From NCBI GenBank assembly GCA_963805085.1, contig CAWDTA010000002.1:96001-160000 (forward strand): a stretch of DNA of 64,000 nt, read 5' to 3'. The notes beneath the pieces are model-generated. The model was not told where the DNA came from. It did not search any database and saw only the letters and a program-made list of their open reading frames with translations. This document shows, in pieces, positions 1 through 64,000 of this stretch. The stretch's first letter is position 1. Each line of letters begins with the position of its first letter. Source of the stretch: an uncultured Veillonellaceae bacterium (GTDB lineage Bacteria; Bacillota; Negativicutes; JARBTT01). Both the position numbers and the translations under genes were made by a program.

Positions 1-594
1 TCACGGCAAGACAACCAATTAAAAAGGCGAATTCATACCGCGCATTTTCCTGTAACCAAAACATTGGAAGAACTGAATATGTCTTGCTTCGAAAACATAA
101 AACCGATATTTGTTCAGCAGTTGGCATCCTGTGACTTTATTAAAAAACGAAGAAATATCATAATGATTGGACCGCCTGGAACCGGTAAAACTCATCTGGC
201 AATCGGTCTGGGGATGAAAGCCTGTGCATGTGGTTTTCGCGTGATGTTTCGTAGCGCTGCGACTATCTCCACTGAACTTTGTGAAGCCAAAGATGCCTAC
301 AAACTATCTAAATTAGAAAAGACTATTGAAAAAACAGATTTACTCATACTTGATGAACTATCCTATCTAAGCTTTAACCGCCACCAATCTGATCTACTAT
401 TTAAGGTCGTTTCAGAGCGCTCTGAGCGAGCTAGTATCATAGTTACCACAAACCTAGAGTTTTCACGTTGGACGGAGATGTTCGAAAATGAAACAATGGT
501 AGCGGCCCTGGTTGACCGGCTTACATTTCGATCACATTTATTGGATATGAACGGTTCCTCGTACAGAGTAAATCATGCTATTGCTAACGATTAG
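1..594 (+). CDS. istB: IS21-family helper ATPase IstB (5' truncated by window edge)
   Basis: Frame open from base 1. Walker A GPPGTGKT, Walker B LLILDEL, TTN and LVDRL motifs typical of IstB. Confidence 0.93.
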   Translation, partial: SRQDNQLKRRIHTAHFPVTKTLEELNMSCFENIKPIFVQQLASCDFIKKRRNIIMIGPPGTGKTHLAIGLGMKACACGFRVMFRSAATISTELCEAKDAYKLSKLEKTIEKTDLLILDELSYLSFNRHQSDLLFKVVSERSERASIIVTTNLEFSRWTEMFENETMVAALVDRLTFRSHLLDMNGSSYRVNHAIAND

Positions 595-670
595 GTGGCT
601 CAAATATTCATGAGCACAAGTGGTTTAAAATTTCATGAGCGAGTGGCTCACTTTTTCATTGACGTTTATA
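1..670 (+). mobile_element. Right end of IS21-family insertion sequence
   Basis: istB followed by three ~21-bp related repeats (GTGGCTCA...CATGAGC-like) at 595-615, 620-640 and 643-663, as in multi-repeat IS21 ends. Exact terminus is approximate. Confidence 0.85.
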
Positions 671-1055
671 AGGAGGATATAAAATGGCAATATCAATAGT
701 GTAATGACACTTAGCGTACTGCTATACATAAACATCACAATCAGATATCCAACCGTAAAAACAGAATCCAAAATCACAGTAAGTGCAGTTCCTGTAATAA
801 ATTGGCGTATATTTTCTAGCTCCCTCACCCTGGAAACAACATCACCTACTTGCCATTTTCCAAAATATTTTATTGGCAGAGCTGTAATATGTTTAAATAA
901 CTTAGTACTTAAAAGTACGGGTTGTATGGGTAAAGAGATAACTACGCATAGCGGAAATAAGCAACTGAAATATCGCTACACCAGTCATACCTATGATCAA
1001 AATATCAAGTGTAGCTAGGCTACGATGTACAAGTACTTTATCAATGATCACCTGC
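671..1055 (-). pseudogene. Internal fragment of HlyB-like type I secretion ABC transporter
   Basis: Two frames (QVIIDKVLVHRSLATLD...YLFTHTT and LFKH...GDVVSRVRELENIRQF) join across a frameshift near 915. The fragment is cut by the IS21 end. Confidence 0.8.
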
Positions 1056-1207
1056 GAACGGACTAACCAATCCAAAGGTTTGAAGGATAAAGGAAAACAA
1101 CAAGACCTGCATCCAGAAGCGTCGGTACTGCCAAATAAATGGAACAAACCAGGATAATTTAAATTTTTCATCTTTTATTTTTATAAAATCACGCCGAGTA
1201 AAAAGGA

Positions 1208-1944
1208 TTAATTCCCCACTCCAAGCATTGATAAAACTAGCATATGGAAGAAAAAAAGGTTAATAGATAATAATTTCTTACTTGATAAATATACTATTCT
1301 TCCAATCAAAATATAAAAAATATATACTATCAAGTCTGCAATTCTCTTAAATACCGGATTTAAGGATGATAATAAGATAATAACTATTAACATACAAATC
1401 ATATACCAAGTTGCTTTCGTTGCATCTTGCTTTGTATAATTTAAAAATAATAACTTACCTCTATAAAAAGAGTCCAAGTTACCGACAAAACATCCGGCAT
1501 TCCAAGTGGTCTATTTATTAATAATACTGTATAAAAATAATTAGTAATATCATTCGTTAAATTTCCTAGTGGCATAGCCACCCTGCATAATTCACTAATT
1601 ACAACAGATACATATACCACGAAAAGCGCTAAAATTAGTGTTGGCACGATTCTAAAAAATCTCTTAACAAGAAATTCTCCTCATGTTTCATTAATAGAAA
1701 CATGTGTAATAACAAATCCACTTATCAAAAAGAAAATTAATACTCCTAGATGTCCTCCTCCCTGATATAATTGAAATGGTTTTACAATAAAGTTTTCCCA
1801 TCCAATTTGCAGCTGAGATATTACATGATTATCATATACCCACCATCCGCATAAATGTGCCCAAAGGACCAATAATGGAGCTATTGCACGTAAATAATGA
1901 ATTAATCCAAAAAACTCTTTTTCCACTTTAATATTCCTTCCCAT
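1208..1944 (-). pseudogene. Acyltransferase-3 (OafA-like) O-acyltransferase, disrupted
   Basis: Motifs LRAIA..V..AH, GVLIFFLISGFVI, KRFFRI and WTLFIEV. In-frame TGA at 1681-1683, frameshift near 1445, 3' truncation. Confidence 0.85.
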
Positions 1945-3304
1945 CCAATCTTACAATATCATCTTCCCCTACATAAGTACCATTCTGAACTTCAATAATT
2001 TCCAATATTATTTTCCCTGGATTTTCTAATTGATGTTTAGTAGTCTGCGGAATAAAAACGGACTCATTTTCATGCACCATAATAATCTTATCACCTATCG
2101 TTACCTTGGCCGTCCCAGCAATAACAATCCAATGCTCACTACGATGGTAATGCATTTGTAAGCTAAGCTTTCCATTTGGCTTTACACGTATTTTTTTCAT
2201 TTTATAACGGGGCCCTTCACCAAGCAATGACGTACTGCCCCACGAACGATAAATTGTCGTATGCTCAGATGCTTCCTTACGACCACGTTTCTTCAATTCG
2301 TCTACAATATTCTTTACCTTTTGAGATTCACCTTTTTTTGCAACAACGATAACATCATCTGTCTCTACCAGCAACAAATCATCTAAACCGATCCCTGCGA
2401 TCAATCGGTCTCGTCCCATAATCAAAGAATTACTACAATCGATCGCTATACAATCTCCCTGCATCGCATTTCCATCTTCATCTTTTACTAATATATCATA
2501 CATAGCATCCCATGAGCCTATATCATTCCAATAGCACTTTAATGGAATTACTACTGCTTTTTGGGATTTTTCCGCAATTGCGTAATCAATAGAAATATTA
2601 GGCATATCGTTGAAATTATTTAAAGTTTGTTCATAAGAATCTTCTAAACAAGTCATAATCTCCGGCTGATATTTTCTTAGTTCATCAAACATACATTGAA
2701 TTTTAAAAGCGAACATACCCGAATTCCAAAAATAATTTCCAGCCTGCAAGTACTGCTCTGCCACTACTAGCTCAGGCTTTTCTTTGAAAGAATTTACTTC
2801 ATATCCATTCTCAATAGCCTGCCCTGCTTCAATATATCCATATCCAGTTTCTGGTTTATTTGGTTTTATTCCAAAAGTAACCAGTTTGTTTTTTTCTGCC
2901 AGTTCATTACCAGTATACATACTTTTTATAAATAAATCTTTCGATTTAATTATATGATCTGCTGCCGCTACAATTAATACCTCATCTGTAGAACATCCTA
3001 ATTCATCAACACAATATTTAGCTGCCAAAGCAATCGCTGGTGCCGTATTTTTAGCAACTGGTTCTAAAACAATATGAGCTTCTTCTGCATCACATTCAGC
3101 TAAATCATTTTGTACATGGTACAAATAATCTTTATTTGTAATAATTACAATATCTCTCGCTTCAACAAATGATAAAAATCTCAAAACAGTTTGTGATAAT
3201 AATGATTTATCTCCTTCTAATTTCAAAAATTGTTTTGGAAAACACGTTCTAGATAAAGGAAATAATCGTGTTCCACCGCCCCCAGCCAATATAATTATCT
3301 TCAT
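1928..3304 (-). CDS. manC: Mannose-1-phosphate guanylyltransferase/mannose-6-phosphate isomerase
   Basis: ILAGGGGTRLFPLSR..PKQF, NTAPAI, FKEKP and a C-terminal cupin (LSLQMHYHRSEHW). Confidence 0.95.
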   Translation of the reverse strand: MKIIILAGGGGTRLFPLSRTCFPKQFLKLEGDKSLLSQTVLRFLSFVEARDIVIITNKDYLYHVQNDLAECDAEEAHIVLEPVAKNTAPAIALAAKYCVDELGCSTDEVLIVAAADHIIKSKDLFIKSMYTGNELAEKNKLVTFGIKPNKPETGYGYIEAGQAIENGYEVNSFKEKPELVVAEQYLQAGNYFWNSGMFAFKIQCMFDELRKYQPEIMTCLEDSYEQTLNNFNDMPNISIDYAIAEKSQKAVVIPLKCYWNDIGSWDAMYDILVKDEDGNAMQGDCIAIDCSNSLIMGRDRLIAGIGLDDLLLVETDDVIVVAKKGESQKVKNIVDELKKRGRKEASEHTTIYRSWGSTSLLGEGPRYKMKKIRVKPNGKLSLQMHYHRSEHWIVIAGTAKVTIGDKIIMVHENESVFIPQTTKHQLENPGKIILEIIEVQNGTYVGEDDIVRLDGKEY

Positions 3305-3354
3305 TACTAATCAAATTCCTTTCTGTAAAATAGAAAATATATGATCTTCATATC

Positions 3355-4434
3355 TTATTTTAATAGAATATTAAATAATTCTCGCCAATCTTTTGCATAA
3401 GGAGCCTCATATTTAAAATTCACAAAATCGAGATCAATTTTCCCCTTTTCTGCAACTTTTTTTAGTAATTTTGCAAGCTGCTTACTATCATCAGGATGAA
3501 AAAACTTTACATTATGATACCCAACCAAAGTTTCATGGGCAAATGGTAAATCTGAAGCAAAAATCGGCTTTCCTGTTACTGCAAATTCCGACATCGGCAT
3601 TCCCCATGTTTCTAACTTAGACGGAAAAATCAATGCATCAACTTTATTAAAATAATCAAATACAGCCTCACGAGTTTGAAAACCAACAAAAACTAAGCTC
3701 TTTAAATAATTATACTTTTTCACAATTTTTTTTGCATATGCATTTTCCGACCCATCGATTGTGACAAAAACTTTTATTCCAAGATCATCAATCTCTTTTA
3801 ATGCTTCACCAATTACCTCAATATTTTTAAAAATTCTTGGATATATTGGATAAATAAAAGAATTTGGCTCCTTCGTCTCTTTATGCTGAATAAAAACTTT
3901 ATCTATGTTAGGACGAGCAACCACTACATTTTGAATCCTATACATTTTCTTAAACGCATTACGCATCCATTGCTGTTGTACAATTACAGCATCGTTTTTC
4001 CGTATATTAATTGCATATAAGTATTTATAAAACCAGCTAAATAAAGTAAACTTTTTATCCAACAATAAATTTTCTTTTTTTATTTTGCAAAAAGGTGCTG
4101 GATTATGACAGTATACTGCCAATCTTTCACTTTTTACATTTGGTGTCATATCATGCAACGACAACCATAAAAAAGGTTTTATTTTTTTTGATAAAAAATA
4201 AAAATACACATACTCATAATAGCAACGAAAAAACCAACTTTTTTTAGAATTTGGAAATTCAAAAAATTCAAACCGGTCTCTTAACTCTTTTGATACTAAA
4301 TTTTTATCATGCACCAATACGATAACATCAAAGGCATGCGTAAGCTCTTGTAAAAAAGATAAACAGTCCCCTAAAATGGATAACGCACCACCCGATATTA
4401 TATTCACTGCCGATACAACAATCTTACGTTTCAT
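3355..4434 (-). CDS. Glycosyltransferase family 4 (WbbK-like)
   Basis: GGALSIL N-terminus, FPSKLETWGMPMSE motif. Confidence 0.85.
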   Translation of the reverse strand: MKRKIVVSAVNIISGGALSILGDCLSFLQELTHAFDVIVLVHDKNLVSKELRDRFEFFEFPNSKKSWFFRCYYEYVYFYFLSKKIKPFLWLSLHDMTPNVKSERLAVYCHNPAPFCKIKKENLLLDKKFTLFSWFYKYLYAINIRKNDAVIVQQQWMRNAFKKMYRIQNVVVARPNIDKVFIQHKETKEPNSFIYPIYPRIFKNIEVIGEALKEIDDLGIKVFVTIDGSENAYAKKIVKKYNYLKSLVFVGFQTREAVFDYFNKVDALIFPSKLETWGMPMSEFAVTGKPIFASDLPFAHETLVGYHNVKFFHPDDSKQLAKLLKKVAEKGKIDLDFVNFKYEAPYAKDWRELFNILLK

Positions 4435-4458
4435 CCTTTTTATTCACCCACAAACTTT

Positions 4459-5304
4459 TTATGTTCTCCCGCACCAGCGGCAATGCGCCATATTACAGCT
4501 ATGCGTTTCATATCCACGCAAAGCTTGCACCAATCTTCCGATATGCATAGCACTAACCAATCTTTTTAAACGCCGTTTTATCCATTGTTTATTTATTTTC
4601 TTTGCAACAAAATGATCTATATAAACTTTTTTAATTTGATGATTCTCCAATATTTTCTTATACTCATCAAAACATAGAAACACTTGCGAACTATGTCCAT
4701 TCAAATTATAAAAAGCAATAAATTCATCAATATAAGCAATCTTTCTTCCCATTAAAAAAGCTCTTAGAAAAAAATCATAATCAGCAGCAATTTTATATTG
4801 TACATCAAACTGTAACTGCTTCATCAAAGCAGATCGCACCAACATTCCCTGATGCGGACTCATCTCTCCGCTTAAAACTTCACACTCTATTAAAGGTTTA
4901 CCTAATACTGTTTGCAAACCACTTAAACCTTCATCAACACCCCATACTCTTCCACATAAAATGTCAACATTTATATTTTTTTCTAGATATAGCATTACTC
5001 TTTCAATGCTATTAAAATCAACAAGACAATCATCTGAACCTAAAAAGTAAATATACTCCCCAGTTGCGCTCATGATTCCCTTATTCATTGCATCATAAAT
5101 TCCTTCATCATGTTCACTCGCCCAGAAATTAATTGAAAGATCATATTTTTTTAAAATCTCTACCGTCCCATCACTTGACTTTCCATCAATGACAATAAGC
5201 TCTATATCTTTATACGTTTGATTTACAACGCTACAAATAGCTTGTTCAATTGTAGTTACACTGTTATAGCAAACAATAATAACAGAAACTTTCAAATCAT
5301 CCAC
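4459..5304 (-). CDS. Glycosyltransferase family 2 (WcaE-like)
   Basis: VSVII, IDGKSSDGT, GIYDAMNKG, AADYD motifs. Confidence 0.9.
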   Translation of the reverse strand: MDDLKVSVIIVCYNSVTTIEQAICSVVNQTYKDIELIVIDGKSSDGTVEILKKYDLSINFWASEHDEGIYDAMNKGIMSATGEYIYFLGSDDCLVDFNSIERVMLYLEKNINVDILCGRVWGVDEGLSGLQTVLGKPLIECEVLSGEMSPHQGMLVRSALMKQLQFDVQYKIAADYDFFLRAFLMGRKIAYIDEFIAFYNLNGHSSQVFLCFDEYKKILENHQIKKVYIDHFVAKKINKQWIKRRLKRLVSAMHIGRLVQALRGYETHSCNMAHCRWCGRT

Positions 5305-5381
5305 CTACCAAATCAACGAAAATACCCCTTATAAAATAAAACGCAAAGAAATATCCTAAGCCATTTCTTTACGATTTATTA

Positions 5382-6317
5382 TTAATTCTTTTGCTTATAC
5401 CAGCCATAAGTAAGATTAAGACCTTGCTCTAAATCCACGTTTGCTTTCCAACCTAACGTATTCAAAAATGAAACATCATTAATTTTAATTGGTGTTCCAT
5501 CTGGTTTAGAAGAATCAAAAACCAAATCACCTGTATAGCCCACTACTTTTTTTATTAATTCTGCCAATTCTTTAATTGTTATCCCAATCCCCGTCCCGAT
5601 ATTGACAATTTTTCCACCATCATACTCATTCATCAGGAATACACAAGCACTCGCCAATTCATCTACATAAAGAAATTCGCGCACTGGCGAACCGGTGCCC
5701 CATACAGTAACTGTAGGTTCATTATTTACCTTGGCCTCATGGAATTTTCGAATCAATGCTGGCAATACATGCGAAGATTGCAAATCGAAATTATCGTTAA
5801 TACCATACAAATTTGTTGGCATAACAGAAATATACTTTGTCCCATACTGTTTATTGTATGATTCACATATCTTAATACCAGCGATTTTTGCCAAGGCATA
5901 GGCTTCATTAGTAGGTTCCAAAGAACCTGTTAACAAACTATCTTCCTTAATCGGCTGAGTTGCCATACGTGGATAAATACAAGAACTACCTAAAAACAGC
6001 AGTTTTTTGACACCATTTAAATATGATTGATGAATGATATTAGTCTCGATCATCAGATTAGTATAGATAAATTCAGCAGGTCTAGCCGAATTAGCACCAA
6101 TTCCGCCGACTTTAGCCGCAGATAAAATAACATACTCCGGTTTTTCAATCGCAAAAAATTCTGCTACTGACTGCTGATTCTCTAAATCTAATTCTTGATG
6201 TGTACGCATTACTAGATTCGTATAACCTTGATTTTCTAGTTCTCTTACCATCGCTGAACCAACAAGACCTCTATGTCCAGCAACATAAATTTTAGAATTT
6301 TTATTCATTTTATTCAC
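5382..6317 (-). CDS. fcl: GDP-L-fucose synthase
   Basis: [30 protein letters not shown] and SHVLPALI motifs. Confidence 0.95.
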
Positions 6318-6324
6318 CCACTAC

Positions 6325-7413
6325 CTATTCATTGTAATTGTGTACTTCAAAACCATGCTTTTCACATAATAAATCACGTTTTGCTGTTGCCAAATCTTCT
6401 TTTACCATCATAGAGCATAGCTCTTGCAATGTGGTTTTCGGCTTCCAGCCTAATTTTTTTTGAGCCTTCGTTGCATCCCCTAACAACAATTCTACCTCTG
6501 TTGGACGAAAATAACGTGGATCAACTTCAACTAAAACATTACCAGTTGCTTTATCAATACCTTTTTCTGCGATGCCTATACCCTGCCAAGAAATTTCTAT
6601 ACCAACTTCTTTAAACGCTAGCTCCACGAATTCTCTAACCTTATGCGTTTCACCAGTTGCAATAACAAAATCTTCAGCATGCTCTTGTTGTAATAACAGC
6701 CACATTGCTTCCACATAATCTTTCGCATAACCCCAGTCCCGTTTCGCACTTAAATTTCCTAGATAAAGCTTATTTTGCAATCCAAGATTAATTCTTGCAA
6801 CAGCTCTAGTAATTTTACGAGTAACAAAAGTTTCACCCCTACGTGGTGATTCGTGATTAAATAAAATACCATTACATGCATAAATGCCATAAGCCTCACG
6901 ATAATTTACTGTAATCCAATAACCATATAATTTCGCAACCGCATATGGGCTACGTGGATAAAACGGAGTAGTCTCTTTTTGTGGAGTTTCTTGTACTAAC
7001 CCATATAGTTCACTTGTAGAAGCTTGATAAAATTTAGTTTTCTTTTCTAATCCTAAAATACGAATAGCTTCAAGAATTCTTAAAGTACCTAATCCATCAG
7101 CATTAGCAGTATACTCTGGTGTCTCAAAAGAAACTTGAACATGACTTTGTGCAGCTAGATTATAAATTTCATCTGGTTGTACCTCTTGAATAATGCGAAT
7201 TAAATTAGCAGAATCAACCATATCCCCATAATGTAAAAAGAAACTTACATTATCCTCATGTTGATCCTTATATAAATGATCAATTCGATCCGTATTAAAT
7301 TGAGATGCACGTCTTTTAATTCCATGGACTTCATAACCTTTTTCCAAAAGAAATTCTGCAAGATATGCTCCATCCTGCCCTGTAATACCCGTAATCAATG
7401 CTTTTTTTTTCAT
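6325..7413 (-). CDS. gmd: GDP-mannose 4,6-dehydratase
   Basis: [28 protein letters not shown] and GILFNHES motifs. Confidence 0.97.
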
Positions 7414-7601
7414 AATAATCCCCCTAAAATTTAAAATAACTTATAAAGGTACTTTTCTCAAATAACCTTAATATACTATTATACACAAATCAAATACAAG
7501 AACTACCACCTTTATTTAATTGGCAATGAAATCCCCCCATAATAAATAAAAGAATCCTCCCCAATATAATCACTAACATTTCATAATATATTGCAATATC
7601 A

Positions 7602-8678
7602 CTAAGGAACTAACAATTTAATCACAGGTACTTTTTTAAGAATACAAACAAAGAAAGAACTCAGCAAAGTAATTGCAACTGTTGTTACTGGAATGAATAC
7701 TGCAGGATTATAAGTGTAGCCATTCAACTTAAAACCCAAAATGCCTGAATCAAGTATTGCCATAACTAATAAATGCACAAGATATATACCAAAACTTAAC
7801 TTACTACTAAAATAATTTATGATATTAACAACCACTTTAAATTTATCAATTGATAGATTATTATTAATATAAATAACAACAATAATAAAACTAATAGTCA
7901 TAAAAACAATATTCATGGATAAATAACCGTAAAAAAACTCATCTAAAATTCCATTATTTGATACGGTCATATAATAAGTAGAAATCATAGTAAATAAAAC
8001 ATTACTGACAAACACCAACAGCGCTATTCTATAACATTCAATAGAAACTTTGTACAAACTATCGATATACATACAACGTAATTTATACCCAACAATTAAA
8101 TACCCTAAATAGCCACTACCAAATTCCAAATGAACACCTACTGGATACCCAAATTTAGATAAAAGCGGAAAAACGCAATAAAACCAAAACCAAATGCTAA
8201 TAAAATAATTAATATTTATTTTATTAGCATTACAAATGTAAATATTTATTATTGGTAATATTAAATATATCCCAATAATTGTATAAAGAAACCACAAGTG
8301 ATATGCATTTGATATTTTTCCATTCAAAATATTTTAAAATAAACCTAAAACATCCAAACTTTGATCATTCCAATAGACAAAATACAAACTATATATAATT
8401 GACCACCCAATTAAAGGTATCACTATTTTAATCACTCTTTTATATAAAAAAGCTTTTAAATTATTATAATCAGATTGCTTGCCTAACATTAATGCACCTG
8501 TTAACACAAAGAATAAAGGTACACAAATTCTTGAAATAGAATCATAAAAATTACTAAACCACCACCACTGTTCAGTAATCTCATTATATCTAAAAGCATT
8601 TATACATGCCACATGCTGTAGTATTACTAACATAAAAGCAATCGTTCTAATTAAATCTAAAACAAAAATTCTATTCAT
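7602..8678 (-). pseudogene. Acyltransferase-3 (WecH/YiaH-like) O-acetyltransferase with single in-frame stop
   Basis: The ORFs at 8334-8708 and 7602-8327 are in the same frame, separated only by TAA at 8334-8336. Motifs DLIR..A..LVI..H, CVPLFF, YHLWFLY and SFGIYLVH. Confidence 0.85.
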
Positions 8679-8824
8679 AAAATACCTACCTAATAAAATT
8701 AGTTGCACTATTTATACCGATTTGCAATATTTTTCGCCAAATCTTGAATTGACATTTTAGAACATTCCTACCCTCCATAGGCCCAAATAACAAGTAACAT
8801 TGCTACGAACCAAAAGGACATACA

Positions 8825-9919
8825 TTAAAAATTTGTTAAAAACCACCTTACTTTTTTTAACATTTCAATTGCTTTATTAGGCAAATTTCTTTTCATAAAA
8901 CGCTTAACTGAATATTTTAAATTAAGTTTTTTCCAATTTACGATTGTTTCAATTACTGTTTTTTCCCTAATGATTCTTATAATTATAGGTGCAGCAATAA
9001 AATTAAATATTTTTTCTTTATCCTCATGCCACTTTTCAATGCCATTTTGAATAGTCCTACGTGCATTATTTTGCACATTCATAACATCATTAAAATCAAT
9101 TTCAACAGGATCTTCTAATGAAAATAAATACCCATTTTCACCATGTTTGATATACTCATTCATTGTTGGTGCATCAATTGCTATTACAGCTTTCCCCATA
9201 GCCATAGCCTCTAAAAATGAAAAGCCAATTCCTTCTGTCAATCGAGGAGCGATATAAATATTATATTTATTCATTTCTGCAATATATTCATTTCTCGTTG
9301 TAAACCACGAACTATATGTTATATTAAATCGTTCCTCATCTACCTTACTTGGTACTAAAAATTTATGTTCCGGATCCATAGCTTTATGAATATGTACTTT
9401 ATTAATTTTTTGACTACCTATGAGATTTTTTATTATTTTCCAATTAAACTCCTCGCGCCGATTCCAAAAAAACAATGAATTTTCTTGTTTTATCACATCT
9501 TGTGGTTTTATATCAAATTTGTAATCCGGAAAATATTGAATATAAAAAGATTGAAATCCCATTTTGCATGTCTTCGCATGCAATGTTCTACTAAAATTAA
9601 CAATTTTAACATTTACGATATCTTGCCAAAATTGCAGTGGTGCTAATATACTTGCATCATACATAGGAATAAAAATAATATTTGTACATTTATCTCTGAT
9701 AGTATTTACTGCTTCCGGATAAATATTTTGCCAAAAAATCACTGCATAATAATTTTCATCAATCTGGCTTACATCTAATGTTTCTCCACTACACCAACTC
9801 ACATCCCATATAACTTCAACAATATATTTTTTCTTTAAAAAATTAATAAAAAACTCACTTGATTTTGTTTTTTGATGATAAGAATGATCTATAAACGCAA
9901 TTTTTTCCATAAACTTCAA
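8825..9919 (-). CDS. GT-B glycosyltransferase (GT4-like)
   Basis: C-terminal EGIGFSFLEAMAMG motif. Confidence 0.8.
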   Translation of the reverse strand: MKFMEKIAFIDHSYHQKTKSSEFFINFLKKKYIVEVIWDVSWCSGETLDVSQIDENYYAVIFWQNIYPEAVNTIRDKCTNIIFIPMYDASILAPLQFWQDIVNVKIVNFSRTLHAKTCKMGFQSFYIQYFPDYKFDIKPQDVIKQENSLFFWNRREEFNWKIIKNLIGSQKINKVHIHKAMDPEHKFLVPSKVDEERFNITYSSWFTTRNEYIAEMNKYNIYIAPRLTEGIGFSFLEAMAMGKAVIAIDAPTMNEYIKHGENGYLFSLEDPVEIDFNDVMNVQNNARRTIQNGIEKWHEDKEKIFNFIAAPIIIRIIREKTVIETIVNWKKLNLKYSVKRFMKRNLPNKAIEMLKKVRWFLTNF

Positions 9920-9933
9920 CCTTTTTATTTATA

Positions 9934-11046
9934 TTATAATCCAAGACGTTTTCTTTGATAATATTCTACAACACCATATGGCAGAATCATTTTTATCATT
10001 CTACGCCATGACATTCTTTTCTTAACCTCATTCGAAGATACAAAAACATCACGCTTATCAATAAAATTTTTTAATAACCATTGAATTAGATATTGTTTTT
10101 CTATTTTTGTATTCTGCAAATCAGGTATTAATTTACTAAGTATTTCACAAAACTGTTCCCGATTAAACTTATTTTTCCATCTTAATTCTACAAACGCTAA
10201 AGCGTCCTCCTTAGACAAGCCATAGTGATACTCTACTAGAATATTACACATATTGTCAATAGAAACAGCTTGTTGTATTGCTGAAGCTCCAACAATTTCA
10301 TAATAGTAAACAGGATTTTTCACTTCACATCCTATAAAATTATTATCAATTAATTTCAACTGCATTTTAAAATCAGCAGCAATTGTATATTTCTCATCAT
10401 AATAGCCAATTTTTTCATACGCTTCATGAGAAATAAACATCGTTCCATGGTTACATGGACTTAATTCAAAAAATGCCGATCCATCTATAAACTTAGAAAC
10501 ATGTGATCCAATAGGAGTACCATCCTCTTTAACTACTATAGCTTCTCCATAAGAAAAATCAGCTTTATATTCCAACAATGATTGAACAGATTCTTCAATC
10601 GTATTCTTGGAATACCAATCATCAGAATTTAAAATTGCTATAAAATCTCCAGTTGCTAAAGACAGTCCCTTATTCATTGCATTATAAATTCCAGTATCTT
10701 TTTCCGATACATAGTAGTCAATAGCATTTTCATATTTTTTTATAATATCAAGCGTGCCGTCGGTACTACCACCATCAACTACAATATATTCGACATTATT
10801 ATACTTTTGATTGAGGACTGACTGAATCGCTCTTTCAAGTTTAGACGCCCTATTAAAAACTACAGTAATCACACTCACTAACGGTTTTTCTTTGTTTCTT
10901 TCTTTAAATTTTCCTACTAGTCGTAATCCACCTTCTGCCTTTCGTAAATAGTCAGTAAGTGGATATCTTAAATATTTACCACAAACATGATTAACCGCAA
11001 CATTAGATTCATATAATACAATAGATTTCTGCGTGGAATACCCCAT
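9934..11046 (-). CDS. Glycosyltransferase family 2 (WcaE-like)
   Basis: VSVIT, VDGGSTDGT, GIYNAMNKG and LNSDD motifs. Confidence 0.9.
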   Translation of the reverse strand: MGYSTQKSIVLYESNVAVNHVCGKYLRYPLTDYLRKAEGGLRLVGKFKERNKEKPLVSVITVVFNRASKLERAIQSVLNQKYNNVEYIVVDGGSTDGTLDIIKKYENAIDYYVSEKDTGIYNAMNKGLSLATGDFIAILNSDDWYSKNTIEESVQSLLEYKADFSYGEAIVVKEDGTPIGSHVSKFIDGSAFFELSPCNHGTMFISHEAYEKIGYYDEKYTIAADFKMQLKLIDNNFIGCEVKNPVYYYEIVGASAIQQAVSIDNMCNILVEYHYGLSKEDALAFVELRWKNKFNREQFCEILSKLIPDLQNTKIEKQYLIQWLLKNFIDKRDVFVSSNEVKKRMSWRRMIKMILPYGVVEYYQRKRLGL

Positions 11047-11085
11047 ACAACAAACAATCCTTTCTTAATTTAGCTCAATATTCCA

Positions 11086-12756
11086 TTATCTTTTTCGCAC
11101 GCTTTCTATTTTACGCTTTAGTGCTTTAATCCACCAAGATATAGTAAACATTTTTTTGCGTTCATTTTTTAACCATTCATGCATTCTAGCCTTCTTTATA
11201 GTGATTCTATTTAGAGTTTTTTGCAACAAATTTTTTTCTTCTTCAATCTTATTTATTCTTTCTTGCAAAGCAATACTTGATTTACGTTCATTTATTAACA
11301 AATCTCGCTCTGATACAAGTTTATCTAACCACTCTTGCATTCCAGCCTTCTCTATGGTGATTCTATTTAAAGTTTCTTGCAACAAATTTTTTTCTTTTTC
11401 AAGTTCATTCATTCTTTGCTGAGAAATAATACTCGATTTGCATAACAACTCCGCTAAAGCACTCCCCACTTCGGGGAATATAGTTGTTACTGGAGGTATA
11501 TCCTTCTGAGTAAATTTAGTTTGTTTTATTAAATCAAAAAACAACTCACCATAACTTGCAGCTTGCCTAGATTGAGCAAAGAACTCCTCGGCACATCTGC
11601 GGCAATTATCTCCTAAAGACCTCACAAATAAAACTTCTGCTAACTTTTCTGCGAATAAACCTGTATCTTTTAAAGGAACTATATATCCAGTTTCACCATT
11701 TAAAATGAAGTCAGGCATCCCTCCAAAATCAAATGCCACCACTGGAGTGCCACAAGCAAAAGACTCTAAAATAATATTTGGTAAGTTATCTTCTAAGGAT
11801 GGTAAAGCAACTACATCCGCAGCTGAATATGCTAAGGCCAATCTTTCATCATTATCAATAAATCCCATGGCGACATAAGGAATATCCAGTTTTCTTAAAT
11901 CTTCTGACTCCTGGCCAAAAGTCAGTATCGCAATTTTTTGTTTTCCAATTGATTCCTTAAGTTCACTTCTTTCTTTTAAATCGTTCATTGCTGCTAACAG
12001 CTCCAAAAATCCTTTTCTACGTTCACCATGATTTTCGGCACCAAATAAAATAACTTTAGTATCTTCTGAAAAGTTAAACGTCTGTTTAGCTTGCTTTTTA
12101 CCATATGGTCTAAAAACATCTAATTCAACAGAATTAGGAATAACTTCAACACGGTTATTTTTAAAAACTGCACTTTTAGTTGCACATTCCGCCAACCACT
12201 TACTCGGTGTAACAACAACTAAATCTTTAGGCATATACTTAACTTTTGCCTCTAAAAGAACTCTTGGAAGATTTAATGTATTTGATTTCATCTGAGGGCA
12301 TTTATTACAATCAACTAAATAACGATCACATCCATGCACATAATGACATGCCCCTGTCATTGGATTTTGATCATGCAATGTCCAAACCAATGGTTTTTTA
12401 ACGTAGTCTAAATCTGCTATTGCCTCTAAAGAAACAAAGCTAGCAATCCAATGTAAATTCACTAAATCATAATCATAAAGTAATTCTCTAAAATCAAAAT
12501 TTAAACTTGGATACATAAAAGAAAGCATTGTACTTCCTTGAAATATATTAGAATAAAAATTTTCTTGAGCAATATTTTCAATTAACAAATTATTAATTTC
12601 AGGCGCATTTATTTGTTTAACATACTCTAAATTTGTTTTTTTATATTTTACAAATAAATCTGCAGCTATGTCCCTTTGCCTTAATGCTTGTCCTAACCGC
12701 AATGCAGCCCGTGCTGCTCCACCATAATCATTAGTACTAAGTAAAGCAACCTTCAC
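11086..12756 (-). CDS. GT4 (WcaC-like) glycosyltransferase with C-terminal coiled coil
   Basis: GGAARAA, WTLHD, C-x-Y..GC..C..CP cluster, EDNLPN..LES motif, heptad-rich tail. Confidence 0.88.
   Translation of the reverse strand: MKVALLSTNDYGGAARAALRLGQALRQRDIAADLFVKYKKTNLEYVKQINAPEINNLLIENIAQENFYSNIFQGSTMLSFMYPSLNFDFRELLYDYDLVNLHWIASFVSLEAIADLDYVKKPLVWTLHDQNPMTGACHYVHGCDRYLVDCNKCPQMKSNTLNLPRVLLEAKVKYMPKDLVVVTPSKWLAECATKSAVFKNNRVEVIPNSVELDVFRPYGKKQAKQTFNFSEDTKVILFGAENHGERRKGFLELLAAMNDLKERSELKESIGKQKIAILTFGQESEDLRKLDIPYVAMGFIDNDERLALAYSAADVVALPSLEDNLPNIILESFACGTPVVAFDFGGMPDFILNGETGYIVPLKDTGLFAEKLAEVLFVRSLGDNCRRCAEEFFAQSRQAASYGELFFDLIKQTKFTQKDIPPVTTIFPEVGSALAELLCKSSIISQQRMNELEKEKNLLQETLNRITIEKAGMQEWLDKLVSERDLLINERKSSIALQERINKIEEEKNLLQKTLNRITIKKARMHEWLKNERKKMFTISWWIKALKRKIESVRKR
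11155..11440 (-). repeat. 156-bp (52-codon) imperfect tandem duplication in coiled-coil tail
   Basis: KSSIISQQRMNELEKEKNLLQETLNRITIEKAGMQEWL versus KSSIALQERINKIEEEKNLLQKTLNRITIKKARMHEWL. Matching DNA at 11327 and 11171. Confidence 0.9.
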
Positions 12757-12876
12757 TTTATCACCACATCTCCAATTTTATAAAACGCTTATATTTTAAA
12801 TTTTAGTAATTCTTAATTTAATAATCAATCTGCATATTATTTTTTGATTTTTCCATAACTGTAGAATTTAATCTCT

Positions 12877-15069
12877 TTATTCTACGCACCACTTACCTTT
12901 AATTTTATCATTGAGTACCCTTTCCCCATTACTCTCTATTTCCTGCAACGATACTATTTTTTCCATTTCATTTTTTTCTTTTAAAAGCTGAAAAATTTTT
13001 CCTCCACCTGTATAATCAATAGCAATATATGGTACTTGCAATATATTAGCAAACAATACCGAATGAAATCTCATACAAAGATTATATTCTGCTGATTGCA
13101 TATTTTGACTTATACTTTCAATCGTCGATAATTTTCTTTCTATATAATACTCATATCCTTGTAAATATCTTTCGGCGAAAGATAAATTAAAATCTCTATC
13201 GTCATTTCCAATAACAAAATTATGCATAGCATAAAAATGAGGAATTAAATTTTCTTTTTTAATTAAATATATAATATTTTGTGCAAGTCTTTCCTCAAAA
13301 TTTCTTTTAAAAACATCAAATTCTTCTGGACTTTTATTGCCTCTATATTCATATGTTATTTCCCTTAAAAAGCAAGCTAGCTTTCCCTTTTTGGGCTTTA
13401 TATCATTCAATTTATACTTTTTTATAAACTGAACTGCTGGATCGCCAATATTATGCAAATTAAGCTCTGAAATCCCAATTTTTTTAGCATAAATTACAGA
13501 AGCCTCATCTCTCAAATTCACCTCGTTGGCAAATTCTAATATTTCTTTAACAGCTTGTTTTTTATCTTCCGTATACAATGGACCTATACCGCATCCATAA
13601 ACAGTTCTTTTTCTGCTATACTCTTTTGCAATAAAAAATGCCCACTGAATTAAACTCAGTTCTTCTAATTCCATAAGTGGGCCGCCGCCAACAACAACTT
13701 CATCTACTGAAGCACACCATTCAAAATATAGCTGACTATATACAGGAACAACTTTAACATTCCCATCAACATTCAATTCTCTCAAAGTTCGTTCAGTAAT
13801 GAATGGATATAATGAACTTACCCCTATACACAAATCTTTCCCATATTTTCTTTTATAGTCATCAATAACCTGCCCTAATATAGCTTTATCGCCAACAGTT
13901 TCTGTTCCATACCAACCAACAATCAAAATAGTAGGCGCACCAAACTCTTTCATATTTATTACAACATCATTTTTTTTACTTTTGTATGCTTGTATTGAAA
14001 AAAAGTTTTTATATTTATTTTGCTTTTCCAACACTTCTACTAATTGTTGCTTTGGGGCATCATGATAGTCATGAATACATTTTAAACAATATTTTTGTTT
14101 TATTGTTTCAAGTTCAATCAAATTTTTAGAATAAATATTTACGCCTCTATCTTGCAATAAATTTCCTATAACTGGTGATTTAGGTGCACAGTACGCCATA
14201 CCACCATGACAATCTAAATTTATTGCAACCCCATTTTTATATGGACATTCTATAGCTCGCTCTTCCCCCCTCAACATTCTCTTGATATTTCTATATGTAT
14301 TTAAAATCCCCTCATTTTTTTCATAACTATATTCCAATTTACTAAAAAACAGTTCTAGCTGATAAATTTCATCATCAGAAAAATTTCTAATGTACTGTTT
14401 ATTTTCTTCACAATCATTATCTAACCGATTAATGAATTCGCCTATTCTAAATCTACCTTCAATATTTTTTTCTTTCAAAAATAGTAATAATTCATCTAAT
14501 CCCCATACATTTTTTTTGGTCGCCGTGGCTCCAATTGTAAATTGAATTTTATTCTCTTGCAAATAAGAAATCACTTTCATTACTTGCTCAAAATTTCCTT
14601 TACGACCTCTATTTAAATCATGAAAAGTCCTAACACCATCTAATGAAAGCATAATAACAAAAGATTTTTCCTTTTGAAGCGATATACTACGAATTTTATC
14701 AATACTTGCTATAACTTTTTCAGGCGCTAGACAATTTGTAATTAAACTAGTTCCTTTCAAATTAGGCAAAGTCTCCATCGCACATAGAAAATACTCTGAT
14801 AAATCTTCAACTAAAGTAGGCTCGCCACCTGTAATTCCTATATGTTCTATATTTTCAAACAAAGAATCATCTAAAATTTTTTCAAATTCTTTCAGCGACA
14901 AATAAGAGTAATCCTTTTTCTTCCACACATTACACATCACACAAGCTGAATTACAAAAATTATTTACCTGATAATTAATTACTTTTAAATTATTAACTAT
15001 CTGTTTTTCTTGAGGTGTGGCTTTATGAAAATATTTATTACACAAATTTGAAAAAGCTTTTTTTATCAT
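12877..15069 (-). CDS. Radical SAM (Cys-rich SPASM/twitch-like) - polysaccharide pyruvyltransferase (CsaB/WcaK-like) fusion
   Basis: CNSACVMC and TGGEP, downstream Cys cluster, then GWYG...GD.AI, GGG, GCGIG, RD, DPA and MRFHS motifs. Confidence 0.85.
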   Translation of the reverse strand: MIKKAFSNLCNKYFHKATPQEKQIVNNLKVINYQVNNFCNSACVMCNVWKKKDYSYLSLKEFEKILDDSLFENIEHIGITGGEPTLVEDLSEYFLCAMETLPNLKGTSLITNCLAPEKVIASIDKIRSISLQKEKSFVIMLSLDGVRTFHDLNRGRKGNFEQVMKVISYLQENKIQFTIGATATKKNVWGLDELLLFLKEKNIEGRFRIGEFINRLDNDCEENKQYIRNFSDDEIYQLELFFSKLEYSYEKNEGILNTYRNIKRMLRGEERAIECPYKNGVAINLDCHGGMAYCAPKSPVIGNLLQDRGVNIYSKNLIELETIKQKYCLKCIHDYHDAPKQQLVEVLEKQNKYKNFFSIQAYKSKKNDVVINMKEFGAPTILIVGWYGTETVGDKAILGQVIDDYKRKYGKDLCIGVSSLYPFITERTLRELNVDGNVKVVPVYSQLYFEWCASVDEVVVGGGPLMELEELSLIQWAFFIAKEYSRKRTVYGCGIGPLYTEDKKQAVKEILEFANEVNLRDEASVIYAKKIGISELNLHNIGDPAVQFIKKYKLNDIKPKKGKLACFLREITYEYRGNKSPEEFDVFKRNFEERLAQNIIYLIKKENLIPHFYAMHNFVIGNDDRDFNLSFAERYLQGYEYYIERKLSTIESISQNMQSAEYNLCMRFHSVLFANILQVPYIAIDYTGGGKIFQLLKEKNEMEKIVSLQEIESNGERVLNDKIKGKWCVE

Positions 15070-16452
15070 TTATTTAACATCCTTATCTAAAACATCAAAA
15101 TTAGCACTAATATCCATATCAACTAATGCATTTAACTCCACACCATCTTTTCTTTCTAACACCCGAAAAGCAAAACCATTTAACTCTCTTGCATAAAAAA
15201 CTTCTTGATAATCTTCAATACCCACCACACCGCATTTCAAAAAATATACATCTTGTATAAATTTACACACAAAACTAAATTGAACTTTTATTATAGTTCC
15301 AGCCTTTACAAAAGGAATTCCATTTCCAGCTTTTGCAGTTCCACACCCCGTAACTTCTATTCCTGTTTTTGTTTTGATCAACATTCCAAAACGTACATTA
15401 GTGCAATTCTCAAGGAACTTTACTTTATAACTAAAAGTATATCTACGCCCAAAATTCAGTATATTTATAGGAACACCTTTTACCCCTACCATTTTATAAT
15501 CATAGATTTTTGCCTTTTGGTTTTCATATGAAACGACTTCATTTTTAATCAACAATGAATCATCGAAATATTCTTGATCAAAAACCACTTCCTCTTGCGT
15601 TTCCAAATTGAATTCATTAGTTTGTATAACATTTGATTGTTTTTCTTTTGGATTTTCAAAGACAATGTCTTTTTTTTCTTTCAGTTGTTGACGTATTTCC
15701 TTCACTTTTTCTTCGGGAGCAAACAACATTTTCTGATATAAATTAACTACTTTTTCACTTTTTCCTTCTAATAATTTTTCTCCTTGATCAATCCATATTG
15801 CCCTATCGCATAATTCTATAATACTGCTTCCTGAATGAGATACAAATAAAATCGTTTTTCCTTCATTTCTAAATTTATTTATCTTACCAAAACATTTATT
15901 CTGAAATAAATCATCACCAACAGATAATGCCTCATCTATGATAAGAATCTCTGGATCTACGTTAATTGCAACCGAGAATGCTAATCGTACAAACATTCCA
16001 CTCGAATACATTCTTACTGGCTGATAAATAAAATCTCCAATATCCGCAAACTTTACAATTGCATCAACTTTGTTCTTCATTTCTTCATGAGTATATCCCA
16101 TAATTGTTCCGTTTAGATATATATTTTCCATACCAGTCATCTCTGGATTGAAGCCCGCACCCAATTCTAATAACGCAGATATCTTACCACTCGTCTCAAC
16201 AATTCCAGATGTCGGTGTTAGTACATTTGTCAATATTTTTAATAACGTAGATTTTCCTGCTCCATTTTTTCCAATAATACCAATAATTTCACCTTTTTTT
16301 ATTTCAAATGAGATATTGTTTAGCGCATAAAAATTCTTACTATATTTTTTCCAAAACGGATTTAATGATTCTTTTAACCTATCAATTGGTTTATCATATA
16401 ATTTATAAATTTTTGATAAATTATCAACTTTTATTGCAATTTCATTATCCAT
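15070..16452 (-). CDS. wzt: O-polysaccharide ABC transporter ATPase with C-terminal Wzt-C domain
   Basis: GKNGAGKST, YSSGM, IIDEALSVGD motifs, ~190-aa C-terminal extension. Confidence 0.92.
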   Translation of the reverse strand: MDNEIAIKVDNLSKIYKLYDKPIDRLKESLNPFWKKYSKNFYALNNISFEIKKGEIIGIIGKNGAGKSTLLKILTNVLTPTSGIVETSGKISALLELGAGFNPEMTGMENIYLNGTIMGYTHEEMKNKVDAIVKFADIGDFIYQPVRMYSSGMFVRLAFSVAINVDPEILIIDEALSVGDDLFQNKCFGKINKFRNEGKTILFVSHSGSSIIELCDRAIWIDQGEKLLEGKSEKVVNLYQKMLFAPEEKVKEIRQQLKEKKDIVFENPKEKQSNVIQTNEFNLETQEEVVFDQEYFDDSLLIKNEVVSYENQKAKIYDYKMVGVKGVPINILNFGRRYTFSYKVKFLENCTNVRFGMLIKTKTGIEVTGCGTAKAGNGIPFVKAGTIIKVQFSFVCKFIQDVYFLKCGVVGIEDYQEVFYARELNGFAFRVLERKDGVELNALVDMDISANFDVLDKDVK

Positions 16453-16461
16453 AGTTTCCCC

Positions 16462-17271
16462 CTATAATACATCGGCAAAATGTGGACGTAATTTTTTAAA
16501 TGCAATTCCACCTATGAGCATTATTAATATAGTCACTACCCAATAATATAAAGAAAGCTCTCCATCTTGCCAAAACCATTTTTCATAAATAAACGAATTT
16601 CTATACCCTTCAATAATATAATAGCCTGGATTTAAATACAAAAAAGCAATATATTTTTCTGGTATCGTTTTTAAGCTCCAAAAAATAGGAGTTCCCCAAA
16701 ATCCAAATTGCAATATCATAGCAACAACTTGTCCTATATCTCTTAAGAATACAACTAATGCGGATGTCAACCAAGACAATCCTAAAAGCATACATATCAT
16801 TGCAAAAACATAATACACTACCTGCAAATTATATATTGTTGGCATATACCCATACAAAGCAAACATAAACAGCAAAATCAAAACAAAAAATATATGTACA
16901 ATAAATGCTGAAATAATCTTCACTATAGGTAACAAGCTAACTCTAAATACAACTTTTTTTACAAGATAACTATTTTCCACTATTGAATTTGTCGCCGAAC
17001 TTAAACTATCTGAGATAAAAAACCACGGAAACATTCCACAGACCAGCCATAAAATAAACGGAAAATTATCAACAGGTATAGATTTAAAACCTACTTGGAA
17101 AACAAACCAAAAAATCAGTATAGTAATTGTTGGTTGAATAAATGCCCACATAATGCCTAAATAGGATCCCAAATATCTTTGCTGAAAATCTTTTTTTGTC
17201 AATTCCCATAATAGTCTACGACTTCTTATTATATCAATTACAAATGATAAAAATAACTTTATATATCTCAT
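16462..17271 (-). CDS. wzm: O-polysaccharide ABC transporter permease
   Basis: RYLGSYLG..W, LVKKVVF, TPIFW, NP and HFADVL motifs, six TM segments. Confidence 0.93.
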   Translation of the reverse strand: MRYIKLFLSFVIDIIRSRRLLWELTKKDFQQRYLGSYLGIMWAFIQPTITILIFWFVFQVGFKSIPVDNFPFILWLVCGMFPWFFISDSLSSATNSIVENSYLVKKVVFRVSLLPIVKIISAFIVHIFFVLILLFMFALYGYMPTIYNLQVVYYVFAMICMLLGLSWLTSALVVFLRDIGQVVAMILQFGFWGTPIFWSLKTIPEKYIAFLYLNPGYYIIEGYRNSFIYEKWFWQDGELSLYYWVVTILIMLIGGIAFKKLRPHFADVL

Positions 17272-17276
17272 TTAAC

Positions 17277-18122
17277 CTATCCTTTTATTTCTTTTAAATA
17301 TCTGACAACCGCATTCTGCCAACTAGGTAATCTATTAAATTCCTTATTATCTAAGCACTCCTTACTCAACCTAGAATTCAATGGTCTCTTTGCTTTCGTT
17401 GGATATGCAGAGCTTGGAATATGATTTACTTTTGTATTATAACCGGCTTGTCTGAATATTTCTTCTGTAAACTTCGCCCAAGAACAAATTCCTTCATTCG
17501 TTGCGTGATAAGTACCATATTTATCGCTAACTGCCATTTCGCATAAAAGCTTAGCTACATCAGCAGTATAGGTAGGGGAACCAATTTGGTCGGCAACGAC
17601 GTTGAGTTCTTGACGCTCTTTTCCTAGTCTAAGCATAGTTTTTACAAAGTTGTTACCATTGATACCAAATACCCAAGAAATTCGCATAATGAAGTGTTTT
17701 TCTAAGATAGCTTTGACTGCATTTTCGCCTTCAAGTTTCGTTTGTCCATAAACGCCAAGCGGGCCTGTTTTGTCATCGACTTCATAGAAATTTTCTCCTG
17801 TACCAGGGAAAACATAATCCGTACTGATATAAATCATTTTCGCATCAATAGCTTTACATACTTTTGCGATATTTTCAGTGCCATTTACATTAACCTTACG
17901 ACACTGTTCCGGTTCATCCTCCGCTTTGTCGACCGCTGTGTAAGCAGAGCAATGAATAACTACATCTGGCTCATAGTTTGTAATAAATTTATTTGTTGCT
18001 TCAAAGTCTGTAATATCAAACTCGGCACGCCCTGCACCTACACAATCAAGATTGCGTACGTTAAGTGCTTTTATCACATCATATCCTAGTTGTCCGTTTA
18101 CGCCAGTTACTAATACTTTCAT
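17277..18122 (-). CDS. rmlD: dTDP-4-dehydrorhamnose reductase
   Basis: VTGVNGQLG, STDYVF, YGQTK, DQIGSPT. Start set at ATG 18122. Confidence 0.95.
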   Translation of the reverse strand: MKVLVTGVNGQLGYDVIKALNVRNLDCVGAGRAEFDITDFEATNKFITNYEPDVVIHCSAYTAVDKAEDEPEQCRKVNVNGTENIAKVCKAIDAKMIYISTDYVFPGTGENFYEVDDKTGPLGVYGQTKLEGENAVKAILEKHFIMRISWVFGINGNNFVKTMLRLGKERQELNVVADQIGSPTYTADVAKLLCEMAVSDKYGTYHATNEGICSWAKFTEEIFRQAGYNTKVNHIPSSAYPTKAKRPLNSRLSKECLDNKEFNRLPSWQNAVVRYLKEIKG

Positions 18123-18183
18123 ATAGACACTCCCTGAAAAATAAAATATACGACAAATGGGCGTATATGATACGCCCTTAATT

Positions 18184-19203
18184 TTATCTATTACTATACA
18201 TTTTTTCGTAGTAATCTTGGTATTCACCACTGATGATACGTTCCCACCAGTCTTTATTATCTAAATACCAGCGGATCGTTTTCTTGATGCCTTCATCAAA
18301 TAACGTTGTTGGTGCCCAGCCTAATTCTTTTTGCATTTTTGTTGGATCGATGGCATAACGCCGATCATGCCCTAAACGGTCAGAAACATATTCGATGAGG
18401 CTTTCATCTTTGCCTAATTCACGAAGGATCGTTTTTACTACTTCTAAATTCGTACGTTCGTTATGTCCACCGATATTATATACCTCACCAACTTTACCAT
18501 TATGGATGATCAGGTCAATTGCTGAACAATGATCTTCGACATATAACCAATCACGTACGTTTTTACCAGTGCCATATACAGGCAGCTTTTTATTATTTAA
18601 TGCATTCGCAATCATTAGCGGAATTAACTTTTCGGGAAAATGATATGGTCCATAATTATTAGAACAACGAGAAATCGTCGTTGGCAGTTTATAAGTACGA
18701 TTATAAGCTTGTACCACCAAATCAGCCGATGCCTTGGAAGCTGAATATGGACTAGAAGTATGTAGTGGTGTTTTTTCCGTGAAGAATAACTCTGGTTGAT
18801 CTAATGGAAGATCACCGTAAACTTCATCTGTCGATACTTGATGGTAGCGTTTAATACCGTATTTTTTACAAGCATCAAGTAATACACTCGTACCGATAAC
18901 ATTGGTTTGTAGGAAAATTTCTGGATTTTCAATAGAACGATCCACATGACTTTCTGCCGCAAAGTTAACGATGATATCTGGTTTTTGGGTTTCAAAAAGG
19001 TTATACACAAAAGCTCTATCCGCAATATCACCTTTGACAAAAGTAAAGTTTTGATTATCCATGACTGGTGTTAAAGTTTCCATATTACCAGCATAAGTTA
19101 ATAAATCTAAGCAGATTATTTTATATGTAGGATGTTGTTTGAGCATATAGTGAACAAAGTTACCACCAATAAAACCTGCTCCACCAGTTACAATTATTTT
19201 CAT
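18184..19203 (-). CDS. rmlB: dTDP-glucose 4,6-dehydratase
   Basis: TGGAGFIG, AAESHVDRS, STDEVYG, YSASK motifs. Confidence 0.97.
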   Translation of the reverse strand: MKIIVTGGAGFIGGNFVHYMLKQHPTYKIICLDLLTYAGNMETLTPVMDNQNFTFVKGDIADRAFVYNLFETQKPDIIVNFAAESHVDRSIENPEIFLQTNVIGTSVLLDACKKYGIKRYHQVSTDEVYGDLPLDQPELFFTEKTPLHTSSPYSASKASADLVVQAYNRTYKLPTTISRCSNNYGPYHFPEKLIPLMIANALNNKKLPVYGTGKNVRDWLYVEDHCSAIDLIIHNGKVGEVYNIGGHNERTNLEVVKTILRELGKDESLIEYVSDRLGHDRRYAIDPTKMQKELGWAPTTLFDEGIKKTIRWYLDNKDWWERIISGEYQDYYEKMYSNR

Positions 19204-19206
19204 AAT

Positions 19207-19773
19207 TTATTTCGCTCCCTCGTAAACAAAGTTTAAATTGGTACGTTCTTTTAACAATTGTGCATTTTTATCTTTTTCTGAAAGAATAAATTCACCTTCA
19301 CCCCATTCTACTCCGATATCTGGGTCATTGTATAGGATGTTACCATCACATTCTGGTGCATAGTAGTTATCTGCTTTATATTGGACTTCAACATCATCGG
19401 TCAAAGTAACGAAACCATGAGCAAAGCCTCGCGGAATAAATAATTGCTTTTTATTTTCTGCGGATAATTCAACAGCTACCCATTTTTTATACATAGGCGA
19501 ACCTTTTCTAATATCTACAGCAACGTCTAAGATAGCCCCTTTACTGCAACGTAGCATTTTGGCTTGGCACTTTGGATTCAATTGATAATGAAGTCCGCGA
19601 AGCGTACCTTTTTGCGCAGAGAACGATTGGTTATCCTGTACGAAATCACATTCAATTCCCGCTTCCGCTAATTTTGCTTTCGAATAACTTTCCATAAACC
19701 AACCACGATGATCACCGAAGACTTGCGGTTCTATAATATATACATCTTTTAACTTTGTTTCTGTTACTTTCAT
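19207..19773 (-). CDS. rmlC: dTDP-4-dehydrorhamnose 3,5-epimerase
   Basis: D.RG.F.E, QDN.S, LRGLHYQ and GFAHGF motifs. Confidence 0.97.
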   Translation of the reverse strand: MKVTETKLKDVYIIEPQVFGDHRGWFMESYSKAKLAEAGIECDFVQDNQSFSAQKGTLRGLHYQLNPKCQAKMLRCSKGAILDVAVDIRKGSPMYKKWVAVELSAENKKQLFIPRGFAHGFVTLTDDVEVQYKADNYYAPECDGNILYNDPDIGVEWGEGEFILSEKDKNAQLLKERTNLNFVYEGAK

Positions 19774-19786
19774 CTATACTATCCCT

Positions 19787-20662
19787 CTATTTCTCTTTTA
19801 CTAGGTTAATCAAGTATTGCCCATAATCATTTTTCTTTACTGGCTCGGCAAGTTTTAGCACTTGCTCTGCACCAATATGCCCCATCCGGTATGCAATTTC
19901 TTCGATACAAGCTATTTTTAGGCCTTGACGCTGCTCTACTGTTTGCACAAAAGTAGAAGCCTGTAGAAGTGATTCATGCGTTCCTGTATCCAGCCATGCA
20001 TATCCCCTGCCCATTGTTTCCACTCGTAAATTTTTCTGAGCAAGATAGACCTTGTTTACATCGGTAATTTCTAGTTCTCCGCGTGCCGATGGTTTGATAT
20101 TTGCTGCGATATCAACAATTTGATTATCATAGAAATATAGACCAGTTACGGCATAATTTGATTTAGGTTCAGTTGGTTTTTCCTCTAAACTAATAGCTGT
20201 ACCCTGCTTATCAAATTCCACAACGCCATACCGCTCCGGATCTCTAACGTAGTAGGCAAAAACAGTCGCGCCATCCGTATTACTAGTTGCTCTTTGCATT
20301 GCCGATGCTAAAGTATGCCCATAAAAAATATTGTCACCTAAAACAAGTGCACAGCCATCATTGCCGATAAACTCTTTACCGATAATAAAGGCTTGTGCCA
20401 ATCCGTCTGGGCTTGGTTGTACCGCATACTGAATGCTGATGCCCCATTGACTGCCGTCTTGTAATAAAGCTCTAAACAATTCCACATCTTGCGGTGTTGT
20501 GATGACTAAAATATCGTTAATCCCTGCTAAAAGTAAGGTACTCAATGGATAATAAATCATTGGCTTATCATAAATCGGCATCAATTGCTTACTAACGACT
20601 TTTGTTAGTGGATATAACCGAGTTCCTGATCCACCTGCTAGTATAATTCCTTTTTTTATCAT
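19787..20662 (-). CDS. rmlA: Glucose-1-phosphate thymidylyltransferase
   Basis: [26 protein letters not shown] and WLDTGT motifs. Confidence 0.97.
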
Positions 20663-20716
20663 TTACTCTCTCTCCCAACACAAAAATTATTACAAATAAC
20701 AAAATATAGTGTTCTG

Positions 20717-22225
20717 CTAGTATGCACCTTTGCTGCCAAACACCACTCTGATTGTTTTAATAAGTAAAATAATATCCTGCCAAACTGACCAGTTTCTAAC
20801 ATACCAAGCATCTAAACGTAATCGACCAGTAAAATTTATTTCATTTCTTCCACTCACTTGCCATAGTCCAGTAATTCCCGGAACGGTTTGGCAAATAGTA
20901 TTGATATAATACCCCATATTCTTTCGCTCCCGAGGCAAATATGGTCTGGGACCAACTAAGCTCATACTTCCCTGTAGCACGTTAATAATCTGAGGCAATT
21001 CATCTAGGCTATATTTTCTCATCCAATTTCCCACTTTAGTTACTCTCGGATCAAAAGTTCGCAGTTTAGCAAATTCAGCCCATTCCTGATGAGCTTCTTC
21101 ATTCTGATTTAAATAATCTTTAAGTACTTTATTACTATTGATATGCATCGTTCTAAATTTATAGCATGAAAAATTTCTTTGTCCTCTTCCAATCCTTCTG
21201 GCAATATGAAATATAGGTCCTTTCGAATCATACTTTATCAAAACTACCAATAAAAAAAGAATTGGTAACACAAAAACAAATATAATACTTCCTATACAGA
21301 TATCAAACAAACGCTTAATAATTTTATTTATTGGCAGCTCTAAATTGTTTTTCGTTTTAAGCATGACCAATCGATCATCAATGAATCGCTCCGCTTCGAT
21401 ATTTGCAACTGGTATGCCAAACAAATCTGGAACAATGGTTAAATTTCTCACATAGGGCTGTACTCTTTGCATGAGAGATATCAGCTTTTCGCGTTCTAAG
21501 CCTGGAGTTGCAAGAATCACATCATTTACCTTACTATCAATAATTGCTTTTTCTAGATTTTCAAACGTTCCTATATGTGGATATTTCTGGATTAACGGAC
21601 GTTCATCATAATAGTCTTCTACCAGTCCAACAATTTTGTAGCCAATACCTGGCTCATTTTCAAATGTTCTAGCAATGATTTCTGCCGTTTTTCCAGCGCC
21701 TACAATGACAACTGGACGTTGCCATAAATTCAAAGTATGCAATATTTTTTTTGAAAATTGCCTAAATACACAAAGATAAAAAAAACTGAGGATCCATAAG
21801 GTCGCCATAAACAAGCGTGAAACAATAGCAGAACTTCCTACTAGATAAGTAATCAGAATAACCAATGCATTCACATAGATACAAGTTTTAAATAAAATTT
21901 CTGCACACTGCCAAAAAGGCATTCTTTTATTATACATATCGCCATAAGCAATAAATAAAATAAAGACAGTAGGAAATATAATATATGCGTAAATATCGCC
22001 GATATAGAGAATTGACGCATTGTTTCCTGACCATAAAACAATAGCAATATTTCTAATACTTTTTGCGCTTATTACTGCACAAATAATTGCAATATAATCT
22101 ACTACAATCAATAAAAATGGTGCTAAATAATAACTTAAATATTCTATTAATTTTTTTTGTTTATTTATTGCAACTGATTTTTCAAAGCCCACTACATACC
22201 TCATCCTCACAACTACTAATAACAC
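20717..22225 (-). CDS. wbaP: Undecaprenyl-phosphate hexose-1-phosphate transferase (WbaP-like)
   Basis: N-terminal TMs, KRLFD, YKFRTM, SLDELPQ, SLVGPRP and PGITGLWQVSGR motifs. Start uncertain (GTG 22192 possible). Confidence 0.9.
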   Translation of the reverse strand: MLLVVVRMRYVVGFEKSVAINKQKKLIEYLSYYLAPFLLIVVDYIAIICAVISAKSIRNIAIVLWSGNNASILYIGDIYAYIIFPTVFILFIAYGDMYNKRMPFWQCAEILFKTCIYVNALVILITYLVGSSAIVSRLFMATLWILSFFYLCVFRQFSKKILHTLNLWQRPVVIVGAGKTAEIIARTFENEPGIGYKIVGLVEDYYDERPLIQKYPHIGTFENLEKAIIDSKVNDVILATPGLEREKLISLMQRVQPYVRNLTIVPDLFGIPVANIEAERFIDDRLVMLKTKNNLELPINKIIKRLFDICIGSIIFVFVLPILFLLVVLIKYDSKGPIFHIARRIGRGQRNFSCYKFRTMHINSNKVLKDYLNQNEEAHQEWAEFAKLRTFDPRVTKVGNWMRKYSLDELPQIINVLQGSMSLVGPRPYLPRERKNMGYYINTICQTVPGITGLWQVSGRNEINFTGRLRLDAWYVRNWSVWQDIILLIKTIRVVFGSKGAY

Positions 22226-22238
22226 ACATCAATAATAA

Positions 22239-23147
22239 TTAGCTAAAAAAGTAGCTTTGCCCACTTAGCCTTTTTCTTATATATCTAGGCAAATATTTTT
22301 CATATACACCAAGCCGATAACCTATTAATTTAATAAAATTAACAAAAATCGCTTTTGGAATACTGCCTATTCCCCCATGTGTATACAAATACTTCAGTTG
22401 CTCTTTAACTAGCTTCAAACCTTCACCTTCTGCCCCACCAAATTCTTGGCGAATCCATGGTTCTCTAGCTTGAAAAACACCAATATCAAAATACCTTTTC
22501 AACTCCTGTAATAAGGTATAGTCATGGGAATGATAGGCACAAGCCTCTGCGACGTAAGCAACTTTATGATGCGTAATTAATAACTTAGCACCGACATACA
22601 TATCTTCACTGACAATTACATGCGGAAAATTTCCAACTTCATTTAAAGCAGTAATGCGATAAGCAGCAAACGAATCTGATAAAAACGGTGCTTTTATTTT
22701 CATATTTGCTTTGTCTTCATAAGACTTTACCCTACTCTCACTTGGATAATTAAACAATCTTGCTTGCGCCGCCATAGGCGAAGCTCCAATATGTGGTAAC
22801 TGGCGACCATAACTTGCGGCAACTTTTATATCACTAAACACTTCTATTAGTTGCCGAATACTCTTTGCGTCAAATAGAATCACATCTTGTGTCAAATAGA
22901 CAATGATATCTGTATCCGCTAAATATTCTGCACATTGCCTTCTCGTGTCTCCATGGTTAAAATTTTGCCGTTTTATAGGCAAAATCTCGTAATGATACTT
23001 TCGACCTAAAGCCACTGTATCATCCTCTGAACTAGAATCAGCTATTAATTTTCTATGAATTGGATAATCTTGCATTTCAATACTATTTAAAAGTTTTTCA
23101 AATTTATTCCCAGCATTTAACGTCATAATAACAATTGCTATTTTCAT
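22239..23147 (-). CDS. GT2 rhamnosyltransferase (RfbN-like)
   Basis: DSSSED, FNHGDTR, LTQD, YGRQ, SEDMY and HSHDY motifs. Confidence 0.85.
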   Translation of the reverse strand: MKIAIVIMTLNAGNKFEKLLNSIEMQDYPIHRKLIADSSSEDDTVALGRKYHYEILPIKRQNFNHGDTRRQCAEYLADTDIIVYLTQDVILFDAKSIRQLIEVFSDIKVAASYGRQLPHIGASPMAAQARLFNYPSESRVKSYEDKANMKIKAPFLSDSFAAYRITALNEVGNFPHVIVSEDMYVGAKLLITHHKVAYVAEACAYHSHDYTLLQELKRYFDIGVFQAREPWIRQEFGGAEGEGLKLVKEQLKYLYTHGGIGSIPKAIFVNFIKLIGYRLGVYEKYLPRYIRKRLSGQSYFFS

Positions 23148-23541
23148 AATTACCCCTATAAGTATTTAACTTAAAATTTAAAATATAACAACCAATTTGT
23201 TATATTCGTATTCTTCCATATAGATCCCTAAAAAAACCACAAATTTCCTCAAAATATACCGGAAATTTGTTTTATTATATCATGTTTTCTTTTTCTGCGA
23301 AACAATTTTACAATATTTATACAATTCCCAATTCTAATACATTTATAAAATCAAATATCTATAAAAATTTGCATAGAATAAGCCTTCACTCTCTAAAATT
23401 TACACGTAAAAACTTATGTCTAATTTATTCTCTAATCTTACTCTTCAGTATTCTTTATCACCTAGATATAAAACAGAGTAATTCAACTGTTTTTAATGAT
23501 ACAATATAACTATTAATAAAGTAACAAAAGAGGTAATGTTT

Positions 23542-23897
23542 ATGACGAATGAACAATTTCGTAATTGGTTTTATCTGAATTAAAAGGAATAAAATCTGAT
23601 GTTTCTGGTGTAAAAACTGAGATAACTGAGATGAATTCTGAAATTACAGATATCAAATCCGATATTTCTGGTATGAAATCCGAAATGTCAGCTATGAAAG
23701 TTCAGCAGCAAGAAAATACCGGAATAATCAAAGCATTGTTACACGATCAGGAAGTTACAAATACTACGCTTGAAAATTTGGAAGTTAACACTGCAACTAA
23801 AGAAGGATTTATTACGCTTAATTCTAAAATTGATGCGCTCAATACGAGAATCTTTCATCAAGAAGCAGAATTGACTAAACTTCGGACAATAAAATAA
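23542..23897 (+). pseudogene. Small heptad-repeat coiled-coil protein, probable 1-bp frameshift near 5' end
   Basis: GAGGT RBS and ATG 23542 (MTNEQFRN) lie out of frame by one base with the coiled-coil ORF from TTG 23565. Confidence 0.55.
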
Positions 23898-23940
23898 TCA
23901 GCATATTTCTCTATATACCAAATAGCTTCTCCCCATAAAT

Positions 23941-23986
23941 AAAAACAGAGCCTGTACCGATAAACTTGGTACAAACTCTGTTTTTT
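23941..23986. terminator. Bidirectional intrinsic terminator-like hairpin
   Basis: AAAAACAGAG...CTCTGTTTTT between convergent genes. Confidence 0.75.
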
Positions 23987-24694
23987 TTACATTTTACCAT
24001 CAATGACCTTGGCTAAATCAATCAATAAATCAATATACTTCATTTTGATATGTTGATAAATTTCCTGTGCTGTCATTTCATTATATGTATGGGATGTCAT
24101 ATTGCGCTTTTCAAGCATGTCTAACCATAGCTCGGGATCTCTTATTATACCTGCTTGAAACCCCTCGCGAATGCTACTACGTGGACTATTGGCTTCGATT
24201 CCTTCATAAGCTAAATAATGTTTGACTAATTTCCATGCCAATTCATAGGAGAATTCAAACCGTTGAATCGTTCCATCTAAATATAAATCATCTTGATTTG
24301 GGTCTTTCTCCAAAGCCGCTTGTAACTTAGTTAATGCCTTTTTATAATCACAAAGTTTATCTTTTAACTTTGCATCAGTCATCTTTAGCTCTCCCTTCTC
24401 ATTTGTGATGAACAGAATCTGTCCCTCTTGATCAATATACTGTTTTAACTGTAAATTACTCTGTGTATCATAATCTATCAAATCTACTTTATAGGGTAAT
24501 TTGCTATTATATAATTCTTCTTGCAACGTATTTATAATATTATTTCTAAAGCTAATTGCTAGATCAATATCCGATGTTGCCCTAAAATTACCTCTAGCGC
24601 GCGAACCAAAAATCTTTACCCAAGCAATATCATTTTTGTATTTTTTCAAGCTATCCATTAGTATCTGGAAATTGTTATATGACAAACCGAACAT
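23987..24694 (-). CDS. Fused minimal nucleotidyltransferase (MntA-like) + HEPN (HI0074/HepT-like)
   Basis: GSx10DxD (GSRARGNFRATSDID), IQRFEFSYELAWK and Rx4HxY (RNMTSHTY). RBS before ATG 24694. Confidence 0.85.
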   Translation of the reverse strand: MFGLSYNNFQILMDSLKKYKNDIAWVKIFGSRARGNFRATSDIDLAISFRNNIINTLQEELYNSKLPYKVDLIDYDTQSNLQLKQYIDQEGQILFITNEKGELKMTDAKLKDKLCDYKKALTKLQAALEKDPNQDDLYLDGTIQRFEFSYELAWKLVKHYLAYEGIEANSPRSSIREGFQAGIIRDPELWLDMLEKRNMTSHTYNEMTAQEIYQHIKMKYIDLLIDLAKVIDGKM

Positions 24695-24777
24695 ACCTTC
24701 ACCACCAGTTAGCATTTTTGCAAGATATTTAAACTTAACTAAAGAATAGGTGATTGTACTAGTAATGTCAAGCTCCG

Positions 24778-24820
24778 AAAGCAATTAGAGCTTGTAACAG
24801 ATACAAGCTCTAATTGCTTT
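24778..24820. terminator. 19-bp perfect inverted repeat, terminator-like
   Basis: AAAGCAATTAGAGCTTGTA-acaga-TACAAGCTCTAATTGCTTT. Confidence 0.75.
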
Positions 24821-24830
24821 TATACTAATC

Positions 24831-24979
24831 TTACGCAAAAGCAACTTCGTCAGTGCTTTTAGGATGGCATCAACTACAGTGGTTATTTTTCTCTTTCTGC
24901 TAGTAAAATTTTTCATAGCAATAATCTGATCCATCACTGCTACGATTTGGGCTTTTGTTAAGTCATCTTTAGAATCTGG
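24831..24979 (-). pseudogene. Degenerate copy of DUF2922 3' end
   Basis: Aligns by eye with 25706-25855, with substitutions and a 1-nt indel. No 5' part. Confidence 0.85.
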
Positions 24980-25001
24980 AATTATAATTAAGTGTCTATC
25001 T

Positions 25002-25259
25002 TTAATTATAATGACCCCTGCAGGATATGATGCTAATCACTTCATCTTTAATAGAATAAATAATTCTATGTTCTAGTGTTATCCGTCTACTCCATAATCC
25101 TGCTAATTCGTGTTTTAATGCTTCTGGTTTACCAATGCCTTGATGACCATTGCGACTAATATCTTCCAGCATGTCATTAATTTTTTTCAGTACTTTTTTA
25201 TCAATTTTCTGCCATTCAAGGTACTCTTTCCAGGCTGTTTCGGTAAATGTAATGTTCAT
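25002..25259 (-). CDS. yoeB: YoeB/Txe family toxin
   Basis: AW.EY..WQ..D, GIGKPEALK, WSRRI..EHR and C-terminal CRGHY motifs. Confidence 0.95.
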   Translation of the reverse strand: MNITFTETAWKEYLEWQKIDKKVLKKINDMLEDISRNGHQGIGKPEALKHELAGLWSRRITLEHRIIYSIKDEVISIISCRGHYN

Positions 25260-25525
25260 TTTTCCATTGCTCTTAACGCTTCAAAGTCAACAGGCTTTAC
25301 TTTATTATTTTTCAGTTCTTCTATTGATTTCAATAGTTTTTGATAATAATCATCATTGGATCTGATATACATATTCTCAAGCATATTATTATAATTGGCC
25401 TCAGAGATAATAACCACATTTTCATTGTTTTTTCTTGTAACAAAAATTGATTCATGATCATGCGTTGCAGCGTCGCAATACTTTTTAAAATTTTCTCTAA
25501 CTTCGGTGTAATTTGTCGCTATCAT
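25256..25525 (-). CDS. yefM: YefM/Phd family antitoxin
   Basis: NYTEVRENFK...IFVTRKNNENVVIISE; overlaps the toxin start. Confidence 0.92.
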   Translation of the reverse strand: MIATNYTEVRENFKKYCDAATHDHESIFVTRKNNENVVIISEANYNNMLENMYIRSNDDYYQKLLKSIEELKNNKVKPVDFEALRAMEK

Positions 25526-25566
25526 GGGAATACCACCTTTCAATAAAAATTTTCGGCTACATTTAT

Positions 25567-25584
25567 TGTACAAAATTCTGTACG
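25567..25584. promoter_or_regulatory. YefM-YoeB-type operator
   Basis: TGTACA at 25567 and TGTACG at 25579, 12 bp apart, as in the E. coli yefM-yoeB operator. Confidence 0.7.
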
Positions 25585-25651
25585 TTTAATATTATTTTAC
25601 AATATTATTGTTCTATTTTCAATAGATAATATTTGCAATATATTTTCCCAC

Positions 25652-25705
25652 AAAAATACCCCGAGTCTGTACCGTTAGATTTGGCACAAACTCGGGGCTA
25701 TTTTT
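25652..25705 (-). terminator. Terminator hairpin of DUF2922
   Basis: CCCCGAG...CTCGGGG stem with A/T tracts directly after the stop codon. Confidence 0.75.
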
Positions 25706-25918
25706 TTACGCTAAAGCAACTTCGTCAGTGCTTTTGATGATGGCATCAACTACAGTGCTCAGTTTTCCTTTGGTGCTAGTGAAGATTTCTTTGGCAATGA
25801 TCTGATCCATTACTGCTACGACTTGGGCTTTTGTTAAGTCGTCTTTTGGATCTGGCAACACAATGGTTACTTCTTTGCCTTCGTCAGTTTTGAAGACCAT
25901 GTTTAGCTTCTTTGTCAT
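25706..25918 (-). CDS. DUF2922 family protein
   Basis: 70 aa, L.M.F....GK...I....PK.DL....V...MD.II pattern, GGAGG RBS. Confidence 0.85.
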   Translation of the reverse strand: MTKKLNMVFKTDEGKEVTIVLPDPKDDLTKAQVVAVMDQIIAKEIFTSTKGKLSTVVDAIIKSTDEVALA

Positions 25919-25955
25919 GTGATTGTCCTCCTTTCATCCTAAATGATTACGGATT

Positions 25956-26180
25956 TTACGCGTTTGCTAATGCGGCTGTGTCTTGACGACTTACAGCTTC
26001 TACTGGGTATTTTTGCAATGCTCCCACTGCTGTACCAACCGTGTAGACATCACTGTCGGCTACGGCTGGGTTTAGGTTACTAAGACTTCTTTGTGCATAA
26101 ACTGCATCACCATTTGCATTCGTTTTCGTTTGCACTTTGATGATGAGCTTTGCGCTTTGACTTGTTTTTGTAACTGCCAT
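25956..26180 (-). CDS. DUF1659 family protein
   Basis: 74 aa, G......RS.SN......D..VY.V..A...LQ pattern, GGAGGTGA RBS, paired with DUF2922. Confidence 0.82.
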   Translation of the reverse strand: MAVTKTSQSAKLIIKVQTKTNANGDAVYAQRSLSNLNPAVADSDVYTVGTAVGALQKYPVEAVSRQDTAALANA

Positions 26181-26302
26181 GCTTATCACCTCCTTCACTC
26201 TAGTACATTCCGTGAAGAAGAGTTTTTAAACATATTTTTAGAAAAAAATAAAATGGCGCAACATATGGCAATATTACCATGCGTTGCACCTAAAATTTTC
26301 AT

Positions 26303-27397
26303 TTATCTTTCTATAAGTAAAGAACCAACCTCATTCATATTCTTCGGGAATTCTACGCCCGCCCCTTGCATAATTTCTACATAGGCGGGATGTAATGGTT
26401 CTTTATAAAAATTTACGAGACTAATTCTTGTTAGCTTTCTGTTTGTGAACTTATCTGGAAACATGAGCGCTGTTGACTGATAACTAATCACCGCGCGTAA
26501 GTTCTCTTCACTATAAAAGGATAATTCCACTGGTTCTATGGATTCAAAGAACTTCATTTGTGGTAATTCTTCTTTATAAAATTTAATCTTATCTACACTG
26601 TCATTTGGATGCGGTTTATAGAAAAGCACTTCATCATCCTTTAGATATTCCACAATGCTTCTCAGTCTGCCAAATTCCTCTTTCAGTGTAAACTTGCCCT
26701 GTTCCACCAAAGGCTGACTCAAGTATAAAATATTATTTTTCCCCATGCCTGGTGAAAATACTTCGCGTTGCTTAAGATCCAACATCGCTGCACCAATCAT
26801 GTCTAGCGTGATTTCATATGTCTGTGGTGAATATCGTTGGAGAAGTTCCGGTTTATACATGTAATCGCCAATACCAGCTTTACTATCACCGGCAGTAGAG
26901 GTATTGATATAGGGACCGTTCTTTATTCCTGACAGCCATTCTATTACATGTATTTTAAATTTATGAAATAACATGTGCGTTGTTGGGCGACGACGATTTT
27001 CATTATAATAAGAATATAATCCATCTTCATATCGATAGAATTCTCGTTTACCAAGAGCACCAACTAATAATTGGTTTTGTACATCAATATCGCTTCCCAA
27101 AAAAATATCATCAATGCCTAGTTTTCCAATAGTACTTTTAACTTCATTTACCTGCTGACGATACGACTGTTCTTTATTCTTTCGTGTCATCCAGGTAATA
27201 AGCGGAAATACTGCTTTATATCCACAGTCAACAGATGACATATATTTCATGACTTTACTATCTTGCCATTTCTCATAACCATGTGGATGAATCAATGCCA
27301 GATAGTTTTCATCCTGATGAAACTTTCCTTTACTCAAAAGAAATGCCGTTAATAAATGAAATGGTGTATTTACGATAAATAAATTTTTCTTAGCCAT
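26303..27397 (-). CDS. Sialyltransferase-like (CMP-ulosonic acid) GT-B glycosyltransferase
   Basis: TPFHL N-terminus, YEDG, SQP, KPHP and STAL motifs. Confidence 0.7.
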   Translation of the reverse strand: MAKKNLFIVNTPFHLLTAFLLSKGKFHQDENYLALIHPHGYEKWQDSKVMKYMSSVDCGYKAVFPLITWMTRKNKEQSYRQQVNEVKSTIGKLGIDDIFLGSDIDVQNQLLVGALGKREFYRYEDGLYSYYNENRRRPTTHMLFHKFKIHVIEWLSGIKNGPYINTSTAGDSKAGIGDYMYKPELLQRYSPQTYEITLDMIGAAMLDLKQREVFSPGMGKNNILYLSQPLVEQGKFTLKEEFGRLRSIVEYLKDDEVLFYKPHPNDSVDKIKFYKEELPQMKFFESIEPVELSFYSEENLRAVISYQSTALMFPDKFTNRKLTRISLVNFYKEPLHPAYVEIMQGAGVEFPKNMNEVGSLLIER

Positions 27398-28382
27398 CCG
27401 TTTTCCTTTCTTCTACCAAAGCTTTGACCGCATCTAGCATCGCCTCTACGGATAAATCCGACCCTGCCATTAATCGATGTAGATAAAATTCTTTAGGCGC
27501 CCAAGAATTCAAATGCTCTTGCGTATAAACATAAAAAAGTGCCAGCAATGGTATATGTAACGCACAAATTAAATGCATAGTTCCTGTATCCACACTAACA
27601 GCAGCCCGGCAACGTTTCAATACTGCCCCTAGCTGAGGAACCGTCGTCTGATTGGTCAAGTCTATAAACTCTGTACAATTGAGATTATGTAAGGCGTCAA
27701 CATATTGGGCAGCAACTTGCCCCGCTCCAACATATAGAACTTTTTTCCCTTGTTGATTTAACCCCGCAATGAGTTTCACACACGCTTCTACTGGCATGTC
27801 TTTTTCTTTCCGTTTGGTTGTTGTACAAACAGCAATCAGTTCATCACTAGCTTGTAAATTGTATGTTTGCCATAGAAGGTCTACCTTAGCATCCGCTTCC
27901 CGGGAAGGCAAATACATCATTGGCATGGACTTTGATTGCTTGCCTGTATACAATTCCATAAGCGTACTATGTTTGTCCTGCGCATGTGTTCTGCCTCGAT
28001 AATCTATTGAACCGTTATCCAGAAACAGACGAATTAAGCCTGTATTATCGCTATAAATTTTCTTTACACCAAGCAGTTTCGATAATACTATGCCCCGTTC
28101 ATTACCATAGATAACAAATGCAACATCAATCTTATTTTTATACTGTACTTTATATGTATTATAAAAATGCCAGAAGCCACTTAAACCTTTATGTTCACCT
28201 TTTTTATCATAGCAGATGATTTCATCCACGCCATCCATATATTTTGCCACTTCCGCAAATGGTTTGTTGACCATGAAAATGACCTTAGACTCTGGATATT
28301 CTAACTTAATATTTCGGCACAAAGGATCAGTCAGTAGTGTATCACCAAAAAAAGAAGTATTTACTACTAAAAATGTTTTCAT
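27390..28382 (-). CDS. GT9 heptosyltransferase-family LPS core GT
   Basis: SFFGD N-terminus and VDTGTMHL motif. Confidence 0.88.
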   Translation of the reverse strand: MKTFLVVNTSFFGDTLLTDPLCRNIKLEYPESKVIFMVNKPFAEVAKYMDGVDEIICYDKKGEHKGLSGFWHFYNTYKVQYKNKIDVAFVIYGNERGIVLSKLLGVKKIYSDNTGLIRLFLDNGSIDYRGRTHAQDKHSTLMELYTGKQSKSMPMMYLPSREADAKVDLLWQTYNLQASDELIAVCTTTKRKEKDMPVEACVKLIAGLNQQGKKVLYVGAGQVAAQYVDALHNLNCTEFIDLTNQTTVPQLGAVLKRCRAAVSVDTGTMHLICALHIPLLALFYVYTQEHLNSWAPKEFYLHRLMAGSDLSVEAMLDAVKALVEERKTDG

Positions 28383-28396
28383 TTGTTTACCCTTCT

Positions 28397-29392
28397 TTAA
28401 AACTTCGCTGCAAATTTTGTTTTTATATAGCGAGCATACCAGCTAAAACCTTTACTATAAGCACCTTTTTTCAATAAACATTGGGCATAAATTTTCATTT
28501 CTTTATAGTTGTGAGGTAATAAAGGCGGACAATCTTTCCAAGGCGTCAGCTGTTCATATTGGGCATAAATATCCTTGATAAAATCATTGCATACTTTACT
28601 AATCGGCCAGGCAATATTCCAAGGCTTAGGATGAGCAGCAAAGTGTAAAAATATGATTTCTTTCTTTTTTGTATCTACCGTATTAATATAATTATATTTT
28701 TTATCTAAATAATACACTTTACCAGTCAAAATTAAATTTAGTGCATCTTGATCCAAATACCGAAACTTCTCTGGTGTTTCTGATAATGCCTGCATTACTT
28801 TAAATGCAACATCATAGGCATTCCATTTTTTTATATCTATAACCAACATCCCCGCATTAAAGTATGTATGATTCGTTAACTCTAATACCCGATTTCTTTT
28901 TTTCCCTATTAATTCAAAATCAGAAACGGCCGCAATAATATTTTCATTCATCTCTAGTTTTAGCAATGCATCAATTTTACCAACACATACAATATCGGCA
29001 TCTATATAGAAAACTCTTTCTGTATTTTCTAAAAGTAACGGTAATATGAAGCGAAAATACGTCGGAATTGGAAGATGTTCATGAGTTGGTAATTTTTTAA
29101 ACGCTTCAGGATCTATCTCATATAAATGAATCTCTATCTGGAATTTCTCTGCCAACTGTCGAATACCAGCTATATTTTCATCAGATAGTTTTATCGCCAT
29201 CACATAAAAAACTAAAGTTAGCCCTATATTATTTTTACAGATAGATGCAATAGAAGTTGCCATACATCTTGCATATCCATTATCAATTCCATATCCAATT
29301 TGGATTTTTTCTATTTCATGATTTTGCTCATTTGTATAATCAAAATCACTTCTAGATATAACTGATTTTAATAATTGCTCTTTGTAATTCAT
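28397..29392 (-). CDS. GT8 LPS core glycosyltransferase
   Basis: YFRF, YIDAD, YFNAG, DQDALN and HF..HPKPW motifs. Confidence 0.9.
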   Translation of the reverse strand: MNYKEQLLKSVISRSDFDYTNEQNHEIEKIQIGYGIDNGYARCMATSIASICKNNIGLTLVFYVMAIKLSDENIAGIRQLAEKFQIEIHLYEIDPEAFKKLPTHEHLPIPTYFRFILPLLLENTERVFYIDADIVCVGKIDALLKLEMNENIIAAVSDFELIGKKRNRVLELTNHTYFNAGMLVIDIKKWNAYDVAFKVMQALSETPEKFRYLDQDALNLILTGKVYYLDKKYNYINTVDTKKKEIIFLHFAAHPKPWNIAWPISKVCNDFIKDIYAQYEQLTPWKDCPPLLPHNYKEMKIYAQCLLKKGAYSKGFSWYARYIKTKFAAKF

Positions 29393-29411
29393 TTTTTATT
29401 CTTCCTATATA

Positions 29412-30419
29412 TTATTTTGTAGTTAAATATTTATCTTGTATTTTCTTTATACTATACCGCATAAACCAATATATTGCTTTACTATGATTACCTTGATTTA
29501 AATAATATTTAGAAAACATTTTCATTTCTCGATATTTTTTAGGAGTACTTTCTAATTCAAACGCTCTCCATAATGACAATGCTGAATACTTTCTAAAATA
29601 TTTTGCAATAGGATGAAAACACCATTTCTGCCAAGGCTTATTGAATCCATTATAATGTAAAAATATTGTATCTCTAGGAATATCCAATATATTATTAAAT
29701 TCTTTTTTGCTTAAATTACACATGCAATTCCATTTTAAATCAATATATTTCACTTTATGTTCTAAAATAATATTCAATGCGTCTTGATCAAAACATCTAA
29801 ATTCATACGAACGTTTTTGCAATAAATCTAAACATCTTTCCGAAATTTTTTCTTTTTCCCAAAGCTGTAAATCTACAAACAACATTCCAGAATTAAAATA
29901 TTCATTTCCATCCATATTTAGATGTGGATCATTCACTTTATCCACCTTATGATCTTCTACTACACAAGCAATGTTTCCTTCAAAGTCAATATCTAACAAT
30001 TCACTCATTGAATTAACACAAACCATATCTGCATCTAAATATAAAAACCTTTTTGCAATACCTTTTAACTCATTTGGAATTAAGAACCGATAATACGCTG
30101 CTATCGTAAATTGAGCATTATTTAATTTATGAAAAATTTCATCATCAATATAATAAAGTAAAATAATTACATTATACTTTTTAGTAATTTCATCTAATCG
30201 ATTCATATCAGATTGACTTATCCGATTAATAAAAATATGTATAGCCGTCTTAATATGCATATTATTCTCTAATATTGAAGTAATCATTACTCCTAGGGGA
30301 CGCATAAAATTATCACTAATTCCAAACGCAATATGCATTTCAGCTTCTGTTAAAGCAAAATTTGATTTCTGTAAAACTTTTTTATCTAAAATAGTATTAT
30401 CAAAAATTGTTTTATCCAC
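29412..30419 (-). CDS. GT8 LPS core glycosyltransferase
   Basis: YYRF, YLDAD, YFNSG, DQDALN and KPW motifs. Confidence 0.9.
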   Translation of the reverse strand: MDKTIFDNTILDKKVLQKSNFALTEAEMHIAFGISDNFMRPLGVMITSILENNMHIKTAIHIFINRISQSDMNRLDEITKKYNVIILLYYIDDEIFHKLNNAQFTIAAYYRFLIPNELKGIAKRFLYLDADMVCVNSMSELLDIDFEGNIACVVEDHKVDKVNDPHLNMDGNEYFNSGMLFVDLQLWEKEKISERCLDLLQKRSYEFRCFDQDALNIILEHKVKYIDLKWNCMCNLSKKEFNNILDIPRDTIFLHYNGFNKPWQKWCFHPIAKYFRKYSALSLWRAFELESTPKKYREMKMFSKYYLNQGNHSKAIYWFMRYSIKKIQDKYLTTK

Positions 30420-30431
30420 GATATGCCTCCA

Positions 30432-31508
30432 CTAATTTTCGCAAATTTTATCTAAATGTTTTTTACATGCACTAACAACATCGTTTACAATAATTGTACC
30501 TAAACATTTTGGTTCATCACATTTGATTTTAGTCCCGTCACATGGATGACAAAAATAATCTGGTTTTAAACAAGTCGCTTTTTCTGAATATGGTCCCCAC
30601 TTTTCAGGAGATGTACCTCCAAAAACAACTACCATTGGTGTATCAACAGCTGCAGCAATATGCGCTGAACCAGTATCGACTGAAAGAAAAAAATCTGATT
30701 TTTTTAATATGTAACCAAGTTCCGGTAATGTTGTTTTACCACATAAATTATAGATAGGGACATCACTAGTAATAATAAATTCTTCTACAATTTTTTTATC
30801 TGCCTCTGAACCAATAATATAAAATGCAGCATTATAAGCACTCGCTAATTGCTTGATCACTTCTTTAAATTTTTCCAAAGGCCAATCCTTAGTCAAGCAA
30901 CCACTTCGAATACACAGTGCAATTTTCATTTGACAATCTGTTTTTTTTACATACTGCACTAAAATCTCATCAATCTTTTCTTTATTCTCTCTAGGAATAT
31001 CAGGCATTACCATTCTTGCAATGTCATTTCTTCCTGTAAAACGATTAATAAAAATTTCATGATTTTTTGCTTGTAAAGTATGCATAGTATCGTAATCAAT
31101 CCTGATAATGTCTGTATAAAATAACTTTAAATAAATATTTCTAAAGGCAATTTTTTCAAAGCCAACACGTTTAGGAATTCCTGCTAACCATGCAATCATA
31201 GCAGAACGCGGTTTATTATCTAGTACAATACAAAGATCAAACTTATGCACTTTCAATTCATCTGCAGTCTGCCTAATTTCAGAGAATGAGCCTTGATGCG
31301 TATAATTATAAAGGATCACTTCATCTATCAAAGGATGGCTTCTAACAATTTGCTGCGTCAATGGTTTTACTAATATTGTTATCTTTGCATTTGGATATGC
31401 TTTTTTTAACAAATATACTCCACTTGTCGCTATAATTGTATCACCTATTTTTCTTAACCCTATAACAAGGATATTTCTATAACTATTATGTTTCATATTC
31501 TTGTACAC
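30432..31508 (-). CDS. GT9 heptosyltransferase (WaaF/WaaQ-like)
   Basis: KIGD, KDWP, DTGSAHIAAA and C.PC motifs. Confidence 0.88.
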   Translation of the reverse strand: MYKNMKHNSYRNILVIGLRKIGDTIIATSGVYLLKKAYPNAKITILVKPLTQQIVRSHPLIDEVILYNYTHQGSFSEIRQTADELKVHKFDLCIVLDNKPRSAMIAWLAGIPKRVGFEKIAFRNIYLKLFYTDIIRIDYDTMHTLQAKNHEIFINRFTGRNDIARMVMPDIPRENKEKIDEILVQYVKKTDCQMKIALCIRSGCLTKDWPLEKFKEVIKQLASAYNAAFYIIGSEADKKIVEEFIITSDVPIYNLCGKTTLPELGYILKKSDFFLSVDTGSAHIAAAVDTPMVVVFGGTSPEKWGPYSEKATCLKPDYFCHPCDGTKIKCDEPKCLGTIIVNDVVSACKKHLDKICEN

Positions 31509-31532
31509 TCCAAAATAGCCTCATACTTACAT

Positions 31533-32483
31533 TTATTCTTGCCAATATAAATATGGATACTTCTCAATAAAATCATCTATACAATCTATTTTCAGACTTT
31601 TTAATGTAATAAACTCAAATTCATTCACTTTGCCTTTTGCTTTAAAAGTATAAATTAAACTTCTTTCTCTAATACAATTCTTCACATATTCTTCTGTATA
31701 TTCTTGTGAAGCTAAATTAGGCTCTCCTTCAACAGTCGCATTTATTTTTGCCATAATTCTTTTAATTCCACCTAAATAAGAGAAATGCCATCCTCCATTT
31801 TTTAGAGCTGGAAGCTTTCTTCGCAAGTCTCTAAGTTTTTGCGGAGTATTCATATTCTTATATAAAGATATAACACTACCATACCATTTATCATAACTTT
31901 TTGCGTTCATATAGTAGTAAAATAAATCCTGCTGGCATACGATAGGCATCTTTTCTAAAAATTTCCTTACACTTACTCTTTTTAAATAACAATCAGCATA
32001 TATATCAAATAGCCCTAAATATAATTCCCCACTATTTTTGTCCAATTGAGTATTTTTCAGCTTTAGCCCTTTTATTGCTCTATGCATCTTTGAGACACTT
32101 CTACACAATTTTGTATCATCTTCACAAAGCGCCTTTAGTAAATCAGGATTAGGGATTTCATCCAAGTCAGAGACAATAACCAAATCATTTGGCTTACAAT
32201 TTTTTAGACCTCTTGTAATACAATTCCTTTGAAAATTTTCAATTGCCCAATCCATCTCTCCTGTATATTCTGGCAAATCCATGACTTTAATATAAATAAT
32301 TTTTTCTGCATATACTGAAAATTCATTTTTACGTTCTTCAAAGTTAAATTTTTTCTTAACGCCTCGCTGTGTTTTATTTGCTTCAACAATTACAAAATAA
32401 TCTACTATTGGATTTAATAGCTTTAATCTTAATTCTAATAATTCAAATTCATTAAAAAAAGTAAAACAATCATATAGCGCCAC
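31533..32483 (-). CDS. GT17 family glycosyltransferase
   Basis: YDCFTFFNE..LL.LRL, VDYFVIVE, E.FQRN, SDLDEIP and GGWHFSY motifs. Confidence 0.85.
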   Translation of the reverse strand: MALYDCFTFFNEFELLELRLKLLNPIVDYFVIVEANKTQRGVKKKFNFEERKNEFSVYAEKIIYIKVMDLPEYTGEMDWAIENFQRNCITRGLKNCKPNDLVIVSDLDEIPNPDLLKALCEDDTKLCRSVSKMHRAIKGLKLKNTQLDKNSGELYLGLFDIYADCYLKRVSVRKFLEKMPIVCQQDLFYYYMNAKSYDKWYGSVISLYKNMNTPQKLRDLRRKLPALKNGGWHFSYLGGIKRIMAKINATVEGEPNLASQEYTEEYVKNCIRERSLIYTFKAKGKVNEFEFITLKSLKIDCIDDFIEKYPYLYWQE

Positions 32484-32671
32484 TTACACAAACATCCTTT
32501 ACATCCCCAATTTTCCTTTAAATTTCCATACAGAATATTTAATATACCAGATTAAATATTTATCATAACAGCTTTTTCTTTGAAAAGCTGTTGTCATATA
32601 CTTTGCTTGTTTATAACTTCTGCCTCTACTATAGGAGTATCTTTTCATGGAAATTTTTCTTTATACTCCGA

Positions 32672-33850
32672 CTAAGAAATGCCCTTCTGCTCTAAAATGC
32701 TAGCTTTTATGCATAAGCCAAACAGCATCCAAAAAAAAGTAATGCTTCCTGCTGATGCAAAATTATACTCAGTTAATCCATGCGATAAAAATCCTAAAGT
32801 TGCCCCAAATGCCATCAATGCATAAATATTTCTACTCTTTTTCCAACTTTGCCAAGAATAATAGATAAAATACCCAAACATTATACAAAATCCACTCAGT
32901 CCAATCAAACCATTCTCCGCCATCATATTCATAAAATTATTATGAGCATGTGCTAAATTTGGTTCTTTTGCTTCAGGTAAAATATATTTTCCATGATATT
33001 GTACTGCAAAATCACCCAAGCCAACACCAAAAAAAGGATGATCTTTTACCATATTTAAAGAACTTGTCCATAACAAAGTCCGTTCCTTATTAGCTTGATA
33101 GCTCATATCAAAAATAGTATCTACTCGATGTTGGAATGGTAAAACCACCGAATACATCCCCCCGCATAAAACCATGCTTAAAATCATTATCCCAATAATC
33201 TTTTTTACATTTTTTACATAAGTAAACATTAAAAATGGTAACAAAATCACCATTCCAAGCCAAACGCCGCGCGTTCCGTTGAAAAAAAGTGCTATTATTG
33301 AAAATAAAAAAACTATTAAATATAAAGAGTACCACTTAGCAAAATTACTACGATTTAATACCACAATCAATAAAAATGGCAATGCTGTTGCTAAGAACGA
33401 TCCCAGCCACATGTAATCTCCTCTTAACGGTAATGCTCTAAAACTCCCATGCATTCCTTGCCAAATAGCATATAAATCTGTACAAACTAACGATAATAGC
33501 AATACATTTAACACTATGAAAATACTCTTCTTTTTATTTAAAAATAGTAAAATTACAACAAAAATTGACATTTTTTGTATGAATCCAATAAAATCATCTT
33601 TTAACGCAATAAATGGATGTTCTCCCAAAATTGCTGATAAAAACATCGTTAACAGAAATATCCCCATCGCAATGAATAAGTCTTTATACTTCTCAGTATT
33701 TATTCTTTCTCTACAATATACTATTTTTAAGGTTATCCCAATAAAGAGAAGTATGTTGAAAAAATGCACAATACTTGCTGACACACACACACCAAAAGCA
33801 AAACCGCATATACTAAACAAAACCAGACCATCAAAAAATTTTATACTCAT
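32672..33850 (-). CDS. waaL: O-antigen ligase
   Basis: Multi-TM protein with TRG, HPFFGVGLGDF and HAHN..L....ENG motifs. Confidence 0.88.
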   Translation of the reverse strand: MSIKFFDGLVLFSICGFAFGVCVSASIVHFFNILLFIGITLKIVYCRERINTEKYKDLFIAMGIFLLTMFLSAILGEHPFIALKDDFIGFIQKMSIFVVILLFLNKKKSIFIVLNVLLLSLVCTDLYAIWQGMHGSFRALPLRGDYMWLGSFLATALPFLLIVVLNRSNFAKWYSLYLIVFLFSIIALFFNGTRGVWLGMVILLPFLMFTYVKNVKKIIGIMILSMVLCGGMYSVVLPFQHRVDTIFDMSYQANKERTLLWTSSLNMVKDHPFFGVGLGDFAVQYHGKYILPEAKEPNLAHAHNNFMNMMAENGLIGLSGFCIMFGYFIYYSWQSWKKSRNIYALMAFGATLGFLSHGLTEYNFASAGSITFFWMLFGLCIKASILEQKGIS

Positions 33851-34237
33851 TTATTGTTAACTCCTCAAAATTTAACAGCATATAGGGTAAAACTCCCCTA
33901 TGAAACTTTTATCTCTTTAAAAACTTGGATTTATAAACATTCTCGTGTAATTGTTTATAAATCCAAGCAACTAAATTACCTTTAACCTCTTTACGCACAT
34001 TAGATAGGCCTTGTGAAAAAGATGAGACTTTCTCCTTGCCTAGAATGCAGAAAAGATAGTTTAAAGCACTAAACGCTCAAAATCGTTTAATCACTTTTAA
34101 ATGGTACACTTGATACTGATTTATACCCAGATTACTTTTTGTTTGACAAAAATAATACGGTTTGTTTTTAAACTATCAATAAGTCAGTCTTCTGTCTCTA
34201 TTTATTTTTATTTGGATTTAGATGGAGGCGAATTTAA

Positions 34238-35311
34238 TCATTCATAGCTGGATAAAATTATTTTCATGCTTTCTCTCATTGTATATTTATCTTTTGCCAT
34301 TTCATAGCCAAAATTCGCTATAAGTTCACGTTCTTTTTCATTCTTTAAATAATAATCAATCTTTTCACATAAATCATCTTGTTCTTTGAACTCAACTAAA
34401 TGTTTTCCGGATTCAAGTTCTACTTCATTTAAATGATTTTCATCTATCAATTGAAATGATTTACAGCCAAGAATCTCAAAAGTTCTTGGATTAACGCCTG
34501 TATGTAACTCATTTATAGAGTGTATATTAATACATATTTTACTTTTTTTATAAACATATGCTAATTCTTCGTAATATATGGGCTTATCAATTAAAAATTT
34601 AATTAAATATGGATATGTAGAATTAAATTTATTTCTTCGTCGACTATTTTTTAACTTTTGCCAAATATACTTACTTGAATACATCTGGTTTGTATACACA
34701 ACCATTTTTTTATCATTTTCCCAGGCGTATTTAGCAACTCGTTCTAATAGCAACAGCCGATTCTCACTTCCCTTGTATAACCCCCCCACAAAACAAATAT
34801 CAAATTCCTTTTTTTCGTTATTATTCATTGGAGAAAAAATGTTTTCATCATACCCTACAAATAAATACTCTGCACCCTTAACTTTACTGGCTAGAAACCT
34901 CCTATCTAATGGTTCATATGAAAAAATCTTATCATAAAAAGACAAATTTTTTAAATAAATTTTGAAAAACTTTGTTTGAATACTATCAAGCATAAATAAC
35001 ACTGTATTTACTTTATTTGCTTTTAATACAGATAATAATTCATCATTAATATGCTGTCCATTTATAACAATACATATATCTGGTTTAAATGAATTTAAAT
35101 CATTAATAATTTTATGATTTAAATTTTTATAATAATTCTTTTCTATACTTTTTATTCCTAATTTAGACAAGCGTGTTCGCCAATAATTATTTTTCGCTTC
35201 TTTAAATTCTACTATGTCACCCTTCATTACTTCATGTCCTAATAACTCACAAGCTTTAACTACAGAACTTATATAATGAAAATACTCCCATCCAATAATC
35301 ATTACTTTCAT
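34238..35311 (-). CDS. CgeB-like glycosyltransferase (Glyco_trans_1_2)
   Basis: DICFVG, SKICINIH, NPRTFEI motifs. Confidence 0.82.
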   Translation of the reverse strand: MKVMIIGWEYFHYISSVVKACELLGHEVMKGDIVEFKEAKNNYWRTRLSKLGIKSIEKNYYKNLNHKIINDLNSFKPDICIVINGQHINDELLSVLKANKVNTVLFMLDSIQTKFFKIYLKNLSFYDKIFSYEPLDRRFLASKVKGAEYLFVGYDENIFSPMNNNEKKEFDICFVGGLYKGSENRLLLLERVAKYAWENDKKMVVYTNQMYSSKYIWQKLKNSRRRNKFNSTYPYLIKFLIDKPIYYEELAYVYKKSKICINIHSINELHTGVNPRTFEILGCKSFQLIDENHLNEVELESGKHLVEFKEQDDLCEKIDYYLKNEKERELIANFGYEMAKDKYTMRESMKIILSSYE

Positions 35312-35622
35312 CTAAATATTTCCCCTTAACTAAACTGCTTTTAATTTTCACTTATATATGATTGATAAATTTCTATAATATCTGTTAAACCATCAGTCAA
35401 AAATAATTTATAATTAGATAATATATACCTTAATTTAAAAACACAATCATAATCAAAAAACTGCTAGTCGGAATTATTTTACATTCATATGTTTCTATAC
35501 GCACCTAGTAGACTAGCGCTACAAAATAACTTATAATAATTTTAATATAAATATTGCTATTTCAATATAATAACAATATTTATTTTTCTATCTTACTATA
35601 CTTTTTATTGTGAGGCAATATA

Positions 35623-36441
35623 ATGATATTTTCTACTATTTTTTTTATTTTAATTCTTGGTATTTTCTTTTTATACCTAAAATTTAAAAATTATGTCCCA
35701 ATTCTCATGTATCATCGCATCGCTGATATTCCGGGTGATCGAAATTCATTGCCACCAGCAAAATTTCGCGAGCAAATAGAGTATCTTGCGGACAATGGTT
35801 TTACCACGTTAACAATGCAGATGGTTTATGAATTTTATGCTTCTGGCAAGGAGTTACCCAAAAAGTCGGTACTTTTGACCTTCGATGATGGCTATTCAGA
35901 CAACTACACAGAAGCATTACCAATTTTAAAAGAAAACAATATGACAGCCGTTCTCTTCCCCATTTCCAATTGGGTAGGCAAAGAAAACAAGTGGGAAAAC
36001 TTTAATAAAAAACTTACAACCACGATGGATTGGGATCAGCTTAAAAGCTGGCAAGCTTCCGGAATGGAAATCGCCTCTCATACGATAAATCATCCTTTTC
36101 TAGCAAACTGTGATAGAAAACAGACAACGATCGAACTAACAGAAAGTAAAACTACCTTGGAGCAGAATTTATCTTGCTCTATTGATTTTCTTTGTTATCC
36201 ATATGGAAGCTTTAATACTGAAACAAAGGTCGTTGTTAAAAACGCTGGTTACAAAGCGGCATTTGCAATCTTTGATCAGGCACCACTCTGGAACATAGAT
36301 GTACTAGCTTTACCACGGATACCAATCCCTGCTCGGCAGTCTTTACTGGAATTCAAACTGAAAGTCAGTTCTATTCATGTCATTTTTATTGCATTGCGCC
36401 AATGGGAGCGTATGATAAAACACTGGATACGGAATAAATAA
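35623..36441 (+). CDS. Membrane-anchored polysaccharide deacetylase (CE4)
   Basis: N-terminal TM, ILMYH, TFDDG, SHT..H and YPYG motifs. Confidence 0.9.
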   Translation: MIFSTIFFILILGIFFLYLKFKNYVPILMYHRIADIPGDRNSLPPAKFREQIEYLADNGFTTLTMQMVYEFYASGKELPKKSVLLTFDDGYSDNYTEALPILKENNMTAVLFPISNWVGKENKWENFNKKLTTTMDWDQLKSWQASGMEIASHTINHPFLANCDRKQTTIELTESKTTLEQNLSCSIDFLCYPYGSFNTETKVVVKNAGYKAAFAIFDQAPLWNIDVLALPRIPIPARQSLLEFKLKVSSIHVIFIALRQWERMIKHWIRNK

Positions 36442-36470
36442 GTCAGTTGCAAACTTGCAGCTGACTTATT
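36435..36470. terminator. Bidirectional terminator between convergent genes
   Basis: AATAAGTCAGTTGC...GCAGCTGACTTATT. Confidence 0.75.
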
Positions 36471-36483
36471 ATTTTTTTACTTC

Positions 36484-38454
36484 TTATTCAAACTTATTCC
36501 CCTTTACCGTGCGCCACCATGATATGGTACGCATAATATTGAGTTTATCCATAGCTTCCTCGCGCTCAAATGACAAATCAGGCTTCTCTTGATCAGGCAA
36601 TACATTCGCTTCATCAGCTTCTATTTTACCAATTGCCTTATCCGTAATCCATAGATTGTCATTAAAGCCAACTCTACTATTTTTTGTTAAGCTTTCGCCC
36701 AATGAGTAATATGTAAAATCTTTTGGAGCAATCAATTCTATTAAGGTAGCACCAATATTAGCCTGACTACCAGCGACATTTTGTGCTAGCGTATTCTTCG
36801 TTATCCCTGGTCCATAAATCACCAAGGGAATCGTATACCGCTCAAATAAACTTGGATTTGTATCGATGTTGGTTCTATTCGCATGGTCACCCGTAATGAT
36901 AAATAAGCTATCAGGATATTTTTCACGAGTCGTTTGAATAAAATCGGTAATTACTTTATCCATATACCAATAGTGTCCAAGCCGTTTAATCAAGTCTTGA
37001 TTATTCTTCGCCTCTTCTGGCAACTCTTTAACCAAGGCAGCTTCATCAAAACCTTCCTTAGTTAAATCAACACTATAAGGTGCATGGTTCGATACGGTTA
37101 AAATCACATCTACAGTTGGCGTATCATCCATTGTTTGCGAAAGACCCTGGAATAAATACTTATCATCGCTGCCCCATACATTGCCAGCGCTATATTTGAA
37201 ATCAGAAGCGCCATGAAATTGATCGAACCCCTGAGCAAGCGTGAAATCTTTGATTTTTTCCCAAGAATTAAAACCGGCATACCAGAAATCAGTTTTATAA
37301 CCGAGTTTTTTCAATTGCGGTGCCAGAGCTGTCGCATAGGGAGCTTTATAAGATTCCGCTTGATAATTTGGATATACGTTGACATCTGATAAACTTGTCG
37401 CTACTGCCGTAACTGCCATCGGGGTAAATGCACCATTGGGCAGAAACGATTGTATTGACGCAGAATTTGGCTCCTTCATAATATTTCTTAGTCCATCTGC
37501 TAAATGAAGATGGCTATATTTATCTAGCGTCGGCCACTGTGCATAGCTTTCACCAATGATAATAAAAATATGCTTTGGTTTCGGTATTGTAGCTCCATCA
37601 GCTTTTCGCATGAGCAATGCATCAATCTCGTGGGTATTGTCCTTATGATTTGCCGCTTGCTGCGCATAGGTAGCAATTTTTTCTTTATGTATACCTGCTA
37701 AAACACCATTATTGATTCTCTCATGAATGCTATAACCACGATATATAGCCTGCACATCATCAAGAATTGCTTCATTTAGAAAATCATCTTTCGTCATCGA
37801 ACAATTTTCCCAATGCAAAGAATGTGCATAGGTTAAAGTCCCGCCAAACCGTACAAATACGGCAAAAACTGCTAATAAAAAACATACCAAAATACGCTGT
37901 CCATATTTTTTACTGCTAGAATGAGCCATCGGCAAAATATACGTAGTAGTGTTTAAAATACGCTTTAAACACCAGACAAATCCCCCAGTAATAGCAATCG
38001 CCGCCATCACGCGCCATCCCAGTTGATATTGATCAATCATCGTACTCCAAAGTGCACCGACATCATCTTTAAAGGTATTAAAAATAAATTGGTTAAATCC
38101 TACATGGAACTCTTCATAGAAAGGGAAGCTGGCTTGAAATAATATGCTAATGATAATTATATAAATACCACCAAGGGTAAGACGAACTTTTGCAAATTTT
38201 TCTGTTCTTCCTACTACACTTGGCAAAGTACTAAATAAAAAAGACAGCAGCATTGCCACGCCAGCCGTTTTTAAGCTAATTCTCGTTCCATAATATAAGG
38301 CAAGCCAAAAATCATTCGCTGTAGTTTCCTGACCGATGTACTGATTCATGATTGTGATAAAAGCAATGCGAAATATATCTAAGAGTACCAATACGGCAAC
38401 AAATAGCTTCAAATCCTGTTGTAAATTTTTAAAAAATATATCCCATCTCGACAC
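36484..38454 (-). CDS. LTA synthase/sulfatase-superfamily membrane phosphotransferase
   Basis: Five N-terminal TMs, IIGES, SNHAPY and TGDH motifs. Start GTG 38454 or upstream. Confidence 0.82.
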   Translation of the reverse strand: MSRWDIFFKNLQQDLKLFVAVLVLLDIFRIAFITIMNQYIGQETTANDFWLALYYGTRISLKTAGVAMLLSFLFSTLPSVVGRTEKFAKVRLTLGGIYIIIISILFQASFPFYEEFHVGFNQFIFNTFKDDVGALWSTMIDQYQLGWRVMAAIAITGGFVWCLKRILNTTTYILPMAHSSSKKYGQRILVCFLLAVFAVFVRFGGTLTYAHSLHWENCSMTKDDFLNEAILDDVQAIYRGYSIHERINNGVLAGIHKEKIATYAQQAANHKDNTHEIDALLMRKADGATIPKPKHIFIIIGESYAQWPTLDKYSHLHLADGLRNIMKEPNSASIQSFLPNGAFTPMAVTAVATSLSDVNVYPNYQAESYKAPYATALAPQLKKLGYKTDFWYAGFNSWEKIKDFTLAQGFDQFHGASDFKYSAGNVWGSDDKYLFQGLSQTMDDTPTVDVILTVSNHAPYSVDLTKEGFDEAALVKELPEEAKNNQDLIKRLGHYWYMDKVITDFIQTTREKYPDSLFIITGDHANRTNIDTNPSLFERYTIPLVIYGPGITKNTLAQNVAGSQANIGATLIELIAPKDFTYYSLGESLTKNSRVGFNDNLWITDKAIGKIEADEANVLPDQEKPDLSFEREEAMDKLNIMRTISWWRTVKGNKFE

Positions 38455-38548
38455 AAATACGCCCTCTTTACTAGTAATATTGTAAAAACAACGATAAGAT
38501 AAAATTCTCAAGTAATTTCATCCTTCAGCTTTTGCTACGTTTATTTAT

Positions 38549-39625
38549 CTAGCGCAATAACTTTTGATAAATCGCGATAATATTATCCATCATTAAGTCG
38601 CTGGCAAAATGCTCTTTCACCCATACTCTTCCTTGTTTTCCCATGGTCTGACATACTGCTTTATCACTCGCTAGTATCGCTAAATTTCCATATAATTCAT
38701 CTAGATTATCTTTTTCAACTAAAAAACCGGTATGCTGGTCATCAATGACCTCTGGTGTCCCACCAACAGCATAGGTTACAACTGGTTTCTCCATCGCCAT
38801 AGCTTCGGCTAGAACCAGCCCGAAAGTTTCAAATTTCGAGGGCAATACCACTACATCCACGCCATCTAGCACCTCTTGGACGTTGACAATGTGGCCCAGC
38901 GTATGAACGCGATTCCCTAAACGGTTTCTCCAGACATGATATTTCAGCCTCCACAGCCCTTTTCCCTTACCAATGACCATAAGGTGCCAGTTTTTTGCCC
39001 CTTCATACTTTTCCAACACACGTAAAATATCCGCATGCCCTTTATTACGCAAATTCTTGATACGCGAAACAATTGCAATGGTAAAACAATCCTCTGGAAT
39101 ACCATTAACTTTTCGAATAGCGTGTGCTTTTGCCAAATTTGGCTCAAACTTATGTAAATCAATGCCACTATAAACAGTCAACAACTTTTCTGGTGAGAAG
39201 CCTTTCCTAATTGCATCTTGACGAACGAACTCGCTCACACAAATAATCCGATCACAATCATTTAGTGTCATTTCTTTGGCATTATGACCAAATACACCGT
39301 GGGCAGTATACACAATCGGCACAGAAAATTTTTGTTTTATCTTTACAGCAACAATACCGGCAGCAGCAGAATTTGCATGAATGAGGTCAATATCGTATTT
39401 TTTAACGATATTTCCTAGCAAATACGCCGCCAAGGTAGCATTTGCTCGAATCGGCAGAAAACAATGCTTTATTCCTTGCTTTACAAGAGACTTTGCCAAG
39501 ACTCCCCCGCCAGATGCTACAAAAACATTGAAACCACGCTTTTTTAACCCTAGCGCAACCGTAGCAACATAGGTTTCAGCTCCTCCGATATTAAGGCGCG
39601 GGACAAGTAATACTATATTTTTCAA
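38549..39625 (-). CDS. Glycosyltransferase family 4
   Basis: GGAETY, TAHG and ETFGLVLAEAMA motifs. Confidence 0.9.
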   Translation of the reverse strand: MKNIVLLVPRLNIGGAETYVATVALGLKKRGFNVFVASGGGVLAKSLVKQGIKHCFLPIRANATLAAYLLGNIVKKYDIDLIHANSAAAGIVAVKIKQKFSVPIVYTAHGVFGHNAKEMTLNDCDRIICVSEFVRQDAIRKGFSPEKLLTVYSGIDLHKFEPNLAKAHAIRKVNGIPEDCFTIAIVSRIKNLRNKGHADILRVLEKYEGAKNWHLMVIGKGKGLWRLKYHVWRNRLGNRVHTLGHIVNVQEVLDGVDVVVLPSKFETFGLVLAEAMAMEKPVVTYAVGGTPEVIDDQHTGFLVEKDNLDELYGNLAILASDKAVCQTMGKQGRVWVKEHFASDLMMDNIIAIYQKLLR

Positions 39626-39675
39626 ACATGTTCACCCTCTTTATTAAAGGTTTCTGGCTAAGTTTAAACACACAG

Positions 39676-40698
39676 TTATAAAATAGACCGTAACTTCTCC
39701 ACTACAGCTTCTAATTTAATATCTGCCAAACAGTCTAGATTTAATTTACATTGACGTTTCCAACAGTGTTTACATTGTCTACTTATTTCAACTGCATTTT
39801 TCTCTTGCCCATATGGCCCATTACGATTGATATCTGTTGGCCCCATAAGCATTACAACAGGCTTTTCTAATCCTGCTGCTAAATGCATTGGACCCGTATC
39901 TCCGCCAACTACTGCTTTGGCATTTTTAATCATATAAGCAAGCTGCTTTAGCGTTGTTTTCCCCACTAAATCCACCGCTGGTATCTCAGCTCTTTCGTTT
40001 ATTTCAGCCACCAATCTGCCATCAACGCTACCTCCACCAATGACAATTGGAATGATGTCTTTGGAATACAAATAATCGACAAGTGCGGCATAAAGTTCGG
40101 TAGGCCAACGTTTATTTGGCCAATTAGCACCAACTGCCAATACAACATAAGGATTTTTAATATTCATGCCCGCTTGCAGCATCAGTTTCGTTGCAATATC
40201 AGCTTCTTTTTCCGTTATCACCATTGGAAATACGACTTTTTCTACTTTACAACCAAGTTCACGGGCTACGTCTAAATAGCGTTCTACAATATGACCATTT
40301 TGGTTTGGCCCACAAATTGGCTTACTCACCAAACCACTAAGCTCACGCATATTACAGCAACCTAATTTTACAGATGCTCCACTCAAATAAGTTATAACAG
40401 CACTTTTGCCCAGTCCTTGTAAATCAAGAGCAACATCATATTTTATTTTTTTTAGCTCTGCTGAAAATGCTGGTAGATGCTTCATAAAACCACCAATGGA
40501 TTTAAACTTCTTTTTTTCAAATAATAGAATATTATCTATATACGGATTATTGGTCAATAAATCATATGCTGGCGGTTCCACAACCCAAGTTACTTTTGCC
40601 TCGGGGAAAGTTTCCTTGATCGCATAGGAAACTGGTAAAGCATGAATTACGTCACCAATTGCGCTTAATTTTACAACTAAAACATTTTCAATCGACAT
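39676..40698 (-). CDS. waaC: LPS heptosyltransferase I-like (GT9)
   Basis: VKLSAIGDVIHALP, DLQGL.KS, KRWP and GDTGPMHLAA motifs. Confidence 0.82.
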   Translation of the reverse strand: MSIENVLVVKLSAIGDVIHALPVSYAIKETFPEAKVTWVVEPPAYDLLTNNPYIDNILLFEKKKFKSIGGFMKHLPAFSAELKKIKYDVALDLQGLGKSAVITYLSGASVKLGCCNMRELSGLVSKPICGPNQNGHIVERYLDVARELGCKVEKVVFPMVITEKEADIATKLMLQAGMNIKNPYVVLAVGANWPNKRWPTELYAALVDYLYSKDIIPIVIGGGSVDGRLVAEINERAEIPAVDLVGKTTLKQLAYMIKNAKAVVGGDTGPMHLAAGLEKPVVMLMGPTDINRNGPYGQEKNAVEISRQCKHCWKRQCKLNLDCLADIKLEAVVEKLRSIL

Positions 40699-40808
40699 AG
40701 TTATGTTAACCTCATGTTCAAAATAACGATAACCACAACGATACAAGATAAACAAAAGTCTGCTACTTCTGTCGATTTTATACCATTGTGGTTAAATTAT
40801 CGTTACAT

Positions 40809-41279
40809 TTATTTTTCTGTACTTTTCATTTTATTGATAATATTAGAAGATGAACGTCCAGCAACTAATGGAACCAATTCAATCTTTCCACCGTAACTTA
40901 AGACACCCTTTGCTTCTGGCAGCGTTTCTACAGTATAGTCGCCACCTTTCACATAAATATCGGGGCGCACTTTTGTAATGAGATTTTCAGCCGTTTCGTC
41001 GTCAAAAACAACAACGCAGTCTACAGCTCGGAGTGCCCCTAGCACTTCCGCACGGTCCTCTTCGCTATTGATTGGACGAGATTCTCCTTTTAGTGCGCGT
41101 ACAGATGCATCACTGTTCAGCCCAATAACTAAACAATCACCGAGCTCTTTCGCACGCTCTAGATATCGTACATGACCTGCATGCAAAATATCAAAGCAAC
41201 CATTCGTAAATATAACTTTTTTGTTTTGCTTACGTAATTGGTCACACCAAAGTTCAATATCCTGCTGTGCTATTACCAT
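40809..41279 (-). CDS. rfaE2: D-glycero-beta-D-manno-heptose 1-phosphate adenylyltransferase
   Basis: TNGCFDILHAGH, GLNSD and VKGGDY motifs. Confidence 0.93.
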   Translation of the reverse strand: MVIAQQDIELWCDQLRKQNKKVIFTNGCFDILHAGHVRYLERAKELGDCLVIGLNSDASVRALKGESRPINSEEDRAEVLGALRAVDCVVVFDDETAENLITKVRPDIYVKGGDYTVETLPEAKGVLSYGGKIELVPLVAGRSSSNIINKMKSTEK

Positions 41280-41282
41280 TGT

Positions 41283-42293
41283 TTACAAAACCCCAATCGC
41301 ATTTTTTAATTCTGTTACACTTACGGTCGCTGTGCCAAGCTTACGAACAGCAATCCCTGATGCAATATTAGAAATTTCTGCGGCTAATGCTGGTTCTACC
41401 CCCGCTGCTAATGCAAGAATCATTGCTGCAACACAAGTATCACCAGCACCACTTACATCAAACACTTCACTACGATTCGATACTGGAATATTATGAACCG
41501 CACCATTTGATTCAAATAATGTCATTCCTTTATCACCATGCGTAATGAGTATCCCTTTTGATTGCATTTTTTCTAATAAAATTGCTCCAGCTTTTAATAA
41601 GGAATCTTCAGTTTCAATTTCAAAGCCGACATTTGCTGAGGCTTCGGCATCATTTTGCTTTACATAATCTACCCCTGTAAAGCCTAAAATATTATAGCGG
41701 GAATCTACCATACATGGTATATTACATTTTTTACAATTGTAAAGAATTTGTTTGGTAATGCTATCTGTTAACGTTCCGCTGCCATAGTCACTAATAACGA
41801 CACCATCTACAACCTTTAAAATACTTGCCAACGAGTTCATGAGCTTTGCTTCTACCGCTGGACTAATTGGCAGTTTTGTTTCTTTATCAATACGCACAAT
41901 TTGTTGACTAACCGTTGCTGCGCCGCCAGCAATAATCCGTGTTTTCGTTATCGTTGATCTATTGTTTACAGAAAGAAGTCCATCAATATGGACTCCCTTT
42001 TCTGCAAGTATCTGTGCTAAGCCTTCACCAGCTTGATCATGCCCTAATAGACCGACAGCCCATACAGCACCGCCTAACGTAGCAATATTATGCACAACAT
42101 TCGCAGCACCGCCAGCAACAATTGTTTCTTTTGCCTGTTCTAGTACCAAAACTGGTGCTTCGCGGGAAATACGAGATATAGCACCATGTAAATATACATC
42201 CGCAACCATATCACCAATGACTAAGATTTTCTTATCTTGAATTTGATTTATTATATCTACTAAATCACTTTTCACATTATTCTCCTTTACCAA
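41283..42293 (-). CDS. rfaE1: D-glycero-beta-D-manno-heptose 7-phosphate kinase
   Basis: RISREAPV, GGAANV, SDYG and DVSGAGDT motifs. Confidence 0.9.
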   Translation of the reverse strand: MVKENNVKSDLVDIINQIQDKKILVIGDMVADVYLHGAISRISREAPVLVLEQAKETIVAGGAANVVHNIATLGGAVWAVGLLGHDQAGEGLAQILAEKGVHIDGLLSVNNRSTITKTRIIAGGAATVSQQIVRIDKETKLPISPAVEAKLMNSLASILKVVDGVVISDYGSGTLTDSITKQILYNCKKCNIPCMVDSRYNILGFTGVDYVKQNDAEASANVGFEIETEDSLLKAGAILLEKMQSKGILITHGDKGMTLFESNGAVHNIPVSNRSEVFDVSGAGDTCVAAMILALAAGVEPALAAEISNIASGIAVRKLGTATVSVTELKNAIGVL

Positions 42294-43789
42294 TGTACTG
42301 TGGCAAATTTAACTTGAACACTACGATCTTTCTCAATATAATCTTTGTGGTACGTCAAGCTCATATCCCAACAATGCAAACTATGATTCCAAGTATAATA
42401 CATATCTGCAATTTTTCCATTCGCTACATCATAACTTTGGCTAATGGATACTGCATTCTTAGGATCAAAGCGATAACTAATACCACTTGCAACTTCTTCT
42501 CCCACACTTGAATTATCGTAGTCAAATAACGAATTCTGATTATTATTTTTGGTATAGTGATAGCCAGTATAAACATTAATTCTGTTATTTACTTTTTTAT
42601 TTAAGGTAGCATCATATTTCATGGTATTAATTTGCGAATTATCATAAGATTCTTTTACAATTTCATACCCTGTCCCCAGCGATAAGCTAAGTGTCTTACT
42701 CAAGTGAATCGGATCACGAGTAAAATATAAAGTGTAATCTTGATGCCAACTTGTTTTATCATCATCCGACCATTTACCATAAAGGCCAGTAAAATCATAC
42801 TTCCATGAAGTTCCTACTATCCGTTTTGTAGCTAATTTGAGTTTTAGCTCAGGCTCTTTCTTTATCCAATGATCATCATCATCCAAGAAATCACCTGCTC
42901 TTAACGATAGCGTATAATTAGGATCTTGTTTCGTGATTCCATAGTCATTTTTAGAGCCATGCTTACTATAGTAACCAAGATTAACATCGGCTGTGACACT
43001 ATCTGATAATGCTCTTTCAAAATCTTGTGTAATGAAAACGCCATTCTTACTATTATATCCGACTTTAGGAAAAGGACTCTTATCGTCTTTATTCGTACCA
43101 ATTTTAGCTTCATACCGCGGTGTAGAATAAATAATTTTATCTTTAATCAAAAATTGCGCATCATAAGCAACCATTCTATCATTTGGCCAAATTTCAATTT
43201 TCTTAGCCCGCATATGGTAATCTGGTTTTTTGGCAGGACATTTCGTTACCGTGCCATTATAGATGATATATTCATCAGGCAAAAATTCGATACGTTCTCC
43301 TTTCACATGTTTTTCATAATCAACAACCCCTTTTGCTTGCCCCATATTACCTGTATGCGTTTGATAGTTATAGAAAGTAGAATAACCATCTAAATTCATT
43401 CCCGGCTGCGTAATCTTTGCTTTACCATCTATATTAACTTCTGTACGCTGTGTATTCCCACGAATATCATCAGCATAAACCGCTGCCGGATTTTGCTTGA
43501 TAATAACATTACCTTTTGCATACACGTCACCCGTTTGATTATCGAAAGAAATATCATCTCCCTCAATCGTCACTGGCACCGGTGGCAATGGAGCTTTAGA
43601 TTTCTCTTGCGTTGCATCCTTAGAGATAGTTCCTGTTTTAACTTCTGTGGTTTCACTTTGATCATTGGTCGTCTGCTGAGTAGCAATAATTGGTTCATTG
43701 ATATTTTCTGCTGCTTGGCCTACCCCGCAATGACCTAAGATAGTGTACAAAGTGATCAGACCACAAAGAATTTTTGTTTGCTTTACCAT
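42287..43789 (-). CDS. lptD: LPS assembly protein LptD-like
   Basis: Signal peptide, OstA-like jellyroll, T.C....P.Y motif, beta-barrel C-terminus, cluster context. Confidence 0.8.
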   Translation of the reverse strand: MVKQTKILCGLITLYTILGHCGVGQAAENINEPIIATQQTTNDQSETTEVKTGTISKDATQEKSKAPLPPVPVTIEGDDISFDNQTGDVYAKGNVIIKQNPAAVYADDIRGNTQRTEVNIDGKAKITQPGMNLDGYSTFYNYQTHTGNMGQAKGVVDYEKHVKGERIEFLPDEYIIYNGTVTKCPAKKPDYHMRAKKIEIWPNDRMVAYDAQFLIKDKIIYSTPRYEAKIGTNKDDKSPFPKVGYNSKNGVFITQDFERALSDSVTADVNLGYYSKHGSKNDYGITKQDPNYTLSLRAGDFLDDDDHWIKKEPELKLKLATKRIVGTSWKYDFTGLYGKWSDDDKTSWHQDYTLYFTRDPIHLSKTLSLSLGTGYEIVKESYDNSQINTMKYDATLNKKVNNRINVYTGYHYTKNNNQNSLFDYDNSSVGEEVASGISYRFDPKNAVSISQSYDVANGKIADMYYTWNHSLHCWDMSLTYHKDYIEKDRSVQVKFATVHW

Positions 43790-43875
43790 ATTTTCTCCTA
43801 TTCTATCTAAACAACTTGCTTAGAGGCGACATTATCAATTTGATAAAGTTAAGAAATAATTCTTAACTTTTCTCT

Positions 43876-43902
43876 ATTCTACAAATATACCTTATTTCCT
43901 TC
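43876..43902 (-). promoter_or_regulatory. sigmaH-like promoter for lptD
   Basis: gaAGGA-N17-GAAT on the minus strand. Confidence 0.55.
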
Positions 43903-44000
43903 CCTAAAACTATCGGTAATATGTAGAAAACCACAAAGTTCGCAAAATTGTTATCTTTTTTCTGCGTCTTTGTGGTCTCTTAATTTAAAATACTGATATT

Positions 44001-44924
44001 TTATGAAGCCTGCGCTTGAACACCGTGGACAACATTCTCTAATTTAGTTTGAATATACAATTGGGCACCTTCGTCAATTTTGGCACTTTTACCTTTGACA
44101 AATACACCACCGACGATTCCAACAGGTCCTAGTATAGCCAAGCCTGCTACCGAAGCACCAGCAGCCATCGTTATAGATTGTGTTTCTTTTTTCGATTTTT
44201 CACCTAAGAATGTAGTTATCGTGGAACCATCAATGGCTTTTATTGATGTAAAGTCTATTTCAAGCTTTGCATCACGACCAAAGTTTTGCGCTTGTGATAC
44301 TTTAGTCACTTGTCCAATGCCATCAGCACCTTTGGCAAGCACCAAAACACCATCCACCAATACATCTTCAGCTACTTGATAGGTAACAACATCACCAATC
44401 CTTGCTGTTTTGCTATCAATCGTTGAAGTTAACTTAATTTTAACCAATGTATCAGCAGGAACAACTTTATCCGCGACAATAACCGTTCCATTAGCAAAAG
44501 CTAACTTGGCTAATTTATTAATCCGCTCATTGTAGGCACCTGTTTGGGAAATGCCATCAATTAATCCTTCTAATTTTTCAATACGTTCTTTTACCGGTAG
44601 ACTCGTAACTTTATGGTTGAGCTCCCACTCTATACCATTTATTTTGGTTAAAATAGACGGAGCACTAGCAGAACTATCAAAAAATCCATTATATAAACTA
44701 TCAGCTCTTGTTACAACTGCCCCGCTAGCGGCAGTACCATATAAATCAGTTTCTAACTTTGAAATACGCTCAAGTAATGACCCTGTTTGATCATTGCCAT
44801 ATAATGTTTTTTCCACTGCAGAAACTTTATCAATCAGTGTATTCTCTGGTGCCACTTGTGCGGAAACTATCGTTGTGAAAATAAACATGCATACAATTGC
44901 TAGTGATATTGCCTTACGAAACAT
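44001..44924 (-). CDS. Exported conserved hypothetical protein
   Basis: Signal peptide, repeated LE..LYG helices, beta-rich C-terminus with Gly-rich hydrophobic hairpin. Confidence 0.75.
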   Translation of the reverse strand: MFRKAISLAIVCMFIFTTIVSAQVAPENTLIDKVSAVEKTLYGNDQTGSLLERISKLETDLYGTAASGAVVTRADSLYNGFFDSSASAPSILTKINGIEWELNHKVTSLPVKERIEKLEGLIDGISQTGAYNERINKLAKLAFANGTVIVADKVVPADTLVKIKLTSTIDSKTARIGDVVTYQVAEDVLVDGVLVLAKGADGIGQVTKVSQAQNFGRDAKLEIDFTSIKAIDGSTITTFLGEKSKKETQSITMAAGASVAGLAILGPVGIVGGVFVKGKSAKIDEGAQLYIQTKLENVVHGVQAQAS

Positions 44925-44968
44925 ATATTTAAATCCCCCTTAAACTCCACAATACTTTTTATATTAAA

Positions 44969-44995
44969 ATTCTAAGTTTATTTACAAAATCCTGC
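44969..44995 (-). promoter_or_regulatory. sigmaH-like promoter
   Basis: gcAGGAttt...GAAT with 17-nt spacer. Confidence 0.55.
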
Positions 44996-45040
44996 TAAAT
45001 AACAAAAAGAAAAGCAGGACATTTGATAAAATATCCTGCT

Positions 45041-45281
45041 AGATTGTAAACATACTATGGACAGATAGGCCGCGGGCAGGCGAGAAGCACCCATCTGCGT
45101 CGTTGCAGCAAGGTGCTGCTCCTCGACGTACGAAAGTACGACTCCTTCGCAACTCCTTGCTACGCCTAGCATCTGAACGCTTCTCGCCAACCGGCAACCT
45201 ATCTTCGCACTAGTTTAGAAGTGGTACGAATTTAGATTGTTTTTATTATTAATATAAATATTTTTATTTGGTCGACAGTCT
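45041..45281. mobile_element. Structured GC-rich MITE/REP-like element
   Basis: Imperfect terminal IRs (AGATTGTAAAC / GTCGACAGTCT), internal nested hairpin with CGTAC-GAAA-GTACG, second copy near 51.7 kb. Confidence 0.7.
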
Positions 45282-45417
45282 GGCAGGACATTTCATAAAA
45301 AATCCTGTAAAAACTATAGATAATATAATATTGTAGATGATTTGCAACAAAAATAACAAGTCAGCAAGAGACGAATCTCAGACTAGTACTAATGTGAAAA
45401 TCGCAATGAAGGCTTCA

Positions 45418-45855
45418 TCAAATCTTCACATCGATTTGTGCAGATACCCCAACACCTTGTACTCTATTAAAGCTCGTTGGATTTTTACTGTCGATTGGAA
45501 TTAAAGCTTTTATTCTAAATTGGTCACCACTAAAATTGCCTTCGATTTGTAGTACTGCCTGTGTTTCATCGACTGCACTTTGTGGTCCAGTAATTTGTGC
45601 TGCCCCAGTATATGTACCACTACCAACTACAATAATTGGCACCACTTTTGTTGTATAATCACTGCTCACCGAATGTTTCGCTGTCAAAGTATTGATAAAG
45701 TTATTTAACGGCGTAGCAAATTTATCTACTAAAATTGCAATACCGCCAACTTTTAAAATACTACCTAGGCTAAAAGCTTGCGTTGTCTGTACTGCAACCG
45801 TTGAAACAACACTAAATGCAATCATTGATGCAATCACAGTTTTTTTCACATTCAT
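45418..45855 (-). CDS. Exported conserved hypothetical protein
   Basis: GGAGG RBS, signal peptide, TKVVPI and GAAQ..GP motifs. Confidence 0.75.
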   Translation of the reverse strand: MNVKKTVIASMIAFSVVSTVAVQTTQAFSLGSILKVGGIAILVDKFATPLNNFINTLTAKHSVSSDYTTKVVPIIVVGSGTYTGAAQITGPQSAVDETQAVLQIEGNFSGDQFRIKALIPIDSKNPTSFNRVQGVGVSAQIDVKI

Positions 45856-45963
45856 ACTGAGATACCTCCTAAACTATACTATATGTACTGTATATTCTTT
45901 GATTCGACATGATAAAGTAAAACCCTTCCAAAACAAATTAAGTAAATTCTTCCTTTTACAGAC

Positions 45964-45998
45964 AAAAAAATGCTTCTGTCATAAACAGAAGCATTTTT
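45964..45998 (-). terminator. Intrinsic terminator after ompM
   Basis: AAAAATGCTTCTGT...ACAGAAGCATTTTT. Confidence 0.8.
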
Positions 45999-46011
45999 AA
46001 TAAATCGAAAA

Positions 46012-47295
46012 TTAGAAGTTGAATTCAAGACGACCGAATACTTTTTTAACATCATTATCAGTATCAATATCTTTACCATCAAAGTAAACCACTTTAGCTA
46101 AGATGTTTTTGTCAAGGATATAGTCAACGCCAACTTCTGTACCTTTTTCGCCAAAGCCAACACCATCATAAGTAGGAGAAATAGAAGCCAATTGACCGAT
46201 TTGACGATATGCTACCCATGCGCCAAATGAACCAGGATCGCTTAATTTTGCACCTTTATAAGTCATTTGTGCGCTGTATGAATTTTCTTCATCGCTATCA
46301 AGACCCAAATCACTTGCATTTAAGCTAGACCCTGCATATAAGCCACCTAATTTAAGAGTATTATTGAATTTGTAGTCAAAACCTGCAGTCCAGATACCAT
46401 TATTATCATCGGATAAGTAATTGTTAGTAAGATTATGATAACCAGCAGCTAATGCAAATTTATTTGTATCATAGCCAAATTGAATTGCTTGATAATCAGT
46501 TGCTCCTGTTTTACCTTCTAATGAAGTCTTATTATGAGAAACAATTGAATAATCATCTTCAGCTACACGACCAGCCGTTAATGTTGTTTTTAAAGCTTTA
46601 CCAAATTGGAATTCAGCACCGCTTACTTGAGTATCAATGATTAAACCACCATCGGATAAATTACCACTATCGAATGCAGGGAATTTACCTACTTTTACAT
46701 CTGTACCAAATAAAGGACCTTGTGCATATGCTTGGTCAATTGTTGTTTTTCTGTCTGTGTCAGAATCTCCAGTATTATCATTGTTAAGATCTGCTTTAGA
46801 ATTTAAACGTCCTACTACTTTCCAGTTATCGTTTACTGCAGCATCTACATATAAACGAAGTAATCCAGTAGTAGCATTGCCATCCTCTTTAGTATCTTGT
46901 GTATAATGTTTAGTATCTAAACGTAAATACCCTGAGATTTTCACATTGTCAGTTTTCTTTTCAAGAGCGGCAACGCGAACACCTAAGTTGTTTAATTCAT
47001 CTGCATATTCTGCGGATAATTTGTCGATTGTTGCTTTGTCAGCAGCGCTAACGTTTTCTTTAGTCATAGCTTTTGCTACCATTTGAGCCATTTCATAACG
47101 AGTAATTTTTGCATCGCCACGGAATGTGTTGTCGCCATAACCTTCGATTACGCCTTCGTGTGCTAATTTAGCTACAGCGTCAAAAGACCAATGGTCAGTT
47201 GGAACGTCGCTAAATGGATTTGCAGCAGCAAATGTTGTGCTAGCTACACCGATTACTAGTGCTGAAGTGATTGCAGCAGCAAGTGTTTTTTTCAT
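46012..47295 (-). CDS. ompM: OmpM-type SLH-domain outer-membrane porin
   Basis: Signal peptide, SLH (FSDVP..HW...TRYEMA), coiled-coil stalk, beta-barrel ending in Phe. Confidence 0.9.
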   Translation of the reverse strand: MKKTLAAAITSALVIGVASTTFAAANPFSDVPTDHWSFDAVAKLAHEGVIEGYGDNTFRGDAKITRYEMAQMVAKAMTKENVSAADKATIDKLSAEYADELNNLGVRVAALEKKTDNVKISGYLRLDTKHYTQDTKEDGNATTGLLRLYVDAAVNDNWKVVGRLNSKADLNNDNTGDSDTDRKTTIDQAYAQGPLFGTDVKVGKFPAFDSGNLSDGGLIIDTQVSGAEFQFGKALKTTLTAGRVAEDDYSIVSHNKTSLEGKTGATDYQAIQFGYDTNKFALAAGYHNLTNNYLSDDNNGIWTAGFDYKFNNTLKLGGLYAGSSLNASDLGLDSDEENSYSAQMTYKGAKLSDPGSFGAWVAYRQIGQLASISPTYDGVGFGEKGTEVGVDYILDKNILAKVVYFDGKDIDTDNDVKKVFGRLEFNF

Positions 47296-47587
47296 GATAA
47301 AAATCCCCCTTAAAATAAATATATTTTTTTGTGAGCCTTTACTTTAAGGTGAGAACGAATTTTAGAGTATCCACGTTTCCTCTTCAACTTTTCCCGCCTA
47401 TTTAGTTCCAGCTCTATATAAGATATACTTTTTGGTAAAGTATATACTCATATCACGCTTAAAAATAATAAAGATTTAACGAAAACTTAATAAATAGTTA
47501 ACAACTATTTATTAATTCCTCACTGATATGATAATACCACTTTCTCTCATGGAAAACAATACCTAAATTTAAATTAAATTTTTCAAA

Positions 47588-47621
47588 ATAAAAGACCTTC
47601 TGTTTTCACAGAAGGTCTTTT
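47588..47621 (-). terminator. Intrinsic terminator after ompM
   Basis: AAAAGACCTTCTGT...ACAGAAGGTCTTTT. Confidence 0.8.
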
Positions 47622-47635
47622 TACTAAGTTTTAGC

Positions 47636-48943
47636 TTAGAAACTGAATTGAAGACGTCCGAAGACTTTTTCAACATCGTTGCCGCCAGAGATTTTTTCGC
47701 CTTTGAAATAATCAACATATGCCATAATATTTTTATCAAGCATATATTGAGTACCAACTTGGAAACCTTTTTCGCCATAAGCAGCATCATCATAAGTTGG
47801 ATGTAAAGTTGCAAGTTTACCGATTTGACGGTAACCAGCCCATATACCAAATGAACCTGGAGCACTTTGTTTAACACCTTTATAAGTCAATTGTGCTGTA
47901 TAAGAATTTTCTTCATCTGAGCTTGCATCGCTAGCAATAGCAGTAGATGCATCAGCACTAGAGCCAGCGTATGCACCACCTAAAGTAAGATTTTTACTAA
48001 GCTTATAGTCAAAACCCACATTCCAGATGTTATTCGCATCATCAGTACCAAAAGCATCACTATTGCCTAAATGGAAATAGCCTGCATTAAGTTTTAGTTT
48101 ATTGCTTGCTTTATAATCAAATTGAATTGCATCATAATCAGTAGTGCCATATGAAATAGGAGTGGTAAATTTAGCAGCAGTAGAAGTATAATCATAATCA
48201 CCTTGTGCAATACGAGCAGTAGTTACTGTTGTTTTTAATGCTTTAGTTTGCCAAGCAAATTCAGCACCTTCTACAGGATTATCTAAAAGCATACCGCCAG
48301 TTGTATAACCAGCATTATCAAAGCCACCAAATTTACCTAATTTTGCAGTAGCACCAAATAAAGGACCTTGTGCATAAGCCCAGTCAATTGTTGATTGTCT
48401 GTTGTTAGGAGCAGTAGTATCATCATTATCAAGATCTGCTTTATTATTAATACGAGCTTTTACTGCCCAGCTATCGTTTACTGCAGCATCCACAAATAAA
48501 CGAAGATTTGCAGTAGTAGTAGCAGGAGAGCTAGCACCTTTCTCAGTTGTTTTATTCGAGCCGTCTAAACGTAAATAACCTGAGAATTTTACGTTGTCAG
48601 TTTTCTTTTCAAGAGCAGCAACACGAACACCTAGGTTGTTAAGTTCAGAAGCATATTCTGCGGATAATTTGTCGATGGTTGCTTTGTCAGCAGCGCTAAC
48701 GTTTTCTTTAGCCATAGCTTTTGCTACCATTTGAGCCATTTCATAACGAGTGATTTTTGCATCGCCACGGAATGTGTTGTCGCCATAACCATCGATTACA
48801 CCTTCGTGTGCTAATTTAGCTACAGCGTCAAAAGACCAATGGTCAGTTGGAACGTCGCTAAATGGATTTGCAGCAGCAAATGTTGTGCTAGCTACACCGA
48901 TTACTAGTGCTGAAGTGATTGCAGCAGCAAGTGTTTTTTTCAT
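47636..48943 (-). CDS. ompM: OmpM-type SLH-domain outer-membrane porin
   Basis: Same architecture as 46012-47295; N-terminal ~125 aa nearly identical. Confidence 0.9.
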   Translation of the reverse strand: MKKTLAAAITSALVIGVASTTFAAANPFSDVPTDHWSFDAVAKLAHEGVIDGYGDNTFRGDAKITRYEMAQMVAKAMAKENVSAADKATIDKLSAEYASELNNLGVRVAALEKKTDNVKFSGYLRLDGSNKTTEKGASSPATTTANLRLFVDAAVNDSWAVKARINNKADLDNDDTTAPNNRQSTIDWAYAQGPLFGATAKLGKFGGFDNAGYTTGGMLLDNPVEGAEFAWQTKALKTTVTTARIAQGDYDYTSTAAKFTTPISYGTTDYDAIQFDYKASNKLKLNAGYFHLGNSDAFGTDDANNIWNVGFDYKLSKNLTLGGAYAGSSADASTAIASDASSDEENSYTAQLTYKGVKQSAPGSFGIWAGYRQIGKLATLHPTYDDAAYGEKGFQVGTQYMLDKNIMAYVDYFKGEKISGGNDVEKVFGRLQFSF

Positions 48944-49092
48944 GAGAAAATCCCCCTTAAAATAAATATTTTTTGAGCTTAAACTTTTCGGGGAAGATAT
49001 TCAAATAAAAGTTAATTACCGAGTTTCCATGTTTCCTCGTAAACTACCTTTATCTTCCTGTCCTCCACAATTATGTAACGCTCTTGTACATG

Positions 49093-49121
49093 ATTCTACA
49101 TGATGTTACATAATTGTGCAA
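49093..49121 (-). promoter_or_regulatory. sigmaA-type promoter for ompM
   Basis: TTGCAC-N17-TAGAAT on the minus strand. Confidence 0.6.
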
Positions 49122-49270
49122 GCAAATAACTGGAAGAATCATTATAATCTTGTTAATTTTCTGTTAATTTCTCATTAAATTTGAAAATAAATTAGAAAAA
49201 TCTTTTTATCATAAGTATAACTGATTTTCACACTTGGAATTTATAATTAATTTTTATAATTAAATTTAAT

Positions 49271-49681
49271 TTACTGTTTCTTTAAATATCGTTCAGCTAA
49301 AATAACTGCTACGTAATCATCAACTGGTACAGGTGGAACTCGCATAGTCGTTGGCAATAATCGCCAAAATCCGGTAGGTGGATTGGCTTGCCAATAACGA
49401 ATTTTTGCTGCATCGGTCGTACGATATTCATCGACCAGTTGTAAGGTAATATTTTTTTCAGCACTTACTGCTTCCAGCTGTTTTTTTGCTTTATCACTTG
49501 AGGTGCCATTCCCCATTACAATGGTACTTACTTGATACTCTTCACTTAGCGTTTTCACTGCAGGGATTAAGTCGATCGTATTGATTACTTTTTGGTATGA
49601 AACGCCACTCATTTTCCCCACTACGGCAATGCCACATTTTTCTCTTCCTGGATCAATGGCGATAATGGTTGTCTGCATCAT
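49271..49681 (-). CDS. YqgF/RuvX-like RNase H-fold protein
   Basis: IAIDPG..KCG.A, V.G.GT, VDE..TT and VDD.VA motifs. Confidence 0.8.
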   Translation of the reverse strand: MMQTTIIAIDPGREKCGIAVVGKMSGVSYQKVINTIDLIPAVKTLSEEYQVSTIVMGNGTSSDKAKKQLEAVSAEKNITLQLVDEYRTTDAAKIRYWQANPPTGFWRLLPTTMRVPPVPVDDYVAVILAERYLKKQ

Positions 49682-49749
49682 AGCTCACCTTCATCATTTT
49701 ATGTATATAGCTCTTTATACAATGTAAACATATCTTTAGGGAATGTCAA

Positions 49750-49781
49750 CAAAAACCCCCACTAAAATTAGTGGGGGCTTG
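49750..49781 (-). terminator. Intrinsic terminator after third ompM
   Basis: CCCCCACTAA-aa-TTAGTGGGGG with A-tract. Confidence 0.8.
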
Positions 49782-49818
49782 GTTCAAGAATGATTGACTC
49801 TGAATCTTAAATTTTAAT

Positions 49819-50943
49819 TTAGAATTTTACGTTTAAAGTAGCTGCAGTACGATTTTGTTGTTTATCGCCAGCTTGGTTTTTGAAATCTTGGTATTGAAGA
49901 GTTAATGCTGTATTTTCAGCAACATCTTTTGTATATTTGTATTCCATACCTTTGAAACCTTCATTTAAGAAAGATACATCATTGACTCCAGTAAGACCAG
50001 AGTAGCTTGTGAATGCACCAGCTTCAACATCTTTATAAGTTGCAGATAAACCAAGTTTATTGGATTTTACGCCGTAAGCAATCGCTTTGGCACCAGAATT
50101 GTTTTCTTTGTTATATTCTGCATTTACACTGATATCTTTTGTTAAGCCAACAGAAGTATTTACACCGTAGAATTCTTTATCATTGCCTGTTGTTACATCA
50201 GCTTTCATATAGTTTAAATTGAAAATACCAGCTTGTAGCTCAGCACCGTATAAACGTTCTTTTGCACTAACTTGGTTACCAGCGAATAATTTTACGCTGC
50301 CAATGTTAGATTCAATACCATTGATCGTGTCATCAATGATCATACCAGTACCTACTTTTAAGTCTTGACGACCAATTGCGTTTTCTGCACCAAATGCATT
50401 AAAACCTACATTTGCAGTGTCTAATTTAATACCAGTAGATTCTCCGTCATAAGCGATATCACCACTAGATAAACGAGTGTTGAATGTTAAATCTTGATTG
50501 ATTTTACCAGTAACACCAATACGTGCTCTAAAATCAGTATTATCACTGCCGTTATCAGTAGCACCATAACGAAGACGTGCATCACCAGTAATTTTTGCGC
50601 GTTCTTGTTCAGCTTTTACTTCATCAACTGCGATACCCATGTCTTTTAATTCGCTAGAAAATTCTCTTGCTAATTTTTCTACTGCTAATTTTTGTTCGCC
50701 ATTTAAGTCTTTGTTCATTGCTTTTGCTACGATTTGAGCCATTTCATAACGAGTGATCGTTTTGTCACCTTTGAAAGTGCCATCGCCGTAACCATCAACG
50801 ATACCGTCTTGTGCAAGTACGTTTACTGCATCATATGCCCAATGACCTTTTTGCACATCAGCGAATGGATTTGCAAATACAGGAACTGCAACTGCTAATG
50901 TTAACGCTGTTGTAATCGCTACTTTTAATAAATTCTTTTTCAT
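49819..50943 (-). CDS. OmpM-like SLH-domain outer-membrane protein (divergent paralog)
   Basis: Signal peptide, SLH (FADV..GHWAY...TRYEMA), barrel ending in VKF. Confidence 0.88.
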   Translation of the reverse strand: MKKNLLKVAITTALTLAVAVPVFANPFADVQKGHWAYDAVNVLAQDGIVDGYGDGTFKGDKTITRYEMAQIVAKAMNKDLNGEQKLAVEKLAREFSSELKDMGIAVDEVKAEQERAKITGDARLRYGATDNGSDNTDFRARIGVTGKINQDLTFNTRLSSGDIAYDGESTGIKLDTANVGFNAFGAENAIGRQDLKVGTGMIIDDTINGIESNIGSVKLFAGNQVSAKERLYGAELQAGIFNLNYMKADVTTGNDKEFYGVNTSVGLTKDISVNAEYNKENNSGAKAIAYGVKSNKLGLSATYKDVEAGAFTSYSGLTGVNDVSFLNEGFKGMEYKYTKDVAENTALTLQYQDFKNQAGDKQQNRTAATLNVKF

Positions 50944-51242
50944 TTTGTGGAAATCCCCCTTGAATAATTTTTATATTTTTAGCTTGGCCTAATGCCAACA
51001 TACAAGGGTGGACATTTGATTTTCGCTAGCTTTCACTGAGTATCCACGTTTCCTCAAGCAATCGCTACAATTATCTTATGTTTACCACTTGTTGTCCCTA
51101 CAGCTTTTTGTAGGTATGTACTAAAAATTTCAAGGTAGGTTTTCATTATGTTGGAGATATGTGGGAACCATATGTGGGAGACGAACGACCAGTCAGTCAT
51201 TCATTCGGAAGCGAACAATAAAATTGTTTCATTTGCTTCATG

Positions 51243-51660
51243 TTTACATAATTCTATAAACATTTTCTTTTTCCTGCTTTTAAATTCGTGTAATTTTTTC
51301 CATTGATCCTTGGATAACTAAAAGCAAATCATTATAAAATTAATTTTTAAGCATTGGTTTTATATTTACATAATTCTATAAAACTTGTCTTTTTCCTGCC
51401 GGCAAACTTGTGTAATGTTTTCCATCTAGATTTAAACATCCATCGGTCAATCATTGTAAAATGATTTCTTTAAGAATTCATTTTACGTTTACATAATTCT
51501 ATAAACATTTTCTTTTTCCTGCTTGTATATCTGTGTAATATTTTCCATAAACCACTGATTACCTAAGGATTAAGTATTTAAAACCAACTTTTAAGCATTA
51601 ATTTTATATTTACATAATTCTATATTTACGACGATTCTCCTTCTTTAAGTTCATGGTAAT
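51243..51660 (-). repeat. Four tandem ~122-bp units, each carrying a sigmaH-like promoter
   Basis: TTTACATAATTCTATA at 51243, 51365, 51488 and 51609. Each reads AGGA-N17-GAAT on the minus strand. Confidence 0.85.
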
Positions 51661-51667
51661 ATACGGA

Positions 51668-51780
51668 AATATATTTATATCGGTAACTAAATTCATTCCA
51701 CTTGTAAACTAGTACTAAGATAGGTTGCCGGTTGGTGAGAAGTGCTCAGATGCAACCCGCGGCCTATCTGTCCATAGTTT
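51668..51780. mobile_element. Inverted, internally deleted copy of the 45.05-kb element
   Basis: Reverse complement matches both ends of 45054-45235 (ACTATGGACAGATAGGCCGCGGG...GCATCTGA...CCGGCAACCTATCTT...CTAGTTTA.AAGTGG). Confidence 0.8.
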
Positions 51781-51781
51781 T

Positions 51782-51831
51782 TGTTCAATAGAAAAGACGA
51801 GGAGCATTCTCCTCGTCTTTTCTATTGAACA
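51782..51831 (-). terminator. 23-bp perfect inverted repeat overlapping DUF3084 stop
   Basis: TGTTCAATAGAAAAGACGAGGAG-catt-CTCCTCGTCTTTTCTATTGAACA. Confidence 0.8.
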
Positions 51832-52997
51832 TTCTTTATTTTCACATTAAGTCTGAGCGGCCCCACGGCATTTGTATCGGCCCCCGCTACAGCGGTAAGT
51901 TCCACTTTTCCATCTGCCGCTTCCAAAGCATTTACGATATCATAGAATTGTGAGCCACTCATTACGCCTATTGTCCCTTGAAGTGGATCGGGAATCATGC
52001 CTTTATTCACTGCAGTTGCATTTACTTTTTTAAGAAACTCAAGGACAATTTTCTCGGCATCTTTTTCTTTTATACTGACAGTCATAATTTCTTTATAAAC
52101 AATCTGGTTTTCTTTATAAACTTGTTTATTTGGATAGAGTTCAAGATTGACTCGAACTGGTTCTCCATAAACGATATTGGCCGCCGCAACGACCCGAACA
52201 ATCATTTCTTGGTTACTCTGGTTAATTTGTTGAACTACTTGATCAAATGCTTCTTTTGTGATCCATACTACATCTATATTCTCTTTTATACCAAGCCGCG
52301 ATAGAATCGTCTCATTTGCTGTATTTAAAATTCCAGTTACTTCTTCAATGTTTTTACTCTTATCTTCTACTGGATTGACGGTTCCAGTTACAATCACTTC
52401 ACCAGCACGATAGACGATATCGCCTTCTCGCACAAATTGAATCCCCTGATTCAATCTTTTTGTTAAAACATTCAGGCGCTCAATATCACTTTCGAGAACT
52501 TTTTGCTGCTCACTTAAACTAGCTACACGATCATCCAATTCTTTTTTAGTTTCTTCTAATGCATTGTTCTTGTCTTCCAATATACTTTTCTTGTTTTCTA
52601 ATTCTTGAATCTGCTCTTCTGATTTTTCACTAGCAATTCTGTAATCTTCTTTGGCTTTATCAAGTGCCGCAATTACTTCTTCACGTTCTGTATTTGCTTT
52701 AGCAAGATCAAACGTTACGGTTTGCAGATTATTTTCTGTTGCTTTGATTTGTTGGTTTAATTTTTCCATACCAAACAAGGCAACCCTAACATTTTTTGAG
52801 GTTAAAGCAAGAACGCCGAGCGTAGAGGAAGTGATGAGTATGCCTGTAATGATGGTAACAATAATAGATGTGTACTTTGGCCTTAGTCCAAAGATTGACA
52901 ACTTCTTTTTGCCAACCTTACTCCCTAGTTTATCGCCAATGTAAGCAATGGCTCCGCCCATAACAATTAATACTAGAATTAATACAACTCCATACAT
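51822..52997 (-). CDS. DUF3084 family membrane-anchored coiled-coil protein
   Basis: GG.IAY.GD.LG.KVGKK.LS.FGLRP.YT motif, long coiled coil. Confidence 0.88.
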   Translation of the reverse strand: MYGVVLILVLIVMGGAIAYIGDKLGSKVGKKKLSIFGLRPKYTSIIVTIITGILITSSTLGVLALTSKNVRVALFGMEKLNQQIKATENNLQTVTFDLAKANTEREEVIAALDKAKEDYRIASEKSEEQIQELENKKSILEDKNNALEETKKELDDRVASLSEQQKVLESDIERLNVLTKRLNQGIQFVREGDIVYRAGEVIVTGTVNPVEDKSKNIEEVTGILNTANETILSRLGIKENIDVVWITKEAFDQVVQQINQSNQEMIVRVVAAANIVYGEPVRVNLELYPNKQVYKENQIVYKEIMTVSIKEKDAEKIVLEFLKKVNATAVNKGMIPDPLQGTIGVMSGSQFYDIVNALEAADGKVELTAVAGADTNAVGPLRLNVKIKNVQ

Positions 52998-53114
52998 CGC
53001 TTGCTCTCCCTCCTCATAAAAATAGCCACAAAGTGTTATCATCGTACACAAAGGATAAAAACATCAATCCCCTTTGTCAACTTTATCCTCTTTGTGGCTC
53101 ATAACATATTTCAT

Positions 53115-54203
53115 TTATCTTGCTGCTTTACGGATCAATACAATACCAACAATCGTTCCTAATATATTTGGTATCCAAGATGCCAATAATGGGGGCAAAG
53201 CTCCACCTTGTCCTAAAGTACTGCAAATCGTCATAACGGTGTAATAGATAAAAATAACAATAATGCTAAGTCCAAAACCAATCGAGGAACTCGTCCGATT
53301 CGGCTGCAAACCTAACGGGACGCCAACTAAGGCAAATACAAAGCTTGCAAATGGAATCGTGATCTTTTTATACAGTTCTGATTCTAGTTTCTTGGTATTT
53401 ACCGATTGCTCTTTCAGCACTTTGATTTGATAGCGCAGGTCACGCATCGTCATTTCTTCAGGATCTTTTTGCTCTCTCATAAGTTTATTCGGATCTTTCT
53501 TTATTGGCAAAATTTGTTGCTGGAATTTTAGCGTACGTTGCACATTACCTTCTGCCGATAATTCATTCATCGTCCCTGTATACATTGTCCAATGATCAGT
53601 CGTCCAAGTAGCTTTTTCGGCATTTTGGACACGAACTAGTTTTCCATTTTCAAATTCTTGCACTGAAACACCATACATCGCTGTTGTTTCCGCATCATAA
53701 CGACGAGCATAGGTCAATCTTTCGATTTCTCCACCTGTAATTTCTTTTAGCACTAAGTGCTCTTGCGATTTTGGCGCAGTGTTGCCCTGAATCTCATAGA
53801 ACACAATATCATTATACGCTTGAGTCGCTCGTGGCACTACATGTTCATTAAATAAAATCGCAAAAATACTAACAAAGAGAGCAATAAAAAATACGGGTGT
53901 AGCAATACGATAAAAACTAATCCCACCAGATTTCATTGCAGTAATTTCACTTGATGCTGATAGTCTACCAAATGACAATAACGTTGCTAGAAGCATTGAC
54001 ATTGGAAAAGTCAATACAATGATACTGGGTAAACTATAAACAAATAGTTTGATGACAGCTTGAGTTGATGCCCCGTATTGTGTTACATATTGCGCTATTC
54101 TAAACAAGGTACTAGACCCGATAAAAACACTGGAGAAAGCAAAAATGCCAAAAACAAAAGTTCCTACCATTTCTTGCATTATATATCTATCTAAAATCCG
54201 CAT
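53115..54203 (-). CDS. LPS export ABC permease LptF/LptG family
   Basis: MRILDRYI, GRLS..SEITAM..GG.S, LPP..A.W.PN motifs. Confidence 0.92.
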   Translation of the reverse strand: MRILDRYIMQEMVGTFVFGIFAFSSVFIGSSTLFRIAQYVTQYGASTQAVIKLFVYSLPSIIVLTFPMSMLLATLLSFGRLSASSEITAMKSGGISFYRIATPVFFIALFVSIFAILFNEHVVPRATQAYNDIVFYEIQGNTAPKSQEHLVLKEITGGEIERLTYARRYDAETTAMYGVSVQEFENGKLVRVQNAEKATWTTDHWTMYTGTMNELSAEGNVQRTLKFQQQILPIKKDPNKLMREQKDPEEMTMRDLRYQIKVLKEQSVNTKKLESELYKKITIPFASFVFALVGVPLGLQPNRTSSSIGFGLSIIVIFIYYTVMTICSTLGQGGALPPLLASWIPNILGTIVGIVLIRKAAR

Positions 54204-54214
54204 TCTATATCTCC

Positions 54215-54934
54215 CTATAACGTAAAGTTTTCGCCTAGATAGAACTTCTTGGCTATTTCACTATTGGCAATCGTATCGCTATCGCCCTCTAAAAGTATTT
54301 TCCCTTGATTTAGTATATAAGCACGGTCAACAATACTGAGTGTTTCTCGTACATTATGGTCAGTGATTAGTATCCCAATGCCACGTTTACGCAGATAAGC
54401 AATGATTTCCTGAATATCCGCCACAGCAATTGGGTCAACACCGGCAAAGGGCTCATCAAGCAAAATAAAACTCGGATCTGTTGCCAAACAACGCGCAATT
54501 TCTACCCGACGACGTTCGCCACCAGAAAGCTCAGTTCCCTTACGACTACGTACATGTTCAACATGAAATTCTTTTAAGAGGCTTTCCATTTTAGCATGAC
54601 GTTCTTGCTTGGATAAATTGGTCGTTTCTAAAATAGCCATCAGATTTTTTTCTACGGTCAACTTACGAAAAATAGATGCTTCTTGCGCCAGATAACCAAT
54701 CCCATAAGCGGAACGATGATACATTGGCATCTCAGTCACATCATCATTTTCAATCAAGACTTGCCCCTTAGTGGGTTGTTCAAGCCCAACAATCATATAA
54801 AACGTAGTGGTCTTACCAGCACCATTCGGTCCAAGCAACCCAACAATTTCACCTTTTTCTACTCTCAAAGATACTCCATCGACAACATTTCGCTTATTAT
54901 AAGTTTTTATTAAGTTTTTTGCTTCTATAAACAT
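54215..54934 (-). CDS. lptB: LPS export ABC ATPase
   Basis: [31 protein letters not shown] and TDHNVRETL motifs. Confidence 0.96.
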
Positions 54935-54961
54935 CTTCTTGCCTCATTTCGAGGTTTATTT

Positions 54962-55663
54962 TTATTCCGGTTGGACAACGACTTGTTTACCTGATACTGG
55001 CGTATCACTTAGAAATAGTGTCAATGTTTTGCCGCGTAGCGTATTACTATCTTGCACAGCGACTGCATTGCCTGAAAGAACAATCTTACCTCGCTGATCT
55101 TCGCCACCATAATAAGTTGCAACATCTCCTGTTGCATCTAAATTTTTAGTTTGACTAACAATATGCGCATTTCCTGTTCCTACGGCACGATTTTCTGCCA
55201 TATAAGCTTCTAACTTATCAGCGGTCATCGTTCCATCTGGATTGACGATACGCGCATTAGAATTAATTATAGCATATTGTCTGTCACTAAAATAGTCCAC
55301 TTGTGGACCATATAACGTACTTTCAGCTTTTTTCATTATAACATTGCCGACAGCAACGATATGGTTTTCATCAAGTGATGTTACGCTATCAGAAGTCATA
55401 TCAAGATCTTCTTTTACCAAATGAGCACCACCAAGTACTTTACCCTCTTTGGTTTTGGAATTATATTCTGCTCTCGCCCCAGTTACAATAGCATTTTCTT
55501 GCAACATTTTTACCGAACCCGTAGCTTTCATTAACCCTGTCGAGGAATCGTACTCAATGACATCACCAGAAATGTCTACTGGTTTATCGCTTGCTGCATA
55601 TATCGTGCTTGTCATTGCTAGACAAATCATGCCAGTCAATGCAAATTTTTTTAACTTCATCAT
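54962..55663 (-). CDS. lptA: LptA/OstA-like periplasmic LPS bridge protein
   Basis: Signal peptide, beta-jellyroll repeats, position between lptC and lptB. Confidence 0.82.
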   Translation of the reverse strand: MMKLKKFALTGMICLAMTSTIYAASDKPVDISGDVIEYDSSTGLMKATGSVKMLQENAIVTGARAEYNSKTKEGKVLGGAHLVKEDLDMTSDSVTSLDENHIVAVGNVIMKKAESTLYGPQVDYFSDRQYAIINSNARIVNPDGTMTADKLEAYMAENRAVGTGNAHIVSQTKNLDATGDVATYYGGEDQRGKIVLSGNAVAVQDSNTLRGKTLTLFLSDTPVSGKQVVVQPE

Positions 55664-56214
55664 TATTTTGCTCCTCCCTTAACGATATGGGCATTACCAG
55701 TTACTTTCACTTTGATAAAGCCAGCATCACTTTCTAGTTTATCACCTGTTAAAACGGTATCTTCACGTGTGACAATCACATTTCCTTCGCCAAGAAATAG
55801 TTGTTTTTCCCCTTGCCAGAATACAGTTTTTGCCTGAAAGGTTGCACCATCACTAGTTTTTGCATTCACTTGATCACTAATGGTAATATCTCTGGTCTTA
55901 TTATCAAAAATTGCTTGTGGTGCTGTTAGTGTCACAGTTTGACCGTTTTCCTGATAAAAAATGCCTTGGATATTTTTCAATACTGTATTTTTCGTAACAG
56001 GATCTATTTCAATCGTTTCCGCCGTTAAATCCCAAATCTTTTTACCATCTTTTTCCTCGCTGAGGGTATTTCCTGCGTAAGACATAGCCATTGGCTTTTC
56101 TTCAGCTTTTTGATTTTGATCCGGCAGATGAATTTCTTCAGAAAAAGCCCAATACAATACCCCTGTAACAGCAATAATAACCGCTGCAATTAAACCAATT
56201 ATTTGTTTATTCAT
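55663..56214 (-). CDS. lptC: LPS export protein LptC
   Basis: Single N-terminal TM plus jellyroll, operon position. Confidence 0.82.
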   Translation of the reverse strand: MNKQIIGLIAAVIIAVTGVLYWAFSEEIHLPDQNQKAEEKPMAMSYAGNTLSEEKDGKKIWDLTAETIEIDPVTKNTVLKNIQGIFYQENGQTVTLTAPQAIFDNKTRDITISDQVNAKTSDGATFQAKTVFWQGEKQLFLGEGNVIVTREDTVLTGDKLESDAGFIKVKVTGNAHIVKGGAK

Positions 56215-57115
56215 GCTCCACCTTATCTTTCGTGGTATGTTTTTGCTTTTTCATTTCTAGTGTTGTATTCCAACGTTTTTGGAACCACAGCCATTGCGTA
56301 GGATATTCTTTAATGGTATTTTCAATAATTCGTGTCAATCTTACCGTAAAATCATATAAATCTTGTTCTTCATTGCCATTGTCTTGATAGTATAATGGCT
56401 CATGAATCAAAACTTTATGCTTGCCATCGCTCTTACGGATGATAAAGCAGGGAACCACTGGTGACTTGAAACGTTTTGCAAATACAGCGGGTCCTAATGG
56501 AGTCGAAGCCGGCTTACCAAGAAAATCAATAAATGCTCCACTTGGTCCTGCATCTTGATCTGCTAAAAAGCCCAGCGATTTTCCTTTTTTTAAAGCCTTT
56601 GCCGCACCAATGAGCTCTGTTGTTCCTCGAGAAAATACTTCTACCCCTACCATTTCACGATATTCATTTAAAAGAACTGTATGTTGATCATTCGGCTGAC
56701 GTTTGATAATCGCTGTTAATGGAATATCGGAAAAAGTAAGTGCTGCTGACAGCCATTCCCAATTGCCAACATGTGCTGTTAATATCACAACACCATTGCC
56801 TTCTGCTAGTGCATTTTTAAATCTGTCAATATGTTCAACTTCCATATAGTCCGTAAAATTTTGACGATTTAAATTTGGCATATACATGATTTCTAAAAAA
56901 GTTCTGCCTATATTGATAAACGAATCCCTACAAATCTCACTTGCTTTTTCCTTTGAAACTTGTAAACTTTTCATCATTTGTTCAATTGCCCGCTTACGTT
57001 GTTTTGCGGCAATTTGATAATAGAGGCTACCTAAAATTTTGCCCAACCATAGTAATACACTATGTGGCAATAGACACAATACCCAACTAATAAATTTTAA
57101 AAATCTATATTGCAT
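56207..57115 (-). CDS. lpxL: Lipid A late acyltransferase (LpxL/HtrB family)
   Basis: AHVGNWE, LADQD and PTQWLWFQKRW motifs. Confidence 0.88.
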   Translation of the reverse strand: MQYRFLKFISWVLCLLPHSVLLWLGKILGSLYYQIAAKQRKRAIEQMMKSLQVSKEKASEICRDSFINIGRTFLEIMYMPNLNRQNFTDYMEVEHIDRFKNALAEGNGVVILTAHVGNWEWLSAALTFSDIPLTAIIKRQPNDQHTVLLNEYREMVGVEVFSRGTTELIGAAKALKKGKSLGFLADQDAGPSGAFIDFLGKPASTPLGPAVFAKRFKSPVVPCFIIRKSDGKHKVLIHEPLYYQDNGNEEQDLYDFTVRLTRIIENTIKEYPTQWLWFQKRWNTTLEMKKQKHTTKDKVEHE

Positions 57116-57215
57116 ATATCGCCATCCCTTTCGATCATAAACGAATGATTTTAAATAACCCACTTAATTTAAGTGGGTTATTTCTATATTATATACTAAA
57201 TTTAATAAAATTGCA

Positions 57216-57764
57216 TTATTGCTGAATTCCTTTAATTGGTTTGAGATTAATATAGGACAAAAGAATGTCTTCCCACTTACCTTGCGCTTTTAAAATAAAC
57301 TCAGCAATTTCACGCACGCCACCATTTCCGCCTTCGGCTTTAGAGATATAATGCGCTCTTTCTTTTACTTCTGCAACTGCATTATGTACAGCACAAGCAA
57401 AACCTACTTTTAACAGAATAGGTAAATCAAGTAAATCATCACCGACATAAGCCATTTCGTCTAAAGACAGCTTGTGTTTTTTTTGCAATTCTTCAAGAGC
57501 ATCAAGTTTATTATTGGATCCTTGATAAACATCGGTAATTTTTAATTCTTGACTGCGAATATTGACAATATCAGATTTGCGCCCCGTAATAATAGCAGTC
57601 TTTATCCCCGCATTATGCAGTAAAGAAATCCCCATTCCATCATGGACATCGAAACTTTTAAAGGATTCACCATTTGCACTAAAAAAAAGTTTTCCGCTCG
57701 TTAAAACGCCATCTACATCAAAAATAATCAATTTAATTTTACTGGCTCTGGCCACAAATTCCAT
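57216..57764 (-). CDS. kdsC: Kdo-8-phosphate phosphatase
   Basis: FDVDGVLT, IITGR, VGDD and GG.GGVRE motifs. Confidence 0.93.
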   Translation of the reverse strand: MEFVARASKIKLIIFDVDGVLTSGKLFFSANGESFKSFDVHDGMGISLLHNAGIKTAIITGRKSDIVNIRSQELKITDVYQGSNNKLDALEELQKKHKLSLDEMAYVGDDLLDLPILLKVGFACAVHNAVAEVKERAHYISKAEGGNGGVREIAEFILKAQGKWEDILLSYINLKPIKGIQQ

Positions 57765-58756
57765 TAAACCACCCCTTGACGTAGAAGATCCGTAAGATGA
57801 AGAATACCGATCGGCTTATTTTCTTTATCCACAACTGGCAACACCGTAATCGGGCGTGGTTTATGTTTTTCCATAATACTAAGTGCTTCAGCAGCCATTT
57901 TTTCTTTTGAAATTGTTTTTGGTGCCTTCGTCATTAATTTTTCTGCGGATTCATCAAGGAACTTATGACCGTTTTCTAAGCTGCGTCTAATATCACCATC
58001 GGTAATAATACCAACCAATTTACCGTTTCCATCCACAACTGAAGTTGCCCCAAGCCCTTTCGAAGTCATGGTAAAAATAGCTTCTTTGGCTGTTTTTGTA
58101 ATATCAATTACAGGATTGTCCTTCCCTGAATGCATAACGTGTTCTACAGTCAAGAGTAATTTTCTTCCCAATGCTCCACCAGGATGGAACACAGCAAAAT
58201 CTTTTGCTGTAAAATTGCGTTCCGATAATAATGCAATGGCCATTGCATCACCCATTGCTAGTGTTGCCGTAGTGCTTGCCGTTGGCGCAAGGCCAAGTGG
58301 GCAGGCTTCTTTTTCTACACTGATATCAATAAAGATTTCAGCATTTTTACCTAATGTTGATTCTCGGCATCCACTCATTGCAATAATCGTAGCACCTATA
58401 CGCTTAATAATCGGTAAAATGTTCACTACTTCTAAACTCTCACCACTATTAGAAATTGCCACTACAACATCATTACAGGTTACCATCCCTAAATCACCAT
58501 GGAATGCTTCGGCTGGATGCATGAAAAAAGACGGTGTTCCCGTACTAGCAAAGCTAGCCGCCATTTTTTTACCTATATGTCCAGATTTGCCCATGCCAGT
58601 TACTACGACTCTACCTTGACACTCAAGAATCGTATGAATCGCTTGAATAAATTCATCGTTGATACGTGGAATCAGTGCTTTCACTGCATCCGCTTCAATC
58701 GTCAATACCTCAACTGCTTTTTCTATAATCACAAAATTTCCCCTCTTCTCGTTCAC
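57764..58756 (-). CDS. kdsD: Arabinose-5-phosphate isomerase
   Basis: GMGKSGHIG, HP.EA.HGDLG, HPGGALG motifs and CBS pair. Confidence 0.94.
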   Translation of the reverse strand: MNEKRGNFVIIEKAVEVLTIEADAVKALIPRINDEFIQAIHTILECQGRVVVTGMGKSGHIGKKMAASFASTGTPSFFMHPAEAFHGDLGMVTCNDVVVAISNSGESLEVVNILPIIKRIGATIIAMSGCRESTLGKNAEIFIDISVEKEACPLGLAPTASTTATLAMGDAMAIALLSERNFTAKDFAVFHPGGALGRKLLLTVEHVMHSGKDNPVIDITKTAKEAIFTMTSKGLGATSVVDGNGKLVGIITDGDIRRSLENGHKFLDESAEKLMTKAPKTISKEKMAAEALSIMEKHKPRPITVLPVVDKENKPIGILHLTDLLRQGVV

Positions 58757-58792
58757 TAAGAAATCTTATTTTCTATAAATTGAATCAAAACT

Positions 58793-59617
58793 TTATTTAT
58801 GTTTGCGCACGATTTTATCAATTGCTAAGGCATCTTTTAAAATATCTTCAAGTTTATCTAAATATACCATATTGGGTCCATCACAAAGTGCTTCTTCTGG
58901 GTTATCATGAACTTCCATAAATAGTGCATCTACCCCAACCCCAACGGCTGCCCTTGTCAAATATTCTACATATTCACGATTACCTGCGGAACTTGTGCCT
59001 GCACCGCCAGGAAGTTGTACGCTATGCGTTGCGTCGAAAACTACTGGATAGCCAAAGGAACGCATAATTGGAAAACTACGCATATCGACCACAAGATTAT
59101 TGTAACCAAAGGTTGCCCCACGCTCTGTGAGCATGATATTTTCATTACCACCTTCGCGGAGTTTATCAATGACATTTTTCATATCGTTAGGCGACATAAA
59201 TTGGCCTTTTTTCACATTGATTGCTTTACCCGACTTAGCTGCCGCATATAACAAATCCGTCTGTCTACAAAGAAATGCAGGAATTTGTAATAAATCAATC
59301 ACCTTTGAAGCCTCTTCAATTTGCGTTGAACAGTGAATATCACTAACCACTGGTACTTGTAAATCATCTTTAATTATTTTTAAAATTTTTAATCCTTCTT
59401 CTAAGCCCGGCCCACGAAAGCCAGCATACGAAGAACGATTTGCTTTATCAAAAGAAGCTTTGAAAATATAAGGAATTCCTAAACGCGATGTAATTGCTTT
59501 AATTTCACGGCCAATTTTCAAACTCCGTTCTAAGCCTTCAATCACACAAGGACCAGCAAGCAATGCTAGTGGTTGTCCAGCACCAATTTTTACGTTACTA
59601 ATATTAATTGTATTCAT
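58793..59617 (-). CDS. kdsA: Kdo-8-phosphate synthase
   Basis: [25 protein letters not shown] and DATHSVQ motifs. Confidence 0.96.
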
Positions 59618-59658
59618 AGTTACCTCTCTTTTAAATTAATCATAATATCGAAAATACC

Positions 59659-60396
59659 TTAGTTCTTTACTTCAAGTTTTTTGTAAATGTCATTGACTCT
59701 AACTAAATCTTCTTGTGTATCAACGCCAACAAAACTGAACATCGTTTTCAAAACTTTAATTTTATAACCATTTTCTAATGCGCGCAATTGCTCTAACGAT
59801 TCTGTGCTTTCAAGCGGTGTTGGCTGCATTGCCGCATATTTTAATAAAAAGTCACGACGATAAGCATAAATACCAATATGTTTGTACACTGGCACATTGT
59901 TATCATTACGGGGATATGGCAATAAGGACCGTGAGAAGTATAAAGCATAGCCATTTAAGTCAGTGACTACTTTAACATTATTGGGGTTATTCTTTTCTTC
60001 TTCTTGGATTGGTGTCATAACAGTCGCCATATTAAGCTCACTATCTCTAGTAAAAGCTTCCGCTAATTCATCAATAATACTTGGCTCGATGAGTGGTTCA
60101 TCTCCTTGCACATTGATAATAACGTCAATATCGGTATATTTTCTCGCGACTTCCGCTAAACGGTCTGTTCCGGTTGGATGATCTGGTGATGTCATCATTA
60201 CATGTCCATTAAAACTCTCAACGGCCTTCAATACTGCATCATGATCAGTCGCAACCAGTACCTCTGTTGGCTTTGTTGCTAATTGTGCACGTTCATAGAC
60301 ACGCTGAATCATTGGCTTACCGGCAATATCTGCTAGTGGCTTGCCTGGCAACCTGGTTGAGGAATAACGCGCTGGTATCACACATAAAATTTTCAT
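59659..60396 (-). CDS. kdsB: CMP-Kdo synthetase
   Basis: IPARYSSTRLPGKPL, NVQGDEP, YFSR and LEQLRALE motifs. Confidence 0.96.
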   Translation of the reverse strand: MKILCVIPARYSSTRLPGKPLADIAGKPMIQRVYERAQLATKPTEVLVATDHDAVLKAVESFNGHVMMTSPDHPTGTDRLAEVARKYTDIDVIINVQGDEPLIEPSIIDELAEAFTRDSELNMATVMTPIQEEEKNNPNNVKVVTDLNGYALYFSRSLLPYPRNDNNVPVYKHIGIYAYRRDFLLKYAAMQPTPLESTESLEQLRALENGYKIKVLKTMFSFVGVDTQEDLVRVNDIYKKLEVKN

Positions 60397-60437
60397 TTAT
60401 CTTCCTCCTATACACTATAAAATAATGAGCTGCACTT

Positions 60438-62912
60438 TTATTTCTTATTTTTCAAGCTTTCGCTGATTAGGTTAATAAAGTTATCATATCCAGCTTGGAA
60501 ACTAATTTCGATGCTTAGAATATAAATTGGCAATTGCCGATTAGAATGGATAATTTCTGCTGGTATTTTCACCGCATCTTTATCCGTAATAATGATTGCC
60601 TCTGCCCCTTGCTCCATTGCTTTGTCCAAAACAGCTTGCATTTCTGCCATTGTATAGTCATGATGATCAGGAAAACGGACACTATCGATTACTACTGCAC
60701 CAATATCGCTAATTGTCTGCTCAAATGATGCTGGGTTTCCAATTGCCGATACCGCAATTACTTGCTTATTTTTCAAGGTACTAACATCAATACTCTTGCT
60801 AGGAGTATCCTTATACCAATCAGCAATTTCAATAAAGCAACGTGGTTTATGAATACTTTCAACGACAAGGGCATGGTCATTATACCGAGCTACCGTTTCT
60901 TTTATGGTTTCACAAGCTTTTTTATCCGCTTGGTCAACCTTTGTTAACAGACAAACATCGGCACGATTTAAATGTGAAAGTGGCTCTCGTAACGTGCCCC
61001 GTGGTAACATGTAGTTATTGCCAAAGACGTTAATCGCATCTACTAGCAGGATATCTAAGTCTCGGAGTAAACGCCAATGCTGATACCCATCATCTAAGAT
61101 AACAACTTGGGCATTTAATTTCTCCACAGCATATTTACCGGTCTCTGCCCGATCTGCCCCAATTAGTACTGGTACTTTAGGCAAATTCTTCGCAAGTAAA
61201 AACGCTTCATCGCCAGCTTCCGCCGCTGACATATAAATTTTCTTGCCATCAGACACAACGCCTACTTTACCTTTCCATTTCGCCCGATAACCACGGTTTA
61301 AAATAACCACTCGATACCCCATATCACGAATTGCAGCTGCAAGTCGCTGTGCCGTTGGCGTTTTTCCTGTCCCGCCAACGGTAATATTCCCCAAACTGAT
61401 CACATGACAATCTAATCTGTATTGTTTAAAAATTCCCGAGCGATATAGTGCTATTGTCATTTCAATCAATTGACAATACACAAAAGAAAAAGCATACAAA
61501 ATACTCAAAAAAACATTAGGAAAAAACCCATTTTCGTCACCATGCACCAGTTTATATAAATAGGTCTGAAAGTTTTCGATCTGGCGTAGTGTTCTCTTCG
61601 GGCTTCTTGCTTTTTTTTGTTCATAAGTTCCTAACATTTCTCTTAGCAGTACTGCACTTTTTCTTGAAGCCCCTCGGTTTTCTTTTACGATTGCCAGCGT
61701 CTCTGCTTCCATTTCTAGTCTTAACTCAGGATTATGAAAAAGTTTTAAAATATTAGAACCAAGCTCAGCGGCATCATGAGCCGTAATGCAAGCATTACGG
61801 TTTGAAAATAAAGCATAGGTATCTTTAAAATTAAACATATTGGGTCCAACAATAATCGCTTTGCCATGTGCCGCTGGTTCTAATATATTATGCCCGCCAT
61901 GTGATACTAAACTACCACCAACATAAATAACATCACCAATACTATAGACTTTTCCGAGTTCACCAATCGTATCTAAAAGAACAACGTCATGTCCTGTTTC
62001 TACGCTTTTATTTAACGCCGTCCGTGTTTTCACTTTCATACCAAAAATTTTAGCAGTTTCGGTAATTTCACCAACTCGTAAAATATCACGAGGAGCAATA
62101 ATCAATTTTGCTGTAGGTATTTCCTTCTTTAGCTGACGAAATGCTTCTAGAATCAAATTTTCTTCGCCTTTATGCGTACTACCAGCAAGCAAAATCGCCC
62201 CTGAACCATTAAGTCCCATTTCATCAAGCAATTTTTGTTTTTCTTCTGGAGCTACATCCGTATAAGTTTGATCAAATTTCGTATTCCCAGTTATCGTAAC
62301 TAAATCAGGATTTGCCCCGAGTTTTATAATATATTTTGCATCTATGGGTGATTGCATACAAAATTTTTTCACAGTACCAATCATATCTTTTAAAACACCA
62401 CGCAAATGATGGTAGCGATTTACGCTTTTGTCACTAATTCTACCATTTACCATCATAACTGGAATATGATATTTACGTGCTGCTTTTAAGAAATTTGGCC
62501 ATAACTCTGTTTCTACTGGTAAAAACACACTTGGCATTACTTTTTTGACTACGCCACTACTAAGCCATGGCAAATCAAGCGGAAAATAAATAATACTATC
62601 CGCATCTTTGACGATTCTATTTGCCATTTCATAGCCATTATTCGTAACCACTGACACTAAAATCGGTTTTTTAGGAAATTCTAAACGAAATTCCTTGATT
62701 AACGGACTGGCAGCAACAATTTCACCGACAGAAGCTGCGTGTATCCAGATACACCCCTTATTTGCTACTGGTTCTAAGGCATCTTTATGTAAGAAACCAA
62801 AGCTTTGCCTCAGCCTCTCGACAAATCCTTTTTCACGCATAGCTCGTACCATAAATACCGGTATCGCTAATATTACCAGTATGATCGCCACTATGTTGTA
62901 TATAATCTGCAT
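60438..62912 (-). CDS. lpxK: Kdo transferase WaaA - tetraacyldisaccharide 4'-kinase LpxK fusion
   Basis: N-half HAASVGE, ETELWPN, GGHNILEP; C-half GNITVGGTGKTP, GDE, LDDGYQH and T.KDAVK. Confidence 0.92.
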   Translation of the reverse strand: MQIIYNIVAIILVILAIPVFMVRAMREKGFVERLRQSFGFLHKDALEPVANKGCIWIHAASVGEIVAASPLIKEFRLEFPKKPILVSVVTNNGYEMANRIVKDADSIIYFPLDLPWLSSGVVKKVMPSVFLPVETELWPNFLKAARKYHIPVMMVNGRISDKSVNRYHHLRGVLKDMIGTVKKFCMQSPIDAKYIIKLGANPDLVTITGNTKFDQTYTDVAPEEKQKLLDEMGLNGSGAILLAGSTHKGEENLILEAFRQLKKEIPTAKLIIAPRDILRVGEITETAKIFGMKVKTRTALNKSVETGHDVVLLDTIGELGKVYSIGDVIYVGGSLVSHGGHNILEPAAHGKAIIVGPNMFNFKDTYALFSNRNACITAHDAAELGSNILKLFHNPELRLEMEAETLAIVKENRGASRKSAVLLREMLGTYEQKKARSPKRTLRQIENFQTYLYKLVHGDENGFFPNVFLSILYAFSFVYCQLIEMTIALYRSGIFKQYRLDCHVISLGNITVGGTGKTPTAQRLAAAIRDMGYRVVILNRGYRAKWKGKVGVVSDGKKIYMSAAEAGDEAFLLAKNLPKVPVLIGADRAETGKYAVEKLNAQVVILDDGYQHWRLLRDLDILLVDAINVFGNNYMLPRGTLREPLSHLNRADVCLLTKVDQADKKACETIKETVARYNDHALVVESIHKPRCFIEIADWYKDTPSKSIDVSTLKNKQVIAVSAIGNPASFEQTISDIGAVVIDSVRFPDHHDYTMAEMQAVLDKAMEQGAEAIIITDKDAVKIPAEIIHSNRQLPIYILSIEISFQAGYDNFINLISESLKNKK

Positions 62913-62951
62913 GCCTGCACCTCACAATTATCGTTAATATAAAAAGCTACC

Positions 62952-64000
62952 TTAATCATGATTGTTAAATTGTATTTTAGATAAACTACTATATAATCCA
63001 TTCAACTGAAGTAACTCTTTATGTGTACCTTGTTCGACGATTTTCCCTTTTTCCAGAACAATAATACAATCTGCGTTTAATACTGTTGATAAGCGATGCG
63101 CAATCACAAAAGAAGTACGACCAACCATTAATTTATCTAATGCGACTTGTACGATTTTTTCACTTTCGGTATCCAAGGCTGATGTTGCTTCATCTAATAT
63201 CAAAATGCGTGGATTTTTCAATATGGCTCTAGCGATCGCAATCCGCTGTCTTTGTCCACCGGAAAGACTAGCACCACGTTCACCAATTTGGCTGTCATAT
63301 TCCTCTGGCATTGCCATAATAAATTCATGGGCATTGGCGGCTTTCGTTGCCGCAATGACCTGCTCTTTGCTCGCATCCAAATCACCATATAAAATATTAT
63401 CATATATAGATCCATTAAATAATACGGTTTCTTGTGGGACGATACCGATTTGCTGTCTTAATGAATCCAAGGTTACGTCCGTAATATCAACATCATCAAT
63501 AAAAATGTTGCCAGATTTCAAATCATAGAATCTCGGTATCAAGTTAGCAATCGTGCTTTTTCCTGCACCACTTGGTCCAACAATCGCAACCATTTGGCCT
63601 GCTTTTACTTCTAAACTAATATTATTTAATGCCAGTTCATTTGGTTTATATTCAAATATAACATTTTTAAAACTTACTTTACCATCAATTGTTGGTAATT
63701 GAATAGCACTTGCTTTTTCTCTTATTTCGGGTTCAGTATCAAGTACTTCAAATACTCTTTCTGCTGCTGCTAATGCTTTTTGAACATCCCCAAATAAACG
63801 GCTAAGCCTTTTAACGGGGTTCGCCAAATTTACAGCGTATACTAAGAATGCAACCAACTCTCCAGCACTCAATCTACCATTGACAACTTCAACACCGCCA
63901 TACCAAATAATACAAGTAACCCCAATTGCCGCTAAAAATTCAACAACCGGAGTCAAGGTCGCCATCACTTGCGTATTCTTCATTTGGGCACGGAAGTTAG
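62952..64000 (-). CDS. msbA: Lipid A flippase MsbA-like ABC transporter (5' beyond window)
   Basis: GPSGAGKST, LSGGQRQR, LDEATSALD motifs, position upstream of waaA-lpxK. Confidence 0.88.
   Translation of the reverse strand, partial: NFRAQMKNTQVMATLTPVVEFLAAIGVTCIIWYGGVEVVNGRLSAGELVAFLVYAVNLANPVKRLSRLFGDVQKALAAAERVFEVLDTEPEIREKASAIQLPTIDGKVSFKNVIFEYKPNELALNNISLEVKAGQMVAIVGPSGAGKSTIANLIPRFYDLKSGNIFIDDVDITDVTLDSLRQQIGIVPQETVLFNGSIYDNILYGDLDASKEQVIAATKAANAHEFIMAMPEEYDSQIGERGASLSGGQRQRIAIARAILKNPRILILDEATSALDTESEKIVQVALDKLMVGRTSFVIAHRLSTVLNADCIIVLEKGKIVEQGTHKELLQLNGLYSSLSKIQFNNHD

Follow-up and report, generated by a model that had tools for sequence, protein, structure and literature searches.

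In the Wzm/Wzt O-polysaccharide locus studied here, a 730-residue fusion of a radical SAM (rSAM) domain with a PS_pyruv_trans pyruvyltransferase-type (PvT) domain probably makes the end cap that allows a surface sugar chain to be exported. More specifically, we lean, with modest conviction, toward a reading in which this fusion and the GT4 glycosyltransferase encoded beside it build a chain-terminating cap that is read by Wzt. A terminator role is suggested because elimination leaves no other terminator candidate in the operon and because of context statistics across related loci. The locus lies in a window of 64,000 nucleotides, the whole stretch of DNA that was analyzed, from an uncultured Veillonellaceae bacterium (Table 1). 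An earlier note on this DNA, which had proposed an anaerobic capping or modification chemistry that licenses export, is partly supported by these results.

Table 1. Features of the O-polysaccharide locus and neighboring genes, by position in the window
Feature	Position	Strand	Basis and remarks
rSAM-pyruvyltransferase fusion ORF	12877-15069	(-)	Open reading frame, 730 aa
Fusion N-terminal half, residues 1-369	13963..15069	(-)	Radical SAM core and four-Cys auxiliary-cluster motif
Fusion C-terminal half, residues 370-730	12877..13962	(-)	Predicted PS_pyruv_trans domain (GT-B-like, PEP-dependent pyruvyltransferase)
wzm, ABC-2 permease of O-polysaccharide exporter	16462..17271	(-)	Pfam ABC2_membrane E 2.7e-19; NCBIfam galactan Wzm/KpsM-like, below cut-off
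wzt, ATPase with C-terminal carbohydrate-binding domain, 460 aa	15070..16452	(-)	Pfam ABC_tran 2.2e-24; Wzt_C residues 308-435, E 2.2e-22
GT4 partner, 556 aa	11086..12756	(-)	Pfam Glyco_trans_1_4/Glycos_transf_1/Glyco_transf_4; candidate chain-terminating transferase with ruler
GT2 glycosyltransferase, candidate polymerase module	9934..11046	(-)	Pfam Glycos_transf_2 3.8e-33; syntenic in L001-L005
GT4 glycosyltransferase, candidate polymerase module	8825..9919	(-)	Pfam Glycos_transf_1 9.7e-14; synteny
Acyl_transf_3 O-acyltransferase, broken by one in-frame stop	7602..8708	(-)	Two Pfam half-matches; stop visible in translation
GDP-sugar genes and two more GTs	1928..7413	(-)	Pfam
gmd	6325-7413	(-)	Pfam
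fcl-like epimerase/reductase	5382-6317	(-)	Pfam
GT2	4459-5304	(-)	Pfam
GT4	3355-4434	(-)	Pfam
manC	1928-3304	(-)	Pfam
Block of rmlD, rmlB, rmlC, rmlA and the two genes below	17277..23147	(-)	Pfam
Bac_transf-type initiating phosphoglycosyl transferase	20717-22225	(-)	Pfam
GT2	22239-23147	(-)	Pfam
Wzy_C-family O-antigen ligase (WaaL-like)	32672..33850	(-)	Pfam Wzy_C 2.8e-24; inside LPS core block, GT9 and GT8 genes either side

The two-domain reading made earlier from the letters was borne out by Pfam, with both matches above cut-off: Radical_SAM (PF04055) at residues 34 to 182 (E 3.4e-15, 57 bits versus 29.5) and PS_pyruv_trans (PF04230) at residues 424 to 686 (E 3e-23, 83.6 bits versus 25.3), the latter covering model positions 33 to 278 of 280. 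The CxxxCxxC motif reads as C39/C43/C46 and GGEP occupies residues 81 to 84; with this cluster motif, the Pfam score, and the GGE-type motif, the protein is a member of the radical SAM superfamily. Additional cysteines lie at 275, 287, 294, 328, and 331. Across 30 aligned homologs, C287 varies, but C39, C43, C46, C275, C294, C328, and C331 are invariant, and so is the SAM-binding motif G81 G82 E83 P84. C275, C294, C328, and C331 form a four-Cys motif that is followed by CIHDYH and is preserved in a split homolog. Profile matches of the N-terminal half to PDB entries were to SkfB (1.5e-18), BlsE (1.5e-11), MoaA, and anSME. The HMM scan proposed earlier recovered Radical_SAM, PS_pyruv_trans, and Wzt_C but, for SPASM (PF13186), gave no Pfam match in the fusion at E ≤ 0.01; with four invariant extra cysteines versus the seven of the SPASM motif, the protein has neither of the features, domain or seven-Cys motif, that define that subfamily. 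The four cysteines would suit a twitch enzyme, in which a shortened C-terminal domain holds a single auxiliary Fe-S cluster; the best NCBIfam radical SAM match, N_Twi_rSAM, scored 56.5 bits against a cut-off of 170.

Catalytic-type invariant motifs are present in both halves of the fusion. Those of the C-terminal half, judged over 25 to 30 homologs, are TxGD (391-394), R520xxxS524, R667-x-H669, and a GGK end. It is nevertheless conceivable, if improbable, that this domain is a GT-B-like scaffold or some other transferase and that all the chemistry belongs to the radical SAM half, which might act on a nucleotide sugar ahead of its transfer. The fusion falls below the cut-off of the CsaB equivalog TIGR03609 (76.6 versus 213.1 bits), GDP-sugar genes recur near the module, and the PvT half had no significant match in the PDB by single-sequence or profile search, the best being Pvg1p (5ax7, E 0.46). 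Set against this are the nearly full-length Pfam match and the invariance of Rxxx(S/T), RxH, and the GGK end. Furthermore, the weak Pvg1p alignment, which spans the RxH...GK stretch only, places R667 opposite the Arg of the Pvg1p DRLH stretch, which we take, only after adding an N-terminal offset to the chain numbering, to be the PEP-binding R337. Of the family motifs given in PMC10629545 (NxGD, Rxxx(S/T), and His), two match in the fusion; the first appears as TxGD, with Thr for Asn (a mapping by motif pattern, not structural alignment), which favors the alternative, whereas the mutual identity of known pyruvyltransferases, as low as 14% in the same paper, counts against it.

The fusion belongs to a large family, with 362 clusters at 50% identity matching at E ≤ 1e-30. 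In a list of the top 120 database proteins, the query among them (41 to 56% identity, 679 to 885 aa), both Pfam domains occur in 118 and PF04230 alone in 2. Because both domains recur together so consistently, the fusion is real and not an assembly artifact, which answers the earlier concern that the ORF might be an artificial join. The family spans more than 10 phyla, many aerobes included, and is frequently met in cyanobacteria, Flavobacteriaceae, and Alteromonas; the idea of a specifically anaerobic chemistry was not upheld. No paper on an rSAM-PvT fusion was found in the literature searched, and the word "radical" is absent from a 2019 review of glycan pyruvylation; Xanthomonas papers mentioning both "radical SAM" and "wzt" proved irrelevant to the fusion. 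An ESM Atlas search returned only generic stand-alone radical SAM clusters, and a search of sequencing runs listed no RNA dataset and two DNA runs that contained only 0.06 to 0.07 of the words.

Genomic relatives numbered 190 after confirmation, and 80 of these were used for the locus survey. A GT4 gene lies directly 3' of the fusion in 51 of the 59 loci tested and a GT4 cluster was found in 73 of 80. This trio (rSAM, PvT, and GT4) stays constant across loci in which the polymerase genes differ. The trio is also found within single, much longer proteins. All 35 long relatives (1304 to 3535 aa) have PS_pyruv_trans (PF04230) and GT4 families, and 32 of them also have Radical_SAM. Six of them were scanned: five follow the order rSAM-PvT-GT4-TPR/GT2/methyltransferase, as does L021, and in the sixth, P0140, the rSAM region was under the scan threshold, yet it aligns with the query at 29-711. 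The parts beyond the GT4 are mostly TPR and GT2 or methyltransferase. A split relative retains the gene order rSAM, PvT, GT4, GT2.

A constant trio beside varying polymerase genes could also mean that the trio builds a reducing-end primer or adaptor, as WbdB and WbdC do, rather than a cap, and GT4 enzymes form the adaptors in E. coli O9a. We regard this as very improbable. If an adaptor sugar carried a bulky ketal, chain extension would tend to be blocked; pyruvylated sugars usually stand at the end of the assembled unit (as in xanthan, colanic acid, and succinoglycan); and a ruler-like tail and a position adjoining wzt are unlike an adaptor.

Some of the evidence for reading the fusion and GT4 as makers of a cap comes from the window itself. 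The locus was correctly recognized in the earlier note as a Wzm/Wzt O-polysaccharide locus, here that of a diderm: Wzm stands beside a Wzt with Wzt_C, an initiating polyprenyl-phosphate transferase and an O-antigen ligase are encoded, and the window also holds Lpt (LptF/G), LpxK, heptosyltransferase, and WaaL genes. The extension noticed at the C terminus of Wzt proved to be a Wzt_C domain scoring 80 bits. The closest solved chains to this Wzt, 8dku and 7k2t, are listed as "ABC transporter" and align over the nucleotide-binding part only; they are presumably Aquifex aeolicus Wzt. As noted earlier, wzt and the fusion abut with zero gap, because the wzt stop TAA directly precedes the fusion ATG. 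Besides the broken acyltransferase, the fusion is the only tailoring enzyme in the operon other than glycosyltransferases. Methyl-, sulfo-, and phosphotransferases are absent from this operon and from the syntenic loci L001, L002, and L004, and the Pfam scan detected no WbdD-type kinase or methyltransferase domain in the fusion or the GT4. All four of these operons have a canonical Wzt_C (54 to 96 bits) and contain no other terminator candidate. Synteny extends to gmd, fcl, and manC (with the fusion in L001, L002, L003, and L005) and to the GT2 candidate polymerase module, whose homolog is fused to a GT4b homolog in L001, L002, and L005.

Among the 64 loci with at least 5 kb of upstream DNA, a Wzt-like ATPase is nearby in 45, on the same strand and upstream within 3 kb in 40; it is adjacent to the fusion (<100 bp) in 20 loci. 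Of 56 Wzt ORFs near fusions, 54 are at least 395 aa long, and 30 have Wzt_C at E ≤ 1e-6. Homologs are, with these 45 of 64 loci, strongly linked to a Wzt with a C-terminal extension, but it is the GT4 rather than Wzt that is the conserved partner. A Wzt-like ATPase is absent from the DNA covered in 19 of the 64 loci. Five of these Wzt-less loci were examined, and each relies on another route: L020, L006, and L030 have Wzx-type flippases, L062 has a Maf flagellin-glycosylation island, and L066 has an MsbA-like ABC exporter. The sole relative from the window's own class sits in a Maf/NeuB cluster. In 19 loci, wzt and the fusion are separated by other tailoring genes that are possible terminators: 8 loci have a sulfotransferase and 7 have methyltransferases, and PhyH and hexapeptide acyltransferases also occur. 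On a FastTree phylogeny of 63 fusions, the Wzt/no-Wzt label changes at least nine times. Because the module is also present in Wzx-type and flagellin-glycosylation loci, it is best described as a portable tailoring unit.

Clustering of Wzt C-terminal domains (36 of 56 in one BLAST cluster) was considered as a sign of one conserved cap and was rejected as weak, because distant members are 12 to 24% identical and the window domain lies outside the cluster. Likewise, a profile built from the C-domain type most often seen next to fusions does not recognize the window Wzt C-domain. Among the points that we count against the cap reading are that the module is not tied to Wzt, the label changes on the tree, the intervening tailoring genes, this position of the window C-domain outside the commonest profile, and the scarcity of ruler-like GT4 tails outside Bacillota.

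The same data leave a real, though minority, chance that the module modifies each repeat unit at an internal or side-branch residue and is no terminator, with Wzt_C binding the backbone or another feature, or with length set by the ratio of transporter to synthesis. Wzx-type loci and flagellin-glycosylation islands have no polymer end to cap, the 19 loci offer alternative terminator candidates next to wzt, the context label is labile on the tree, and the WbbZ pyruvate is described as only diversifying the antigen. Decoration fits less well with the window operon, L001, L002, and L004, where canonical Wzt_C occurs with no other candidate; with the giant fusions, in which the trio occupies one end and a TPR spacer separates it from the GT2 modules; and with the coil and basic-helix layout of the GT4 partner, which marks the terminator proteins of every characterized system.

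That layout is found at the end of the GT4, where a stretch of ~120 residues contains no more than one Pro/Gly per 28-residue window, is 40 to 50% charged, and includes two ~45-aa repeats, with a basic C-terminal helix. The earlier note described this next gene as a GT4 with a long coiled coil. Pfam bears out the GT4, and the tail is indeed Pro/Gly-poor and charged; a crude heptad power scan was not striking, and "coiled coil" is here a putative term based on composition and ortholog comparison. In Wzt-linked Bacillota orthologs the tails are coil-like and vary from 101 to 207 aa, closing with a basic helix that has a conserved S(K/R)SW; they measure 101 aa in L004 and 207 aa in L002, against 141 aa in the window. 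By a crude filter, no ruler-like tail was seen in most non-Bacillota loci. The ruler-like tail belongs to the GT4 and occurs only in the Bacillota clade and in two cyanobacterial loci.

From the domains, motif conservation, gene order, co-occurrence, and fusion statistics, we infer a pathway in which the fusion would be the tailoring half of a conserved three-activity module. The partner GT4 would put a sugar on the undecaprenyl-linked glycan at the cytoplasmic face, and the PS_pyruv_trans domain would then move the three-carbon unit of PEP onto that sugar, by way of an enolpyruvyl ether to a pyruvate ketal. The putatively twitch-type radical SAM domain would perform one radical step on the same residue; because the auxiliary cluster appears fully Cys-ligated, a redox step such as dehydrogenation is suggested. 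In the Wzm/Wzt locus of the window the modified sugar would be the non-reducing end cap, halting polymerization by the GT2/GT4 polymerase and, once bound by the Wzt C-terminal domain, licensing export, with the variable-length helical tail and basic end helix of the GT4 serving as ruler and membrane anchor. In its broadest form the proposal is tentative, and we would not bet on it: that the trio installs an undescribed PEP-derived substituent on lipid-linked glycans in more than 10 phyla, that in Wzm/Wzt loci it constitutes a new class of export-licensing terminator, and that the radical step, on the enolpyruvyl or ketal group or on the carrier sugar, leads beyond a simple pyruvate ketal, perhaps to an oxidized, decarboxylated, reduced (lactyl-type), or C-C-bridged product.

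To our knowledge, few chemistries end ABC-transporter-dependent glycans (methyl, phosphomethyl, Kdo, and pyruvate), and radical SAM enzymes that act on lipid-linked polysaccharides have hardly been studied. The fusion family is large, its catalytic motifs are conserved, its partner glycosyltransferase is constant, and it is also built into giant synthases. Once worked out, its product would probably prove to be a sugar modification new to glycobiology, and the fusion would then serve as a marker gene for predicting that modification in the glycans of O antigens, S-layers, and flagellins; the six-gene cassette of L004 and the window is compact and suited to reconstitution.

Among known systems, CsaB, WcaK, and Pvg1p share Pfam PF04230 with the fusion, which exceeds the gathering score and aligns to Pvg1p over the basic RxH...GK stretch; the fusion differs in scoring below the CsaB cut-off, in being joined to a radical SAM domain, and in its TxGD motif. 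The twitch/SPASM enzymes SkfB, BlsE, and anSME are matched by profile, and the fusion has one extra four-Cys motif C-terminal to the core, with a spacing (Cx18C...Cx2C) that we take to be much like that of BtrN; it departs from the twitch/SPASM group in its SPASM and N_Twi_rSAM results.

A chemical precedent for pairing the two activities, with no homology claimed, is offered by PolA/NikO and PolH/NikJ of polyoxin and nikkomycin biosynthesis, in which PEP-dependent enolpyruvyl transfer to a sugar hydroxyl is followed by radical SAM C-C cyclization to octosyl acid (PMC5365060). PolA has the MurA fold rather than PF04230, PolH has one cluster only whereas the fusion has a second four-Cys motif, and their substrates are nucleotides instead of the lipid-linked glycans proposed here.

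The pyruvate cap foreseen earlier does have a precedent in WbbZ of Klebsiella pneumoniae O1, whose PEP-dependent terminal pyruvate ketal stops polymerization in vitro (PMC10629545). WbbZ and WbmX, terminal pyruvyltransferases of ABC-dependent O-polysaccharide systems, are, like the fusion, of PS_pyruv_trans type; WbbZ acts before export at the non-reducing end and shares the Rxxx(S/T) and His motifs, with no sequence similarity detectable between it and the fusion. As there described, WbbZ has a single domain, no radical SAM half, and no obligatory GT4 partner. Its O1 transporter is described as having no carbohydrate-binding module, and its cap as dispensable for export, which we also count against the cap reading; the window Wzt has Wzt_C.

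A shared logic is seen in WbdD (E. coli O9a and K. pneumoniae O3 and O5), WbbB (O12), ORF6-O7, and ORF7-O4 (PMC11231755 and PMC3482155), where a cap-making terminator has a helical spacer whose length is fixed and a membrane helix at its C terminus, and works with a Wzt that carries a binding module. Their catalytic domains are unrelated to the fusion (kinase/methyltransferase, or GT99 or GT137 Kdo transferases), and the spacer here sits on the GT4, where its ruler role is predicted, not on the fusion. The Bacillota GT4 tail, with its coil-like character, variable length, and basic end helix, fits the WbdD layout (PMC11231755), and the giant relatives, in which the trio, TPR, and GT2 follow one another, mirror the terminator-spacer-polymerase arrangement of WbdD-type systems.

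The Pfam gene content of the window fits its description as an O-polysaccharide locus (see table); G+C is 0.27-0.32 over 8-16 kb versus 0.35-0.39 further along. Its LPS genes and SLH-domain proteins mark the organism as a diderm that has both LPS and outer-membrane anchors of SLH type, a combination known from Negativicutes-like Bacillota. The SLH paralogues look like OmpM-type outer-membrane tethers. The stop in the Acyl_transf_3 gene means either that it is a pseudogene or that an error arose in sequencing, and O-acylation of the polysaccharide may have been lost. One 824-aa ORF joins two consecutive lipid A steps, and a 265-aa ORF between the O-antigen and core blocks resembles a fused MNT-HEPN toxin-antitoxin-like unit.

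Features of the window, with Pfam content
Feature	Coordinates	Strand	Content
O-polysaccharide block (every gene on one strand)	1928-23147	-	manC, GT4, GT2, fcl-like epimerase/reductase, gmd; Acyl_transf_3 gene in two pieces; GT4, GT2, 556-aa GT4; 730-aa fusion, then wzt, wzm; rmlD, rmlB, rmlC, rmlA; Bac_transf initiating transferase and GT2
O-acyltransferase	7602-8708	-	Acyl_transf_3 with a single in-frame stop
Partner GT4	11086-12756	-	556 aa
Fusion	12877-15069	-	730 aa; Radical_SAM, residues 34-182; PS_pyruv_trans, 424-686
265-aa ORF	23987-24784	-	Polbeta/NTP_transf_2 nucleotidyltransferase and HepT-like/NTase_sub_bind
Polysialyltransferase-like gene	26303-27397	-	A-2_8-polyST (E 2.4e-15); edge of LPS core transferase block
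SLH paralogues	46012-50943	-	three proteins (427, 435, 374 aa), each with an N-terminal SLH domain
Kdo transferase-LpxK fusion	60438-62912	-	824 aa; Glycos_transf_N (Kdo transferase), residues 33-215; LpxK, 470-813
Genes further along the window			GT9 heptosyltransferases, GT8 enzymes, Wzy_C ligase, LptF/G

The earlier note described a radical SAM-pyruvyltransferase fusion with zero gap to a C-terminally extended wzt, and these features held up: the 730-aa frame is open, both domains exceed their Pfam cut-offs, the ATG directly follows the wzt stop codon, and Wzt carries Wzt_C at 80 bits. In an alignment of 30 homologs, the radical SAM Cys triad and GGEP are invariant, as are C275, C294, C328 and C331 followed by CIHDYH, and all seven Cys are kept in a split relative. 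Invariant elements of the pyruvyltransferase half are GWYGTETxGDKAIL, GGGPLM, GxGxGP, R520-D-x-x-S524, D543, R569, DDR, M-R667-x-H669 and DYTxGGK. Both halves look catalytically intact on these signatures. For glycan pyruvyltransferases, Kelly et al. (PMC10629545) list three common motifs, NxGD, Rxxx(S/T) and a His, and they give R217/R337 as the PEP ligands of Pvg1p; in the fusion family, Rxxx(S/T) and the His do not vary, and TxGD stands in place of NxGD. Against the PDB, the C-half profile matched Pvg1p (5ax7) best, at only E 0.46, in a weak alignment placing cmRfHs...DYTxGGK opposite DRLHAH...GK; the N-half profile matched SkfB, BlsE, MoaA, anSME and viperins.

The fusion belongs to a protein family and is no chance event. 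Among 7999 candidates scored in a word-indexed search, 969 were relatives at E≤1e-3, with both domains in 118 of the best 120 listed, and HMMER against 1.84 billion representatives gave 5266 matches at E≤1e-3 (1260 at ≤1e-10, 362 at ≤1e-30), with most of the top 150 being full-length. Screening one genome per species confirmed 190 loci; the 80 kept include Bacillota, Bacteroidota, Planctomycetota, Cyanobacteriota, Chloroflexota, Verrucomicrobiota, Acidobacteriota, Bdellovibrionota and Pseudomonadota (Alteromonas, Thiotrichaceae, Zetaproteobacteria). Many of these carriers are aerobic, so the "anaerobic chemistry" once suggested is not a family property. Occurrence is patchy: one of 40 relatives in the window's class has a match (genome G019, where it is split), as do 3 of 121 genomes in one Bacteroidota family sample. 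Some fusions are extended at the N terminus, by a piece like the C-terminal domain of sugar C-methyltransferases (Methyltransf_14) in L003:9584-12151 and proteins P0008/P0012, or by an unassigned stretch of ~300 aa in P0124, P0126, P0127 and P0123. No NCBIfam model reached its cut-off for the fusion, and NCBI names of members are generic only. A search of the main text of open-access papers found none on such a fusion, and "radical" is absent from a 2019 review of pyruvate substitutions.

The proposed association with Wzt is strong but not obligatory. Where 5 kb or more of upstream sequence was available (64 loci), a Wzt-like ATPase was present in 45 (codirectional and no more than 3 kb upstream in 40, within 100 bp in 20) and absent from the sequence examined in 19. 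Nearly all Wzt-like ORFs are C-terminally extended (54 of 56 have at least 395 aa), and 30 of the 56 match Wzt_C at E≤1e-6. No single tight C-domain type emerges beside the fusions: 36 of 56 form one BLAST single-linkage cluster, whose distant members share only 12-24% identity. The window's C-domain groups only with those of loci L001, L002 and L005 and was missed by a profile of the large cluster. Between wzt and fusion lie 33 ORFs in 19 loci, including sulfotransferases (8 loci), methyltransferases (7), PhyH dioxygenases, hexapeptide acyltransferases and one Acyl_transf_3. In 16 loci, L013, L014, L018, L045, L047, L053 and L074 among them, there is a ~305-315-aa protein, often encoded immediately before the fusion, with no Pfam match at 1e-5, an invariant EDD and many invariant Trp; it resembles a GT-A-type transferase of an undescribed kind.

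Five Wzt-less loci were examined. L020 combines Wza and Wzz with a Wzx-type flippase, L006 and L030 have Wzx-type flippases, L066 has an MsbA-like exporter, and the Alteromonas locus L062 is a Maf/NeuB island for flagellin glycosylation. The G019 module likewise sits in a Maf/NeuB cluster, and the module may decorate protein-linked glycans too. Both islands, L062 and the G019 locus L086 (G019:C1:393000-412900), are of flagellin-glycosylation type, with PseB/PseC-like, NeuB, CMP-transferase and Maf/MptE-like genes. On a FastTree tree of 63 fusions, which excludes 17 loci with short flanks or odd ORF lengths, the Wzt/no-Wzt label requires at least nine changes. Since both Wzt-linked and Wzt-less contexts occur, the family's predicted general job is adding and elaborating one sugar; the pathway would then decide whether that sugar forms a chain end.

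The GT4 is the most constant partner. It lies directly downstream in 51 of 59 cases tested (of 78, 19 truncated or near-duplicate ORFs being dropped), the other eight ORFs being four methyltransferases, an ABC-2 permease, an acyltransferase, an oxidoreductase and a sulfotransferase. When 1208 ORFs from 80 loci were clustered, the fusion family occurred in 79 loci, GT4 in 73, Wzt and GT2 in 53 each and Wzm in 45. A search for longer proteins returned 35 (1304-3535 aa), all with PF04230 and GT4 families and 32 with PF04055 by precomputed annotation; hosts include Desulfosarcina sp. BuS5 and Opitutus sp. ER46. Five of six scanned have the order Radical_SAM-PS_pyruv_trans-GT4; in P0140 the radical SAM part is under the scan threshold, yet query residues 29-711 match. 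TPR repeats occur in five of the six, after GT4 in P0124, P0123, P0148 and L021 and near the C terminus in P0126, and GT2, methyltransferase or sulfotransferase modules are added in P0126, P0123 and P0148. L021 is a MAG ORF of 1861 aa or more, interrupted within its GT4 part by a 10-N scaffold gap, and continues after its TPR with three GT2s. In G019, which holds the sole match in the window's class, the halves are encoded by two separate neighboring genes, with GT4 and GT2 next in line. This recurrent fusion in fixed order argues that the three activities would act on one substrate. The giants P0123, P0126, P0128, P0148-P0150 and P0156 (2973-3535 aa) are single-chain glycan synthases combining the three domains with TPR, several GT2s and methyl- or sulfotransferase domains. 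Separately, 24 of 47 partner GT4s carry a four-Cys N-domain motif, CHYx3Cx6Cx2CP (residues 137-153 of the window's GT4, alignment A4), which may be a structural metal site.

In BtrN and anSME, a second cluster with four Cys ligands accepts an electron during substrate oxidation. The fusion has a comparable four-Cys auxiliary motif, unlike PolH, which has one cluster only (PMC5365060), and this likeness favors a redox radical step. Our first guess, favored because of that motif and the adjoining invariant HD, is ketal or enolpyruvyl transfer before or after radical dehydrogenation of the same sugar. Ranked second, the PEP-derived group itself would be the target of the radical. There are two precedents: PolH cyclizes 3'-enolpyruvyl-UMP made by PolA/NikO (PMC5365060), and BlsE decarboxylates a sugar acid (PDB title). 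Third, radical epimerization might create the cis-diol required by ketal formation.

For the window, the best reading, which we hold with moderate confidence, is that GT4 and fusion make a predicted chain-terminating cap read by Wzt. Its fusion falls in a six-member Bacillota clade (100% support, FastTree) with syntenic loci, wzm-wzt-fusion-GT4-GT2-GT4, and gmd, fcl and manC close by; L004 is this six-gene cassette bare. L001, L002 and L005 carry the last two transferases as one dual-GT protein (735-770 aa), the usual polymerase format, and L001 additionally has a Wzy_C-type ligase. The clade's Wzt proteins have canonical Wzt_C (54-96 bits). No methyl-, sulfo- or phosphotransferase was found in L001, L002, L004 or the window's operon, which therefore leaves the fusion as sole candidate cap-maker there.

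The "GT4 with a long coiled coil" reported after the fusion is indeed a 556-aa GT4 with a ~120-residue tail; the coil is read from composition (nearly Pro/Gly-free, 40-50% charged, two ~45-residue repeats, a closing basic helix). The Wzt-linked GT4 tails measure 101 aa (L004), 141 (window), 183 (L001, L005) and 207 (L002), all charged and Pro/Gly-poor with a conserved S(K/R)SW basic helix at the end. The L003 tail is not coil-like, and L003 has no Wzt within the sequence examined; the remaining 41 partner GT4s (396-442 aa) are tail-less. Among the partner GT4s, a crude filter picked out ruler-like tails in L001, L002, L005, L054 and L061 only.

According to Kelly et al. (2024, PMC11231755), the terminator of every characterized system lies at the far end of a protein with a coiled-coil ruler; WbdD has a catalytic domain, a coiled coil and a C-terminal amphipathic helix, and the O4 terminator a TPR-like bundle. 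The window's partner GT4 would fit the WbdD layout, judging its tail from composition, and the giant relatives repeat the terminator-ruler pattern with TPR. For WbbZ, a terminal pyruvate ketal halts polymerization in vitro (PMC10629545).
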